A stretch of DNA of 64,000 nt from positions 3,472,001-3,536,000 of the forward strand of contig CDROCS010000253.1 in the NCBI GenBank assembly GCA_977020255.1, in the 5' to 3' direction. The stretch comes from Obrimoposthia wandeli (taxonomy: Eukaryota). Of the stretch, positions 1-64,000 are shown one piece after another. Every line of letters begins with the position of its first letter. Positions within the stretch are counted from its first letter, which is position 1. A program made the translations under genes and the position numbers. The notes below the pieces were generated by a model that was not told the origin of the DNA, searched no databases, and saw only the letters and a program-made list of their open reading frames with translations.

Positions 1-25
1 GGTCGGCGATTATACAGTTAGTGAG

Positions 26-622
26 CTACTGCCAAAAAGTAACATTATCTTGATAACTTTTAACTGGTTTTGTATTGCATACTCTACTTGGGGTGCCTAT
101 ATATAAAAATCCAGCAATATCATTACTCTCTTCGATACCTAAACCTCGCTTAACGGTTTCATTGTAGGCAAAACCTCCCGTACGCCACATAGCGCCATAG
201 CCAAGTGAGAATGCAGCCATTTGCATAGCATGAGCACAACAACCCGCGGTAATTAACTGCTCTTGCAGTGGTACTTTATTATGTTCAACATACTGTGTTG
301 AAATAACAATAATCATCGGTGCTCTAAATGGCTTTTTTGCTACTTTAGCCATTTTCTCATTTAAGGCAGTTTCATCTAAGCTAGTTTTTTCAACTAACGC
401 TATTTGGCTAGCCATATTGATAGTCGTTGCTTCAACGTAAATATCACTTAAAAGCTGTAAACCTTTTCCGGTAATAACATGAAAATGAAAAGGCTGTAAT
501 CCGCCATGGTCCGGTACTCGCATGCCGGCTGATAATAAAGTGGTTAGGTCTGCTTCATTCGGCGCAGGCTCTGTTAAAGCTGACATTGATTGTCGTTGTA
601 ATAATAATTCAATAGCGTCCAT
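26..622 (-). CDS. ydjA: NAD(P)H nitroreductase, YdjA family
   Basis: 198 aa; RQS...PAP, AGMRVPDHGGLQPFHF and GYGAMWRTG motifs typical of YdjA-like nitroreductases. Confidence 0.85.
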   Translation of the reverse strand: MDAIELLLQRQSMSALTEPAPNEADLTTLLSAGMRVPDHGGLQPFHFHVITGKGLQLLSDIYVEATTINMASQIALVEKTSLDETALNEKMAKVAKKPFRAPMIIVISTQYVEHNKVPLQEQLITAGCCAHAMQMAAFSLGYGAMWRTGGFAYNETVKRGLGIEESNDIAGFLYIGTPSRVCNTKPVKSYQDNVTFWQ

Positions 623-815
623 AAAATACTTCTAACAAGTGGTTATTGTAGAAGTTTATCGTTAAGTTTGTACTTGTGCACGTAGTTATAATAAAAATAT
701 ATAAATAAATAGGGTGAATTGTTTTTTATCCTTGACTTAAATTTACCCAACCGCCAATATTAAACGTAACTAATTTGTAAATTAAAACTCAAGATAAAAT
801 AAGACTACTTAAATA

Positions 816-941
816 ATGCAAAGCACCCTACTCACCATGATAAATATTCGAAACCTTAAAGCGGTAGCTACTAGCTGTCTGTTTGTGGTCAATCGACTGT
901 GGCTAGTTAAGCGCCAGTTAAATTGGCGCCCCCTCTGCTAA
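816..941 (+). CDS. Small ORF (41 aa, MQSTLLTMINIRNLKAVATSCLFVVNRLWLVKRQLNWRPLC), possible leader peptide
   Basis: Translated by hand, ATG 816 to TAA 939-941; followed by an intrinsic terminator and then the EamA gene; below the ORF-track cutoff. Confidence 0.45.
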   Translation: MQSTLLTMINIRNLKAVATSCLFVVNRLWLVKRQLNWRPLC

Positions 942-986
942 GCATTGAAAATCATAACTAATTAAGTCATTAATTAGTTCACTTTT

Positions 987-1019
987 AAAGCCGCAGAAAT
1001 CATCTCTTGCGGCTTTTTT
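987..1019 (+). terminator. Intrinsic terminator between the small ORF and the EamA gene
   Basis: AAAGCCGCA...TGCGGCTTT stem followed by a T-run. Confidence 0.75.
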
Positions 1020-1125
1020 GTTTCTTTACTATACCTCAAAAAAATCCACAACAGTCTGCCTGAGCTTCAAAAGTACAACCTAAATTATCACGACAAAAAT
1101 ATAAATTTTAAACGTAAAAAAGGAG

Positions 1126-2028
1126 ATGGAAATGTCAGTGTCAATTGCCTATTTGGCGGTACTATTAATATGGTCTACCACCCCACTGGGTATAGTATGG
1201 AGTAGTGAGTCAATTAATCCGAGTTTAGCGGTATTGCTAAGAATGCTCATCGCCTTAATATTGGGTACATTATTGATTAAAATACGTAAAATAAATATTC
1301 CTTGGCATAAACAGGCATTAAAACTATACACTTTTTCGGCGTTAGGTATTTTTGGTGGCATGCTCTGCTCTTACTTATCGGCGAGTTATTTATCGTCTGG
1401 CATTATTTCTTTGGTTTTTGGCTTATCACCAGTCATTTCTGCATTACTTGCGAAGAGAATATTAGCAGAGCCCAATATCAGCGGTATGCGTAAATTTTCT
1501 ATGGCTATTTCATTGGTTGGTTTAGCTGTGGTTTGTTCGGATAATTTCAACCTAGCGGATGATGGTATTTACGGCATAATTTTTATTTTAATGGCGGTAT
1601 TTTTCTTTAGTTTAAGTGGTGTATTGGTTAAAAGTGTCTCATTGGCTATTCACCCATTAGCAACAACGGTTGGCGCATTATCAGTTGCAACGCCATTGTT
1701 TTTATTGAGCTGGTTAATACTAGATGGCAGTTTACCGGTTGATACATGGCAAGCAAGGTCACTTTGGGCAACACTCTATTTAGGGGTATTCGGTTCATTG
1801 ATTGGTTTTTATGCCTACTTTACCGTATTACAAAAATTATCAGCAAGTAACGTCACTTTGATAACTTTAATTACACCCGTGATTGCCTTAACCTTAGGCG
1901 CAGTATTAAATGGTGAGGTGATCAATGACAAATTGATAGTCGGTGCATTTCTGGTGTTATTGGGATTAAGCATTTATCATTTTGGCCATTTACTTCCTCG
2001 CTTTAAAAAGAGAAGGTTGAAGAATTAA
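1126..2028 (+). CDS. EamA/DMT family transporter
   Basis: 300 aa, about 10 hydrophobic segments; IWSTTPLGI start and second-repeat YLGVFGSLIGF...LITPVIAL motifs. Confidence 0.9.
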   Translation: MEMSVSIAYLAVLLIWSTTPLGIVWSSESINPSLAVLLRMLIALILGTLLIKIRKINIPWHKQALKLYTFSALGIFGGMLCSYLSASYLSSGIISLVFGLSPVISALLAKRILAEPNISGMRKFSMAISLVGLAVVCSDNFNLADDGIYGIIFILMAVFFFSLSGVLVKSVSLAIHPLATTVGALSVATPLFLLSWLILDGSLPVDTWQARSLWATLYLGVFGSLIGFYAYFTVLQKLSASNVTLITLITPVIALTLGAVLNGEVINDKLIVGAFLVLLGLSIYHFGHLLPRFKKRRLKN

Positions 2029-2035
2029 AGACATT

Positions 2036-2069
2036 AAAAAAGCTGAACAGGCATACTGTTCAGCTTTTT
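2036..2069. terminator. Bidirectional terminator between convergent EamA and DoxX genes
   Basis: AAAAAAGCTGAACAG...CTGTTCAGCTTTTT. Confidence 0.8.
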
Positions 2070-2101
2070 ATTTTCAGCGCATCAGGCAATCAGAAATGTA
2101 A

Positions 2102-2830
2102 CTAACTAAATATCTTCTTTTCGATTAAAAAACGCCTCGCAACATAATGGTCAACACTGGTATAGCGCCCTGCGCCAATAAAAAATAACGAAAGCAGCAT
2201 AATGAAATAGGTAGTTGAAAATTCTATGCCATTATTTAATACGACAATATTCCCTTTTTCATAAAGCCAATCGGTATTACCGTTTTCTTCGATCAATTCT
2301 CGCATTTTCTCAAGGCGTGTAGCCGTTTCTGCGCTGTTATCTAAACTAGCTTGTGCACTATCAACACCAAGCCAAATAGCAACGTTAGCGGGGCTAATAT
2401 CGCTATTAGTTGGAGTAATAGCAAACCAGCCATTATCTGCATGCACTGAGGTGGCAGCAACTATCATAGTAAACATAAGGGGAATGCTAATTAAGCGTGT
2501 TAAGGCACCGAACAATAATAACCAACCACCAAAAAATTCAACAAAAATAACTAAATTAGCCAGTAAAGCCGGAAATGGTAAGCCTAAGCCCCAATCACTA
2601 TTACCAAACCAAGCAATAATATTAGGATCAGCCATGATGGCACTAAAGCCGGTGACTTCTTCATTAAGCAATTGGGTTTTACTAAAACCAGCCATAATAA
2701 ATACAGGGGCAAGGTACAGCCTTAATAATAAGGCGGGAATACCGTCAAATTTTTTAAGTTGTGCTAAAAAGCATTGGTAGTAATGTTGTAGTTTTTGCAT
2801 AGTGGGTATCTTATAAAATAAATAATACAA
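2102..2830 (-). CDS. DoxX family membrane protein
   Basis: LLLRLYLAPVF, GLGLPFP, EFFGG..LL.G..TRL and VLNNGIEF motifs. Confidence 0.85.
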   Translation of the reverse strand: MYYLFYKIPTMQKLQHYYQCFLAQLKKFDGIPALLLRLYLAPVFIMAGFSKTQLLNEEVTGFSAIMADPNIIAWFGNSDWGLGLPFPALLANLVIFVEFFGGWLLLFGALTRLISIPLMFTMIVAATSVHADNGWFAITPTNSDISPANVAIWLGVDSAQASLDNSAETATRLEKMRELIEENGNTDWLYEKGNIVVLNNGIEFSTTYFIMLLSLFFIGAGRYTSVDHYVARRFLIEKKIFS

Positions 2831-3015
2831 TTAGTAATAAGAACGCTTAAACAGCTAAAGTCTTTCAAAAAACGTTTAAAGTCATAGAAATAGTTGTAAA
2901 AAGGCAATTGCCATAAATAGTTACAATCTAGCTAAGGTCATTTGTTAAGTTTTGGTAAACATTAAGGTAGTATAGCCTTGAGTTTTTTAATTTAATCAAT
3001 TTAAGATAAATATAT

Positions 3016-4929
3016 ATGAATAATAATCCAGGCATTATAAAACGGATCTTTTCTTCACTCTGGCGCGTATTAAGATTTACCCGCTCTGTCGTGCTAAACC
3101 TAGTATTTTTTATACTATTATTTTCATTCATTGGCGTCATCGTATCGAGTGGTGAAGAACAAATACAAGTCCCTGATAAAACAGCCTTAGTACTAAACCT
3201 TGTTGGCGATGTGGTAGAACAAAAGCGCGAAGTTGATCCTATGGAAGCTTTTTTAACTGAAGCAATGGAGCAACAAGATGATCAACCAGAGATTTTGCTA
3301 AGTGATATTGTTGATATCATTGGTAAAGCTAAAAAAGATGATCGGGTAGAAATATTAGTTTTACAGCTACAAGGCTTAAATAAAGCAGGCTTAACTAAGT
3401 TGCAAGATATTGCAGCAGCACTAGAGAACTTTAAAAGCGAAGGCAAACAAATTATTGCGCTAGGTGACCAGTTTTCCCAAGACCAATATTACCTAGCCAG
3501 CACAGCCGATAACATTTGGTTAAACCCACAAGGTTTTATGTTACTTGATGGTTATGGCCGTTATAATATGTACTTTAAATCAGCGTTAGAAAAATTAGCC
3601 ATTAACCAACACATCTTCCGTGTAGGTACTTTTAAATCAGCGGTAGAACCTTTTATTCGTGATGACATGTCTGATGCTGCAAAAGAAGCGAACAAACTTT
3701 GGTTAGCTGATTTGTGGATGCAGTACAAAGAAGATGTTGCTCAGCGTCGTGGTTTTGGTGTAGAAAATTTTGATGAGAATATTGATACCTTAGTGGCCAA
3801 GTTTAGCGCCGCTGATAGTAGCTTTGCTCAATATGCCCTAAAAAACAATTGGGTTGACCAATTGAAGTCACGCCAAGAAATGCGCGCCGAGCTTATTGAT
3901 TTAGTTGGAGAAAATAAAAAAGGTGATAGCTATAACCATATTGGTTACAAAGATTATATGGCGGCTACTAGCTCAGTGTTAGCAGAAAGCGCAGACCTAG
4001 CCGAAAAAAGTAGCGATAAAGTTGCCATCATTATTGCTAAAGGTACCATCTTAGATGGTACACAAAAGCCTGGTACCATTGGCGGTGACAGTACGGCTAA
4101 ATTACTACGTAAAGCACGCAATAATGATGATGTAAAAGCAGTAGTACTTCGTGTAGACAGCCCCGGTGGCAGTGCATACGCTTCAGAAATAATTCGTCAA
4201 GAAGTTGAGCTCTTGAAAAAAGCAGGCAAGCCTGTCGTTGCATCAATGGGCACTTATGCCGCTTCAGGTGGTTACTGGATTTCAGCACCTGCAGACAAAA
4301 TATATGCGGCACCGTCTACGATCACCGGTTCAATTGGTATTTTTGGCATGATGATGACTTTTGAAGATTCGTTAAGCAAAATGGGCATATATACTGACGG
4401 TGTTGGTACTACTGATATTGCTGGATTTGGTCCGACTCAAGCGCTTACACCGGGTATGGCTAGTTTATTCCAATTATCGATTAACAGAGGTTACCAAGAG
4501 TTTATACAACTTGTTGCGACTAACCGTAATATGACTTTGGCAGAAGTTGATGCGATTGCTCAAGGACGTGTTTGGTCAGGTAAAAAAGCGAAAGAGCTTG
4601 GTTTAGTTGATGAATTAGGTAATTTAACTGATGCTGTCGTTGCTGCCGCAACGTTAGCAAAGCTCGATCATTACGACACGTTATTGATTGAAAAAGAGCA
4701 ATCTTCACGCAATAAAATCATGCAGCAGTTACTTGGTCAATCGTCATCGGTGGTAAACTTATTCACAGCGGGTCAAGAACACCTCGCTATCGACTTAGCG
4801 ACTAATTCAGTGAATAACAAGCCCTTATCACAGTTCATTACTATGATGAAAGGTCAACTGAGTATGATGAACCAGTTTAATGATCCCCAAGGTCGTTATA
4901 CGTTATGTGTTGCTTGTGGTGCAAACTAA
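3016..4929 (+). CDS. sppA: Signal peptide peptidase SppA (67K type)
   Basis: 637 aa; N-terminal TM, RVDSPGGS, SMGTYAASGGYWIS, TITGSIGIFG, AQGRVWSG. Confidence 0.97.
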   Translation: MNNNPGIIKRIFSSLWRVLRFTRSVVLNLVFFILLFSFIGVIVSSGEEQIQVPDKTALVLNLVGDVVEQKREVDPMEAFLTEAMEQQDDQPEILLSDIVDIIGKAKKDDRVEILVLQLQGLNKAGLTKLQDIAAALENFKSEGKQIIALGDQFSQDQYYLASTADNIWLNPQGFMLLDGYGRYNMYFKSALEKLAINQHIFRVGTFKSAVEPFIRDDMSDAAKEANKLWLADLWMQYKEDVAQRRGFGVENFDENIDTLVAKFSAADSSFAQYALKNNWVDQLKSRQEMRAELIDLVGENKKGDSYNHIGYKDYMAATSSVLAESADLAEKSSDKVAIIIAKGTILDGTQKPGTIGGDSTAKLLRKARNNDDVKAVVLRVDSPGGSAYASEIIRQEVELLKKAGKPVVASMGTYAASGGYWISAPADKIYAAPSTITGSIGIFGMMMTFEDSLSKMGIYTDGVGTTDIAGFGPTQALTPGMASLFQLSINRGYQEFIQLVATNRNMTLAEVDAIAQGRVWSGKKAKELGLVDELGNLTDAVVAAATLAKLDHYDTLLIEKEQSSRNKIMQQLLGQSSSVVNLFTAGQEHLAIDLATNSVNNKPLSQFITMMKGQLSMMNQFNDPQGRYTLCVACGAN

Positions 4930-4991
4930 AACACAGCATAGGCTCAGCCAAAAATATAACACGACATTTTCCATGACGTAGTATTAATTAG

Positions 4992-5025
4992 AAGAGGTAG
5001 TTAAGCAATTAACTGCCTCTTTTTT
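4992..5025 (+). terminator. Intrinsic terminator after sppA
   Basis: AAGAGGTAGTTAA-GCAA-TTAACTGCCTCTT plus T-run. Confidence 0.75.
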
Positions 5026-5060
5026 ATAGCTGAATATAAATTATTCTGTTTGGATTCCCA

Positions 5061-5094
5061 CTGAAACCCTGCACTTTGAATGGTAACGGGTATA
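5061..5094 (+). repeat. Solo right end of the ERIC-like repeat family
   Basis: CTGAAACCCTGCACTTTGAATGGTAACGGGTATA resembles the right end of the 9584-9896 element. Confidence 0.55.
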
Positions 5095-5202
5095 TAATAT
5101 TGCTCGTGAATAAAACTAAATACTGATCGCATTAGTAAATATCCCTCATATTAATGAATACCGATCACATTAAATTATCGAAATAAATAAGTAGTCAAAG
5201 TT

Positions 5203-6216
5203 ATGATGAAAAAAAGAATTTACGTTGCTTACACTGGCGGTACCATTGGCATGATGCAAAGTACACAAGGCTTTGTTCCCGCTAAAGGCCACCTTACTGA
5301 TTCTATAAATGCCCTGCCTGAATTTCATCGAAGTGAAATGCCTGAATTTACCATCAGTGAATACCAGCCATTAATTGATTCATCAAACATGACACCCAGT
5401 GATTGGCAACGCATCGCTGATGATATAAAAGCAAATTATGATGACTACGATGGTTTTGTAGTTTTACATGGTACCGATACCATGGCTTATACCAGCTCGG
5501 CATTATCTTTTATGTTCGAAAATTTAAGTAAGCCTGTCATTGTAACAGGTTCGCAAATTCCGCTGAGTCAACTGCGTTCTGACGGACAAGTTAATGTACT
5601 AAACGCTTTATACATTGCCGCTAATTACCCCATTAGTGAAGTAAGCTTATTTTTTAATAACAAACTTTATCGCGGCAATCGCTGTATTAAAGCCTATGCT
5701 GATGGTTTCAATGCTTTTGATTCGCCAAATATGCCGGTATTACTCGAGGCGGGTATCAATATTCAGTTAGTTGCAGGTACGCTTGCCCATTCGGTAAACA
5801 ACGTTGAACCTTTACAACTGTCAACCATTACACCACAGCCGGTTGGTGTAGTTCATCTATACCCAGGTATAAGCAGTGAAGTCATTGATAATGTAATAAA
5901 ACAACCAGTAAAAGCACTTATTTTACGCAGCTACGGTGTTGGTAATGCACCACAAGATAAAGCATTACTCGCTTGTTTAAGCAAAGCAAAAGAACAAGGT
6001 ATTGTAGTGGTTAATTGTAGCCAGTGTATTAAAGGTACAGTTAATATGTCGGGTTATGCAACAGGCAATGCCTTAAGTGAGACGGGGGTTATCAGTGGCC
6101 ATGATATGACCTTAGAGGCAACCTTAACGAAGTTACATTACTTGTTAAGTAAAAACTTAAGCTATGATGAAATGTGCCAGCAAATGGATAAAAGCTTACG
6201 TGGCGAGCTGACCTAG
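5203..6216 (+). CDS. ansA: L-asparaginase type I
   Basis: YTGGTIGM and HGTDTMAY catalytic motifs, TGSQIPL. Confidence 0.97.
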   Translation: MMKKRIYVAYTGGTIGMMQSTQGFVPAKGHLTDSINALPEFHRSEMPEFTISEYQPLIDSSNMTPSDWQRIADDIKANYDDYDGFVVLHGTDTMAYTSSALSFMFENLSKPVIVTGSQIPLSQLRSDGQVNVLNALYIAANYPISEVSLFFNNKLYRGNRCIKAYADGFNAFDSPNMPVLLEAGINIQLVAGTLAHSVNNVEPLQLSTITPQPVGVVHLYPGISSEVIDNVIKQPVKALILRSYGVGNAPQDKALLACLSKAKEQGIVVVNCSQCIKGTVNMSGYATGNALSETGVISGHDMTLEATLTKLHYLLSKNLSYDEMCQQMDKSLRGELT

Positions 6217-6373
6217 ATCTTCAATGTAATAAGTGGATTAGACAAAAAGTATCAAGAAAACAGAAGCATGAAAAACACCAATTACCAGCACATATAGATT
6301 GCGGTAACTTGTTGTTTTCATGCTTTCAGTATTTTTAAGGGTTAACCCTTAATGGCTAATAATAGAAAAGCCC

Positions 6374-6652
6374 TTAGTTAGTGCTTTGCTCATCATGCAA
6401 TTCAATATTTAGCTCTAATACATTTAAGTCGCCATCTTTTTTATCAAGATTTATCGAGAAACTTTCATCAGATACTTTAATGTACTTACGCAATACCTGA
6501 AGGATATCTTCCGTGAGCTGCGGTAAATAATCTGGCTGTTTATTTCGACTATTACGCTCATGTGCAACAATGATTTGCAAACGTTCTTTGGCTTTAGAAG
6601 CCGTTGTTACCTGCTTTTCTTTTTTACGTAAAAAATAATCCAATAGTGCCAT
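6374..6652 (-). CDS. minE: Cell division topological specificity factor MinE
   Basis: MALLDYF...TASKAKERLQIIVAHER...LELNIEL; start moved from 6697 to ATG 6652. Confidence 0.95.
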   Translation of the reverse strand: MALLDYFLRKKEKQVTTASKAKERLQIIVAHERNSRNKQPDYLPQLTEDILQVLRKYIKVSDESFSINLDKKDGDLNVLELNIELHDEQSTN

Positions 6653-6653
6653 G

Positions 6654-7463
6654 TTATCCTCCAAACATACGACTGAAAATGCCTTTTTTCTCGGCAACTA
6701 AAAACCTAAATTCAACTGTTTCACCCAATAGGCGATCAACAACATCCTGATAGGCTTTCCCTGCATCGCTTTCAGTATCTAAAATTACTGGCTCACCGGC
6801 ATTCGATGCTTTAAGTACCGCTTGTGATTCTGGAATAACACCTAATAGGGGTATAGAAAGAATATCTTCAACATCCTCAACACTGAGCATTTCACCTTCT
6901 GCAACTCGCTTAGGTGAATAACGGGTTAATAATAAATGCTCTTTTATAGGGTCTAAGCCAAGTTCAGCTCTACGCGAACGACTTGCTAACATGCCTAAAA
7001 TGCGATCTGAATCACGAACTGATGATACTTCAGGATTGGTGGTTACTATCGCTTCATCTGCATAATAAAGTGCCATCATAGCGCCCGCTTCAATACCAGC
7101 AGGTGAATCACAGACAATAAAGTCATAGCTTTTACCAAGCTCTTCGAGCACCTTACCAACATTTTCTTTATTTAATGCATCTTTATCACGTGTTTGCGAG
7201 GCAGGTAAGATAGATAGACTACTAACGCGCTTATCTTTAATCAATGCCTGATTTAACGTCGCTTCACCATTAATGACATTCACAAAATCGTAAACAACGC
7301 GACGTTCACAACCCATGATCAAGTCAAGGTTTCTAAGGCCTATATCAAAATCTATTAAGACAACTTTGTGACCCTTTAACGCTAAACCAAGACCAATTGC
7401 AGCACTAGATGTCGTTTTACCAACACCACCCTTGCCTGATGTAACCACTATTATTCGTGCCAT
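6654..7463 (-). CDS. minD: Septum site-determining ATPase MinD
   Basis: MARIIVVTSGKGGVGKTT, DFDIGLRNLD, DSPAGIE. Confidence 0.98.
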   Translation of the reverse strand: MARIIVVTSGKGGVGKTTSSAAIGLGLALKGHKVVLIDFDIGLRNLDLIMGCERRVVYDFVNVINGEATLNQALIKDKRVSSLSILPASQTRDKDALNKENVGKVLEELGKSYDFIVCDSPAGIEAGAMMALYYADEAIVTTNPEVSSVRDSDRILGMLASRSRRAELGLDPIKEHLLLTRYSPKRVAEGEMLSVEDVEDILSIPLLGVIPESQAVLKASNAGEPVILDTESDAGKAYQDVVDRLLGETVEFRFLVAEKKGIFSRMFGG

Positions 7464-7491
7464 AGACCTAATATCCTTTATAAGTTAATAA

Positions 7492-8211
7492 TTAAATAAG
7501 TTTTGATGACGTTAGTTCGCTGTCAGTCAAATGAATATATACAGGTGAGCCCCAGTGTTGCTCCATTGACTCACTCAGCCAATAATTACCATTAATAGAG
7601 ACCAGTTCAGCCTCAAGATTTTGGCAATATATTTGTGCTTTATGATGGCCTTTTGCGCCGGCAATTGCTCTGCCACGTAATGAGCCATAGACATGAATGT
7701 TACCATCGGCAATAACTTCAGCGCCTGCTGAAACAGAGCCAATTACCACTAGGTTTTGATCTTTAGCATAAACTTGCTGACCGGAGCGAATTTGCCCTCG
7801 GTGGACTTTGTCAGTGTATAAATTACATTCAGGTATAGCTGCCGTTGCTTTAATCTCTGTTGCTAAGGCCTCTTCTGCAATCGCAGCTTTGTGTGAAGTA
7901 TCAACTCTTGTTGTATTAACAAAAGAAAAACCAAGTTCTCGAATAAGCTTACGCTGCTCTTTATCCACTGAACCAGTGAAACCGACAAAGGTAAAATTGA
8001 ATTCTTCAATTAATGTTTTTACCGCTTGGTAATCAACTGAACAATCTAGTTTTTCAATATTAACCACGATAGGAACTAAGTAAAAAAAATCGGGGGCTTG
8101 AGCAATTTTTTTTACTAAATCAGCGCGAATATCGGCTAATCTTGATGTTTTCAAATGTAAAACAGACAGGGTAAAGCTTGTACCTTTAAATTCAATGCTG
8201 GCATCAGCCAT
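7492..8211 (-). CDS. minC: Septum site-determining protein MinC
   Basis: EFKGTSFTLSVL, RSGQQVYA, GAEVIADGNIHVYGSLRGRAIAG. Confidence 0.97.
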   Translation of the reverse strand: MADASIEFKGTSFTLSVLHLKTSRLADIRADLVKKIAQAPDFFYLVPIVVNIEKLDCSVDYQAVKTLIEEFNFTFVGFTGSVDKEQRKLIRELGFSFVNTTRVDTSHKAAIAEEALATEIKATAAIPECNLYTDKVHRGQIRSGQQVYAKDQNLVVIGSVSAGAEVIADGNIHVYGSLRGRAIAGAKGHHKAQIYCQNLEAELVSINGNYWLSESMEQHWGSPVYIHLTDSELTSSKLI

Positions 8212-8374
8212 AATGAAGATTTTCCTAAATAAGACAACTCAATGTACCTAGATATAATTTACCTAAATAAAATGAACCTAGACATAAAATTGCCAGTATT
8301 ACTGCTATCTGAATTAACGGATAACGGCAATACTGAAAAACAATCGGACTAATTTATTGATCACTTAGCGACAA

Positions 8375-8668
8375 CTAATCAGTTTGGTATAAGGCGCTTT
8401 TTAATGTGGAAATCAAAGCATCTTGCCCGTGTTGATAACGCTTAATTTTATTATTCGCTATTAATAGTGAATAACTTAAATTAATTGACGCAACTAATAA
8501 AGCACGCTCGCTGTTAACAGCACCCTTTTGTTTCTTAATGTCATCACACATAACAGCGAGGCTATTAGCTGCTTGATTTAAATCCTCTGCTTGTTCAGCT
8601 GAGCAAGTAAACTGATGTTGCTTGCCCATAATTTCAATGCTGATACCTTTAGAGTCATCAACAATCAT
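8375..8668 (-). CDS. zapA: Cell division protein ZapA family
   Basis: ISIEIMGKQHQFTC...ERALLVASINLSY pattern plus C-terminal coiled coil. Confidence 0.8.
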   Translation of the reverse strand: MIVDDSKGISIEIMGKQHQFTCSAEQAEDLNQAANSLAVMCDDIKKQKGAVNSERALLVASINLSYSLLIANNKIKRYQHGQDALISTLKSALYQTD

Positions 8669-8898
8669 TAATTAACCTCTTCTACACTTTGTAATTTACC
8701 TAGTAGGCCGGTTAATACATTACTTGCTTGTTTTTGTTTTTCTTCACGCTCAAGTGCTTCAAGTTGCAAGGTTTCATTTTCATCAATAAGTACTGATTTT
8801 TGCTGCTCAAGTTCAACCACTTGGTTTTTTAGCTGGTTATTTTTTGCAATGATGTCTTCAATCAGTTGTTCGAGTTGAGGGAGAGTATTTTCTAACAT
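8668..8898 (-). CDS. zapB: ZapB-like coiled-coil protein
   Basis: 76 aa pure coiled coil (QLEQLIE...LLGKL) overlapping the zapA start. Confidence 0.65.
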   Translation of the reverse strand: MLENTLPQLEQLIEDIIAKNNQLKNQVVELEQQKSVLIDENETLQLEALEREEKQKQASNVLTGLLGKLQSVEEVN

Positions 8899-9163
8899 AA
8901 GGCGCTCTTGTTAACTGTAGTAAATTAAAGGCGCAAATTTAATCTAAAGTGAGACAAAATGCTACTCTTTAGCACGATTATTAGCTTAATTTATGTAACA
9001 ATTTTCAATGTCAGTAAAGATTAAGCGTTTACGTTCAAAAAATGTACGTTTATGATAATAATCATACAATTAAAATTAACCGCTTTAACAACGTAATTTT
9101 AGGATGAATATGCAAAAGCAGCTTAGATTTAAAATAGCACCTTCCCTAATTCCCTCTATTTTT

Positions 9164-9415
9164 CTATTTTTTCTTAGGTACAGCAAATTTTGCATAAATG
9201 GTTGTCGCAACGCCCGCAATAAGAGAAAGCATAGCAAAACCAAACATGGCATTATTTTCAGATTCAAATGCCAAAAGATAGAGACCTAACGCAACAAAGA
9301 ACAAACCACCTAAAACAAAAAATTTTGGATGTGACGTTATCAGTCCAGATGATTGAACACTTTTTACTGCTTTAGAATGAGCAGCAGCTTTTCGTTTGTG
9401 TTTATTTGTTGGCAT
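9164..9415 (-). CDS. Small membrane protein, unknown function
   Basis: 83 aa, basic N-terminus, two TM helices, upstream AGGAG. Confidence 0.7.
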   Translation of the reverse strand: MPTNKHKRKAAAHSKAVKSVQSSGLITSHPKFFVLGGLFFVALGLYLLAFESENNAMFGFAMLSLIAGVATTIYAKFAVPKKK

Positions 9416-9583
9416 AAGTAACTCCTTAGGTATTATAGCCTCGCTGAAATCCTGCTCTAAGGTAAAGTGCGCGAGGAATGACTATCGATTTTAATACTTA
9501 TTAATATCCCACAATATCAAATAATTAGAAACAATGAAAATCAACTATTTTAAAAATAGTGGGATATTGCTGATTGAGCTGTA

Positions 9584-9896
9584 TATACCCAAGCCACTTG
9601 AAGCTGCGTATTTCAGGACCACTGAGCGATTTATGATCAAGGCGCCTCATTTTATTAAGGGTTATTCCCTTAAAAAACGAGGCAACGAAGCGCATAAACT
9701 GCTCAGAGGTCCCCATAGGGCTGGTTTAGAAACGCTTTAGCTACGTTATTGATTCGACAATAACGCTACACGGATGGTGTTATTAGAGAATGCAGGAGAT
9801 GTATTCTCCTGAATAACTATTCTCTTCAATCAATGCCTTGCCTAAAGGCGTTTCTAATTCCAGCTGAAACCTGCATCTTCAAGTGGCTTGGGTATA
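9584..9896. mobile_element. ERIC-like MITE, 313 bp, TA-ended
   Basis: Perfect 20-bp terminal inverted repeat TATACCCAAGCCACTTGAAG (9584-9603) / CTTCAAGTGGCTTGGGTATA (9877-9896); no coding capacity. Confidence 0.8.
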
Positions 9897-10058
9897 GATG
9901 ACATGACTAACGATAAAAGAGAGTTTTGAAAGGAAGGTTAGCTTTTAAATGGTCAATAAAGGGGATTGATACAGAAACTATGGACGGGTTTAACCACGGT
10001 TACTCAGAAAAGATAAAGTAGCCGTGGTGTAAATCTATTACGGAAAATATAATCGCTG

Positions 10059-10391
10059 TTAGCCACAGCACTTCTTATATTTTTTCTCACTACCACATAA
10101 ACAAGGATCATTACGGTTCGGCGTTTTGTCAAATCGAGTCGTTGTTGGCTTATTTAATAGACCATCAAGCTCAATAGTATTTTCTTCAACAGTGTTATCT
10201 ACCGTAATTTCAGCAAATAAGTCGTTATCGCTAACTATCGTTGCTACTTCTACTTTTCTTTCTTCACTACTAACCACTAGCGTTAATGGTTGCTTTTCAG
10301 TGCCCAGCTTAACGGAACGCTGATTATTATAACCTGTAGTTACATGGTTATGTCTGGTGTGAATACGCCCTTTATAATAAAGATCGTGCAT
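10059..10391 (-). CDS. SWIM/SEC-C metal-binding motif protein (PBPRA1643-like)
   Basis: 110 aa ending RNDPCLCGSEKKYKKCCG. Confidence 0.85.
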   Translation of the reverse strand: MHDLYYKGRIHTRHNHVTTGYNNQRSVKLGTEKQPLTLVVSSEERKVEVATIVSDNDLFAEITVDNTVEENTIELDGLLNKPTTTRFDKTPNRNDPCLCGSEKKYKKCCG

Positions 10392-10677
10392 AATGTTCTC
10401 CGCTAATATTAAAAACTTGATTTAAGCGCGGCAGTATAACGTAAAGTAGTAAATAGTCGACTGTTGAATTAAGTGTCTGCCCATTATTTTTTTTGTCGTA
10501 CATATATAACGTTTTTATAGATACTTTTTTGACTTAAATAGTATCCATAAAATATCGCTAAACACCAAATAATGCACTCTGTCTTGCCTATTTACCAAAC
10601 AGTTATAAAGTTATCTCAAAAGATCAGCAGACCCTATTCTTAAGTAAATAGAATAACGTTTTAGTGCTACGCTTTAT

Positions 10678-11112
10678 GTGGGGAGAGTTAATATGAAACA
10701 AGTTGATTCAGACGTAAATAATTATTTGGGTATTAAAAGTTTAGATGAAGATCATGAGGCTATTTTCAACTACATTAAGCAGTTACAAGATCTTGTTAAC
10801 GAACCAAAAAATCATGCGTATGCCATTGGCATACTAGAAAGGCTTCTTGCTTTTTTTTTAGCCCATGTGATCAAGGAAGAACAGCAATTACAAAAATACT
10901 TACCCACCAACATAGTAAAAGAGCATATTTTACAACACCAAGGCGAACTTGAATTTTTAGATGAAAGCATAATTTCTTTAAAAATTAAACTTTCATCGAA
11001 TAAGATTCAAACGATTGTTGACCAATTAAATCTAGAGTTTAAAAACCATATATATCGATATGATAGAAATATTATGCAAAAGATAATTAAGATTAAAAAC
11101 TCAAGACACTAA
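10678..11112 (+). CDS. Bacteriohemerythrin
   Basis: LDEDH, HVIKEE, HILQH and HIYRYD iron-ligand spacing; start may be ATG 10693. Confidence 0.8.
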   Translation: MGRVNMKQVDSDVNNYLGIKSLDEDHEAIFNYIKQLQDLVNEPKNHAYAIGILERLLAFFLAHVIKEEQQLQKYLPTNIVKEHILQHQGELEFLDESIISLKIKLSSNKIQTIVDQLNLEFKNHIYRYDRNIMQKIIKIKNSRH

Positions 11113-11162
11113 TCCCCATAGGGCTGGTTTAGAAACCTGCATCTTGAATGGTAACTGGTATA
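11113..11162 (+). repeat. Internally deleted derivative of the 9584-9896 repeat
   Basis: 24 bp identical to 9710-9733, fused through GAAAC to a right-end-like sequence. Confidence 0.7.
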
Positions 11163-11340
11163 GAGGTTGTCACTCGCTTAAAAAATACACTAAGTAAAGT
11201 TAATACTGAACTAGAAAGCCATCAAAAGATCGACTACTTACTTATTTGCAACGAAGCTTGGAGTGTAGAAAATAATTTGCTGACGCCAGCATGCAAATTA
11301 AAAGAAACATTATCGAAAAAAATACAATGAACTAACTACT
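11163..11340 (+). pseudogene. C-terminal fragment of a long-chain acyl-CoA synthetase (AMP-binding family)
   Basis: LESHQKIDYLLICNEAWSVENNLLTP..KLK then frameshifted RNIIEKK-YNEL; no N-terminal part. Confidence 0.7.
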
Positions 11341-11416
11341 ACAGAATTTTCAGCCCTTATGATGTACGAAGAAGTTCTGTATTAACCACACCAACTTATC
11401 GAGTTTGTTGGTTTTA

Positions 11417-14400
11417 TTAAACCGCTTGTTGAGTTAGTACTGATAGTACGTTATCAAAGGTAGTATGTAGTTTTTGTAATTCATGCTTTGTTGGGGAAAT
11501 AGTACTTTTTTGACAACTACTTACAAGTTCCTCCGCGACAAGGTGCATAACATTATGAGTCTGCTTTAGTTCCTTAATCCATGCATCTTCGAATAATTTC
11601 TCTTGTCTTAACCGACTAATCCATTTATCAAAATGACAACTGACATCACATATATCCATTGGTTTTTCTAGCTCGCCCTGCAAAAAGCACTCTACATTAT
11701 TAAACCAGTGTTCTAGTATCAATTTAAGTTGTTTTATTCTTTTTATTGGTAGAGTCATTTCATCCGGGCTGCTTTCCAGCCAGGCTTTGTTAGGTTTATA
11801 CTCTTTAATCCAGTCAACGAGTGTATTAGCTGGCATGGGTTTTGAAATCGCATAACCTTGTGCATTATTACACCCCATCAACAGTAACATCAGACCATGC
11901 TCTGTCGTTTCGACACCCTCCGCAATGACATTTCGACTGAATGATTTACTCAACCCAATAACACCGTCAATAATAGCGAAATCATCGGGATCTATTAATA
12001 CATCTCGAACAAAACTTTGGTCAATCTTGATAGTATCGGCGGGAAGTTGACGAAGATGCGACAGTGATGAGTAACCAGTACCAAAATCATCTAATGCGAT
12101 TTTAACACCTAATTCATTGCGACAAGCGCTAATAATGTTACTGATACGTTCTAAATTCCCTAAAGTACTACTTTCCAAAACTTCTAACTTGAAGTTGCTC
12201 GAATCAATATTATGGTGACGATTGAGCGCGGCATTGAGACTATCAAAGAAGCAAGTATTTAAAAACTGCATTGCAGAAACATTAACACTCATTTCAATAT
12301 TAATGCCTCGGTTATTTAATCGTTCAAGTTGAATCATTCCTTGATCAATCACCCAGTCACCGACTCGTATTTCTATATCAGTACCCTCTATAAGCGGTAA
12401 GAAATCTAGCGGAGAAATAAGCCCTTTGTCAGGATGTTGCCAACGAATTAAAGCTTCAACACCAATTATTTTACCCGAAGACATATTTACTTTTGGCTGG
12501 TAATATAAACACAGTTCATGGTTGCTTAAGGCGTGTTGAACTTCTTGTAATTTCATATGCCGTAGCGTTGTTTTTTGTGCTTGGTCTATATCAAAGAGCT
12601 GGTAATTTCTTTTCCCTTCTTGTTTCGCTTGATACATGGCTTGGTCAGCATGGCGTAATAAAGAGTCTAACTCCACACCATCTAATGGAGAGAGACTGAC
12701 ACCAATTGATGCACTGATATTAATGCAGTGTTCGTCAATAAAATAAGTTGCACTGACGGAATGAATAATTCTTTCTAGTATCTCATAACATTGAGTCGTT
12801 GATTTTATATCCCCTAACAGCAGAGAAAATTCATCACCACCCAAACGTGAAACTGTATCTTCTGTTCGTAAGGCTAACTCAAGACGATGGGCGACTTCAA
12901 TCAGTAGTTTATCACCTACATCATGACCAAAAATGTCATTCACGGGCTTAAAATCATCTAAATCGAGGAAACAAACAGCGAGTAAAGTACCTGCTCGTTT
13001 TGAATGGGCAACTGCTTGATTAAAACGGTCGAGTAAAAGTGTTCGGTTGGGTAGGCCTGTTAGAGGATCGTAATGAGCCATTCGACGCATATTTTCTTGT
13101 TGGCGTTTGCTATGCGTTATATCTGAGAACATCCCCAGATAGTTAACTATACGGTCATCTGCATCTTTCAGTGAGGAGGTGGTTAGTAACTCGGCATAAA
13201 CCTCTCCACTTTTCTTACGATTCCAAATTTCACCCTGCCAGTATCCCTGCTCAGTGATTTGTTGCCACATTTTAATATAAAATTCAGGGGGATGTTTACC
13301 GGAGCTTAGAATCTTAGGGTTTTTACCTATAACGTCTTCACGACTGTAGCCAGTAATCCCTGAGAAAGCGGGGTTAACATCAACAATCATTCTAGCAGCG
13401 TCTGTAATCATTATGCCTTCATGAGTGTCATTAAAGACGCGAGATGAAAGTTCAAGTTTCTTCTCAAGTCTCTTATGCTCAGAAATATCAACAATACTCA
13501 CAGGAACATTGCGGAAATTATTTGTTGATGACGGTGTTTGAAAGGAGATCAATGCTTTAATTTCTTGCCCATCTAATGTCTTAAAATTTATCTCAGATAG
13601 AAAAGTTTCTTGTTTATTCCATATGGCACACATTTCGTTAATAAATACATCAATCGAATTTTCACCAAAAATTTGGTCAATTTTGCTGATAAATTCAGCT
13701 TGGCTTTTTGCACCAAAAAGCTTTAATGTCGCATTATTAACAGAATTAACTTTAACCATTGCCACTAAATCCCAAGCAATGTCTATATTCGCACACAGGT
13801 GTTTTTTTAGGTCTACAACCCCTTTCTGTCTCAAGTTTTCTAGTACGATTACAACAGTAGAAAAGTCTTCACTCCAAATAGACACTTCAGCATTATTGAA
13901 AATAGCTTCAAAGCGTTCTTCACTTTCATTGCGAGAATACTCAGCTCTTTTAACTAGAAAAATGACAAGAAATGCGGTAAAGAGACTCGATAAGATTGTA
14001 AAAATGAGCAGGGAATAGAACGATGTTTTGCTCAAATCATAAGAACGTTGACTATTATTCTTGAACTCAAGCGCTTTATTACCAGCAAAATCTATTAAAA
14101 ATCGCATATTTAGGTTTAGCTTTTTAACATGCTCTGCGCCTTTTCCTGTGGTAATACCCGCAGCCAATTGATGTTCGTTATTACGTTTTAAAGCAAGCAC
14201 TTCGTCACGTATAGCTTTCCAGTCAACAAAGGTTACATAGGCGAGATTAAATTTTTCTTTATTCCCTAGAAAACGTGCTTTGATTAATTCAAAATGTCGA
14301 TAGACTTCATGTTCATGCAGATTTACTAGAGAGATAGCTACATCTAATTCATCTTTGTTATTAGCTAACACAACATCTTTCATATATCGGTGCATCGCAA

Positions 14401-14599
14401 GGATGTCACCATTTGCTTCTAATACCGCAATACTGACCGAAAAGGGATGTTGGTACATTTGGTCATTGAGTTGTGCAAGTTTTTTGTTTTCATCTACCGC
14501 CATGAACGCAAATAACATCACCAACAAAATTATTATTACAAATCCTGCCGAAATGACCTGTATAGAGGATTTTGTTTGTGAAGTCCTAAAATAATTCAT
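11417..14599 (-). CDS. Membrane-anchored diguanylate cyclase/phosphodiesterase (periplasmic sensor-PAS-GGDEF-EAL) with C-terminal CZB-like domain
   Basis: Two TMs; PAS (GYSREDVIGKNP..L.SG); RLGGDEF; VEALIRW, DDFGTGYSSL, AEGVE; C-terminal EHWF...CHFDKW...HNVMH. Confidence 0.92.
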   Translation of the reverse strand: MNYFRTSQTKSSIQVISAGFVIIILLVMLFAFMAVDENKKLAQLNDQMYQHPFSVSIAVLEANGDILAMHRYMKDVVLANNKDELDVAISLVNLHEHEVYRHFELIKARFLGNKEKFNLAYVTFVDWKAIRDEVLALKRNNEHQLAAGITTGKGAEHVKKLNLNMRFLIDFAGNKALEFKNNSQRSYDLSKTSFYSLLIFTILSSLFTAFLVIFLVKRAEYSRNESEERFEAIFNNAEVSIWSEDFSTVVIVLENLRQKGVVDLKKHLCANIDIAWDLVAMVKVNSVNNATLKLFGAKSQAEFISKIDQIFGENSIDVFINEMCAIWNKQETFLSEINFKTLDGQEIKALISFQTPSSTNNFRNVPVSIVDISEHKRLEKKLELSSRVFNDTHEGIMITDAARMIVDVNPAFSGITGYSREDVIGKNPKILSSGKHPPEFYIKMWQQITEQGYWQGEIWNRKKSGEVYAELLTTSSLKDADDRIVNYLGMFSDITHSKRQQENMRRMAHYDPLTGLPNRTLLLDRFNQAVAHSKRAGTLLAVCFLDLDDFKPVNDIFGHDVGDKLLIEVAHRLELALRTEDTVSRLGGDEFSLLLGDIKSTTQCYEILERIIHSVSATYFIDEHCINISASIGVSLSPLDGVELDSLLRHADQAMYQAKQEGKRNYQLFDIDQAQKTTLRHMKLQEVQHALSNHELCLYYQPKVNMSSGKIIGVEALIRWQHPDKGLISPLDFLPLIEGTDIEIRVGDWVIDQGMIQLERLNNRGINIEMSVNVSAMQFLNTCFFDSLNAALNRHHNIDSSNFKLEVLESSTLGNLERISNIISACRNELGVKIALDDFGTGYSSLSHLRQLPADTIKIDQSFVRDVLIDPDDFAIIDGVIGLSKSFSRNVIAEGVETTEHGLMLLLMGCNNAQGYAISKPMPANTLVDWIKEYKPNKAWLESSPDEMTLPIKRIKQLKLILEHWFNNVECFLQGELEKPMDICDVSCHFDKWISRLRQEKLFEDAWIKELKQTHNVMHLVAEELVSSCQKSTISPTKHELQKLHTTFDNVLSVLTQQAV

Positions 14600-14940
14600 G
14601 CCCGCTCTATTGTTATGAGTAGCGGTTTAGATAGAAAAGTACTTATCATTTTTATCTCAATCCTTTGGTGGAGTACAATAATGTAAGTCGGTATTCCCCA
14701 TTATTAATGCAGATCGGTAATAGAAATTCTATCTGTATTAACTTCAACTTATAAATTGGGGTAATGCCACTAATTCCATAGTAGGTCGTTCGTTATTGTA
14801 AGTCCACAATCATTGTGTGGCTTTACTCATTAAGTCTTCACTCTCACCGTGAAACTACTGGCTAAATCAGCCTATATTATGGTTCGATTAAACCGTTCAA
14901 TATAAGTATTTTTCTTTGAATAAGCGTCACATAGTTAAAG

Positions 14941-15159
14941 CTACTGTTCTGACATGATCAAGGTTTTAATTTTTAGGGCTTTTTCAAAGTGATCAAGTTT
15001 ATGGGTAATAATCCACCACGTTGCAGCTTCCATCAACAAATCAGGGTCATCATTTTTATTGGCAAAAAATGCATAGAAGGATAAACCGACATTAATGCCC
15101 TTTTGAGCCACTTTTTTATCACACACTGCAATGATCTTTTCTCGTAAGCTATTTCTCAT
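14941..15159 (-). CDS. Small conserved protein (DUF6500-like)
   Basis: 72 aa, VGLSFYAFFANKNDDP...W..ITHKLDHFEKA. Confidence 0.7.
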   Translation of the reverse strand: MRNSLREKIIAVCDKKVAQKGINVGLSFYAFFANKNDDPDLLMEAATWWIITHKLDHFEKALKIKTLIMSEQ

Positions 15160-15206
15160 ACCTTAATTTCCTTTTAATATTCTACCAACTGCTGTTCTCT
15201 GTAAAT

Positions 15207-15239
15207 AAAAAACCAGTAAGAGATTCTTACTGGTTTTTT
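15207..15239. terminator. Terminator after the amidohydrolase gene
   Basis: AAAAAACCAGTAAGA-GAT-TCTTACTGGTTTTTT. Confidence 0.8.
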
Positions 15240-15300
15240 ACGTAATGTTTGCTGTTATTGAAACAGGTTAACTATCTGTTATAAAGGTTAACCTGAAATT

Positions 15301-18300
15301 CTATTTCTGTTCGAAATAGAATTTTTCACGTTTATTATCGTAATTACCAATTTCATTCATGGTGTCGGCATTATACAAACGACCGTTAATCATAGTGTGG
15401 GTGACTTTATCACTTAGGCGGATATCCTGCGTGATATCTCCATCAATAACAATCATGTCCGCAAGTTTACCAACGGTTAATGACCCTAAGTCTTTATCTA
15501 AACCAAGTGATTTGGCAGGAGAAATAGTTGCAGTACGAATAGCTTGCAGTGGCGACATACCACCTTGTGCCATCATCCACATTTCCCAGTGCATTGCTAA
15601 CCCCTCGCGTTGTCCGTGACCACCAGCATTAACTACCACACCTAAGTCTTGCATTTCTTTTGCTACTTTAGCGACGTTAAAGTGATTATAGTGATGAAGT
15701 GGTGCTTTAGGTCGACGCATAGAGCGGGGATCTAAAAACTCACTCGGTACATATTGACTTAAACGTGGGTGTTGCCAAACATTGGTCGTATCATACCAAT
15801 AGTTTTCACCGGAAATACCGCCATAAGCCACGCCCATGGTTGGTGTGTAAGCCATGTCAGATTGAGACCATAACTGTTTAATATCATCATATATTTTAGC
15901 GGTAGAAATTGAATGTTCAAGTGTTGTATGGCCATCAACAACCATGGTTAAGTTATGTTGTAGTAATGAGCCACCTTCAGGTACAACCATCATTTCTAAT
16001 TCACGTGCTGCTTGAATGAACTGCTGGCGTTGGTTACGACGTGGCTGGTTATAGCTTTTAACACTAAAGGCCCCTGCTGCTTTTAAACGTTCAACGTGAA
16101 ATTTAGCATCGTCCAGACTATCAACATGTGAAGTATACCCTGGGATAGTGGCACCGTATAAAATAGTACCGGTTGAGAATAAACGTGCGGCGACTATCTT
16201 GCCGGCTTTTTGCATTTCGCTAGCAGCAAAAAATTCAGTGGTATCGTTTGAAGGATCATGAATTGTGGTTACACCTAGCGCCAAGCCAGCATAATTTTTC
16301 CAGTTTTGCTGTGGAATAATTTCATTACTGCCTTGTGGGCCATGCGCATGCGCATCAATCAAACCGGGCATGACTGTTTTGCCCGTAATATCAATGATGA
16401 TCGCATCACTTGGGATGTTAACCTGCCCCTTAGTGCCTACCGCTTTGATTTTGTTACCTTCAACAAGAACCACCCCATTATCAATAACTTGCTCACCTTC
16501 CATAGTGATAACTTTACCGCCAACAAAAGCAACATGACCAGATGGAATATCAACTTTTTGTTGATAACTTAAGTTAACGACATTGATGTCGTTAACGACA
16601 GTAGATGCATTAGCTTCAGGCGCTGATTCGTCATCGTTTTCCACTTTAGCAGTAATATCAAACAAACCTTTTATAGATGCTTGATATAGATCAGCACCAA
16701 GGCTCCAATAAAGCTCATTTGATTTACCATTCCAATTAATACCTTCACCAGCACGCATTGATAATTGCTCTACCGGTAAGTTTTCAGCTTTTGGACCTAT
16801 ATCAATAACATCACCACGCTCGACAAAAGGTGTAACAAATACTTTAAAACGCTCGGCAAAAGCAAGATAATTACCATCCGGTGATACCCTATATTCTGAC
16901 GCAAACTTACCCTGATATAACTTGGTATCATGTTGGCCATCAATATCTATGCGCGAAATATGCGGCGTTTCCCCATCACGTGTCACATAAATACGATCGT
17001 TTCGCGCGCCAAAGTGTGGTTGAACACCCTCTTCAGTAACGAGTTTAGCGTCTCCTCCTCTCACTGATACCGCATAAACACCTGGATTTAAACCCCAAAT
17101 AGGGTCAGTAATATAGCCACCACTGACTTTACGATAAACGATAGTTTTACCATCAGGTGAAAAACTTGGTTCAATGTATTTTCCTGGTTCACGCGTAATG
17201 GTTTTACCTTTACCGCCTCGGCTAGAAACAACACGTACTTGGCCTAGATTTTTATCATCCCAACTCACGTAAACAATTTTTTTACCATCACGGGAAAAAC
17301 TTGGGTTTAACTCGAACTGGCTTTTTTGTTTAGTTAAACGCTTAGGTTTACCCTTGGGTAGGCTTTTGGTATAAAGGTGCCCCATAGATTCATAAACAGC
17401 AAGCTTACCATTAGGGGATACTTTGACATCACGAAGCATTTTAGTATCAAAGTTTTTTTGATCTAAATCTTGTGGGAAGCGTACAGCTGTTTGAATTTTC
17501 TTTGTTGTTTTAACATGAAAATCAATCACTTTAGCTTTTTTGGACTCAAGAGATAACTTGTTGATTTTACCCCCAGACCAAAAAATTAAATCTTCACTGT
17601 CAGGTGTCCACGCCATCGTAGGATACACACCATGAATAGCCCAGGTTTCTTGCATATCACGGTCTAAACCATCATAAATTTTGGTTTGCTCACCACTTGT
17701 AAGATTGTACAAATATAAGTTTGATTGAAAATCATCACGGCTAATAAACGCTAAATACTTGCCATCGGGTGAAAGTGTCGGTCTTATTGCACCACCTTTA
17801 CCTGAGACAATCACTTTAACTTCACCCGTTTCAAGCTCAAGACGCTTAATTTTGTAAATGCCTTTTTCAGAGTCTTTAGAGTAATGAAAGGATTTACCTG
17901 GCGTAGCATCTTGTGAAAAATAAACATATTTTCCATCATGAGAGAAAGCAGGCTCGCCTAAATCTTTTTGCTCATTGGGGCGCTTAGTTAGCATTACGCC
18001 ATTACCGCCCGACTTATGATACATCCACACTTCACCGGCTCCTAAAGAGCGAGTACCTGTGTAATGTTTACGGCCAACAATATAATTACCATCTGGCGAC
18101 CATGCAGGGCTATTTAATAAACGAAAGGTTTCGGTCGTTACTGCTTTTGCATCACTGCCATCCGCTTTCATTATCCATAAGTTGTCGCCACCATCTTCAT
18201 CAGATGTAAACGCTATGTACTTACCATCGGGGCTAAAACGTGGTTGCATTTGCCAAGCAATATCAGTCATCAAGGGTGTCGCTTCACCGCCAGAAGCCGG

Positions 18301-18585
18301 CATGGTGTATATATCACCTAATAAATCAAAAATAATAGTTTTGCCATCGGGACTTAAATCAACATTCATCCAAGTACCCGAACGTACGTCTATATCAGCC
18401 GTAGTAAAGTTTCCTTGTGGCGCATTAACAGACCATTTTGGTGTTGTTTCTTTTATCGTTGCTGTATTAGCATTAGTAGATGATTCAGTAGGTGTCTGTG
18501 CAAAAGTGGTTGGTAAAGCCAACAAAACACTGAGAGCGACACCTGAAAGTAATAATTTTTTAGAGAACATGTTTTTCGACGGCAT
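15301..18585 (-). CDS. Secreted amidohydrolase with N-terminal TolB/PD40-like beta-propeller repeats
   Basis: Signal peptide; repeated P.FSPDGK motifs; PGLIDAHAH metal motif; GSLTVGKLADM. Confidence 0.92.
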   Translation of the reverse strand: MPSKNMFSKKLLLSGVALSVLLALPTTFAQTPTESSTNANTATIKETTPKWSVNAPQGNFTTADIDVRSGTWMNVDLSPDGKTIIFDLLGDIYTMPASGGEATPLMTDIAWQMQPRFSPDGKYIAFTSDEDGGDNLWIMKADGSDAKAVTTETFRLLNSPAWSPDGNYIVGRKHYTGTRSLGAGEVWMYHKSGGNGVMLTKRPNEQKDLGEPAFSHDGKYVYFSQDATPGKSFHYSKDSEKGIYKIKRLELETGEVKVIVSGKGGAIRPTLSPDGKYLAFISRDDFQSNLYLYNLTSGEQTKIYDGLDRDMQETWAIHGVYPTMAWTPDSEDLIFWSGGKINKLSLESKKAKVIDFHVKTTKKIQTAVRFPQDLDQKNFDTKMLRDVKVSPNGKLAVYESMGHLYTKSLPKGKPKRLTKQKSQFELNPSFSRDGKKIVYVSWDDKNLGQVRVVSSRGGKGKTITREPGKYIEPSFSPDGKTIVYRKVSGGYITDPIWGLNPGVYAVSVRGGDAKLVTEEGVQPHFGARNDRIYVTRDGETPHISRIDIDGQHDTKLYQGKFASEYRVSPDGNYLAFAERFKVFVTPFVERGDVIDIGPKAENLPVEQLSMRAGEGINWNGKSNELYWSLGADLYQASIKGLFDITAKVENDDESAPEANASTVVNDINVVNLSYQQKVDIPSGHVAFVGGKVITMEGEQVIDNGVVLVEGNKIKAVGTKGQVNIPSDAIIIDITGKTVMPGLIDAHAHGPQGSNEIIPQQNWKNYAGLALGVTTIHDPSNDTTEFFAASEMQKAGKIVAARLFSTGTILYGATIPGYTSHVDSLDDAKFHVERLKAAGAFSVKSYNQPRRNQRQQFIQAARELEMMVVPEGGSLLQHNLTMVVDGHTTLEHSISTAKIYDDIKQLWSQSDMAYTPTMGVAYGGISGENYWYDTTNVWQHPRLSQYVPSEFLDPRSMRRPKAPLHHYNHFNVAKVAKEMQDLGVVVNAGGHGQREGLAMHWEMWMMAQGGMSPLQAIRTATISPAKSLGLDKDLGSLTVGKLADMIVIDGDITQDIRLSDKVTHTMINGRLYNADTMNEIGNYDNKREKFYFEQK

Positions 18586-18901
18586 AAATGAGCACCTTAG
18601 ACGGGTATAGGGTAAATTAATTCGTTTTAATTACCCGTACTTAATCACAAACATTGATAAGATGTAAGGGAATTACGTTGGTTAGTAGAAATTGTAAGAT
18701 ACATGGCACAAATGAAAAGTTAGCGTATTGTACGCCTTTGCTGCCAGTCTGAATGGATAGTAAGCAATAGGTGAGTTTGGTGTGGATACTTGCTTAATTA
18801 GTGACTTAATTCTTTTCTTAATTACTTATTGAAAAATTGGCCTATAGAGACACCAATACTTTGTTGCTATTATTTTTATTTTACGATTACGAAGGCGATT
18901 T

Positions 18902-19411
18902 CTAAATCGTTACTTGCCAATAACCGACATCTAACCAACGATCAAATTTTAAACCAACTTCTTTAAAATGAGCCACTTTCACCATGCCAAATTTTTCATG
19001 TAAAGCGATACTCGCTTCATTCGGTAGGGTAATTCCACCAATAGCACTGTGAATTTTTTTACGCTTCAGTTCATCAAACAATACTTGATACAATTTCGTA
19101 CCTAGTCCTTTTGAAGTCTGTTCAGGGGATAAATACACAGTCACTTCAACTGAAAAACGATAAGAAAATCTATCTCGCCACTTAGTCGCATAGGCATAAC
19201 CCATGATTTTTCCCGACTCATCTTCTGCAACAAACCAAGGTAAATCATCGGCGAATATTTGTGTTATACGCTTTAATATATCTGAGGTTGTTACGGCTTT
19301 TTCTTCAAAGGTCACAACAGTATTTTCAATGTAATGGTTGTAAATAGAACAAATACTACTTACGTCTTGTTCTTTGATCGCTCTAATCATTACCTTGGTT
19401 TCCAATTTCAT
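18902..19411 (-). CDS. GNAT N-acetyltransferase (phosphinothricin acetyltransferase/YncA type)
   Basis: IYNHYIENTVVTFEE, GLGTKLY, NEASIALHEKFG, GLKFDRWLDV. Confidence 0.9.
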   Translation of the reverse strand: MKLETKVMIRAIKEQDVSSICSIYNHYIENTVVTFEEKAVTTSDILKRITQIFADDLPWFVAEDESGKIMGYAYATKWRDRFSYRFSVEVTVYLSPEQTSKGLGTKLYQVLFDELKRKKIHSAIGGITLPNEASIALHEKFGMVKVAHFKEVGLKFDRWLDVGYWQVTI

Positions 19412-19414
19412 TAT

Positions 19415-19567
19415 TTATCGCTTTATCTCGGCCTTACTGTGCATTTTTTTGGATGCCCCCTGTGAACAAGAAGTAGATGAATTAACACCTAGATCTCGTT
19501 GAACACCATAATACACACAAGACGAAAGTAAAAAGGTACCAAGAAAAGCGTAAATAATTTTCATCAT
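19415..19567 (-). CDS. Small putative lipoprotein (50 aa)
   Basis: Hand translation MMKIIYAFLGTFLLSSCVYYGVQRDLG...KAEIKR; lipobox LSSC; stop lies 4 bp before the GNAT start. Confidence 0.5.
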   Translation of the reverse strand: MMKIIYAFLGTFLLSSCVYYGVQRDLGVNSSTSCSQGASKKMHSKAEIKR

Positions 19568-19643
19568 GATTATTCTAATAAGTTACGTTGTTAGATTGTT
19601 TTTTGTGGAAGCTTTTGAATTGATTTTACCGATGCTGAAAATA

Positions 19644-20168
19644 TTACGTCGGCCAAGGTCGCTGACTTTCTGCATCAATCCAGGCATTAACCCAGTCAGG
19701 TACATCAAAGTTTGGTGTGGATTTACCATAGGCCGCTAAAACTTCAGTGGCAGGTACTAAACCCTGCTTTGAGGTAAACGCCGCTTTAATTAATGCTGAT
19801 GAACAAACCTTATCTTTGATATGAGTTTCTTGTAAAAAGTAAAACCAGCGGCCGTCATGACAAATAACCTGAGTTGTGACGGTAAATTTTTTCCAAAATG
19901 CTATTCTTCTGCGATAACGCACACTCGCGCCACCCACAGCAAAGGCCCATTTGTTTTTTCTCATGAGGCTAAGTAAACCAGTGCGTAGAGCGTAATCCCA
20001 ACGACCAAACTCCATATACGTTAAATGACGCGCATTATTAAGTTCAACAAAGACATCAATATCAGTTAACCCTGCGCGGCAGTTCAGCACGCTTTTTTCA
20101 TCCAAATTCATCTGAGGACGATTTTTGGCCTTAAACAGGGTCGCGAGTAACTTAATATACGGGTACAT
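19644..20168 (-). CDS. Acyl-CoA thioesterase (hot-dog fold)
   Basis: DIDVFVELNNARHLTYMEFGR, VRYRRRI. Confidence 0.88.
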   Translation of the reverse strand: MYPYIKLLATLFKAKNRPQMNLDEKSVLNCRAGLTDIDVFVELNNARHLTYMEFGRWDYALRTGLLSLMRKNKWAFAVGGASVRYRRRIAFWKKFTVTTQVICHDGRWFYFLQETHIKDKVCSSALIKAAFTSKQGLVPATEVLAAYGKSTPNFDVPDWVNAWIDAESQRPWPT

Positions 20169-20249
20169 AGTGTATTTCTCTTAGCTTTTTATTATTGGAA
20201 TAACGCTGAGTAAGAGTACGCGGTAGTAATACAGAAGGAAAGCAGTAAA

Positions 20250-20642
20250 CTAATTTTCACTACTCGTTAAAGTTTTTAATGCTTTAGTCATGGTTTGTTT
20301 ACCTTCTTCTGTCACTATCATGTTATTAAGCATTCTTTGCTTAAATAAACACTGCTGTGTTAATGCTGAGTTAGATTCAGTATTTTCTTTTTTATCGGCA
20401 GATCGATATGGGGAATTTTTAACTAACTGCATTACGTCTGGAAAACGCTGTTTAAATAACGTAAGCGTTTCATTAAATGCCACTGATTTTTCTTTAGGAC
20501 ACAATGCTAAGGCACCATCGGTGAGTTGATAAATCCCCTTCACTATTCTACTTTTTTGTTGTTCCTGTTCAGATAAATTCGCTGCGGTTACTGTGTGAGA
20601 TAATAAGACCAACATGAGGGTTAAATAATTTTTCATTGTCAT
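20250..20642 (-). CDS. Exported protein, unknown function
   Basis: 130 aa, signal peptide, two Cys. Confidence 0.75.
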   Translation of the reverse strand: MTMKNYLTLMLVLLSHTVTAANLSEQEQQKSRIVKGIYQLTDGALALCPKEKSVAFNETLTLFKQRFPDVMQLVKNSPYRSADKKENTESNSALTQQCLFKQRMLNNMIVTEEGKQTMTKALKTLTSSEN

Positions 20643-20773
20643 ATTCCGAAGTATTTTTTACAGATGAAATAAAAAATCAGTTTGCCTCATAAATAAGAAG
20701 CAAACTGATTTTTGTGATATTTTCTTTAGGTATTCCGTTATCAGTTACGTTATAGATAACGTTTAAAGTAAGT

Positions 20774-23644
20774 CTATTGGCAATAAATAACTTTTAAGCG
20801 CTCAATTAACGGTAAGTCACTTTCAACAAGTACTCCTAACATCAACCAATCAATCAATAATTTAGTTAAATCAATCTCAGTACCTGAAAGCATTTGTTCT
20901 TGCATTAATTGAACTTGAACTTTCATACGCTGTTCAGCTAAGTCCGCCGGCGAATCACTTTTGCCAAGTATTTCAATTTCTAAGGTTTTATCAAAGCGAG
21001 CACCACTTTGAGCTTGTTTGGTTAACTTAACATGCTCTTGGAAGCGTTTTTGCCAAAAACTAGTCATATCATTGAAAACAGCTGATGTTTGTAATGCTGC
21101 CAACGCTTGGTTATTTTGAGCGTGTAAGGACATTAATTCAAACAAGTTTAACCACGTTTGTTGTTCTTTAGCTTGGATATTGCTGGTAATGAGTTGTTCA
21201 ATTTTTTTAATGATTTTTTCAAGACGAACAGCCACAGACTTAATAACAGGTCTACTCGCAATAACGTCTTTAAGTAACGTTTCTGCTTGTTGCGCTACTG
21301 CTTGCAATACTTGCTTATCTTCTTCATTTATTGAAGCGTTAAGAGACGCTTCAATAATGACCACTTTTTCAACAAAGACTTGTTGTTGAGTAGATAACAC
21401 CGCTTGTTGGTCAGACTTAAATTGTTGTCTCTTACCAAATAATTCATCATTAACTTGACGGAATTTTTGCCATAATTGATTTTCTTGATGATTACCGGCA
21501 AAACCTACTTCACGCCATGTTTGTTGTAACTGCTTAGCTGATTCAATTGCCACTAATACATCTTCACTGGCAAGTAACTCTTCAGCTTTAGCGATTAACG
21601 CTTGTTTGGCGGTGGTATTACTTACATGGAAAACGCTAATGGCACTTTTAATGGGGGCAATGGCATTTTTAAATTTAAGCTGCAATTTTTTATATTGGTT
21701 ACGATCCACTTCACCAGCATTAGTCCATTGCTGTTGTAAGTTATTAAGTTGACCATCAAGTTTTTTAAAATCTAACGTCTGTGTCTCTTGTGAATCATTA
21801 AGCTGTGTAACAAACTGCTCTGCTTTTGCTAATATTTTTTGACGTTGCTCTAAATGCTGTAAACGCATTTTGTCTTGCTCAGCGTAAAATAAACGACATG
21901 GGGCAAACGCTTGCTCACAAAGTTGATTAAACTGCTCATTTAATTGTTTATCGACATCTTCATCAGCATGACCTAACGAATTCCATGTACCACGATATGC
22001 TTTAACTTTGGCAGCTTGCTCATTGGGATTATCCAATGGCGTTTCAACCAATGTTTGCATCGCTAGCAATAACTCTTGCTTACGTGGTGTGGCGATATAG
22101 TGTTCCCAATCGCTAAGCTCGACCATTTTTTCGCTTACTTGGTCAAAGTCACGTTGCAATTGTTGTTGTTGCTGCACAGACACTTGGTGAATACTTTCTT
22201 TCACGCCCTTAAACAAACCAAAACAAACTTTATATTTACCATTATTGAGTAAGCGTTTTATGTCTTGTAGTTTTTTCTTATGTTGAAAAAATAATTCTTT
22301 TTGCTGACTTTGTAATGATTTTAAACCACCCTGCCAAGCCGTTACGATTTCTTTTTGAGCTTGTACAATCGATTCTGGTAAAATACCGGCCGTTTTCTTC
22401 TCAATTACGCGCCAAGCTTTCAACCAATCATTATACGTTTCTTGACGGTCATTCAACTCATCTAATGACTCAGGTAAAGTCAGTTGTGATATTTTAGAAA
22501 TTAAATGGGTAGCCTGGCTAACCGATTCAGCAATTTCAGGTACTTCATTTAAACGCTTAGTTAGCTGGCCAACTTCAGTAATAAAAACCTGTTGTTCCTC
22601 TTTATTAAGTACAGAGACTTTAATGTCTGTTGTTAACTGACTAAGCAAATATTTAAAAGGTTCTTCATCAAATAGATCACTTGAAAAAACCGCTGTCGTT
22701 ATCGATTGGCTAATGTGATTAAGTTGTTGAGTAAACGCTTTTTTGTTTTGTTGTTTATCAACAGCTAACTTATCACTAATAATCTGCTGCTGATAATTTT
22801 CGGCTTTGGCAACGAATAGTTTTTCTAATTGACTCGTGATACTTTCATATTTATCACTAAAAACTAAGCGCTCTTCTTCAGTAAAAACCTCAAAATCGAC
22901 TGCTAGCGTTTGCCATTCATTAATTAGTAGTGACTGACGTTTTTGATAAACACCATAATCACCAACATCTTTTAGCGCTTGGAGCTTTGATAAAGTCAGT
23001 TGTATTTTTTTGGCTAATTTTAGTGGTTTCTCAACCGCGGCTTGCATAGCGTTGAGTTTATCTTGAATTTGTTGAACTAACGCGTCATTACATGCTTTCT
23101 TACTCAGCTTTTCTAAAACCTTAGCATCATCAACTTGGTTAATTATGTACGATTGAAAATCAGGGTGTTGTTTTTGGCTAAAACTATGCGTTAATAAATG
23201 CGTTGTTGTTTTACGCGCACTAATTTGTTGATAAAGCGCAATCATAATAGCGCTATCTTGTTCATGGGCAAGCCAAGCTTCTAATAAAGCTGTTCCCAAT
23301 AGCGGTGTTGTTATTTGTTGAGCTAATAGTGTGTGTTTCTGCTGTGCACTGATCACTACATTGTGATCAGTCGCTAAAATATCATGCACTTGTTTGGCGG
23401 CAAATTGTTTTACTTTTGCTTGGTTATTATCGTGGCTTGCTTCAAAGTAGCAATCAAAAGATCCCACTTTAATTAAGGCAGCACGGCGAACTAAGTCACT
23501 GATATCTTGCTTGATAAGATCAGTTAATATGAGCAACTGTTCCTTGTTATCAGCTGATAATTCATTATTAATAGCGGTAATACGTACCGTTGCGTCTTTA
23601 TGTTGCCACTTAGCTTTTGTTTTAAATAGTTTGGAGAAGATCAT
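20774..23644 (-). CDS. DUF349-domain helical repeat protein
   Basis: 956 aa; repeated W...G.......LW.KF...CD/ND helical units; N-terminal KWQHKDATVR. Confidence 0.8.
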   Translation of the reverse strand: MIFSKLFKTKAKWQHKDATVRITAINNELSADNKEQLLILTDLIKQDISDLVRRAALIKVGSFDCYFEASHDNNQAKVKQFAAKQVHDILATDHNVVISAQQKHTLLAQQITTPLLGTALLEAWLAHEQDSAIMIALYQQISARKTTTHLLTHSFSQKQHPDFQSYIINQVDDAKVLEKLSKKACNDALVQQIQDKLNAMQAAVEKPLKLAKKIQLTLSKLQALKDVGDYGVYQKRQSLLINEWQTLAVDFEVFTEEERLVFSDKYESITSQLEKLFVAKAENYQQQIISDKLAVDKQQNKKAFTQQLNHISQSITTAVFSSDLFDEEPFKYLLSQLTTDIKVSVLNKEEQQVFITEVGQLTKRLNEVPEIAESVSQATHLISKISQLTLPESLDELNDRQETYNDWLKAWRVIEKKTAGILPESIVQAQKEIVTAWQGGLKSLQSQQKELFFQHKKKLQDIKRLLNNGKYKVCFGLFKGVKESIHQVSVQQQQQLQRDFDQVSEKMVELSDWEHYIATPRKQELLLAMQTLVETPLDNPNEQAAKVKAYRGTWNSLGHADEDVDKQLNEQFNQLCEQAFAPCRLFYAEQDKMRLQHLEQRQKILAKAEQFVTQLNDSQETQTLDFKKLDGQLNNLQQQWTNAGEVDRNQYKKLQLKFKNAIAPIKSAISVFHVSNTTAKQALIAKAEELLASEDVLVAIESAKQLQQTWREVGFAGNHQENQLWQKFRQVNDELFGKRQQFKSDQQAVLSTQQQVFVEKVVIIEASLNASINEEDKQVLQAVAQQAETLLKDVIASRPVIKSVAVRLEKIIKKIEQLITSNIQAKEQQTWLNLFELMSLHAQNNQALAALQTSAVFNDMTSFWQKRFQEHVKLTKQAQSGARFDKTLEIEILGKSDSPADLAEQRMKVQVQLMQEQMLSGTEIDLTKLLIDWLMLGVLVESDLPLIERLKVIYCQ

Positions 23645-23698
23645 AGTTTTTTTTAATTCATTCAGTTGGAGAATAACGAAAGTGATTTAAGGTCTGAC

Positions 23699-24022
23699 TT
23701 AAAGCTCATTGTTACTGAAATAAGCGATATCCGCTTGTGTTGGTTTACTGCAGCTTTTCACTTCTTCTGCAGGCTTATAGCTTGAGAATTCGGCTTTTAA
23801 CTGACGTTTGTTTTTTTCAACCACGTGACCATCAGGGCCAATAGTCAACATCTCATCATTTTTTAGATGCCTAGCTTGATAAGCCATACTTAATTGTAAA
23901 GCAGTGGCACGTTGCGCTTTGTCAACAACAGTACCTTCAGGCCATTTTCCTGTTTCCGCAGCACATTTTAGGCGTAAATACATGTCGTTTGACATGGCGT
24001 CTATGGTTTTAATTAAATCCAT
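23699..24022 (-). CDS. yeaC: YeaC/DUF1315 family protein
   Basis: MYLRLKCAAETGKWPEG...QR...LQ..MAYQ. Confidence 0.8.
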   Translation of the reverse strand: MDLIKTIDAMSNDMYLRLKCAAETGKWPEGTVVDKAQRATALQLSMAYQARHLKNDEMLTIGPDGHVVEKNKRQLKAEFSSYKPAEEVKSCSKPTQADIAYFSNNEL

Positions 24023-24188
24023 TAGTATTCCGAGGTATAAGTAGTATGAAAATTAGTTACATACCCGTTACCATTCAAGATGTATGTTTCGCGTGCTTGA
24101 GCGATTTCAATTCAAGCCGCTATGATGAAATGATGGTAATGGGTATAAGCATTTATTCGTTGAATCTAAATTTTGTATCAGAAAAAGG

Positions 24189-24518
24189 CTACCTTGCTTT
24201 ACGCTTAGTAAAGAGCAACATGGCGCGAATTATTATATACATGACAAATCCGATAATGGCACTGACCATCGCTAAGTTATGCTGCCAACTGCCCGGCTCA
24301 ACACCGTCCCAAAACATAAATAGAAAGCCACCACAAAATAATAACATGGCGATAAAAGAGTAGTTCATGAGACGTTGGGTTTTATTGATTAAATTAACGC
24401 GGTTTAGACTGGCAAGTTTATCAGAGTCGACCTCAGACAAATCAAGGTTACAGTGATTACAAGTTTTTGCTTTATCGGAGATTTTTTTATTACAACCTGG
24501 ACAATTAATAACGGCCAT
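24189..24518 (-). CDS. Zinc-ribbon membrane protein
   Basis: MAVINCPGCNKKISDKAKTCNHC plus two C-terminal TMs. Confidence 0.8.
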   Translation of the reverse strand: MAVINCPGCNKKISDKAKTCNHCNLDLSEVDSDKLASLNRVNLINKTQRLMNYSFIAMLLFCGGFLFMFWDGVEPGSWQHNLAMVSAIIGFVMYIIIRAMLLFTKRKAR

Positions 24519-24692
24519 TTAGTTACTCATGTAATGATATATAAAACGTTTAAGTACGTAATTTACCTTTGCCTGTATAACGGTAGAAGTAAAGTTACCT
24601 ACTTTAATGTCGCTTAGTATACCTGACCTATTTTGCTATTTCACTAATCTAGCCAGTGGAAATAGCTAAGAATGAGTGAACGAGTAGCTAAG

Positions 24693-24722
24693 ATTTACCT
24701 AATAGTTAACTATTAGGTAAAT
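24693..24722. repeat. Perfect 30-bp palindrome
   Basis: ATTTACCTAATAGTT|AACTATTAGGTAAAT. Confidence 0.9.
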
Positions 24723-24934
24723 TGTGAGTTAGTTATGTGTTCACTCTGCACTTTGAAAGAAAACGATTGGAAGGAGTGGCTTTTCATGATCACATTATCC
24801 AAAATAAACATTCTTAACGCTGCTAACATCAGTTCGCCTGATGTTAGCAAAACAAACATCAGCGATTAAAAGTACGTCAATTACTGAAGTAGGCTAGTTA
24901 TCAAATTCACTCACGTCCCTAAAAATAAATCCAT

Positions 24935-24964
24935 AAAAAAGCCGTTCATGATGAACGGCTTTTT
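24935..24964 (-). terminator. Terminator after the symporter gene
   Basis: AAAAAAGCCGTTCAT-G-ATGAACGGCTTTTT. Confidence 0.85.
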
Positions 24965-24995
24965 GAGTCAATGGGTTAATTAACCTACATTGTCT

Positions 24996-26513
24996 TTATT
25001 TGCTTTCTTCTTTCTTTATTTCTGGATTTTCTTTAGCAAAACGCTCTTCCCAGAAATCTGCATTTTCTATGCCTAACTTTTTCGGGTCGAAAGTGAATTT
25101 TGTAACACCTGCTTTTTGTTGCGCTTCATAATCTTTTAACGCTTTTATCGCTGGTTTTGCCATAAAGAAGATAATGATAATGCCAATGATATTAAGCCAT
25201 GCCATCAAACCAACACCAATATCACCCATACCCCAAGCTGCACTTGGTTGTGCTACTGTTCCATAAAATACTGCAGACATTATAATTATTTTTAAAACAA
25301 ATCTTAATGCTGGAATTTTAATGGTTCTGTTAATGTAAGAAACATTATTTTCTGCAATAAAGTAATAAGCAAGTACAGTAGTAAAAGCAAAGAAAAATAA
25401 TGCAATGGCGATAAAGGGTTTACCAAAACCAGTCAATACGCTATCTACGGCAATTTGAGTAAAAGCAGGACCACTAATGACAACATCGGCAGCAAGGTTT
25501 TGAACAAGAAAAACACTGCTTCCTTCTGGCATTACATTATAAGACTTAGTAATTAAAATCATAAACGCGGTAGCTGAACATACAAATAAAGTATCGATAT
25601 AAACAGAGAATGCTTGAACTAAACCTTGTTGTGCTGGATGTTCAACTTCTGCAGCGGCAGCTGCATGAGGTCCTGTACCCTGACCCGCTTCATTTGAATA
25701 AACACCACGCTTAACACCCCAACCTATCGCAGCACCAAAACCAGCCATAGGGGTAAAAGCATCAGAAATGATTGACATGAAAATACCAGGCACGATATCA
25801 ATGTGTAAAGCAATAATAACGCAGGCGATAATTATGTAAGCTAAGGCCATAAAAGGCACAACAATTTGAGTGAAGTTAGCGATACGTTTTACACCACCAA
25901 AAATGATAAAGCCTAAAATTAAAACAATAAGCGTTGCTGCATAAACTTTAGTTAATGGTAGGTCACCTAAAAAGGAAGGTACTGTGCCACCGTTACCAAA
26001 AACATTAACCAATGCATCACCAATACCATTAGACTGAACAACTGGTAATAATACACCACAAGCAACTATCGTTGAAATAGCGAATATCCATGCATACCAT
26101 TTTTGTCCCATCGCTTTTTCAATATAATATGCGGGGCCACCACGGTAAACACCGTCTTCTTCTTCTTTATATATTTGCGCATTAGTCGATTCAATATAGG
26201 CCGTTGCAGCGCCAAAAAATGCCACTATCCACATCCAAAAAACCGCACCGGGGCCACCAAAGCCAATTGCAGCAGCTACACCCGCAATATTACCGGTACC
26301 AACACGACCTGACAATGAAACAGCTAATGCTTGAAATGATGAGATTCCCTTATCTGAACTTTTACCCGACAGTAATAAACGAAACATTTCTCTAAAATGA
26401 CGTATTTGTGCGAAGCGAGTTAGTACGGTAAAAAATAATCCTGTACCCAAACACAAGTAAATAAGTGCGGGGCTCCAAATGATACCGTTGATGCTATTGA
26501 TTAGATCTTGCAT
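24996..26513 (-). CDS. Alanine/glycine:cation symporter (AGCS family)
   Basis: SLSGRVGTGNIAGVA, GGPGAVFWMW, RGGPAYY, GVKRGVYSNEAGQG. Confidence 0.95.
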   Translation of the reverse strand: MQDLINSINGIIWSPALIYLCLGTGLFFTVLTRFAQIRHFREMFRLLLSGKSSDKGISSFQALAVSLSGRVGTGNIAGVAAAIGFGGPGAVFWMWIVAFFGAATAYIESTNAQIYKEEEDGVYRGGPAYYIEKAMGQKWYAWIFAISTIVACGVLLPVVQSNGIGDALVNVFGNGGTVPSFLGDLPLTKVYAATLIVLILGFIIFGGVKRIANFTQIVVPFMALAYIIIACVIIALHIDIVPGIFMSIISDAFTPMAGFGAAIGWGVKRGVYSNEAGQGTGPHAAAAAEVEHPAQQGLVQAFSVYIDTLFVCSATAFMILITKSYNVMPEGSSVFLVQNLAADVVISGPAFTQIAVDSVLTGFGKPFIAIALFFFAFTTVLAYYFIAENNVSYINRTIKIPALRFVLKIIIMSAVFYGTVAQPSAAWGMGDIGVGLMAWLNIIGIIIIFFMAKPAIKALKDYEAQQKAGVTKFTFDPKKLGIENADFWEERFAKENPEIKKEESK

Positions 26514-26607
26514 AGTTAATTCCTGTTGATTGTTATTATTATGTTGAAATAATGTTGTAGTTATTGTTTAAGCGATACTTAAGGTAAACACTTTAGTCAT
26601 ATTAAGC

Positions 26608-26638
26608 AAAAGGCGAATTCATTATGAATTCGCCTTTT
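26608..26638 (-). terminator. Terminator after the M14 peptidase gene
   Basis: AAAAGGCGAATTCAT-T-ATGAATTCGCCTTTT. Confidence 0.85.
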
Positions 26639-26656
26639 ATTTAATTGTTTGGTCAC

Positions 26657-27802
26657 TTATTTACGTAAGTCATCTACCATATGGTAAACGCCGGTTAGGA
26701 AGTCTCGACCTAGTATGCTACTGCGCTCATCAGACCAACCTACACTGTAATCAGGTAATAAATCGTTATCTTTAAATGGCATTTCAATAGTATAAGCTAA
26801 ACACTTAAATTGGTTACCAACCCAGTTAGTACCCACAGTAGTATTTGCTTTACCTGGCTCGTCTTTGTCATAACCACGTTCATCTTGAAATTCAGGTGTG
26901 ATAGCGATCATAATTTCTTTAAACTTATCTTCAAGTGCTTTATGACGAGCATCATAAGCAACAACGCCTTCACAACCAGCAACAAAGTTTACTGGTAAAG
27001 CTTCGTCGCCATGAACGTCAAGGAACATATCAACACCGGTTGCTAGCATTTTTTCGCGTACAAGAAATACTTCAGGGCTTCGTTCCATCGTAGGCTCTAA
27101 CCACTCACGATTTAAGTTTGCGCCAACAGCATTAGTACGTAAATGACCACGAGCACTTCCATCTGGGTTCATATTAGGCACAATATAGAATACCGTTTTG
27201 TTTAACAAAGCACGGGCAACGCCATCATCTTCATCAAGTAAACGGTCTAACATGCCTTCAACAAACCATTCGGCCATAGTTTCACCTGGATGTTGGCGAG
27301 CAGTGATCCAAACTTTACGTTTACCTTCGCCTTCTTCACCGATTTTAAGCAACGTCATATCACGGCCATCAAGTGTTTGACCTAACACTTGTAGCTGACA
27401 ATCAAGGTGCATTTGCGCGTTATGAATTAAGTCTTGATGACGTTCATAACTATAAGGTGCAAAATAGGCAAAATATACTGAGTCATATTCAGGCGTTAAA
27501 GTGATAGTCAGTTTTTCACCATCATATTGCGTAGGGACACGAAACCAATGTTCACGATCATAAGAAGCAACTGCTTGGTAATCTTCCCAACCTTCAACAT
27601 AAGCCGCTTTACCAGCATTATTCAAATGCATTACATGCTCTAGACGATCGCCATTTTCGCTGAGGTCCGTTTGCAATTTAAAGTGAAACCATTGATAAAA
27701 ATCAGACTGGTTGTCTTTTTTTATTTCTAGTTGAATATTGCTTGCATCAGATGCATCAATAACCCGGATGTTACCGCTATCAAAATTGTCAGTAATTTGC
27801 AT
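26657..27802 (-). CDS. M14 zinc carboxypeptidase (cytosolic CCP-like)
   Basis: FDSGNI, ARQHPGE, PNMNPDG, NLNREW, FLDVHGDE. Confidence 0.93.
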   Translation of the reverse strand: MQITDNFDSGNIRVIDASDASNIQLEIKKDNQSDFYQWFHFKLQTDLSENGDRLEHVMHLNNAGKAAYVEGWEDYQAVASYDREHWFRVPTQYDGEKLTITLTPEYDSVYFAYFAPYSYERHQDLIHNAQMHLDCQLQVLGQTLDGRDMTLLKIGEEGEGKRKVWITARQHPGETMAEWFVEGMLDRLLDEDDGVARALLNKTVFYIVPNMNPDGSARGHLRTNAVGANLNREWLEPTMERSPEVFLVREKMLATGVDMFLDVHGDEALPVNFVAGCEGVVAYDARHKALEDKFKEIMIAITPEFQDERGYDKDEPGKANTTVGTNWVGNQFKCLAYTIEMPFKDNDLLPDYSVGWSDERSSILGRDFLTGVYHMVDDLRK

Positions 27803-27907
27803 AATAATTATTTCTTAGATTATTTGGTTTAACACCAATGAATAATTGAATAAGACAGTGTACACAAACAATGTGCAAATCACTATACAGATCTAATTAA
27901 ATATTTT

Positions 27908-28417
27908 TTATAATGATCGTAAATATAGCCCTAATTCTGAAGAATATCCCATAGATTTACCAATAATCACATTTTCTTCATTTAAAACGTAATAACTGGG
28001 ATATCCACTGATTTCAAAAGCATGCTTAATGGCTTCGTTACCCAAAGCAATAGGAAAAGTTAACTGATGTTTGCTAGTAAAAGCCATGATTTCTTTCGTA
28101 CCGGTATAGTCCATTGCTATGGCAACGACATCAATATTTTCATTTTTTTGAAATAAGGCTTGTAAATTACCGATACTGGCATGACAAACCTGACACCAAG
28201 GAGCAAAAAAGTACAATATGGTGGTTTTGCCTTGTGCATTTAATGAAACAGTATCGCCCATCAAGGTAGGAACTTTATCTATGTCTAAACCTTGGGTAGC
28301 TGTGACGAGTTCTGTCAACGGCGTATCTGTCGCTAACATACTCGTTTCTCGTAGAAAAGAGAGCAGTTGAAAGGCAACCAAAAAGATAACGGCTTGAATG
28401 GCAAAACTTCGTAGCAA
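27908..28417 (-). CDS. TlpA/redoxin-family thioredoxin-fold protein
   Basis: YFFAPWCQVC, YPSYYV. Confidence 0.88.
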   Translation of the reverse strand: MLRSFAIQAVIFLVAFQLLSFLRETSMLATDTPLTELVTATQGLDIDKVPTLMGDTVSLNAQGKTTILYFFAPWCQVCHASIGNLQALFQKNENIDVVAIAMDYTGTKEIMAFTSKHQLTFPIALGNEAIKHAFEISGYPSYYVLNEENVIIGKSMGYSSELGLYLRSL

Positions 28418-28614
28418 AGGATAATCCAGAAATAAGTAAGTGTGTCTAGCTTAATAGACCTGACTACCCTTAATTATATTTTTTAAAAAATTGCCTTGTT
28501 TTTCTTAGATTTGTTATTCGCTTAATTATTACTCACCATCATTCATCGAGAACCTTACCTTTTACATTACTTAGCTCAAAAGGTTTTTAGATCGAATGTT
28601 GTTGAATGAACTGA

Positions 28615-28860
28615 ATTTAATGAAACCGAATAGCCTTGCCGCTAAGTATATTTTCTTCACCTGCGGCTTCCGCCATCAAACCCTTTTAATTTTGTCATAC
28701 TGGATGAAGTAATGATCACTCCATGAGAGCCTATACTGGCAGCCTCAACCTTTAGGGCTTGTAACGCTCGTTTTTTCTTTGGCTTTTGTTAGTCCTGTAC
28801 CGTGTGATTCAACTAAAGCAATAACCGCAAAAGATAATAACAAATTATATTTTAGATATT
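28615..28860 (-). pseudogene. Degraded gene fragment
   Basis: Hand translation IALVESHGTGLTKAKEK / RALQALKVEAASIGSHGVII with a frameshift and stops; limits approximate. Confidence 0.4.
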
Positions 28861-28878
28861 AGTGAATCCTAATAAATA

Positions 28879-29145
28879 TTATTTTTTTATTTTAAACAAT
28901 TTTCTTATGAAAGTGGAAACAATAAACGAAACACCAAAACCTACGACAAAATAGAGAACAAGCGCTATGGTTTCCAAATTAGAGTTATAAACCTCGCCAC
29001 TTTCAAGTAGACACTTCGCCGTCGGATAGTCAAAAGAACCACCTTGATCTAAACAATCATCAACCATTAGAAAAGTATGCAGTAACCAAATGACAAATAA
29101 ACTGGTGAAAACACCGATGAGTGTTGGTAGAAGAGTTCGATTCAT
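28879..29145 (-). CDS. Small membrane protein, unknown function
   Basis: 88 aa, two TMs flanking DDCLDQGGSFDY...C. Confidence 0.7.
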   Translation of the reverse strand: MNRTLLPTLIGVFTSLFVIWLLHTFLMVDDCLDQGGSFDYPTAKCLLESGEVYNSNLETIALVLYFVVGFGVSFIVSTFIRKLFKIKK

Positions 29146-29299
29146 ATAATAGTAAAGCCTAAGCGAGGATTGTAAAAGTAAATAGAATAACAGATAAAAC
29201 GAAGCGGTACCGCACGTTCTGCCTTTTAAGGCAGGTTAAACATGTGAAAATTACTTTTTTGGCAACGACTCATATAGCCAAACTCCAACTTAATGCGCT

Positions 29300-29746
29300 T
29301 TAGCTATAAACATCGGGTTGATGCAATTCCATAAATGATGCTGGTGAGCTTAATGCTGTAAAGCCAAATTGCTGATAAAGACCATGAGCATCACTGGTAG
29401 CAAGTGCCATACGGCGAATGCCTTGTAATTTTGGATGTTCTATAATCGCTTGCATTAGCCACTTACTGATCCCTTTCCCCCGATGTTCTTCCAATACAAA
29501 AACATCTGCTAAATAGGCAAACGTTGCCGTATCTGTAATCATACGAGCAAAAGCGATTTGACTTCCCGAATCGGTAAAAACACCAAAACATAACGAATTA
29601 TTAATAGCCGTTTCCATGGTATTGATTGGAATATTCTTAGCCCAATAAGATTGAGATAAGTAACCATGAATAACGGACAAGTCCATATCGTTAATTTGTG
29701 AACTAATGTTATAACCTACTACCAATGAAAATTCCTCAAAGTACAC
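29300..29746 (-). CDS. GNAT N-acetyltransferase
   Basis: SYWAKNIP, FARMITD.ATFAYLADVFV, HRGKGISKWL, AHGLYQQFGF. Confidence 0.92.
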   Translation of the reverse strand: MYFEEFSLVVGYNISSQINDMDLSVIHGYLSQSYWAKNIPINTMETAINNSLCFGVFTDSGSQIAFARMITDTATFAYLADVFVLEEHRGKGISKWLMQAIIEHPKLQGIRRMALATSDAHGLYQQFGFTALSSPASFMELHQPDVYS

Positions 29747-29800
29747 ACTTTTACATACAAGTTACCATGCATTAAAAACAAGTTCGATAGTTTACAACTT

Positions 29801-30041
29801 ATACCAAGTTGATTAAGTTCTTTCCCACTCAGCGAGAATTAAAAGGCTTAGAGGCAATACATTGATTGAAGAGAATGGTTATTCAGGAGAATATGCTGCA
29901 TTCTCTAATAAGCTGCATCCATGCAGCGTCCTTGTCAAAATTAATAACGCTGTATATAAGCCTTTTAAACTCGCCTTGGGAGCTTGTTCTTGAACATCTA
30001 ACATAGCTCTGATTTGGGAAGAAATTTAATCAAATTGGTAT
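29801..30041. mobile_element. 241-bp MITE-like element
   Basis: Imperfect ~33-bp TIR ATACCAAGTTGATTAAGTTCTTTCCCACTCAG / CTGATTTGGGAAGAAATTTAATCAAATTGGTAT; internal ~85 bp homologous to 9780-9866 (reverse complement). Confidence 0.7.
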
Positions 30042-30106
30042 TAGACTACGGAAACAAAAAAGCACCGAGTAATTACAATTACCCAGTGCTTTTGAATACC
30101 GCTTAG

Positions 30107-31546
30107 TTATTTACCAATAATACGCGTTTTAGCGTTAGCAGTCATATAGGCAAATATTGCATAGCTGGCAACATTTTGGCGTAATTTTTCAGGGTTTATT
30201 TTATCTAACGTATCATCAGCGGTGTGATGGTAATCAAAATAATCGGTACCGTCTTGCGACAAAGCAAACGCAGGAACCTTAAACGCTCGAAATGGAATAA
30301 GATCTGGTCCATTTCGCGCTGAGTTGTTAGCGATGTACTCAACATTTAACGATTTCAACATAGCAGCAATTTCGCTAACCAGTGGTAATGAGCTCGCATG
30401 AACATTAGACTCAAATGCCCATATTTTATCTGCACCAAAGTCAGACTCTGCTGCAGCTACAATATTTGAAAGATTTTTTTCATTTGCTTTCACGTAGGCC
30501 TTAGCGCCCCATAAACCAAATTCTTCTGCCGCAAATAATACTACGCGAATACTACGTTTAGGTTGACCTTTGGAGGTTGCTAATTTTGCCGCAGCCATTG
30601 TTAGAGCAACACCTGCGCCATCATCTAATGCACCGGTTCCCAAATCCCAAGAGTCTAAATGCCCACCAATGAGTACATGCTCATTAGGGAGTTCACTACC
30701 GGTAAATTCGCCAATAACATTGTAAGAAGTCCCCTCACCCATCGATTTTGCTTGCACGTTAATATTGATAGTTACCGGTTTTCCTAAGGCAACTAAACGA
30801 TGCAATTGATCAGCATCTGCATTTGAAATAGCAGAAGAAACGATTTTAGTCACGCCTTCTTTATAATGACTGCCACCTGTATGAGCAAAACGATGATAAG
30901 CGGTACTTACTGAGCGCATCACATATCCTACAGCACCTTTTTGTGCGGCTACAACAGCGCCACGACTACGTGCTTGAACGGCTGGGCCGTAGCCATTACC
31001 ATCACGATCACGGTTCATACGGTAATTAATAAAAACTATTTTACCGTCAGCTGAATTTTCAGGTGCACTCTCTAATTCAGCTAAATCTTTAAATTCAATA
31101 ACTTGTGCTTGAAGACCGTCTTTCGAAGTACTGATACTATTACCCAGTGCTGTTATATGTAGCGCTTGCGGTGCGGGGCTAACAATAGCAGCAGATTCAG
31201 AATAACGAATCCATTTAGGAAAAGTAGCAGGCTCGGTCCACACTTTATCAAAACCCATTGCTTTGAATTTGGCGACTGCCCAAGCAACAGCAGCCTTATC
31301 TCCTGGAGTACCAGGCATTCTAGGTCCTACTTCAGTGGTTAAAGACTCCACTAAGTTCCAAGCTAAATCGCTTTCAAGCGCTTGCTGTTTTATCTCTGCA
31401 ACTTGCGATAACTGTAACGCTGAAAAGTTATCTGATTTCGCCTGTGCTTGTGAAGCATTAAAACTTAATGTAGTAAAAAACAGTGCTGATATCACTGAAG
31501 TAAAACGTTTATTCATAGCATGGAGCCTACCGATATTTAAGTACAT
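30107..31546 (-). CDS. M28 family metallopeptidase (carboxypeptidase Q-like), exported
   Basis: Signal peptide; GGHLDSWD.GTGALDDGAG, FAAEEFGL, YHHTADDTLDK. Confidence 0.93.
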   Translation of the reverse strand: MYLNIGRLHAMNKRFTSVISALFFTTLSFNASQAQAKSDNFSALQLSQVAEIKQQALESDLAWNLVESLTTEVGPRMPGTPGDKAAVAWAVAKFKAMGFDKVWTEPATFPKWIRYSESAAIVSPAPQALHITALGNSISTSKDGLQAQVIEFKDLAELESAPENSADGKIVFINYRMNRDRDGNGYGPAVQARSRGAVVAAQKGAVGYVMRSVSTAYHRFAHTGGSHYKEGVTKIVSSAISNADADQLHRLVALGKPVTININVQAKSMGEGTSYNVIGEFTGSELPNEHVLIGGHLDSWDLGTGALDDGAGVALTMAAAKLATSKGQPKRSIRVVLFAAEEFGLWGAKAYVKANEKNLSNIVAAAESDFGADKIWAFESNVHASSLPLVSEIAAMLKSLNVEYIANNSARNGPDLIPFRAFKVPAFALSQDGTDYFDYHHTADDTLDKINPEKLRQNVASYAIFAYMTANAKTRIIGK

Positions 31547-31568
31547 GGATTTGTCGTATTAACCGCGC

Positions 31569-31883
31569 TTAGCGCTTTTTCTTTTTCATGCTAACTACAT
31601 CACGAGCTATAGCAAGTAACTCAGGTGAAATATCATCGGCACCGCTTTTGATTAACTTACTGACATCGCCTGACGAGAATAATGAACCACGTTCAGATTT
31701 AACGCCTAAAGATCTAACATAATCTTTTGTTTTTCCCGTGCTAGCCGTATCAATATATTTAAAAATTATTTGTTCATTAAAACCTTGTGGCTCTTGCTTC
31801 AAGGTATGAATTGTCTCGCTAAGTGTTTTTATTTCTGACTCTAGTGTTGCAATTAAATCGGCAATATCTGTATATGGATTCAT
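31569..31883 (-). CDS. Hypothetical protein
   Basis: 104 aa ORF, N-terminal coiled coil. Confidence 0.65.
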   Translation of the reverse strand: MNPYTDIADLIATLESEIKTLSETIHTLKQEPQGFNEQIIFKYIDTASTGKTKDYVRSLGVKSERGSLFSSGDVSKLIKSGADDISPELLAIARDVVSMKKKKR

Positions 31884-32071
31884 GAAGTTATTTGGCTCTT
31901 ATAGGATTAGCTGACGATGCAAAATGCATCTTGTTTAAAGACTATTGTACAGTGAAAGAAACTGAGTAAATAGATTAGCGTTACTCAGTTAGGCTTTTTA
32001 TTGAAAACAAAAATGTTGCTATTAAGGAAAGCAAAGTGAACAGCACAACTTTACTGTTGCAATGCACAGGA

Positions 32072-32104
32072 TGAAATCCTGCATCTTCAAGTGGAACGGG
32101 TATA
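32072..32104 (+). repeat. Solo right end of the ERIC-like repeat family
   Basis: TGAAATCCTGCATCTTCAAGTGGAACGGGTATA matches 9865-9896. Confidence 0.65.
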
Positions 32105-32125
32105 TAATAACGATTAAAGAAAACA

Positions 32126-32428
32126 CTACATCTTCTCTGCACGTTCTTCTATGCATTCATTAGATCCCATCTCAAATATTCGACAAACCCACGGTCTGTT
32201 TTCATAAATTGAGCACATTAAGGTATCTCTATCTAATGCTGAACACCAACCATCATCAAATCTCAACATAGTTTCTTTACCATATTGATCAACATAAACA
32301 TGCCTATCAGGAACCCCTGTCTCGGTAAGAAGCATAACTTCTAAACTACAACAGCACGCTTCACAGTTGGCACAAGTGATTTCAGGAACAGGTAAGTTTT
32401 TTACTTTAATGATCATAAACGACAACAA
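32126..32428 (-). CDS. YkgJ family cysteine-cluster protein
   Basis: CANCEACCC, GWCSALD, CSIYENRPWVCR. Confidence 0.88.
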   Translation of the reverse strand: MLSFMIIKVKNLPVPEITCANCEACCCSLEVMLLTETGVPDRHVYVDQYGKETMLRFDDGWCSALDRDTLMCSIYENRPWVCRIFEMGSNECIEERAEKM

Positions 32429-32512
32429 AAAATTTAATGGCGGCTAGCATACGCTAAACGGGAAGCTTTCACGAGTTGATAGCGCACTAACACCAGATAA
32501 AATCGAATATTT

Positions 32513-32845
32513 TCACACAATAATAAAAGAAAAAGTTAATTTACAGTCAATGTACTTAAGCATACGGTTTACTATTGCAGGAATATCCACAATAGCCTTC
32601 TCTGAATCAGAGTTTACTGCAACAAATATATCGCATGCTTCAACCTCAATCCTTTGACGTACGTAGTAATCATTTATGTCCTCAAAATTTTGTTTTGTTA
32701 ACGGTACATAAGCGACATAACGATTATTTACTAAGTCTTCTTTATGGGTAGAACCCAAAATTTCTCGTACTAACGAATAGGCTTGAAATTTATCTAAACT
32801 AAGAAATCGGAAGCTTATTTCAGCTTCAACATTTGACTTTTTCAC
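32513..32845 (-). CDS. Hypothetical protein
   Basis: 110 aa ORF directly downstream of the SMI1/KNR4 gene. Confidence 0.7.
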   Translation of the reverse strand: MKKSNVEAEISFRFLSLDKFQAYSLVREILGSTHKEDLVNNRYVAYVPLTKQNFEDINDYYVRQRIEVEACDIFVAVNSDSEKAIVDIPAIVNRMLKYIDCKLTFSFIIV

Positions 32846-33256
32846 TTAGCTATCTTCAAGTTCATTGAACTGCGCTAGCCATCCGCTAAAAGAATCGGAC
32901 ACTTTATTAACGGTGCATAAACCGTGATTATAAAACCATACGGGTACATCTACTTGCTTATTGTCACACTCAGCAAGTTTGAAACAAAACATATTTCCCT
33001 TACAATCAGAAGCAAATAAAATATGCCCTTTTGGCATTCCACTCATTTCATATAACTTGGAGAGTGAAGATACATCATCTAGGTTTAAAAAGTCTTGAAC
33101 ATCCGATATTTCGGCATTTAAATCAACGATTTTAGTTAATACATTAGGTGTATGAACCAAGCCATAAGTAGATATTAAATATTTATATGAGTCAGGTAAA
33201 AAAGCATTTAGTTCTGTTTCAAGCGCTTCAATGTCGTGTTTAGCAATGGGGATCAT
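32846..33256 (-). CDS. SMI1/KNR4 family protein
   Basis: LE.ELN..LPDSYK, FASDCKGNMFCF, VWFYNH, VSDSFSGWL; start moved to ATG 33256 (GGGGA upstream). Confidence 0.85.
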   Translation of the reverse strand: MIPIAKHDIEALETELNAFLPDSYKYLISTYGLVHTPNVLTKIVDLNAEISDVQDFLNLDDVSSLSKLYEMSGMPKGHILFASDCKGNMFCFKLAECDNKQVDVPVWFYNHGLCTVNKVSDSFSGWLAQFNELEDS

Positions 33257-33603
33257 AGTATGTTTAGTCCCCCAGTTTTTTACAAATAGATCAATACTCT
33301 TCACGCAGTGACACTCCAAAGGTGGCAACACCCTATTAATGGGTAAAATAGTGTTAGCTAAAATAGATAGTAGGCAAAAATCAGCCAACTTATGAGGGGT
33401 TCATCTTGTACACAACTGAATAGTTGGTAGGCCCTTAACTATCGTACTCTTTAAGATATAAGTTAGTATAATTATCAGAGCTATTACACGTTAATATTAT
33501 TTTAAATAAGTAATAATCATAAAATTGTACAAGCCTAACCGGCTGGCTTTGCTACAAAATTATGATTACTATGAAGTTTAGCTATGACAAAAATTTGCTC
33601 ATA

Positions 33604-33984
33604 TCAACCTAATCGATGAAGCGCACAAATCTTGTTATCTGAAGGATCGCGTAAATACGCTAGATAAAGTTTACCAATGGCCCCTTCACGCACTCCAGGC
33701 AGATCTTCACACGTTGTACCGCCATTAGCCATACCAGCTGTGTGCCAAGCATCAGCAATAGCAGGACTTACCGCGGAAAAGCCAATGGTAGTACCATTGC
33801 CATTACACGCTGGTTGTCCGTCTATAGGTTTACTCAGCGCGAAAATACCACTGTCTGTAAAATAAAAACAGCGACCTTTTTCATCAATTACACCGGCTTC
33901 GTATCCCATAGTGCCAAGAATGGCATCATAGAAAACCTTTGATTCTTGTATATCATTTGCACCAATCATAATATGACTAAACAT
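33604..33984 (-). CDS. VOC/glyoxalase family protein
   Basis: MFSHIMIG.ND...FYD, GNGTTIGF, AYLRDPSDNKIC. Confidence 0.9.
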   Translation of the reverse strand: MFSHIMIGANDIQESKVFYDAILGTMGYEAGVIDEKGRCFYFTDSGIFALSKPIDGQPACNGNGTTIGFSAVSPAIADAWHTAGMANGGTTCEDLPGVREGAIGKLYLAYLRDPSDNKICALHRLG

Positions 33985-34217
33985 TGTCTCTCTCCTCGTG
34001 AAAATAGTGATATACCGGATAGTGGTATAATAATAACTTACTCATTATCGTTGTTCTTTTAGGTGTATACCATTCATGCTTACCTAAGTAATAGCAATAA
34101 CTTAAGTCACCAACAATACCATAGAGTTAACAACTATTTTACCATTGATTGCCACATTAATATTGTGCCGTAGAAGTCTTTTTATACATAACACCACCAT
34201 AACTTTTAAAACAGAGA

Positions 34218-35036
34218 TTAGGCGACGGGATGATTACATATCCTTTTATGCAGAACCGCAATTCGTGCAATATGTATTAGCAAACATTGTGAGCCTATAT
34301 ATAGTGACCAGTTTACGTATTTTGCTTCAGGAAAGAAGCCTTTGCCATCATTTCCATAAATCCAGAGTTGGCCAATAACGCCATCGGCGATTGCAGCTAA
34401 TACAAGCCCACTAGCGATAAGCAATACTGCATGTTTTACCGTCGAATTGCGTAGCGCACTTAATAATATGAATCCACTTACACCAACAAGTGTGATGAGC
34501 ACAGCATAACTACCGGTCACAATCGACACATGTAATCCGGTACCCGACAGATGCATAGAAGCAAATAACGCCGCACCGATTAAGGATGTAATACCAAGCC
34601 AAGTAAAGAGTACTTTAGGTTTAAAGCCATTTACGATAGCAAGCCAACAAACAACAGTGAGAACTAAAGCGTAACCTGGACCAAAAAACGTTACTGAGTC
34701 TGCAAGATAATCATGTTTTACAATACCGCCATATCGATAATACGTGAGCGGTAAATTAAAATTAATCACATCTCCACAAACACACAAAGCTAAAGCAACA
34801 AGAATAATCCAGGCGATAACCCGATGTGATGTTTCTGTGGAATGACGATAGACCCAATTTTTTATGGCATAACAATTGGCTATAAGAGCAAACAGGACTG
34901 CGCTTTCAATAGACAAGATAACGACACGCTCATTTCCAGTAATGGACCAAAAACCAACAAGGCCACCAATAGACTCTATTGTGGCTACAACCCATATAAT
35001 GAGTGACGCAAAAAAATATCTGTCTATGAATTTCAT
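34218..35036 (-). CDS. Polytopic membrane protein, unknown function
   Basis: 272 aa, about 8 TMs, GDVIN and ADGVIG motifs. Confidence 0.75.
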   Translation of the reverse strand: MKFIDRYFFASLIIWVVATIESIGGLVGFWSITGNERVVILSIESAVLFALIANCYAIKNWVYRHSTETSHRVIAWIILVALALCVCGDVINFNLPLTYYRYGGIVKHDYLADSVTFFGPGYALVLTVVCWLAIVNGFKPKVLFTWLGITSLIGAALFASMHLSGTGLHVSIVTGSYAVLITLVGVSGFILLSALRNSTVKHAVLLIASGLVLAAIADGVIGQLWIYGNDGKGFFPEAKYVNWSLYIGSQCLLIHIARIAVLHKRICNHPVA

Positions 35037-35120
35037 TGAATAAAATCGATTGAAAAAATCATATTATAGTAGCTAAACGCACAAAAAAGACGCGCGTTAA
35101 CGCGTCATTTTTGTTTGTTG

Positions 35121-36392
35121 TTATACTTTATTTAAGGCTTGGCTAACATCAGCAATAATGTCGTCGATATGCTCGATACCCACAGATATTCTGATCAAAT
35201 CAGAGCTTACACCTGCAGCAGCAAGTTCTTTCTCATTCAACTGTCTATGAGTAGTCGAAGCAGGATGACAAGCGAGAGATTTTGCATCACCTATATTCAC
35301 TAGGCGAAGAATCATTTCAAGCGCATCAATGAATTTGGTTCCTGATTCAATTCCACCAGTAATACCAAAACTTAAAATACCAGAGGCTTTACCTGAAGTA
35401 ATTTTTTCGCAGTTCGCACGATAAGGACTTTCAGGTAATGCCGCGTAATTAACCCACTCGACTTTACTGTGCTGTTGAAGATATGCAGCAAGTTTTTCCG
35501 CATTCTCGCAATGGCGGTCCATACGTAAACCAAGCGTTTCAAGACCTTGTAAAATTTGAAAAGAATTCATTGGCGATATTGCAGCGCCAGTATTTCTTAA
35601 TGGCCCTACACGACAGCGACCTATGTAGGCTGCAGCGCCTAAAGCTTCTGTGTATACCACGCCATGGTAAGCAGGATCTGGCTCATTAAGTACAGGGAAA
35701 CGTTCTTTATTAGCTACCCAATCAAACTTACCCGAATCGATAATTACACCACCAATTGAAGTACCATGACCACCAATATATTTAGTCAGAGAATGCACAA
35801 CAATATCAGCACCTAACTCAAACGGACGACACAAGTAAGGGGTGGCAACGGTATTATCAACAATTAACGGTACACCATATTTATGGGCAATCTCAGCTAA
35901 ACGAGAAATATCAACCACATTGCCCGCAGGATTGCCGATAGACTCACAAAAGATAGCTTTAGTTTTATCATCGATTGATTTCTCAAACCCTTCAAAATCA
36001 TCGTGTTTTACCATACGAGATTCAATGCCTTGCCTAGGTAAGGCATGGGCAAATAGGTTATAAGTACCACCATAAAGCTCACTTGTACTGACAATATTAT
36101 CCCCTGTCTCACAAATACACTGCAACGCGTAAGTAATTGCAGCCATACCGGAAGCAACACAAACAGCGCCTATACCACCTTCCATTGCCGCTATACGTTT
36201 TTCCAATACATCAGTGGTAGGGTTCATAATGCGCGTGTAGATATTGCCCTGCACTTTCAGGTCAAATAAATCTGCACCATGCTGAGTATCATCAAAGGTA
36301 TAGGAGGTTGTTTGATAAATGGGAACCGCAGCCGCTTTAGTCGTATCTTCGGATTTATAGCCTTCATGTAACGCTATTGATTCTAGTTTCAT
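35121..36392 (-). CDS. metY: O-acetylhomoserine aminocarboxypropyltransferase / cysteine synthase (MetY family)
   Basis: PIYQTTSY, GNIYTRIMNPT, YGGTYNLF, HSLTKYIGGHG PLP lysine, NIGDAKSL; probable start ATG 36392. Confidence 0.93.
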   Translation of the reverse strand: MKLESIALHEGYKSEDTTKAAAVPIYQTTSYTFDDTQHGADLFDLKVQGNIYTRIMNPTTDVLEKRIAAMEGGIGAVCVASGMAAITYALQCICETGDNIVSTSELYGGTYNLFAHALPRQGIESRMVKHDDFEGFEKSIDDKTKAIFCESIGNPAGNVVDISRLAEIAHKYGVPLIVDNTVATPYLCRPFELGADIVVHSLTKYIGGHGTSIGGVIIDSGKFDWVANKERFPVLNEPDPAYHGVVYTEALGAAAYIGRCRVGPLRNTGAAISPMNSFQILQGLETLGLRMDRHCENAEKLAAYLQQHSKVEWVNYAALPESPYRANCEKITSGKASGILSFGITGGIESGTKFIDALEMILRLVNIGDAKSLACHPASTTHRQLNEKELAAAGVSSDLIRISVGIEHIDDIIADVSQALNKV

Positions 36393-36448
36393 TACGTTTC
36401 TTTCCATGGTTAAGTTTAAATTCGTATTTGTATTTGTATTTAACAATA

Positions 36449-36537
36449 AAATGCCACCTAAGTGGCTAAAACAGTTGGTTATAATAGTGAACAGAGAAAA
36501 GCCAACTATATCTTGTCCGTTTCAATGCATTGTATGG
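36449..36537 (-). repeat. Eroded attC site directly upstream of metY
   Basis: ATGCCACCTAAGTGGCTAAAACAGTTGGTTATAATAGTGAAC...AGCCAACT...TTGTCCGTTTCAA aligns with the array consensus; cores degenerate. Confidence 0.65.
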
Positions 36538-36751
36538 ATAATGATCCATCAATTAATAATTCTGTGTATCGAGCCCGAATAGCAAAGTAGAGTCACCTTA
36601 TTATGAATAACAAAAATAATCAAAATGAAATTAACGTTATCCGTAAAACACCTGCTTACGATGATAGGTAACTACTTCTGACATCGCTTGGTCCCCTTAA
36701 TTGTAGTGGTCAGGTAATACATTAACGCCATTGAGACGGTAATTATTGCCA

Positions 36752-37465
36752 TCATGTTGTAACCATGAAACCAAGCATGCCAAGAACAAATCCCATCACA
36801 GCCCCCATTGGAGGTCCCCAATGCTTTTCTAGCTTTACTTGAGGTGCCAAATCTTGAAATATAGAATAGAGAATACCACCCGATGCAAAAAGCATGATAG
36901 CCGCAATAACTTCGGGGGACTCTGATAACCATAAATAACCAGAGACTCCAGACATTGGGCCAAGTAAGGCCATTAACGTAAACATAATTATAATTTTTCT
37001 AGGTTTATAAGAAGACGTCGAGTTCAATTCTCGATAGGCGCTAAAGCCTTCAGGTAAGTTTTGTAACGCGATTAATGCGGCAAGTAAATATGCGCTACTA
37101 TTTCCCGTTGCAAATGCCGCTCCTAACGCGATTGATTCTGGAATAAAATCAGAGAGCATTGCTGCAAGTTGACTCGCCGGGGTATTTATTTTTTTAAGGT
37201 AGATATCAAGGAGCATAAAGCTAAGCCCCCCGACTATGAACCAAGCACAAGCAGAAATTGGATTAAGAGTAGCCATGCCTTCAGGTACCAAAACAAGAGC
37301 AACGGCTGACAATAGTGCCCCTCCTCCAAAAGCCATGACACTGTGCCTTAATTCTTCCCCAACACACACATCCTTAATATTTTCAAAGCGAGCAATTACC
37401 GCACCTAAAGGCATAGCTAAACCAGCGACTAAAGTAGAGACTATAACGGTTAGTAAAAGATACAT
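36752..37465 (-). CDS. ZIP family divalent metal transporter (cassette-like)
   Basis: AFGGGALLSAVALVLVPEG, DFIPESIALGA, ALQNLPEG, SGGILY; start placed at ATG 37465. Confidence 0.88.
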   Translation of the reverse strand: MYLLLTVIVSTLVAGLAMPLGAVIARFENIKDVCVGEELRHSVMAFGGGALLSAVALVLVPEGMATLNPISACAWFIVGGLSFMLLDIYLKKINTPASQLAAMLSDFIPESIALGAAFATGNSSAYLLAALIALQNLPEGFSAYRELNSTSSYKPRKIIIMFTLMALLGPMSGVSGYLWLSESPEVIAAIMLFASGGILYSIFQDLAPQVKLEKHWGPPMGAVMGFVLGMLGFMVTT

Positions 37466-37482
37466 GAATGAATCCGGGTTGA

Positions 37483-37577
37483 GGTAAACGCCCATTTAAG
37501 AAACTGATAATGGCTGGCTAAAATTAACGATAAACAAGCACGAACAACCGTTGCGTTTATCATTGAATTACTTATGT
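37483..37577 (-). repeat. Eroded attC site
   Basis: AAACGCCCATTTAAG..CTGATAATGGCTGGCTAAAAT...TTGAATTACTTATGT. Confidence 0.65.
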
Positions 37578-37693
37578 TTTCAGAAACTTAATATATATGC
37601 TGACCAATGTAAAGTGTTACCTAATAAACAACACTACTTGGGAGGAAAAACTCAAAGATACTATAAGTTTCTCCAATGGTAAGGAGTCTAGCT

Positions 37694-38299
37694 TTAATTA
37701 CTACTTACCTTTTTTAATTGGCGATTGTGAATTTTTGATAAGAGTAACAATGAAAAAATTGCACCTAATAACGCAAACCCCATATCTGATTGAGTATCCC
37801 AAACATATCCTTGTGTTCCCAAAAAGGCTTCTGCATCTTCGCCAGAAGTTAGCGCTACCCACCACTCAATTAATTCATAGAATGCACTGAAAGCTAAACA
37901 AATAGAAACAGTAATTATATTTCGCCAAAAATTGCCATTGACTACACTTTTACGAATTAAGATTTCTCTCATGAATAACGCAGGAACAAAGCCCTGGAAG
38001 AAATGGCCAACTTTGTCGTAATTATTTCTCTCTGCACCGAATAAACCATCAAAGAATGGCACTTCTGCGTAGGTATAATGACCGCCTATCATTAAAACAA
38101 TACAATGTAATAATATGAAGAAATAGAGCATTGAAGTCAGTCGAAATGCATTGTACGTTACCATTAAGAACGCACCGGTGATTAAAGCAGGAAAAACTTC
38201 TAGAAACCAAGTGAATTGATCTTTTGGGGTTATTCCCGACCAAATAAAAACAATTATAAATACAACTATCCATAGAGACTTGATTTTTAAATACTCCAA
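37694..38299 (-). CDS. DUF2238/YjdF family inner-membrane protein
   Basis: WFLEVFP, GGHYTYAEVP, RNNYDKVGHF, YELIEW, QGYVWDTQSDM. Confidence 0.9.
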   Translation of the reverse strand: MEYLKIKSLWIVVFIIVFIWSGITPKDQFTWFLEVFPALITGAFLMVTYNAFRLTSMLYFFILLHCIVLMIGGHYTYAEVPFFDGLFGAERNNYDKVGHFFQGFVPALFMREILIRKSVVNGNFWRNIITVSICLAFSAFYELIEWWVALTSGEDAEAFLGTQGYVWDTQSDMGFALLGAIFSLLLLSKIHNRQLKKVSSN

Positions 38300-38527
38300 A
38301 TAAATTTAAGATCAGCGTAAAACAACCCACTGTATTTTTCAGTTTAAAGAATAACTTGTGATAAATATTCTGTAACAGTTATATAACAATAAATTTTAAG
38401 CGTTATGTCTGTCCCGTATTTTCTTTTCTGTTATTATATAAAGAACAACACCTAAATCACATAAGTGATTGAAAAGGTGAAAATTAAAATAGTTTTTATT
38501 TATAATAAAAATGACTAGGAGAAGGTT

Positions 38528-38977
38528 TTGTCCAATATTAATTTCAGTGTTGTCGGTTATTCACAATCAGCAACCAGAATGTCCGTTAAAGCACGTGATT
38601 TTACCATGATAGTTGATGAGCCACCAGTATTAGGAGGACAAGATCAGGGACCCAACCCTGTTGAATATGTACTTAGCGCTATCGTCGGTTGCCTAAATGT
38701 AACTGGCTACATTGTGGCAAATGAAATGGGATTAACCATCAATAGTTTAAAAATAAAAGCAAACGGCGATATAAATCCTGAGATGCTATTTGGCAAAGCA
38801 AGCAAAGATCGAGCTGGCTACAAGGGAATATGTATCGATTTTTGTATCGATGCAGAAGCAGATCAAGCAACATTAGATAGCTGGCTAAGCCAAGTTAAGG
38901 CACGCTGCCCAGTATCAGACAACTTAGCAAATTCGACGCCAATTTCAATCGGCTTAAATGTTGTTGAGCCTGCCTAA
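38528..38977 (+). CDS. OsmC family protein
   Basis: DEPPVLGGQDQGPNPVE...GCL...RCPVSD; TTG start. Confidence 0.9.
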   Translation: MSNINFSVVGYSQSATRMSVKARDFTMIVDEPPVLGGQDQGPNPVEYVLSAIVGCLNVTGYIVANEMGLTINSLKIKANGDINPEMLFGKASKDRAGYKGICIDFCIDAEADQATLDSWLSQVKARCPVSDNLANSTPISIGLNVVEPA

Positions 38978-39080
38978 TGATACCATTTAAAAGAGCTAAG
39001 GTTTTTTCATAGCTCTCTTTATTTTTTGCGCACTAATGTAGCGTTAATTATCTAATGTCGTCGTCCCAGAAATACTCTAC

Positions 39081-39830
39081 CTACTTGTTTAATATTATCA
39101 TTTCTTTGGCAACAAGAGCCGCTGACGGTAAAAACATAGTTGAAACAATACGTTCATCAATAACTACCTCATATTTGTTATTTAAGGTTTGTTTATTTTG
39201 CGCCATAGCACCATTCTTATTCAACTGACTTTCAACATAAAAAGGTAATAAAGTACCTTGTTTTGCCCATGATTTTTCTTTTTCAGTCGAATCAGGAAAG
39301 CCAGCAATTTTTTTACCTTTAACTAAAAATTGGCCATTTGATAAAATTACATTAGCAAAGGCACCAGCTCCGTGTCCTCCTGATCCGACAACACCGCCAG
39401 AGTCATAAATTTTCGCAATAATTGACTGTAACTTTTTATTGTTGGCCACATCAAATAATGGGCCATAACCCCCTCCGATATACACGCCCCAATAATCATC
39501 TGTAATAACATGTTTGGGCTCTAAAGAGTTAATAGCCTTATCCAAAAAACCTTCATATTTAATGGTATAACTACTGATCCCCAATGGATCCATCATAAAT
39601 TGTACTTGCCCGCCTTTTGGAGAAACAAAATCAACATCATAACCATGACTTATAAAGATATGATAAGGAGGCGCTACTTCCCATAGGTTATTTCTCGCAT
39701 CATGCTTTTCAGGATCTCCCATATCAATCATGTTTGATGCAATAATTAATACTTTTTTTTCTGGAGCGGCAATTGAATTAAACGAAATGATTAATATTGT
39801 TACAAATACAATAGAGATTAAATACCTCAT
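39081..39830 (-). CDS. DJ-1/PfpI-like type 1 glutamine amidotransferase-fold protein, exported
   Basis: Signal peptide; EVAPPY, VDFVSPKGG, YIGGGYGPLFD, HGAGAF. Confidence 0.82.
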   Translation of the reverse strand: MRYLISIVFVTILIISFNSIAAPEKKVLIIASNMIDMGDPEKHDARNNLWEVAPPYHIFISHGYDVDFVSPKGGQVQFMMDPLGISSYTIKYEGFLDKAINSLEPKHVITDDYWGVYIGGGYGPLFDVANNKKLQSIIAKIYDSGGVVGSGGHGAGAFANVILSNGQFLVKGKKIAGFPDSTEKEKSWAKQGTLLPFYVESQLNKNGAMAQNKQTLNNKYEVVIDERIVSTMFLPSAALVAKEMIILNK

Positions 39831-39917
39831 TATTTGTCCTTACTAAATAATTAGATTTGTAGATTAGATGCAAGCATGTGATAAAAGGTTTAATTTGAGC
39901 CTGACAGATACTTAACG

Positions 39918-39947
39918 CTGCGTATTTCAGGATCACTGAGCGATTTA
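39918..39947 (+). repeat. Fragment of the 9584-9896 repeat
   Basis: CTGCGTATTTCAGGATCACTGAGCGATTTA nearly identical to 9604-9633. Confidence 0.65.
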
Positions 39948-40343
39948 TTAGCTACCTAATTCACCTAAGACTTTTATTGCTAATTCAGCCTTGTCTGTTT
40001 GAACGAATATATGATCGTGATAATAAGCCGCTATAACATTAGCGCTAATATTATTATCTGCCAGCTTACCAGAAACCGCAGCAGTTAAACCAACAGCATC
40101 AAGACTAGAATGTACGGTTAAGGTTATACCTCTATATACAGACTCAAATAGAAGTTTATTAGCGATAGCAATTTCTTTAGAAATGACTAAAGTTAAGCCC
40201 TCTGATTCACGAAAAGACGCTAACGGCAATAGCGTATTAAAATCAAGATATTCACCTTGAACTGAACAAAACACATACTCACCCGGTATTAATTTAGGTG
40301 ACATAGATGCTAGCAGTTTATTCAAATTTGTTTCCCCAACCAT
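39948..40343 (-). CDS. ACT-domain protein (DUF2241-like), cassette gene
   Basis: GETNLNKLL.SM.P, FRESEGLTLV, ITLTVHSSLDAVGLTAA, NVIAAYYHDHIFV. Confidence 0.9.
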   Translation of the reverse strand: MVGETNLNKLLASMSPKLIPGEYVFCSVQGEYLDFNTLLPLASFRESEGLTLVISKEIAIANKLLFESVYRGITLTVHSSLDAVGLTAAVSGKLADNNISANVIAAYYHDHIFVQTDKAELAIKVLGELGS

Positions 40344-40358
40344 TAAATTATCCTTTGT

Positions 40359-40447
40359 GGCTAACGCCTATTAATAGGCTAAATATATTGGCTATAATAA
40401 GTAACGAACGTCAGCCAATTATTATGTGCCCTTATTATTTTTATATA
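40359..40447 (-). repeat. Eroded attC site
   Basis: GGCTAACGCCTATTAATAGGCTAAATATATTGGCTATAAT...CAGCCAATTATT. Confidence 0.7.
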
Positions 40448-40521
40448 AAAGCAAAATAACAAAAACTAAAACCCATTTATATACGTATAGAGCTAAATAA
40501 CCAACGGAGATAGTAATTATA

Positions 40522-40701
40522 ATGTTTTCAATATTTAAGAAAAACCCAATAAAAAAACTAAACAAACGCTATGAAGCCAAACTTGAAAAAGCCATGTACG
40601 CACAAAGAAATGGAGATATAAAATCCTATTCGATGATTACTGCTGAAGCTGAAAAAATAGCGATTGAAATAGAAGAGTTAGAAAAATTAGAAAAAAAGTA
40701 A
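40522..40701 (+). CDS. Small protein, DUF6435-like (59 aa), inverted relative to the array
   Basis: Hand translation MFSIFKKNPIKKLNKRYEAKLEKAMYAQRNGDIKSYSMITAEAEKIAIEIEELEKLEKK; GGAG upstream. Confidence 0.8.
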   Translation: MFSIFKKNPIKKLNKRYEAKLEKAMYAQRNGDIKSYSMITAEAEKIAIEIEELEKLEKK

Positions 40702-40753
40702 CGCAAATCAACGACTTTAATTGACTTATAGTGTCAATTATCGCTTGTTAGCA
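40696..40753 (-). repeat. Internally deleted attC remnant
   Basis: ...TAACGC at left and ...CGCTTGTTAGCA at right, only ~58 bp apart. Confidence 0.45.
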
Positions 40754-40763
40754 GGTTACTACC

Positions 40764-40976
40764 CTATTCCTTTTCTAACTTAGGGACGCCAATATAATAT
40801 AAAACGACTAAAAAATTAAATACTGGAACTAAGCCTGTAATGATGGCTATTTTCCAATTCCTATTTTTACTTTTTGCTAACAAAAAACATAAAATAGATA
40901 GTGATAATAATTGGACAGGCCAAATGATTGACATTATGGATATTTCACTATTCTTTATCATTTCTAAAATATGCAA
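40764..40976 (-). CDS. Small two-TM membrane protein, cassette gene
   Basis: 70 aa, lies between two attC remnants, AGGAG upstream. Confidence 0.7.
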   Translation of the reverse strand: MHILEMIKNSEISIMSIIWPVQLLSLSILCFLLAKSKNRNWKIAIITGLVPVFNFLVVLYYIGVPKLEKE

Positions 40977-40994
40977 AACTTTCTCCTTTAGTAA

Positions 40995-41104
40995 ATCTAA
41001 CTAGCTCCGCGTTAAGCGGACTAAAATTGTGGGCTCTAATGTGAGAGAAGTGAAACAGCCAGCTGTTATTTTTACGTTTGAATGCCTTATACCTGCTGGT
41101 TATA
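40995..41104 (-). repeat. Eroded attC site
   Basis: CTAAC...GCGTTAAGCGGACTAAAATTGTGGGCT..AATGTGAG.GAAGTGAAACAGCCAGCTGTT. Confidence 0.75.
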
Positions 41105-41105
41105 A

Positions 41106-41366
41106 TTAATAATGATAGCGGCAGGATATAACTGTTATATGACTATCACTAACGGCATATACAAGACGATTAGACTCATCCACACGTCTTGACCAAAAAC
41201 CTGATAAATTCTCTTTTAAAGATTCAGGTTTTCCGATCCCCTCAACTGGAGACCGCTTAGTGTCGATAATTAATTTATTAATCCTTTTAAGCGTTTTTTT
41301 ATCTTGCCCCTGCCAATATACATAATCAGCCCATGCATCATCCGTCCACGCTAACAACCTAGTCAT
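41106..41366 (-). CDS. yoeB: Txe/YoeB family toxin
   Basis: WTDDAWADYVYWQ, GIGKPESLK.NLSGFWSRR.D..NRLVY, SCRYHY. Confidence 0.95.
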   Translation of the reverse strand: MTRLLAWTDDAWADYVYWQGQDKKTLKRINKLIIDTKRSPVEGIGKPESLKENLSGFWSRRVDESNRLVYAVSDSHITVISCRYHY

Positions 41367-41613
41367 TTAATATTTCTCGCTCAATCACTTGAGCTGATTT
41401 ATATTGTTCAATAGAGCGAGTTAAATGAACTACGTTAGCTGGTGACTTTAATAAGTGAACAGTTTCCATCAAGCTGTTGTAATGATCCATAGACATAACA
41501 ACAGCATCTTCAGAGTCTCTACGTGTAATTACAGTATAGTCTGCGTCGTTTACGACATTATCAAGTACAGATTTAAGCCCATTTCTTGCTTCAGTAAAAG
41601 ATACAATTCTCAT
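41359..41613 (-). CDS. yefM: YefM/Phd family antitoxin
   Basis: SFTEARNGLKSVLD, VITRR..E.AVVMS..HYNSLMETVHLL.SP.N; overlaps yoeB. Confidence 0.95.
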   Translation of the reverse strand: MRIVSFTEARNGLKSVLDNVVNDADYTVITRRDSEDAVVMSMDHYNSLMETVHLLKSPANVVHLTRSIEQYKSAQVIEREILND

Positions 41614-41632
41614 AGTATCCTCCTTTCATAGT

Positions 41633-41690
41633 TGTACAGGTAATAGGACAAGTCTAACTAAAAAGAATTACTTGTGCAAGATCATGTACA
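41633..41690. promoter_or_regulatory. Putative YefM-YoeB operator (TGTACA-type palindromes)
   Basis: TGTACA at 41633 and 41685; TGTGCA at 41673, 12 bp from 41685, matching the known YefM operator spacing. Confidence 0.55.
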
Positions 41691-41858
41691 AGTTCAATCG
41701 CACCCAGTAGATTTCTCCAATCGTAATAACCACTTTTAGAGAAACCGTTGCGACTGTTTTGATATGATGCCAACAACAAAACTCAGTTGAACAGCGTTAA
41801 CTTTACAGTCATTTGAATACTTCCAAGTTCGTCTTGAAAACCCTTGTTAGGTGAATTT

Positions 41859-42230
41859 TTAAAAACGTTTATCTATTGCTATTACTTGGAAGGCATCTTC
41901 GTAGTAGGTTTTAAATAAATAATCACATTTTAATATCTGAATTTGAACATCGTGCTCTTTAAGTATTGCAATTAAGTTATACATTAAAGTAATAAAAGTT
42001 TGAGCTGATACTTTAAACCACGATACAGCATCACTTGGCCAATTATTATTACTCCAAGGAGGACAAGGCAATTCATCATTAAATTGTTCAAAAATGCATT
42101 CAACCAACTCTTCTTCATAAGGTGCTAATAAATCATTGTTTTTTAGATATGCAGCTTCAGTTAAAGGGCCGTGCATATCTCTTGGGTTTTCATCATCTGC
42201 ACCAATAGCAAATCGTATATACATATTCAC
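41859..42230 (-). CDS. Hypothetical protein, cassette gene
   Basis: 123 aa ORF bounded by complementary cores GTTAGGT (41846-52) and ACCTAAC (42229-35). Confidence 0.8.
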   Translation of the reverse strand: MNMYIRFAIGADDENPRDMHGPLTEAAYLKNNDLLAPYEEELVECIFEQFNDELPCPPWSNNNWPSDAVSWFKVSAQTFITLMYNLIAILKEHDVQIQILKCDYLFKTYYEDAFQVIAIDKRF

Positions 42231-42235
42231 CTAAC

Positions 42236-42412
42236 GAGACTGTAGAATTTCTTTTTTAGAAAAATCAGCCTCAAAAATTATTAAAAATTAAGCCCCAAAA
42301 CGCGTTGCTACATGAAATCTGAGGCAATAGCCTACTAGAAAATGACTTTGATAGGCTCTCTGAACATAAATTCCATCCGTCATTTTCTACTTTGGATAAA
42401 TTCTACAGCTTC
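42236..42412. mobile_element. 177-bp MITE with IS1182-like ends
   Basis: TIR GAGACTGTAGAATTT / AAATTCTACAGCTTC (13/15); flanked by AAC at 42233-35 and 42413-15. Confidence 0.8.
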
Positions 42413-42415
42413 AAC

Positions 42416-44307
42416 GAGGCTGTAGAATTACTCGTTTTTATATTATTTTTAATCGTAATACTCTAACTGGATTATTTTCTGTTAACAATCAAAAACGTTT
42501 ACGCTTTTGGCGATTTTTATTTTGACATCGTTGACAGTTCAATAATGATTAGTTTTTTACTTGTTTTGTCTTTTGAGGTTACTTTAGTGGGGGGAAACAG
42601 GGGTTTTCCCTTAGTGCAGGTTGTTTCTTAACTTCTCTATATTATGAACTAAGCAATACATCTGCCACTGGGTATTCACTTTTTCTTGGCCACGCAAAGT
42701 GAATTTATTCATGCCTTTATTGACAGTGATGTTACCAAATACCGGCTCGATTGTGCCTAATCGCTTACTGTATTGTCGTCGTCCAGCGCTACTGTCTATT
42801 TTTATCTTCATTTTGTCAGTGTAACTGATGACATTATCTGAGCTGTCGTTAACAAACTGCACCTGACGCCCTGTTTTGGTCGGCGCTTTACGCATGCATT
42901 GTTGTCGCAGTGGGCAGACCTTACAGTCTTTTAAATAGCCGGTGAAACGGGTGTAACTTTTTCCAGCAACATTGATATGATTACTCTGTAGCCACATGTC
43001 CTTGCCCGCTGGGCAACGGCAGGTTTCAGTGTCTTTATCAAAGTAAAAATCATCACCACTAAATTGTTTAGGTTTACCTTTACTGCGCTTTAATCGCCGT
43101 TTTTCTTTTTCTGTTGCATAGGTTTCACTTATTTGAAACAGCGGGTTACGACTTCTAAAAGCATTATCAGCCATGTAACTATCAAGCCTGGTGCTTGCCA
43201 TATACGCTAGATTAACTTCACTATGAAAACCACTGTCGGCAGTAAACTTGGCTGTGGAAAAGGTATCGGGGGTGCCAAGATTATTGAGTTGTTGCTTGAG
43301 TTGCTCTACCGCTGGTTTTAATGTTTGTTGCTCTGAAACACTGCCCCATGTTTGCGCTTGTAAGATTATTTGATGTTTGTCGTCGTTAATCGCAATGCCA
43401 TTGTAACCTTGGATGGTGCCTTTACCGGTGGTCATTTTTGCGCTGTCAGGGTCGGTAATATTACTCTTAATTGGCTTGCCTTGGCTACCCAGCTTATCTT
43501 CATTGTTAGTGAGGAATTCTTTTATTTTTATCGCGCTATTATCGAGTTTGGTCTTTTGCTTTAGGTCATGTTCTATTTCATCTTCATTCAAGCCATCTTG
43601 GGCTTGATGCCTAGCTAAAATTCGTTGACTGGCTCGACGCAGTTTCGCTTCTTTACGAGTGAGCTCTTCAATGGTGCCGCTCCATTCTTTACTCGCGTTA
43701 GACTTGATTTTGCAGCCATCAATTGAAAACATTTGCCGACCAATCAAGCCTTCTTTATCACATATCATCAAGACTTGGGTGAACAGTGGCTCTATTTGGT
43801 CTTTCATACGGGCAACAAATGAGGCGATAGCCGTAAAATGGGGTTGTACGTCACCCGATAAACTCATGAAGGTAATGTTAGTTTCACAGGCATTCGCAAT
43901 ACGACGACTAGTGATATACCCGCGAGAGTAGGCAAATAATATGATTTTTAACATCACGGCTGGAGAATAGGCGGCTGCGCCGCCTTTGTCATTATTGAAC
44001 CACGCATCAAACCCTGACAAATCAAGGTGATTATCAATAATATGCGCGAGCGCATATTCAAACGTACCAGGAACAATTTGAACTGAAAAATCAACGGGAA
44101 TGAATTTACTTTGGCAGGATAAATCGGGTTTGTAGTTCGCCATGACAGGTTTACTGTTTTGGTTTCTAGAATAACCTATCTATTAGATCACAGACAAGAT
44201 CGGGATTCAAACCTAGCTTCCCAAACCAATCGACCTTTGATTAACAAAATATAAAAAAGCAAAAAGACATAATTTCAAACGTCTTTTGGAGAAATTTACG
44301 ATACCTC
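42416..44307 (-). mobile_element. IS1182-family insertion sequence (~1.9 kb)
   Basis: End GAGGCTGTAGAATT at 42416; degenerate opposite end ...AAATTTACGATACCTC at 44307; AAC on both sides; carries the transposase. Confidence 0.75.
42611..44143 (-). CDS. IS1182-family DDE transposase, apparently intact
   Basis: 510 aa; AYSPAVMLKIILFAYSRG..TSRRI..AC, SIDGCKIKSNAS, NITDPDS..M, TADSGF, C-terminal YSKRLGTIEPVFGNI. Confidence 0.9.
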   Translation of the reverse strand: MANYKPDLSCQSKFIPVDFSVQIVPGTFEYALAHIIDNHLDLSGFDAWFNNDKGGAAAYSPAVMLKIILFAYSRGYITSRRIANACETNITFMSLSGDVQPHFTAIASFVARMKDQIEPLFTQVLMICDKEGLIGRQMFSIDGCKIKSNASKEWSGTIEELTRKEAKLRRASQRILARHQAQDGLNEDEIEHDLKQKTKLDNSAIKIKEFLTNNEDKLGSQGKPIKSNITDPDSAKMTTGKGTIQGYNGIAINDDKHQIILQAQTWGSVSEQQTLKPAVEQLKQQLNNLGTPDTFSTAKFTADSGFHSEVNLAYMASTRLDSYMADNAFRSRNPLFQISETYATEKEKRRLKRSKGKPKQFSGDDFYFDKDTETCRCPAGKDMWLQSNHINVAGKSYTRFTGYLKDCKVCPLRQQCMRKAPTKTGRQVQFVNDSSDNVISYTDKMKIKIDSSAGRRQYSKRLGTIEPVFGNITVNKGMNKFTLRGQEKVNTQWQMYCLVHNIEKLRNNLH

Positions 44308-44437
44308 AACGCCTCCCATAAAATACCAACGCTGAGCAAGAAAGCAAAAAAATATGTTTGTTGCTAAAATGTTGAACGCCGGCGAAAACAACGAAAACAG
44401 CAAACTGTTTTTTTGTCCGTTTGAGCACTTGTTATAT
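44308..44437 (-). repeat. attC site interrupted at its crossover triplet by the IS and MITE
   Basis: AACGCC...GCTAAAATGT...CAGCAAACTGTTTTTTTGTCCGTTTGAGCACTTGTTATAT; carries ~20 extra nt near the left end. Confidence 0.75.
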
Positions 44438-45646
44438 TTATTCTTGTAACGCCAGCATGGTATGCTCAAAGCGAACACCTACTTTATGAAGTAAGGCATA
44501 AGCTTTCATAACTTTTTCTGTAGGAAAGACTCACCGTTGCACTTTTACCCCCAATGCTCATTCCGTTATAACTTTCACCTCAGAGCTAACTACTAGCGAA
44601 TACGCACTCAAGGGCTTATCCGTGACGGAATCCTCGTATTTCTAAGTCTGGAGGAAGCCGCTGCAAACTTGCGAAACTATGGCTCAAGTTTGGGTGGTTT
44701 GAACATCATATGAGGCGTAGACTAAAGTTTTTCCATTTCTTTTATTTGTTTTTCAGCCTTAATAACGAAACAAGTGATCTAATAGTCACCGTAATGATTT
44801 TTGCAGCTCCTAGTGCTTGAAAGAAAGTGCATGTCCTTTCTTCTTTTTATCTGGGAAAGATGAATTCAAAATTTGAGCTTGGATTTCGAGTATTCAGCAA
44901 CTTAACCTTCTTTTTATTAAGGCTTTCACTTTTTCGGTACAAATATTCTTGGCTTTTAAATTTTTCTCGGCTTAGTTCGAGCTGCTGACGAGCGATATCA
45001 TTACTTTTATCTGACATTTCGTTTGCTTGATAAGCTACGATGGTAGGTAATATCCTTGATTAAGCAGAAGATCAGCAAACGGCATAGTAAACTTGTTTAT
45101 AAAAAAACCAACCATTGCGGTAAAGCCCATGACTAATGGTTGGGAATGGTGAAGACCAGAACATTCTTTATACTTCTTCTAAAGAAGGAACATTTGGGCT
45201 GCATACACTCATTAAAGAACACTACATCCACATTGCCGGATCTGGTAATGATCATTTATTGGCGAGCTTATGTTTGTTTTTATTGAGGATCAACCCCAGC
45301 CTTTCATGAAAACCTTATCACTAAACAATGTTAACGGACCTCTCTTATCGAAAAATTTTTAGCTAGCGCTTGATATTACAGTCCAAAGCCAATAAAGGCA
45401 GTGTCAGGTATTGATGGAATGACGAATGGAGTGACTTTCCTGCAGAAGTCTAACAAGTGGAAAACATAAACTTTACAGCTTTACTCGCCAAGAACATACC
45501 TATTTGGGGCAACTCGTACTAATATTAGTGGCTGTCACTTGAGAATTCACACTATTAATAAAGTTAATAGCTTTAAACTCAAACCCACAATCTGGGTTTG
45601 TACATTTCACAGGAATATGATCTTGCTTTCGCATTGCTAATGCCAT
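44438..45646 (-). pseudogene. Degraded cassette gene (N-terminal Cys motif, probable TM, coiled coil)
   Basis: AAGAGGA plus ATG 45646: MALAMRKQDHIPVKCTNPDCG...SCPK-stop; later VAYQANEMSDKSNDIARQQLELSREK; many internal stops. Confidence 0.6.
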
Positions 45647-45692
45647 GAAATCCTCTTTCAATTAGTTGTGGCTGAGTAGAGATTATGTTGAG

Positions 45693-45789
45693 CTATAACG
45701 CCACGTTAAGCGGCAAAAAATTGTTGGCTAAAATGTGAACGGAGTGAAACAGCCAACTGTTTTTTGTCCGTTTGAACGTCTTGTTATGT
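45693..45789 (-). repeat. attC site
   Basis: CTATAACGCCACGTTAAGCGGC...GGCTAAAATGTG...CAGCCAACTG...CTTGTTATGT. Confidence 0.92.
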
Positions 45790-46066
45790 AATTGGTATTT
45801 AAGCGCTTTACACTAACAAAATACATTGAAAGTTAATAGATAAACGAGAGTGAATACAACACCACCGCCTAATAAACACCAAACCTTGCCTTTGAGCCAA
45901 CACAGATAACCGATTTAACGCGACACGAATAAACCCGATAAACAAAAACAAACTTCCTCGCGTCTTACTATTCAACAATACTTGGCGAAAACTCAAAGAT
46001 ACAAATACAACGCTAGTTTTAAGCCATTAACGTTTTACACGTATTTTACCTAGAAAATAAGGCGGT
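45790..46066 (-). other. Gene-less cassette
   Basis: Complementary cores GTTATGT/ACATAAC; no credible ORF; A/C-rich on the + strand. Confidence 0.75.
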
Positions 46067-46167
46067 ACATAACGCCCTGTTAAGGGGCTGATAATAGTTT
46101 GCTAAAATGTGTAGCGAAGCGAAACCGAGCAAACTGTTAGCAGTCCCGCTTGAAATTCTTGTTATGT
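46067..46167 (-). repeat. attC site
   Basis: ACATAAC...GTTATGT, 101 bp, internal inverted arms GTTTGCT/AGCAAAC. Confidence 0.95.
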
Positions 46168-46177
46168 GTATGAAAAC

Positions 46178-46564
46178 CTAACCTTTATTTAGGCCAAGAT
46201 CTATATGCGCGATAATATAACCATATTCCTTGTCACTTAGTTTATTGTTTTTATGTAATTCTTTAGCGTAATCAAAAGTCCAAGGGTTACCATTTGGAGA
46301 TAAAGGTATATTTAACTCATTTTTAGAAGGACTCATCGATAACTTTATGCCCTTTACAGCTTTTTTAGCACAATAACTTAAAATATACTCAACCGCATAT
46401 TTATCGACAGAAGGTGCCCAAGTGTATTCAGTTTCACATGCTGTTTTGTGCTCACCATCCGAAGTGATGTACTCAAGTTCCCCTTGAGTAGCGCACGAAA
46501 CCAAAACGAGCACTAGTGATAATGAAAATAACAGTCGCAATTTAATACCCACCTTCTGATACAC
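46178..46564 (-). CDS. Putative lipoprotein, cassette gene
   Basis: 128 aa, lipobox LVSC. Confidence 0.75.
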   Translation of the reverse strand: MYQKVGIKLRLLFSLSLVLVLVSCATQGELEYITSDGEHKTACETEYTWAPSVDKYAVEYILSYCAKKAVKGIKLSMSPSKNELNIPLSPNGNPWTFDYAKELHKNNKLSDKEYGYIIAHIDLGLNKG

Positions 46565-46662
46565 ATAACGCCCTGTTAAGGGGCAAATTGTAGTTGGCTA
46601 AAATGTGAAGCGGAGCGGAAAAAGCCAACTGTTATTTGTCCCGCTTGAACAGCTTGTTAGTT
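46563..46662 (-). repeat. attC site
   Basis: ACATAACGCCCTGTTAAGGGGC...GTTAGTT, 100 bp. Confidence 0.95.
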
Positions 46663-47334
46663 TTACATTGCAAATACACTGTTTATGCTTTGCCCTTGCT
46701 TCAATTTTTCTAAGTTTTCATAGAGCTGAGACTTATTAACACCGCTCGCTAGAACCTTTGCGGCTTGATAATGCTTAAGCGTAAAATTAAAAGTTTGATT
46801 TTTTATCGAATTGACTTCTTCTGGAGGTAAATCTATATTTTCTAATAAGTAAGGTTTTCTAAAATCAACCTGCGTACCTATTCCTTCGTTAAACCAAATT
46901 GGTAAATTTATAAATTTTAACCAACCAACCCTAAAGTGAACTTCTGCATGCATAAATTCATGTGCAATGACATCAACATTTTGCCCTTCAGGTCCTAGAA
47001 CGATACACTCACCCAATGGGGAGTAAAGCATTCTTCCCCATTCGTTTGAACCTAAATCAGATGCTTCTACTTTATTTGTAGCGATAACTACTTTTGGGTT
47101 AGATTCCATTTTACCAAAAGTATCGTCAATTCTAGATTTTCCTTGCTTAATTTTAGAAAGTAGCTCTCCTTTTTTATCAAGGCTAAAAGAGGTACTTGCA
47201 AAAATATTTGGAGCAATTTCTGAATAACTTGAATACCCAATAAATTCACACCCTAATGTGTGCCTCTCAGTGTAAACACCTATAACAAAAATCAAACCAA
47301 TAATTGAGAATAAAGATAACCATAATTTTGTCAC
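46663..47334 (-). CDS. Membrane-anchored/exported protein with HExxH zinc-metallopeptidase motif, cassette gene
   Basis: N-terminal TM; IAHEFMHAEVH...PIWFNEGIG. Confidence 0.78.
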   Translation of the reverse strand: MTKLWLSLFSIIGLIFVIGVYTERHTLGCEFIGYSSYSEIAPNIFASTSFSLDKKGELLSKIKQGKSRIDDTFGKMESNPKVVIATNKVEASDLGSNEWGRMLYSPLGECIVLGPEGQNVDVIAHEFMHAEVHFRVGWLKFINLPIWFNEGIGTQVDFRKPYLLENIDLPPEEVNSIKNQTFNFTLKHYQAAKVLASGVNKSQLYENLEKLKQGQSINSVFAM

Positions 47335-47349
47335 AAAACCTCCTTGTAA

Positions 47350-47451
47350 AACTAACGCCCGTATTAACAGGCAAACAAATAGCGGGTTAAAATAGTGAAC
47401 GCAGTGAACAAAACCCGCTGTTTTTTGTCCTAGTTAAATCGCTTGTTATAC
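47350..47451 (-). repeat. attC site
   Basis: AACTAAC...GTTATAC; inner arms AGCGGGTT/AACCCGCT. Confidence 0.93.
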
Positions 47452-47693
47452 GGTAAGGGGAACAAACCTCGCCAAACACTCGACGTTCAACATGCTGATT
47501 ATAGGCAGAAATTCACAAATAAATCAAAGTACTCAAACAACTCGCTCAAAGAGCGCTTTAAAAAGAGAAGTATACGCCAAGCCTTCGGTTAGATTTTGTG
47601 GATATTAAAACGCCAAGCTTATGCTGTAGAAAGCCGGACTTTACCCGCCTTTCATACAGCCACCTTCTCAAAGGACTCTTCACTTGTCTTGCC
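47452..47693 (-). other. Gene-less cassette
   Basis: Complementary cores GTTATAC/GTATAAC; no ORF of 60 aa or more. Confidence 0.75.
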
Positions 47694-47796
47694 GTATAAC
47701 GCCCAAATAACAGGCTAAGTAATGGTTGGCTAAAATTGTGTAGCGAAGCGAAACGTAGCCAACTGTTACGTGTCCTTGTTGATTTTCTTGTTAGCT
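47694..47796 (-). repeat. attC site
   Basis: GTATAACGCC...GTTAGCT. Confidence 0.95.
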
Positions 47797-47797
47797 T

Positions 47798-48385
47798 TTA
47801 AATTGAACTAATACAACACCTTTTAAACTTTTTACCACTATTACAATTACACAATTCATTTCTACCTTGTTTCTTTTTTGTGACATAAGGTAGTCTTTGA
47901 AAATTAGTCTGTGGTTGTATGGCTTTTTGGATAGCATTTTGAATCATTTCATCCACTTCTGATTCTGATAAAGAATCATTATTTGATGATGTAATCATCA
48001 AACCAATTGCCATTAGGATTATGGTAATGAAAGCATAAAGCTCTATTCTGGTTTTAGGTAGAATTGCAGCAAATGAACTTAACTCTGGTGTCTCTTTTTG
48101 AATTTGTTCGTTTACTTCTTCTCGAGTTTGATTGTTCTTTTGTGCATTAGTTAATATCGCAGATAGAACTTTCAACTGTTCTACAGTCTTTAAGGTACCT
48201 GAAATTAATTTAATCGCATTCCCTGTTATGTCATAGACGCCATCAGGTACACTGCCTGTAGCTCCACAATTAGGGCAAGGTCCAACCTTATTCCCGCTAA
48301 GGGTGACATTAGTACAGTTTTCAAAAACAAATCCTGACCCAAATATAGCGCCACAATTATCACAAAAGGCTGGCATTTCTGGCAC
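47798..48385 (-). CDS. Zinc-ribbon / TM / SEC-C motif protein, cassette gene
   Basis: CDNC...CPNC, central hydrophobic helix, GRNELCNCNSGKKFKRCC. Confidence 0.85.
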   Translation of the reverse strand: MPEMPAFCDNCGAIFGSGFVFENCTNVTLSGNKVGPCPNCGATGSVPDGVYDITGNAIKLISGTLKTVEQLKVLSAILTNAQKNNQTREEVNEQIQKETPELSSFAAILPKTRIELYAFITIILMAIGLMITSSNNDSLSESEVDEMIQNAIQKAIQPQTNFQRLPYVTKKKQGRNELCNCNSGKKFKRCCISSI

Positions 48386-48400
48386 GGTACTCTCCTTAAA

Positions 48401-48496
48401 AGCTAACGCCTAAATAACAGGCTAAAAATAGTGGGCTAAAATGGAGCGAAGCGAACAGCCCGCTGTTTTTAGTCCTTGTTGATTTTCTTGTTATAT
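48401..48496 (-). repeat. attC site
   Basis: AGCTAACGCC...GTTATAT. Confidence 0.95.
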
Positions 48497-49488
48497 TGGT
48501 CCTGCGACATTCAGAAATGCCTCACCAACTTCTTTTACGTAATTATCTATTATTTTCATAAAGACCACTGAGTCTTTATAATCCAAACCACTATTTTCAT
48601 CTTCGATATATGCACCCAGAAATATAGTAGTTATTTGAGCCAAACTAATTGCAGTAAAATGAGCAGGCTCCGTTAGCCCTGAGTTTGATTGGCCACAAAG
48701 TAACATATCTTGTTTTGCCTCATTCATTGCATACAATGAAGCCATTTCAAAATAATCAGAATGTATATTACGATTAGCTAATTTTATAATTATGTGACCA
48801 CTTCTCAAGTCCTACGTACTCGCTCAACTTGCCTATTTGTGCAAATTTCGTGTGCTTACGTGCCCAATTCCAATGAGACTCTCCATTGGTAATTTCTTTT
48901 TTTAAATTGGAATAATATTCAGATTCTTCATCCGTAAAAGTTTCCTGTCCCATTGCTTCCGCTGTTTTTCGGTGCTCTTCAATACCTTCCGCTGTGTGAA
49001 CAACTCCCTGTTTAATGTAATCAATTGCAGCATCTTTTCCATGTTTCTTTATAACCAGACAAGTAACTACCATTTCATACAATGTACGCCAACGAGCCAG
49101 TGCAGCATCAGTGTCCCTCCTTCAAGGAGGTGAATTATTTCATTCGAAATAGCTGACATGCATGCGCATGTTGACGAAGAAAAACACCAATTAACTCATC
49201 AGTTTCATATTTAGGGATTTTCAAAAATTGCTCTTGAAAATTCATTCCTGCTTGTAAGCACGTTTCTCTTAAAGCATGAAGTTTACGAAAGCCAACAGAC
49301 CATTTTTCTCTGTTTCTTTTTATAAAAGCATCATGTTCAGAAACAACACTTTTGACTCTTATTTCTTCTTGATCTTTAGTATCTTCGATTAATATATCGG
49401 ATGCTAAATTTATGATGGACTCGTAACTTGGATTTTCTCCATTTTCACGAAGCTTAGCTTCAGCTAGATCTAAAAATTCTTCGAACAC
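48491..49488 (-). pseudogene. Frameshifted single cassette gene, DUF5677/HEPN-like
   Basis: Three overlapping ORF pieces within one cassette; the junction reads IIHLLEGG/TDAALARWRTLYE, later LANRNIHS. Confidence 0.65.
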
Positions 49489-49512
49489 TTATAACTCCAA
49501 AGTTTGAGACCA

Positions 49513-49612
49513 ATATAACGCCCTATTAAGGGGCAAATTGTAGTTGGCTAAAATGTGTAGCGAAGCGGAACTAGCCAACTGTTATTTGTCCCGCTTGAAT
49601 AGCTTGTTAGCA
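49513..49612 (-). repeat. attC site
   Basis: ATATAACGCCCTATTAAGGGGC...GTTAGCA; nearly identical to 46563-46662. Confidence 0.95.
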
Positions 49613-49857
49613 GCAAGTTTAATTAAAAACACTTAAACCGCCAAAAGCCTTAAAAGTAAATTAACGGATAGCAGAATCCAAAAATACTAAAGCAATACTT
49701 CGCCACAAACCTTAATTGATAAACAATAACAAAAAATGCTCACCAATTTATAAAAATTATAAACTTTCCACAAAAAAGGAAGGAAAGAAAAAAACACCAA
49801 TCTATTTTTGCGAAAATAAAATTAACCAAGCACATTAAAAATAGAACAAGTGTTGCC
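49613..49857 (-). other. Gene-less cassette
   Basis: Complementary cores GTTAGCA/TGCTAAC; very A-rich + strand; no ORF. Confidence 0.75.
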
Positions 49858-49950
49858 TGCTAACGCCTTGCATAAGCGGAAAATTGGTTATACTTAATCG
49901 CGCGAAGCGATGACCCAGCTATTTTTCCATTTAAGCAACTTATTGACTTG
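49858..49950 (-). repeat. attC site, right core damaged
   Basis: TGCTAACGCCTTGCATAAGCGG...GCGAAGCG...; the expected GTT reads CTTATT. Confidence 0.75.
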
Positions 49951-50205
49951 TTCTGATTTATTAGCGATTTTCTGTAGGTTTTCGTGGATTTTAAATAAAA
50001 CGATGAGTAGTTCACACCAAATTCTTATATGCCTAATCCCACAGCTAAAAAACCACCTCATATTGAGTGAACATCGATCCCAAACCATACTAAATACAAA
50101 AGTGATAATTTAGGGTTAACATTGAAACGCACCCGTAATCTTTCACGGGTAAATCTTTTAAAATAACCTTATAAAATGCATACGTGAGCTGGCGGAGTTT
50201 TGAAA

Positions 50206-50293
50206 GCCTAACGATAAGGCTAATACAAATTGCCCAAATGCGCGAAGCGCAACAAATTGTACGCCTGTCAAAACTTGAATTACCTTGTTATTT
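50206..50293 (-). repeat. Eroded attC site
   Basis: GCCTAAC...GCGCGAAGCGC...CTTGAATTACCTTGTTATTT. Confidence 0.65.
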
Positions 50294-50337
50294 GATGGTA
50301 GCGGAAAACTACTAACGATAACAAGAGCTTTAATAAG

Positions 50338-50546
50338 TTTGGCAGCCCGACCGTAGAACTAAAAAGTGCCCAGCGCCACGACTAACCAAACAGTGATTTT
50401 TGAGCCAAAAACGAAAGCTCGTTTAGCTAATGGCTTTACAACAATAATGTCTAAAACAGTAAAGCCTATTAGCGGTGATAACCAAACCGATTAGGCGAAA
50501 ACTGAGGCGTAACCCACCAAACCCATTTAGAAAATACCGCTTTTAC
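50338..50546 (+). repeat. Gene-less cassette family, copy 1
   Basis: Near-identical to 54181-54390; first 54 bp identical. Confidence 0.9.
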
Positions 50547-50571
50547 AAATAAAAATTTAGCTGATTTCGTG

Positions 50572-50650
50572 GTGCCGCCCGGTGCTAAGGGAAATAGAAG
50601 TTGGCTAAAATGTTTGAGGTGAACAAAACAGCCAACTGTTCCGTTATTAG
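50572..50650 (-). repeat. Eroded attC site
   Basis: AGTTGGCTAAAATGT...AACAGCCAACTGTT. Confidence 0.6.
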
Positions 50651-50911
50651 TGTAATTTACACAAACCTTTACGACTAATTAGCTCGGCGGCTTCACTCGA
50701 TAAAACCATTGTGATTACAACAAAGCATAGATTAAGCGAAATCCCTTTTTAACACAGGTTTTAGTCCAAAAGTCGCAAGTAGTGAGTTAGTAATAGTCAT
50801 TTTTTGACGGAATAACATAAGTAAAAAAAGAGCAGTTACCCCTATGCAAAGTAAATTTGTGCAGCAACGCCTAATTTGATGAATCATATCCGTTGCGACA
50901 AAATCCTAAGT

Positions 50912-50988
50912 TTATAATACCCGCAATAAGCGGAAAATTATAGTTGGCAAAATGAGACAACAGTAACATAAGCAAGACCTTGTTATAA
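50912..50988 (-). repeat. Eroded attC site
   Basis: ATAAGCGGAAAATTATAGTTGGCAAAATG...CTTGTTATAA. Confidence 0.6.
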
Positions 50989-51170
50989 TAAAGGCTAATG
51001 CAAACGATCTAACTAAAAGGCTACCGTAATAAAAAAACAACCGTGAACGCCAAGCTACACGATAGTTGAACAAAATAACCATCCCAACTTTACCGAAAAA
51101 GACCTTATTAAAATAAACAACCTGATTTAGCGTAAAACATAAGTGTCTTGCTAAAGCTTTGAACTGCATG

Positions 51171-51270
51171 AATAAACGCCCTGTTAAAGAGCAAATTAGC
51201 GGATTGGCTAAAATGTGAGCGAACGTAGTGAACAACCAACTTGTTTTTGTCCCGCTTTAACTTGTTATAA
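51171..51270 (-). repeat. attC site (partly eroded)
   Basis: AACGCCCTGTTAA...TGGCTAAAATGTGAGCGAAC...TTTGTCCCGCTTTAACTTGTTATAA. Confidence 0.8.
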
Positions 51271-51799
51271 GCTAATACTGTAAAAACATAAAGTAAACTT
51301 GACGTTGTTATACATATAAAGCCTATTGTGCCACGCATTATATAAATAAGAGCATCTGTACGAATATAACGAGGTAATTTAAGTTGCTTAACTAACTCAT
51401 CAAGATCTTGCTGTGAAACTTTAAGTGATTTATCAGCAAAAATGAATAATAGGCCCAGGCTATTGATATTGGTAATAACAGAGAATACTCAATGGTCGAC
51501 CCATTGCTGAAGTAAAACTAAAAGAACAATAATGCCGATAATCGTATAGTGTTTTAGTATTTCTTACTTAAATCAATGTAATTTCTTTATCGTTTATGAA
51601 ATATATCATAGGTGGTTATTTCATAAAGCTATAACTAACTAAACAGCTAATCAGTTAGCCTAAAACATTTGCAATAATATTTATCAATTTGTGCTTTACT
51701 ATTGAGTTTAAACAACCATCTAGTACAACGACATATTGTTGTTTCAACCTTCCATACTCAATAACAGTGGCATTTATCACTTCGATGATGGAGTATTAC

Positions 51800-52563
51800 T
51801 ATAACCCCATAGATATCTGGCTTAATTACAGTTATCTTTATGAACAACACCGCCATCAACCTATCCTTACAAGTGCGTCCTTCAACAGAATTGATGTTAA
51901 TAATGCCCCAATTTCACCTGATACCTTAACCACCAATTGTTTAAAACAATAGCTGCCTCATTCAAACATTCTTGGGCACGAGCGTCCAGCGACCGTAATG
52001 TTTTAGTCAGTTCTTTTGCTTCTCGATAAACAATGGGAATTGAGCTCTCTATAAACACAACAGTAAAGCGCCCTGATATTTTAACGGTCAAACAAGTCAA
52101 ATTCAAACCATTCGCTATCAAGTATTTTATAACCTTTATTCTCTGGACTGCGCGAAGGACTTAATTTAACCATGATATATCGATAAATCGACAATGCTGG
52201 TACATGTTCGTGATGGTAAGAGGAAAAAACATGGTGCCTGGGCAATTTCTCTGTTAGCGCTGAGGTGTGGAAAATACATCGCCACGCCGTTTGATTTTCA
52301 CACTTGGCCTTCAGAATGCGAAAAACCATATGGAATAAAGGCGGTGTTCAAAAACGGCAAAAAGGTACTGCTGGTGTCGAATTAAAAAATTCATCAGCCC
52401 ACATTGTCATTGTTATGCTACGATTGCTTTGCAGCAATTACTTGGACACGCCAGTCTCAACACCACTGCACAGCTCACAAAAGTGAAACAACGTGATATG
52501 TCACGCGCTGTAAACAAATTAACCGATAAACTCGACATTATATGGTCTATTGAGTACCTTTGA
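51800..52563 (+). pseudogene. Degraded tyrosine recombinase of an IS91-associated type
   Basis: Hand-read fragments LYEQH, PDTLTT..LKQ, KRPDILT.KQV, EGLNLT..IDK.TMLVHVRDGK, LQQLLGHASLNTTA; many frameshifts; limits approximate. Confidence 0.75.
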
Positions 52564-53508
52564 GTTGCTTCGTCAACATCACCAAACCCGCTTGAAATTC
52601 GAGTATAGCATGAAATTAACACCTGACATGCGTAAGTTATGCCGTAGCAAAAAACACCACAACAACGCCAGCCTTTTGGGCTTGTGACCATTGAGCATCA
52701 TGACCGTATGCCACTTATCTTGTGGCCATATGAAGCCCCGCAGTGCCAACAAAACACCACCTCACAATGGCTAGCTAGGCAAAAAGCAAAGCGCTTACCC
52801 GTTGAGTATTTCATGGCATTTACAACCAGCTTTGAGGGTGGCTAAATCCGTCCTAAAGCATTATATCAATTGATGTTCTCAGTCACCTCATCCATATTGA
52901 AAGACTTTGCAACGCGCCAAGGATTAGGCAATATAGGCTTTACGTCGGTACTGCATACTCACAGTAGAAGGCGTGAACTACATCCCCATTTACATATTAT
53001 TGTGCCTAATGGCGGTTATGACCCACAACGAAAACAATAAAAAGGCAAGAGGCTATTTTGTTTAACTCAGCTAAAGCTCTTTGCGAAGGCTATAAAAAAG
53101 CATCTAGTGTCACTAAAAAAACTGCCAACGAAATGGATTGTTGATTGTACAAAAGTCGGCCATGGCTTACCTGCGTTAAAGTACCTGTCTCGGTATTTAT
53201 ATCGGGGTGTATTACCCGATAAAGACATTATTCATTATGACCAAGACAACGTCACCTTTCGTTATAAAGACAGTACCACAAACAAAATAACACCCCGTAC
53301 GTTGCCAACACTCGAATTTTTAATGCTCATTCTGCAACATGTGCTGCCTAAAGGATTACAGCGGGTGCGTGATTATGGACTGTTATCGTCGGGGGCTAAA
53401 AAGCTGCGGGTAATTATTCAACTGCTTTATTCACGACAAAACCAAAAGGAAGAAACGGGCAAAGTCGGTGGCGCCAGCATAAAATGCATTGACACACGAA
53501 CGCCCTAG
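52550..53508 (+). pseudogene. Degraded IS91-family (HUH/Y2) rolling-circle transposase
   Basis: STFELLRQHH, SCGH..PQCQQ.TTSQWL.RQK, LHTHSRRRELHPHLHIIVPNGG (HUH), ALKYLSRYLYRG (Y2), QHVLPKGLQRVRDYG. Confidence 0.85.
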
Positions 53509-54180
53509 CCGAAGGCGAATAAAGGATAATGGCTAAAAATGAGAGAAAAGAATAACACATGTTGGCTAACAGTAAAGAATGCATTGCCTTTTACGCAGTA
53601 CGTCTTGCGATCTGGCAATTGGTCAAGCCCTTCGAACAAATCGCTATTTCCTATATAAAGCAGACATCGTGCTTGTTCAACACCCGAATAAGGTGTCGGC
53701 ACAAACACACTATTCTTGTTAGCTGCATACAATGCTATAACTTTATTAATGTCAAGAAGCTCATCGTAGATACTTTAACTTATAATGTTTTAATTCGTAG
53801 AAGCCAAAACTTAAGTCAATATAACTCCGTCACAGAAATGAAAGATTTCTGCATGAAGAGCATCTGTAGTCGGACCATATCAACAAAGTATTAATAGCGT
53901 TGCTTTCAAGTTGATTAAAGGTAGCAAAAGAGGCCTAACGTGCTTACATAATGCTAATACCAAACATCGTTTTAGTGTTTTTTAACTACGCACTTTATCT
54001 AAATATCCACTTTTTAATAGGCGCTTATATTAAGCGGCTAAGTAGCAACGATGAAATATAATTAATGGCCAAATCGTGTTACGTGTCCCTAGAAGCGAAA
54101 ACTTAACGCCGCTATTTGGAAAGCTTATAGTTGGCTAAAATAACGTTGATTAGACAAGTAGTGAAAACTACTTTAACTGT

Positions 54181-54390
54181 TTTGGCAGCCCGACCGTAGA
54201 ACTAAAAAGTGCCCAGCGCCACGACTAACCAAACCGTGATTTTTGAGCCAAACACGAAAGCGAATTTAGCTAATGGCTTTACAACAAAAAATGTCTAAAA
54301 CAGTAAAGCCTATTAGCGGCTATAACCAAACCAATTAGGCGAAAACTGAGGCGTAACCCACCAAAGTAATTTAGGAAATACCGCTTTTAC
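54181..54390 (+). repeat. Gene-less cassette family, copy 2
   Basis: Direct repeat of 50338-50546. Confidence 0.9.
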
Positions 54391-54429
54391 CGATAATAAT
54401 TTAGCTTGATTTAGTGTCTGTTATGTTCA

Positions 54430-54529
54430 ATATAACGCTTATCTTGCGGTTATTTGTTAACCGAAGCTTTAGCGGAGCCTGTTCACTTAAAATAGTATCT
54501 ATGTGTCCGTTTGAATTATCTTGTTATTT
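54430..54529 (-). repeat. Eroded attC site
   Basis: ATATAACGC...GTGTCCGTTTGAATTATCTTGTTATTT. Confidence 0.6.
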
Positions 54530-54829
54530 ATGATAGGTTGAAAACTATAACCGAACGAATAACAAGTTGCTTTTATTTTAGCAGCTTGGCAGAACCATCA
54601 TTGTTGGCTATAAACAAAAAGCGCCCCAGCAACACGTAACCAATCACTTTCTTTTCGATAGTCCCACATATTTTAGGTACTGCGATAGAATCCAGAAGTT
54701 GAATTCCGGGAGTTATAAAGTAAATGAGCTTCTACTTTATACTTTCTTTCGCATACTCTTAAAATTGCGTGCATAAAGTCTTGCATTAGCTCTTTGCGTA
54801 TATAGGCCATAGTTATAAAGCAAAGTTTA

Positions 54830-54890
54830 TCCAAAAACTATGTTAGCAACGACGCAGGAGCAAAAGCCAACTGTTATTTGTCCTGCTTTA
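54830..54890 (-). repeat. attC right-half remnant, nearest to intI
   Basis: GCAGGAGCAAAAGCCAACTGTTATTTGTCCTGCTTTAA. Confidence 0.55.
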
Positions 54891-55154
54891 ACGAAAAATA
54901 CGCTTTATAATATTGAGTTGAAAATGTTTGATCTTGAAGCAAGCTATATGACATCTACCATCCGCATAAATTCTCTTTTCTACAAGAGGGATAAATCGTC
55001 AGATAAATTGTATAATGGAAAGAGGATTACTTCGTTGTTATCTTTAGGTAGATCAAAAATGAGAGTTAAAAATAAAGCTATGAGTGGTTGATAGTGAGTC
55101 TAAGAAAGTACAAGAGGCAATTTGCTGCTTTGTGGTGAGTGATGGCAATTTGCG

Positions 55155-55170
55155 CGCTAACTTGTATGAT
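55155..55170 (-). other. Possible attI core
   Basis: Minus strand reads ATCATACAAGTTAGCG, loosely like attI1 AACAAAGTTRRRY, but only ~75 bp from the intI start; weak. Confidence 0.2.
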
Positions 55171-55203
55171 AGGTGTACAGTTAGAAAGAAAGGATTTAAG
55201 CCT

Positions 55204-55219
55204 TTGTATGGGTGTACAG
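55204..55219. promoter_or_regulatory. Degenerate LexA (SOS) box upstream of intI
   Basis: TTGT-ATGGGTGT-ACAG versus consensus CTGT-N8-ACAG, 16 bp before the ATG. Confidence 0.5.
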
Positions 55220-55235
55220 TTACCTTGAGGTTTTT

Positions 55236-56201
55236 ATGTCTTCTCCTTTTTTGCAGCACATTACGGAACAAATGCGTTTAAAACGTTATGCTAAAAGAAC
55301 GATAGAAAGCTATGTCTATTGGATAAAGGCGTTTATAAACTTTAATGGCCAGCGTCACCCAATAAAATGTCATGATGTGGAAGTTGAAAATTTTCTTTCT
55401 CATTTAACAAACAAACTTAATGTCGCACCTAGAACCCAAGGTGTGGCACTAAATGCTCTAGTCTTCTTGTATAGAGGGATTTTATTAAAACCTTTAACCC
55501 TTGAGCTCAATTTTAATAAATCTAAGCAGGCTACTAAGTTACCTGTCGTGTTAACCCAAGAAGAGGTTATTGCGTTATTAGCTAAAATATCAAATAACTA
55601 TAGTTTGCCTTGTAAGTTAATGTACGGTAGCGGGTTACGTTTAATGGAGGTTGTTCGCTTAAGAGTACAGGACATTGATTTTGATTTTCATGCTATTCAA
55701 GTATGGCAAGGAAAAGGCGGTAAAAATCGGCGTGTTACGTTAGCAAAAGAATTGTGTGATACCTTGAAAGCTCAAATAGCGTTAGCACAGTATTATTATG
55801 AACAAGATCAGAGTAATCCTAACTATAAAGGTGTATGGCTACCTTATGCTTTAGCAAGAAAGTACCCCAATGCGAGCAAAGATATTCTGTGGCATTATCT
55901 TTTCCCTTCTAGCCGTTTAAGTGAAGATCCCGAAACAGGTTTTTTTCGTCGGCATCATATTAATGAAACAACATTAAGAAAAGCAGTGAAAATGGCTGCA
56001 TGCAATGCAGAGATAGAAAAAAATGTGACTTGTCATACGTTACGGCATTCATTTGCCACGCATTTATTGCAACGAGGGGCCGATATAAGAACCGTGCAGG
56101 AGCAATTAGGTCATACCGATATTCGTACTACGCAAATATACACTCATGTCATCGAACAGGGTGCGAATGGTGTTCGCAGCCCATTATCAGATTTACTCTA
56201 A
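55236..56201 (+). CDS. intI: Integron integrase (tyrosine recombinase), intact
   Basis: YGSGLRLME, GKGGKNR, integron-specific insert GVWLPYALARKYPNA...WHYLFPS...RRHH, HTLRHSFATHLL, LGHTDIRTTQIYTHV; GAGG then ATG 55236. Confidence 0.98.
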   Translation: MSSPFLQHITEQMRLKRYAKRTIESYVYWIKAFINFNGQRHPIKCHDVEVENFLSHLTNKLNVAPRTQGVALNALVFLYRGILLKPLTLELNFNKSKQATKLPVVLTQEEVIALLAKISNNYSLPCKLMYGSGLRLMEVVRLRVQDIDFDFHAIQVWQGKGGKNRRVTLAKELCDTLKAQIALAQYYYEQDQSNPNYKGVWLPYALARKYPNASKDILWHYLFPSSRLSEDPETGFFRRHHINETTLRKAVKMAACNAEIEKNVTCHTLRHSFATHLLQRGADIRTVQEQLGHTDIRTTQIYTHVIEQGANGVRSPLSDLL

Positions 56202-56247
56202 AGTAGGCACTTTACCCTGATTTATTTTCCCTAAACACAGCAAGATC

Positions 56248-56281
56248 AAAAAACGCGGCTTAGTCGCCTAAGTCGCGTTTT
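56248..56281. terminator. Bidirectional terminator between intI and serS
   Basis: AAAAAACGCGGCTTAG-TCGC-CTAAGTCGCGTTTT. Confidence 0.75.
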
Positions 56282-56326
56282 ATCTAAATTCTCATGGTAC
56301 CTAAGCTATCTCTAACCAGAAGTTAA

Positions 56327-57613
<1,287 letters not shown>

Positions 57614-57679
57614 TCACATTCTTGTTTATAAAGTTATTAAAATTGTTTACGTGTATATACGCCGTTTGGTATACCGTAG

Positions 57680-58081
57680 TTATTTTACTAAGGCGGTTAC
57701 CATAAACATTCCAAGCGCTGCCGCAGCAATACACAATGAAACATTCAGTAAAATATTTATCGCCGCTTTTAACACGTCGCCTTGTTGTAATAGTAACAAG
57801 GAGTCTAATGAAAATGTAGAAAAAGTGGTAAATGCACCTAAAAACCCTATTCCTATTAAGGTTCTATGCACACTAACATTGAGGATTTCATGCTCTATTA
57901 GTTGATATAACAAACCCATAGTAAATGAGCCGATGATATTAACCATCAATGTGGCAAAAGGGAAACCTTTTCCGAGCCAATTTAGCACTAATTGCGAAAT
58001 ATAGAAGCGTAAACTTGCCCCACAGGCACCACCAATGGCTACAAAGGCGTATAAAGTAAAGTTACTAATAGCGTTGGTCAT
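57680..58081 (-). CDS. crcB: Fluoride channel CrcB/FluC
   Basis: [31 protein letters not shown]. Confidence 0.97.
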
Positions 58082-59594
58082 GGCTATTCCTATCGAGCTG
58101 GTGTAAATAATCGAGCTTTTCTTTTAATTTTTTCTCTAAACCGCGTTCGGTTGGCTGATACAAGCAGGTATGCGAACTATCGCCTCTCGCTAATGCTTCC
58201 GGAAAGTAGTTCTCGCCTGCAGCAAAGGCGTTTATTTCATCATGAGCATAGCGGTATTCACTGCCGTGGCCGAGTTCTTTGGTAATACTGCTGGTGGCAT
58301 TTTTCAAATGTAAAGGTACATCTAAATCACAGGTTTGTTGCGCTAATATTTTGGCTTTATTAAACGCTTGATAAACCGCATTACTTTTAGGCGCTAATGC
58401 CATGTATACAGTCGCTTGCGCAATAGCGCGTTCACCTTCACTTGGACCAACACGATGAAAAGTATCCCAGGCATTAATAGCCAGTTGCATAGCACGGGGA
58501 TCGGCATTACCGATATCTTCACTGGCGATAGCGAGTAAACGTCTTGCAACATACAGGGCATCACCACCGGCGGTAAGAATTCTTGCATACCAATAAAGCG
58601 CCGCATCAGGGCTAGAGCCACGTACTGATTTATGAAAAGCACTGATCAAGTCATAAAAAGCATCACCACCTTTGTCGTAAAGGGCAATTTTGCTACCGGC
58701 AACTTGGGCAATGAGTTCAACGGTAATTGTTTTAACATCACCGTTAGTAATCTGTGTGCCTTGCTGTCTTTCTGACTCTGTAGTATCTGCTGCATGTGTT
58801 GATAGTAATGTACTGGCTGTACTATCGAGGCAATTTTCTAATAAATTAAGCAAGCGTCTAGCATCGCCATCGCTGCGATTAAGTAAACTTTGCTTGGCAT
58901 CAACACTTAAATCAATACTCAGCTGCTGTTCCACTTCACATAATGAGAGTGCGCGTTGTAATACCTGTGCCAAATCATCACGAGTTAATTTTTTCAAGGT
59001 ATATAAACGGGCGCGCGATAATAACGCTTGGTTTAATTCAAATGCTGGATTTTCTGTCGTTGCGCCAATAAAAATAATGGTGCCGTCTTCAATGTGCGGT
59101 AAAAATGCATCTTGCTGTGATTTATTAAAGCGATGAACTTCATCAACAAACAGTACGGTTCTACGTTTATTAGCGCCCTCGCCTTGTGCACGTAATTTTG
59201 CTTTTTCAATAGCACTACGAATTTCTTTAATACCTGAGGTAACAGCAGATACGCGCTCTATTTCGGCATTAGCATGTTGGGCAATAATTTCAGCGAGTGT
59301 GGTTTTACCACTACCCGGTGGCCCCCAAAAAATAAGCGAATGACAATGACCTTGTTCAATTGATTGCGCTAAAGGTGAATTTCCACCCAGAATATGCTGC
59401 TGACCTACATAATCGGCTAAGGTTTTTGGACGCATTTTTGCAGCAAGCGGCATAAAACTACTTGCGGGCGCATTACTGTGCGTTGAAGCATCATCTGAGC
59501 CTGCTAAACCGTTATCTTCAGGGTCAAGGTCAAACAGTGAGTTTTGCAGACCTTCACTGGATGACTTACCGAATAGATTATCGCTTGTCTTCAA
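58065..59594 (-). CDS. rarA: Replication-associated recombination protein A
   Basis: [58 protein letters not shown]. Confidence 0.97.
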
Positions 59595-60309
59595 GTCTTA
59601 CCCCTTCAGGTAAGTTAAAACTAAATAACGTAGCGGCTGGTTTAGTTTTACTATTAAATTGACTTAAACTGATTTGACTGATTTGTCCGGTTGCATCTTG
59701 AAACGAAAAATCACTTAACTGCACATCATTGTTTTCTGTTTTGGTAAAACTAAGGGTGAGCTTTTTAATTTGGCTGTTTTCATCTTTGGGCATCACAACA
59801 AAGCGTAAACCACTTTCAGCAATGTCGTGCTGTTCAACAACATTATATTGTTGCCAAAGCTGAGGTTCATCACTGGTTAGCAATAAAATAGGCGTATTAT
59901 GAATTGATTTAGCTAAACTATAAGCACTGGCTTGTTCAATAAATGGGTCATAAAACCACAAAGTATTACCATCACTAACAATCAAGGTTTCAGTTGGTGT
60001 TATGGTTTTCCAATTCACTAGATTAGGCTTGCTAATAGCAAGCGTTCCTGAGCCTTGTTGTAATACTTCACCTTGTCCATCAAGAATTTTTTGGCTGAAA
60101 TCTGCACTAAAAAAAGCCAATTTAGCTAGTTTAGTCATTAAGTGTTGTTTCGCTTTATTTGATGGCAACGATAAAGCAGTTGTAGCAGTGGCATTAATAG
60201 GTGCTTTGGCTGCATAAGCCACCGATTGAGAAAAGCTCAATACTGGCAGTAATATACTGGTCAAAGCGAGTGTGCGAAAAAATGCTTTCTTTGTAAAATT
60301 TATTTGCAT
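59578..60309 (-). CDS. lolA: Outer-membrane lipoprotein chaperone LolA
   Basis: [28 protein letters not shown]; position between ftsK and rarA. Confidence 0.95.
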
Positions 60310-60377
60310 AGCTTTACTTCTAATAAAATGAACTGTGTCCGCGTTTAGCTGAAACAGAGAAAATAATAAGCGATAAC

Positions 60378-63038
60378 TTAAAAGTCACGCACAGGTGGCG
60401 GCGCCAATACTTCACGCGCACCATTATTACCTGGTGTTGATACGACACCTTGTACTTCCATTTGTTCAACAATTCGTGCTGAACGGTTATAACCTATTCT
60501 AAATTGTCTTTGTACACTGGAAATTGAAACTCGGCGTTTTTCAGTAACAAAGTTCACCGCTTCATCGTAAAGCGCGTCAACATCTTCAGCCTCACTAACT
60601 TCGGCTTGTTCGCCCGGTAGTAAAATGTCTTGATCATGTTCACCTGACAGAATTTCTTCAACGTAGTTAGGCTCTCCACGAGACTTCCAATCTTTTACTA
60701 CTGCATGTACTTCATGATCGTCAACAAAAGCACCATGCACACGTGTTGGTACACCAGTACCCGGTGGTAAATACAGCATATCACCCATACCAAGTAACTG
60801 CTCTGCCCCTTGTTGATCTAAAATCGTACGGGAGTTTAAGCCTGACGATACCTGAAACGCCATACGCGTAGGAATATTGGCTTTAATTAAACCGGTAATA
60901 ACATCTACTGACGGGCGCTGTGTGGCAAGTATTAAGTGAATACCAGCAGCACGGGCTTTTTGCGCAATACGGGCAATCAGCTCTTCTACTTTTTTACCTA
61001 CAATCATCATCATGTCAGCAAATTCATCCACGATAACAACAATGCTTGGTAATTTTTCTAACGTCGGTGGTGTTTGATCTAAACTATCCGTTGGTTGCCA
61101 TAACGGGTCAATAATCGGCTCGCCTTTGGCAATCGCTGCAAGTACTTTCTTGTTGTAGCCTTTTAAGTTACGCACACCTACCGCAGACATCACTTTATAA
61201 CGACGTTCCATTTCACCAACACACCAACGCAGTGCATTAGCGGCGTCTTTCATATCGGTTACAACTTCAGCCAGTAAATGTGGGATACCTTCGTAAACCG
61301 AAAGCTCAAGCATTTTAGGGTCAATCATGATCATACGCACATCTTCGGGCGTTGATTTATACAGCAAGCTGATAATCATGGTGTTAACACCGACGGACTT
61401 ACCTGAGCCAGTGGTACCTGCAACCAGTAAATGTGGCATTTTACCTAAATCGACCACAACGGGATCACCAGCAATATCTTTCCCTAAAACCATGGCAAGT
61501 GGCGATGAAGACTCTTCAAAAGCAGCACAGCCAATCACTTCACTTAAATAGACAATTTCACGGTGTTTATTCGGTAGTTCTAAACCAATGACAGATTTAC
61601 CCGGAATAACTTCCACTACGCGCACACTAATAGCGGATAAAGCACGGGCTAAATCTTTCGATAGGCTAGTAATTTTATTAACTTTAACACCGGGTGCTAA
61701 GTCTAATTCAAAGCGAGTAATAACAGGTCCGGGGTAAACAGAGACCACTTGTGCTTGTACACCAAAGTCGAGTAATTTCGCTTCTACTAAGCGGCTTACT
61801 TGGTCTAGTTCTTCTTGATTAATTGGGTTTTTCGCTTTGTCAGGTCGATCAAGTAAGTCGATAGATGGCATTTCTTGAATGATTTTTTCTTCAACGGCCA
61901 CGAGGTTAACTTGGCCATTGTCATCAGTTATATGTTGCTCAACTGGCGCTAACGGCACTGGCATAGGAAATTGATAATCATCAGCAACATTAAGCTTTTC
62001 AACATCAGCAAAAGCGGCAGTAATTTCTTTCTCGCTAACATGCTGTTGAACATTACCAACAGAAAGTTCAGTCATCAACTCGGCAATATCAATAAAAGGT
62101 TCACTTTTTTCCGCAACAGTATTTCGCGATGATACATGTTCTTCTTCAGTAATGAAGGGTTCAGGTAATTCAATTACCGCTGTTTTGGCAAATATAGCTG
62201 AAGGCATCTTTTCAGAAGGTATGGGGTCGGAAGACATTTGCTCTGAAGCCATTTTATCTGAAGAAAATGATTCTGAGGTTAACTCTTCATCCTTATCATT
62301 AACTTTATTTTTGACCAAACTATTTTTAAACAAGCGACTTTTAACATTACCAAGCGCTTCATCATTATTGTTGTCTTCACTTGTACCTAAGTGCGTTTTA
62401 ATCAGTTTAGGTGAGTTTATCAGCCAAAGTGCAGCCTCAATAGCGTATCGACCGACCGAATCTATAAATTTAAGCCATGAAAATCCGGTTAACAGTACAA
62501 AACCTGCGCAAGTAAAAAGCAAAAACAGTAGCGTAGAGCCAACAAATGAAAAGTATGGCAATAAGGTTTTACTCAGCACATCCCCTAAAATACCACCCGC
62601 AGAGAAGTAAAAAATATCATCAAAGTTCATGCTGGCTAAAGAGGATACGCCAAGATATAACATGAAAAAACCAATCAACTTTAACCCTAGGGTTAAATAG
62701 TCGAGTTTCATCAAATCATGAAAGCGTTGAAACAATAACCAACCCACGACAGCGATAACAAAGGGTAAACTATAAGCAATAAGCCCAAAAAGGTTTAAAA
62801 ATAAATCAGAAAGGTAAGCACCAACCGCACCACCTAAGTTACGTACTTGTGTTTGATAACCTGTTTGCGCCCAACCGGGATCAGCAGGATCAAAACTAAA
62901 TAATGCCAACATAGTAAACATGGCAAAAACAGTGAAAAACAATAACCCAGCTTCAAGTAAGCGTTGCACGCCAGTGAGCTGTTTATTGGTCAATGTATCA
63001 AGTGAAACATCGGGATTTTCTATAAGATCTGAAGACAA
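60378..63038 (-). CDS. ftsK: DNA translocase FtsK
   Basis: N-terminal TMs, [30 protein letters not shown], gamma domain IGYNRSARI. Confidence 0.99.
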
Positions 63039-63294
63039 TTATAAGTACCATTGGAAATAAATACGTAAAAGTTACGTATAGCAGAGCTAAAGTATCAAAT
63101 TAGCGCTTAGTTTGCCATTAGTGCATGTTATTTTATACAGCTATGTAAATTTACCACGGCGAGAGTGCTTTAAAGGCAGATAGTAATAACAAGCACCACA
63201 GAGAACTCGGAGTATATTAGTCAAAAATCACTTACTCTATGTTAGGCAAAACGCCTCCGTGCACTCGGTGGTCAATACTGCTGGGTATTTTCTA

Positions 63295-63771
63295 TTAACG
63301 TTTAATGGCAAGTAGGTTGGTCGATTTAATTTCATCCATCACCACATAAGTTCTACTCTCACTTACCGCTGGTAACCTTAATAGGGTATCTCCGAGTAAT
63401 TCTCGATAGGCAAGCATATCTTTTACTCGGGTTTTAAGTAAGAAATCAAAATCACCTGAAACTAAATGGCATTCTTGAATAACATCAAGTTCATCAACGG
63501 CTTTAGCGAAATCATCAAAAACGTCTGGACTGGTTTTAGTCAGAGTGATTTCAACAAACACTAATAAGGCAGCGTCAAGTTTATGCGGATTAAGTATCGC
63601 TTTATAACCGCTAATGTACTTCTCTTTTTCTAAGCGTTTAACTCTTTCTAAACAAGGAGTTGGACTTAGACCAACACGTTTTGATAACTCAACATTGGAT
63701 AAACGACCATTTTTTTGTAGTTCAACTAGAATGTTTTTATCGATGCGATCAATGGTTTTATTAAGGCTCAT
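63295..63771 (-). CDS. lrp: Leucine-responsive regulator Lrp
   Basis: LDRIDK-type start, GRLSNVELSKRVGLSPTPCLERV, QECHLVSGDFD. Confidence 0.96.
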   Translation of the reverse strand: MSLNKTIDRIDKNILVELQKNGRLSNVELSKRVGLSPTPCLERVKRLEKEKYISGYKAILNPHKLDAALLVFVEITLTKTSPDVFDDFAKAVDELDVIQECHLVSGDFDFLLKTRVKDMLAYRELLGDTLLRLPAVSESRTYVVMDEIKSTNLLAIKR

Positions 63772-63940
63772 TATATAACTCTGTGTTTTGTCTTGTTTTA
63801 AGCATTATATATCGCGTTAGACTAAATAACGACAGGTTATTCTATTAGTTTACTCATATACTAGTCGTATCTAAAAAAAGCACTTCAGACATATTGAAGC
63901 GGCACTAAATACAATAAGTTAAATATAAGAGAGAAAAAAT

Positions 63941-64000
63941 ATGATTATTGGCGTACCTAAAGAAATTAAAAACCACGAGTACCGTATCGGCTTAACACCT
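63941..64000 (+). CDS. ald: Alanine dehydrogenase, N-terminus (runs off the window)
   Basis: MIIGVPKEIKNHEYRIGLTP, divergent from lrp. Confidence 0.9.
   Translation, partial: MIIGVPKEIKNHEYRIGLTP

What the first reader, a model, noticed from the sequence alone, without database searches (positions are those of the whole stretch)
42229..44437. IS1182-family element and a related MITE stacked at the attC crossover triplet
Seen on the + strand: ACCT-AAC-[177-bp MITE, 42236-42412]-AAC-[IS, 42416-44307]-AAC-GCC...attC body. ACCTAAC is the exact complement of the core at the other end of the neighbouring cassette (GTTAGGT, 41846), so the original site was ACCTAAC|GCC. Two insertions apparently hit the same point, each duplicating AAC (GTT on the coding strand), the invariant triplet IntI recombines. 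MITE and IS ends are related (GAG.CTGTAGAATT) and the transposase is intact. Known: attC-targeting is described for IS1111-attC elements and group IIC-attC introns; I am not aware of it for IS1182-family DDE elements, but could not search. Inference: an attC-homing IS/MITE pair. Because GTT is regenerated, the attC may stay usable, and IntI excision of the downstream cassette would carry the IS and MITE as cargo. Caveats: the 44307 end is degenerate (GAGGTATCGTAAATTT), a second AAC at ~44328 could be the attC edge, and this is a single locus.
Basis: partly seen in the sequence, partly recalled or inferred. Interest (0 to 1): 0.85.

Follow-up and report, generated by a model that had tools for sequence, protein, structure and literature searches.

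The report
Insertion sequence that homes to integron attC sites
A jumping gene of the IS1182 family and its miniature derivative sit exactly at the three bases where an integron cuts and joins its gene cassettes, and dozens of relatives in other marine bacteria sit at the same spot, which points to a so far undescribed class of integron-targeting transposon.

Summary
On the + strand the layout is ACCT-AAC-[177-bp MITE 42236-42412]-AAC-[1892-bp IS 42416-44307]-AAC-GCC. It lies in a cassette array whose intI is at 55212-56201.

The interpretation, attC homing by an IS1182-family DDE element and its MITE, is strongly supported by other genomes.
- In 78 genome loci from at least 10 genera, 64 of 69 IRL-side ends follow GTT and 64 of 68 IRR-side ends precede GTT.
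- For 48 of 60 usable IRL ends, an attC covariance model built only from free attCs of this window places its GTT exactly against the IS. None lies in the inverse orientation.
- Sixteen metagenomic copies of the MITE family behave the same (16/16 and 15/15).
- A paralogous empty site has a single GTT, so GTT is a 3-bp duplication.
- Copies 99.8-100% identical sit at different attCs of one genome.
- Relatives down to 37% identity also sit at attC. A 42% clade uses the R'' AAC. Relatives at 30-33% do not target attC.

Not supported for this locus: its IRL core is destroyed, the adjacent attC is aberrant, and the cassette's own attC is a remnant, so IntI "cargo" mobility here is doubtful.

No paper found describes this; ISfinder could not be checked. 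Other first-stage notes of this scan on this genome report IS1182 copies at attC cores.

The parts
55212..56201 (+). integron integrase gene intI; the cassettes run away from it on the minus strand
   Evidence: TIGR02249 integron integrase, 469.9 bits against a cutoff of 265
44322..44437 (-). aberrant attC upstream of the IS. The R''-L'' half is conserved and the L'-R' half has diverged. The model places R' GTT at 44330-44328.
   Evidence: Covariance model R1, 28.7 bits; nhmmer matches only model positions 4-75; no attC fold
44311..44327 (-). 17 nt between the modelled R' and the IS. The last ~14 nt (TTATGGGAGGC before GTT) resemble the 3' end of an attC and may be a remnant of a second attC.
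   Evidence: Comparison with the target profile GCC..TTA....GGCGTT; sequence
44308..44310 (-). GTT copy 1 (AAC on the + strand), abutting IRL
42416..44307 (-). IS1182-family insertion sequence, 1892 bp, 92.8% identical in DNA to the copy in L002
44288..44307 (-). IRL, degenerate: GAGG-TATCGTA-AATTTCTCC where relatives have GAGG-CTGTAG-AATTTCTCC
   Evidence: Alignment with 32 relatives and with L002
42611..44143 (-). transposase gene, 510 aa, DDE type, uninterrupted
   Evidence: Pfam DDE_Tnp_1_6 and DUF772; NF033551 267.6 bits; 100% coverage by homologues; D142, D303 and E466 invariant
42416..42437 (-). IRR, canonical (AAACGAGTAATTCTACAGCCTC on the minus strand)
42413..42415 (-). GTT copy 2, between IS and MITE
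42236..42412 (-). 177-bp MITE with the same terminal inverted repeats. It belongs to a family also found in L013 (85% identity), L017 (83%) and 16 metagenome contigs.
42229..42235 (-). GTTAGGT: GTT copy 3 plus RRRY, the 5' boundary of the downstream cassette. It is complementary to that cassette's own R'' box.
41859..42230 (-). cassette ORF (121-123 aa, no family match)
41813..41852 (-). remnant (R'' ACCTAAC plus the start of L'') of the cassette's own attC; the rest has decayed
   Evidence: Model R1 gives only 6.6 bits and there is no hairpin

Best explanation
The 1892-bp element is a member of a deep, unnamed clade of the IS1182 family of DDE transposons. This clade, and the non-autonomous MITEs that share its terminal inverted repeats, transposes specifically into integron attC sites. 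Insertion takes place at the R' core, at the GTT triplet where IntI exchanges strands. The triplet ends up on both sides as a 3-bp target duplication. The element is always oriented with IRL against the attC body and the transposase gene in the direction of the cassettes. The attC body plus a GTT stays together upstream, and the next cassette keeps its GTTRRRY. The attC-proximal junction is again 'attC body + GTT', so a second element can land there, which would explain the IS-GTT-MITE stacks. Shown: the site, the orientation, the duplication, recent mobility and the phylogenetic breadth. Inferred: that the transposase itself selects the site, whether by the conserved GGCGTTA sequence or by the stem next to it, in line with the hairpin targeting known for IS1272 in the same family. 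The copy in this window is an old one. It has lost the core of its IRL and lies in a decaying distal part of the array, so it is probably immobile in cis, although its ORF is intact.
For: Family: Pfam DDE_Tnp_1_6, DUF772 and DDE_Tnp_1; NF033551 IS1182 at 267.6 bits; invariant D142/D303/E466.
Site: 64 of 69 IRL-side ends follow GTT and 64 of 68 IRR-side ends precede GTT. There are 62 distinct left and 58 distinct right flanks. Their profile is indistinguishable from the 3' ends of 84 free attCs.
Independent attC test: model R1 was built from 9 free attCs of the window. It gives full-length matches whose GTT abuts IRL in 48 of 60 usable ends. With nhmmer, 43 of 66 ends are at offset 0, none is shifted and none is in inverse orientation.
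Duplication: L016 carries the same cassette with one GTT, while L030 in the same genome carries the IS with GTT on both sides.
Mobility: copies 99.8-100% identical sit at different attCs in Pseudocolwellia HL-MZ7 and Psychromonas KJ10-10.
MITEs: at least four families share only the IRs. In 16 metagenome copies of the 177-bp family, 16/16 left flanks end in attC plus GTT and 15/15 right flanks start with GTT.
Breadth: L079 Pseudoalteromonas, L080 at 49% identity, L044 at 50% (GTT on both sides, but its flank did not fold as an attC) and L074 Desulfamplus MAG at 37% with a textbook attC fold.
Family precedent: IS1272 and 'some IS1182 members' target hairpins or palindromes (PMC4923244, PMC5678879).
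Against: No transposition assay exists, so the role of the transposase in choosing the site is inferred. The geometry (GTT on both sides, exact crossover point, fixed orientation) is also what an IntI-catalysed insertion of a circle would leave. In this window the adjacent attC is aberrant and the model places its R' 20 nt away, so this locus alone would not prove the rule. NF033551 falls just below NCBI's cutoff (267.6 against 270). Named IS1182 members are only 23-26% identical. Twelve of 60 ends have no attC match with my model, although most of these still have a GGCGTT-type flank.
Confidence: 0.85

Rival explanations
1. The elements are placed by the integron integrase, not by their transposase. 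The transposase makes a circle with the junction IRR-GTT-IRL. IntI then recombines the GTTGAGG of that junction, acting like a simple or secondary site, with a folded attC. This drops the circle into a cassette slot, so the two GTTs are cassette boundaries and not a target duplication.
For: The result looks exactly like a cassette slot: G|TT on both sides, insertion at the IntI crossover, one orientation, even for MITEs whose IR tips are symmetric. Only the 3-nt spacer of a circle junction would be asymmetric, which would explain the polarity. GTT plus GAGG approximates GTTRRRY.
Against: A homologous clade at 42% identity (L083, L084) is flanked AAC|IS|AAC at the R'' box, which by established integron knowledge IntI does not cleave. 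The IS 3' region gives no attC match. Many copies lie in attC clusters with no intI within 4 kb; only L023 has one. The elements have all the hallmarks of DDE transposons, and their family is known to target hairpins.
Confidence: 0.07
2. There is no targeting. The IS inserts broadly, and only insertions at cassette boundaries survive because they are harmless.
For: Cassette arrays tolerate insertions, and ISs in general accumulate in integrons (PMC4889954).
Against: Survival bias cannot produce single-base precision, one orientation and invariant GTT flanks at about 75 sites, including nearly identical recent copies. No copy was seen elsewhere in intergenic or cassette DNA.
Confidence: 0.02
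3. In this window the IS did not enter the attC at 44322-44437 but the 5' untranslated region of the next cassette, 20 nt past the real R' (GTTGGTA at 44330-44324). The AAC flanks are then a coincidence of a short preferred motif.
For: Model R1 aligns R' to 44330-44328.
Against: GTTAGGT after the MITE is the exact complement of the cassette's own R'' ACCTAAC, which marks the true cassette boundary. The 14 nt before the IS fit the attC 3'-end profile. Every relative abuts an attC 3' end. The simplest history is an insertion at a real attC whose 5' part was later rearranged.
Confidence: 0.06

Closest known systems
IS1111-attC group (ISPa21, ISPst6, ISKpn4; IS110/IS1111 family)
   Same: Insertion sequences that specifically invade attC sites of integron cassettes at a fixed position and in a fixed orientation (PMC3001079, PMC11187229).
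   Different: Those elements use a DEDD transposase guided by a seekRNA. They have subterminal repeats, insert near the 5' end of the attC and lie antisense to the cassettes. This element has a DDE transposase and terminal IRs, makes a 3-bp duplication, inserts at the 3' R' GTT and lies in the sense direction. It also has derived MITEs.
Group IIC-attC introns (for example S.ma.I2)
   Same: A monophyletic lineage of a wider mobile-element family that has specialised on attC.
   Different: Those are retroelements that insert into the bottom strand, antisense to the cassettes. This element has no reverse transcriptase or ribozyme.
IS1272 / TnSha1 (IS1182 family, staphylococci)
   Same: Same IS family. 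They choose hairpin-forming inverted repeats as targets.
   Different: IS1272 shows no sequence specificity, inserts in both orientations, deletes part or all of the hairpin and leaves no duplication. This element uses one precise base position, keeps the hairpin, duplicates GTT and has one orientation. Only about 23-26% identity to named IS1182 members was measured here.
IS1397 / ISKpn1 (IS3 family) in REP/BIME palindromes
   Same: From my own knowledge, not tested here: DDE insertion sequences that are specific for a class of repeated chromosomal hairpins.
   Different: Different IS family, different target (REP loops) and no link to a recombination system.
Integron gene cassette
   Same: The element occupies a slot bounded by G|TT on both sides, in the sense orientation, and would be carried along if IntI excised the following cassette.
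   Different: It has no attC of its own (no R1 match in its 3' region). It has terminal inverted repeats and a transposase.

Membership tests
IS1182 family (ISfinder) | DDE transposase with an N-terminal DUF772 and a C-terminal DDE_Tnp_1_6 domain | tested here: met
   PF05598 at 2.8e-14 and PF13751 at 1.1e-30; invariant D142, D303 and E466
IS1182 family (ISfinder) | Match to the NCBIfam IS1182 transposase model above its cutoff | tested here: inconclusive
   NF033551 at 267.6 bits against a cutoff of 270. The next best model, IS5, reaches only 36.6 bits.
IS1182 family (ISfinder) | Length of about 1.3-1.95 kb with terminal inverted repeats (range from my own knowledge) | tested here: met
   1892 bp here; relatives are 1794-1913 bp with IRs of 14-20 bp. 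The IRL of the window copy is degenerate.
IS1182 family (ISfinder) | Full-length similarity to named members (ISBce1, ISPa22, ISBf3, ISPpu20) | tested here: met
   tblastn gives 23-26% identity over 96-99% of the query, E 1e-22 to 1e-31. This is a distant branch.
IS1111-attC group | DEDD (IS110-type) transposase | tested here: not met
   Only DDE_Tnp_1, DDE_Tnp_1_6 and DUF772 domains were found
IS1111-attC group | Insertion near the 5' end of the attC, antisense to the cassettes | tested here: not met
   Insertion is at the 3' R' GTT, in the sense direction
Group IIC-attC intron | Reverse transcriptase ORF and group II ribozyme | tested here: not met
   The single ORF is a DDE transposase
Integron gene cassette | Own attC at the 3' end | tested here: not met
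   No R1 match lies inside any IS or MITE in 530 kb searched. The model is specific to this attC type, so the test is partial.
MITE (for 42236-42412) | Short, non-coding, with terminal IRs shared with an autonomous IS, the same target duplication and multiple copies | tested here: met
   177 bp with the same IRs and GTT flanks; 2 genome copies and 16 metagenome copies of the family
attC-homing element (functional class) | Independent copies abut bona fide attC sites at one position | tested here: met
   48 of 60 ends with a covariance-model attC in exact register; none shifted or inverted

The most novel reading that the evidence does not exclude
A deep clade of IS1182-family DDE transposons, with several MITE families, has made the integron crossover triplet its obligatory target. 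Subclades specialise on the R' GTT or on the R'' AAC. These would be a third, mechanistically different class of attC-homing elements. They leave the attC intact, sit like pseudo-cassettes, could ride with cassettes moved by IntI, and by recombination between copies could scatter attC clusters around chromosomes.
Probability: 0.6. Interest if true: 0.8.

Novelty: new variant of a known kind. Interest (0 to 1): 0.78.

Why it matters
Only two kinds of mobile element are known to home to attC sites: IS1111-attC elements and group IIC-attC introns. Both insert antisense, near the 5' end. A DDE transposon that hits the very triplet used by IntI, in the sense direction and without destroying the attC, differs in three ways.

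- It gives a natural case of base-precise, orientation-specific targeting by a classical DDE transposase. This makes the unresolved question of how IS1182-family enzymes read hairpins directly testable.
- It adds a new factor in the evolution of chromosomal integrons: polarity on downstream cassettes, homologous recombination between copies, and dispersal of attC clusters.
- It explains many 'transposase cassettes' and short repeats that annotation pipelines meet in marine integrons. Their ends can also serve as markers of attC boundaries.

Tried and rejected
- **Alternative IS end near 44283.** A weak inverted repeat (I6) and a degenerate IR-like stretch suggested it. I rejected it after aligning 32 relatives, which places the end at 44307.
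- **Reads and contigs from public runs.** They gave no empty site. They showed only that other copies in the source genome have a canonical IRL and lack the small 5'UTR insertions.
- **Exact look-up of the cassette protein** returned nothing. The 24-mer of the hypothetical empty site of this window also gave no match in metagenomes.
- **Consensus fold of the hairpin inside IRL** gave no structure, because the stems are out of register in the alignment. The hairpins are visible only sequence by sequence.
- **Promoter and terminator scan** found nothing above the shuffled expectation.
- **The idea that the IS is itself a cassette with its own attC** was rejected, since there is no attC match in its 3' region.
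- **Survival bias instead of targeting** was rejected on the precision of the flanks.
Full report
**1. What is in the window**

On the + strand it reads as follows:
- ACCTAAC at 42229-42235;
- a 177-bp element at 42236-42412 with inverted ends (GAGACTGTAGAATT ... AATTCTACAGCTTC);
- AAC at 42413-42415;
- a 1892-bp element from 42416 (GAGGCTGTAGAATT) to 44307;
- AAC at 44308-44310, then GCCTCCC.

The three canonical IR-like ends are the only ones in the 64 kb; the degenerate end at 44307 does not match that pattern.

The large element carries one uninterrupted ORF on the minus strand (42611-44143, 510 aa).
- Pfam finds DDE_Tnp_1_6, DUF772 and DDE_Tnp_1.
- Its best NCBIfam match is the IS1182 transposase model, 267.6 bits against a cutoff of 270. 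The next model, IS5, reaches 36.6 bits.
- Named IS1182 members (ISBce1, ISPa22, ISBf3, ISPpu20) are only 23-26% identical over the full length. This is therefore a distant branch of that family.
- D142, D303 and E466 are invariant across relatives down to 27% identity, and so is a cluster of four cysteines.

The context is a chromosomal integron. The gene intI is at 55212-56201 on the + strand (TIGR02249, 469.9 bits). The cassettes run on the minus strand, separated by about 100-nt attC sites of one sequence type. A typical attC folds as expected, with R''/R' and L''/L' paired.

**2. Where the true ends and the true site are**

A weak internal inverted repeat suggested another IS end near 44283. 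An alignment of the region upstream of the transposase start in 32 related loci rules this out. The window's GAGGTATCGTAAATTTCTCC is in register with the relatives' GAGGCTGTAGAATTTCTCC, so 44307 is the end. The conserved core CTGTAG is replaced by TATCGTA.

Compared with its closest relative (L002, 92.8% DNA identity), the first ~165 nt also carry several small insertions. The ORF and the other end are well kept. Contigs of the probable source strain show that other copies in that genome have the canonical end and lack these insertions. This copy is therefore old and probably cannot move by itself.

**3. The test of the interpretation: other copies**

A protein-guided scan of one genome per species returned 78 loci. 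They come from Colwellia, Psychromonas, Thalassotalea, Pseudocolwellia, Cognaticolwellia, Psychrobium, Psychrosphaera, Marinomonas, Pseudoalteromonas and Alteromonas, plus a few distant hits.

Listing every IR-like end with its flank gave a uniform picture. The left end is preceded by ...GCC..TTA....GGCGTT and the right end is followed by GTTA(G/T)....
- 64 of 69 left-type ends follow GTT, and 64 of 68 right-type ends precede GTT. The exceptions are one-base variants (ATT, GCT) or chance matches to the pattern.
- There are 62 distinct left flanks and 58 distinct right flanks.
- Their base profile is the same as the 3' end and downstream bases of 84 unoccupied attCs in the same loci.

To avoid judging attC-likeness by eye, I built a covariance model from nine attCs of this window that have no IS next to them. 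I searched all loci with it.
- Matching its coordinates to those, 48 of the 60 usable left ends have a full-length attC match ending exactly 5 nt inside the IS. Usable ends exclude three with too little flank, four stacked on another element and two chance matches.
- The model's R' GTT is therefore the GTT that touches the IS. These matches score up to 95 bits, like free attCs.
- A sequence-only HMM gave 43 of 66 ends at offset 0. None was shifted, and no right-type end lay next to an inverted attC.
- Most of the 12 ends without a match still have a GGCGTT-type flank, in attCs of other sequence types.

**4. Duplication and mobility**

In Pseudocolwellia sp. HL-MZ7 the same cassette occurs twice. 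In L016 it follows an attC with a single GTT. In L030 the IS lies between attC-GTT and GTT-cassette. The triplet is thus duplicated on insertion.

Flanks with T or A before the GTT (L041, L020, L017, L067, L072) show that the repeat is 3 bp and not 4 bp.

The three copies in that genome are 99.8-100% identical and lie at 0.94, 1.42 and 1.62 Mb. The three in Psychromonas sp. KJ10-10 are 99.8-99.9% identical. All have different flanks on both sides. This is recent transposition, each time into an attC, and not duplication of cassettes.

Only one locus (L023) has an intI within 4 kb. Most copies lie in attC clusters away from an integrase.

**5. The MITE**

Short elements with the same ends occur in at least four unrelated internal-sequence families of 127-128, 146, 176 and 177 bp.
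- The window's MITE belongs to the 177-bp family, with copies in a Cognaticolwellia MAG (85% identity) and a Pseudoalteromonas (83%).
- An internal 21-base pattern of this family found 16 metagenome contigs. In 16 of 16 the left flank is an attC 3' end plus GTT. In 15 of 15 the right flank starts with GTT. All have the same polarity. Two of the contigs are the same site.
- The IS-GTT-MITE stack recurs in L014, L021 and L022, always with the IS next to the attC. Four cases are too few to establish an order of insertion.

**6. How far the habit reaches**

Attribution of the habit by identity to the window's transposase:
- **71%:** a Pseudoalteromonas piscicida chromid copy at attC GTT.
- **50% (L044):** GTT on both sides and an attC-3'-end-like flank, although the flank did not fold as an attC (z +0.38).
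- **49% (L080):** an insertion behind an acetyltransferase cassette.
- **37% (L074, a Desulfamplus MAG):** the flank is a textbook attC hairpin, z = -3.1.
- **42% (L083, L084):** flanked AAC|IS|AAC at the R'' box, with the attC body on the other side (L084 fold z = -4.7) and the transposase again in the cassette direction. This is the mirror-image site.
- **39% (L081):** AAC flanks in an ambiguous context.
- **30-33% (L085, L087):** 4-bp TCAT/ATGA flanks and no attC.

attC homing therefore appears to be a derived trait of one deep clade of the family.

**7. Mechanism**

The best-supported reading is transposase-directed insertion into double-stranded attC DNA, with cuts staggered by 3 bp around GTT. 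The basis is:
- terminal IRs as the only feature shared by IS and MITEs;
- an intact DDE triad;
- recent copies at different attCs;
- the family's known preference for hairpins. IS1272 and TnSha1 insert into stem-loops, and a review cited in both papers notes that some IS1182 members target palindromes.

Unlike IS1272, this clade keeps the hairpin, duplicates 3 bp and has one orientation.

Whether the enzyme reads the sequence GGCGTTA or the stem next to it cannot be decided from sequence. Occupied and free attCs have the same profile.

The main rival is that IntI places a transposase-made circle into a cassette slot, which would give the same junctions and polarity. I rate it low for three reasons. 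The R'' clade cannot be explained that way. No attC-like site lies inside the elements. Most copies are far from any intI.

**8. What does not hold for this locus**

The attC next to the IS scores 28.7 bits, against 70-113 for its neighbours. Its best alignment puts R' at 44330-44328 (GTTGGTA), 20 nt from the IS. The strand does not fold as an attC.

The last ~14 nt before the IS do fit the attC 3'-end profile. GTTAGGT after the MITE is the exact complement of the cassette's own R'' ACCTAAC. The IS/MITE pair therefore sits at a true cassette boundary, probably next to the remnant of an attC whose 5' part was lost or rearranged.

The cassette's own attC is also reduced to R'' plus the start of L''. 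IntI-mediated movement of 'IS + MITE + ORF' is therefore unlikely here. It remains a reasonable, untested inference for loci with intact attCs.

**9. Novelty**

Eight full-text searches and nine papers read gave no report of IS1182-family elements, or any DDE insertion sequence, homing to attC.

The known attC invaders are IS1111-attC elements and group IIC-attC introns. Both lie near the 5' end of the attC and antisense to the cassettes (PMC3001079). IS1111-attC elements are RNA-guided (PMC11187229). A Shewanella integron survey explicitly found no IS interrupting attC sites (PMC9229058).

I could not consult ISfinder or TnPedia, and Tetu and Holmes 2008 is not held, so an existing database remark cannot be excluded.

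Other first-stage notes of this scan on other windows of the same genome mention IS1182 copies, remnants and MITEs at attC cores, and a separate IS91-plus-recombinase element at attC boxes. I did not test those.

**10. Verdict**

The core interpretation is supported far beyond this single locus. The side inference about IntI cargo is not supported here. I class it as a new variant of known kinds (attC-homing elements; hairpin-targeting IS1182 members) and as of high interest to integron and transposon specialists.

Noticed in passing
L002-L066, first ~45 nt inside IRL (alignments); window 44262-44288: Directly inside IRL every copy has an A-run, a short stem-loop and a T-run (for example AAAAAGAGCG...CGCTCTTTTTT, AAAAGGAAC...GTTCCTTTT). 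The stem sequence differs between lineages while the pairing is kept. This looks like a terminator that would shield the transposase gene from read-through from upstream cassettes and make the insertion polar.
   Followed up: partly
L083:121-1896 and L084:72-1847: A related IS (42% identity) is flanked AAC|IS|AAC at the R'' box of a different attC type. This is the mirror image of the R' GTT site, with the transposase still in the cassette direction.
   Followed up: partly
L085 and L087: Relatives at 30-33% identity with similar IR tips (GAGACTGTCG, GAGGCTGTTG) have 4-bp TCAT/ATGA flanks and no attC next to them. This marks the probable ancestral behaviour outside the attC-homing clade.
   Followed up: partly
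window 36400-45000: The part of the array far from intI holds decayed attCs: 44322-44437 at 28.7 bits, 41813-41852 a remnant only, 40357-40449 at 43.5 bits and 36444-36538 at 36.9 bits. The attCs at 45691-49612 score 92-113 bits.
   Followed up: partly
L007, L008, L029, L076 (Psychromonas sp. KJ10-10); L023, L033, L039, L054, L071 (KJ10-2); L015, L016, L030 (Pseudocolwellia HL-MZ7): Complete genomes carry several attC clusters megabases apart, each with a copy of this IS. Only L023 has an intI nearby (62.6% identical to the window's IntI), and there the IS follows the first cassette. The IS copies may help scatter attC clusters.
   Followed up: no
L004:~3560-3640: One copy has a 12-nt unit (TTGTTTGTGATC) repeated five times in the 5' untranslated region of the transposase gene.
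   Followed up: no
window 42611-44143 (protein residues 377-416): Four cysteines (C377, C407, C410, C416) are invariant from 78% down to 27% identity. They lie between the second D and the E of the catalytic triad and may form a zinc-binding insertion domain that could take part in target reading.
   Followed up: no
same genome, other windows (notes s1-229446, s1-224204, s1-198696): Earlier first-stage notes describe an IS91-like element (HUH/Y2 transposase plus tyrosine recombinase) that also ends at attC GTTA boxes. If real, this genome hosts two unrelated attC-homing elements.
   Followed up: no
window 41843-41878 and 42203-42238: A 36-nt inverted repeat, 78% complementary, brackets the small cassette ORF. 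It includes the R'' and R' cores and extends into both ends of the cassette.
   Followed up: no
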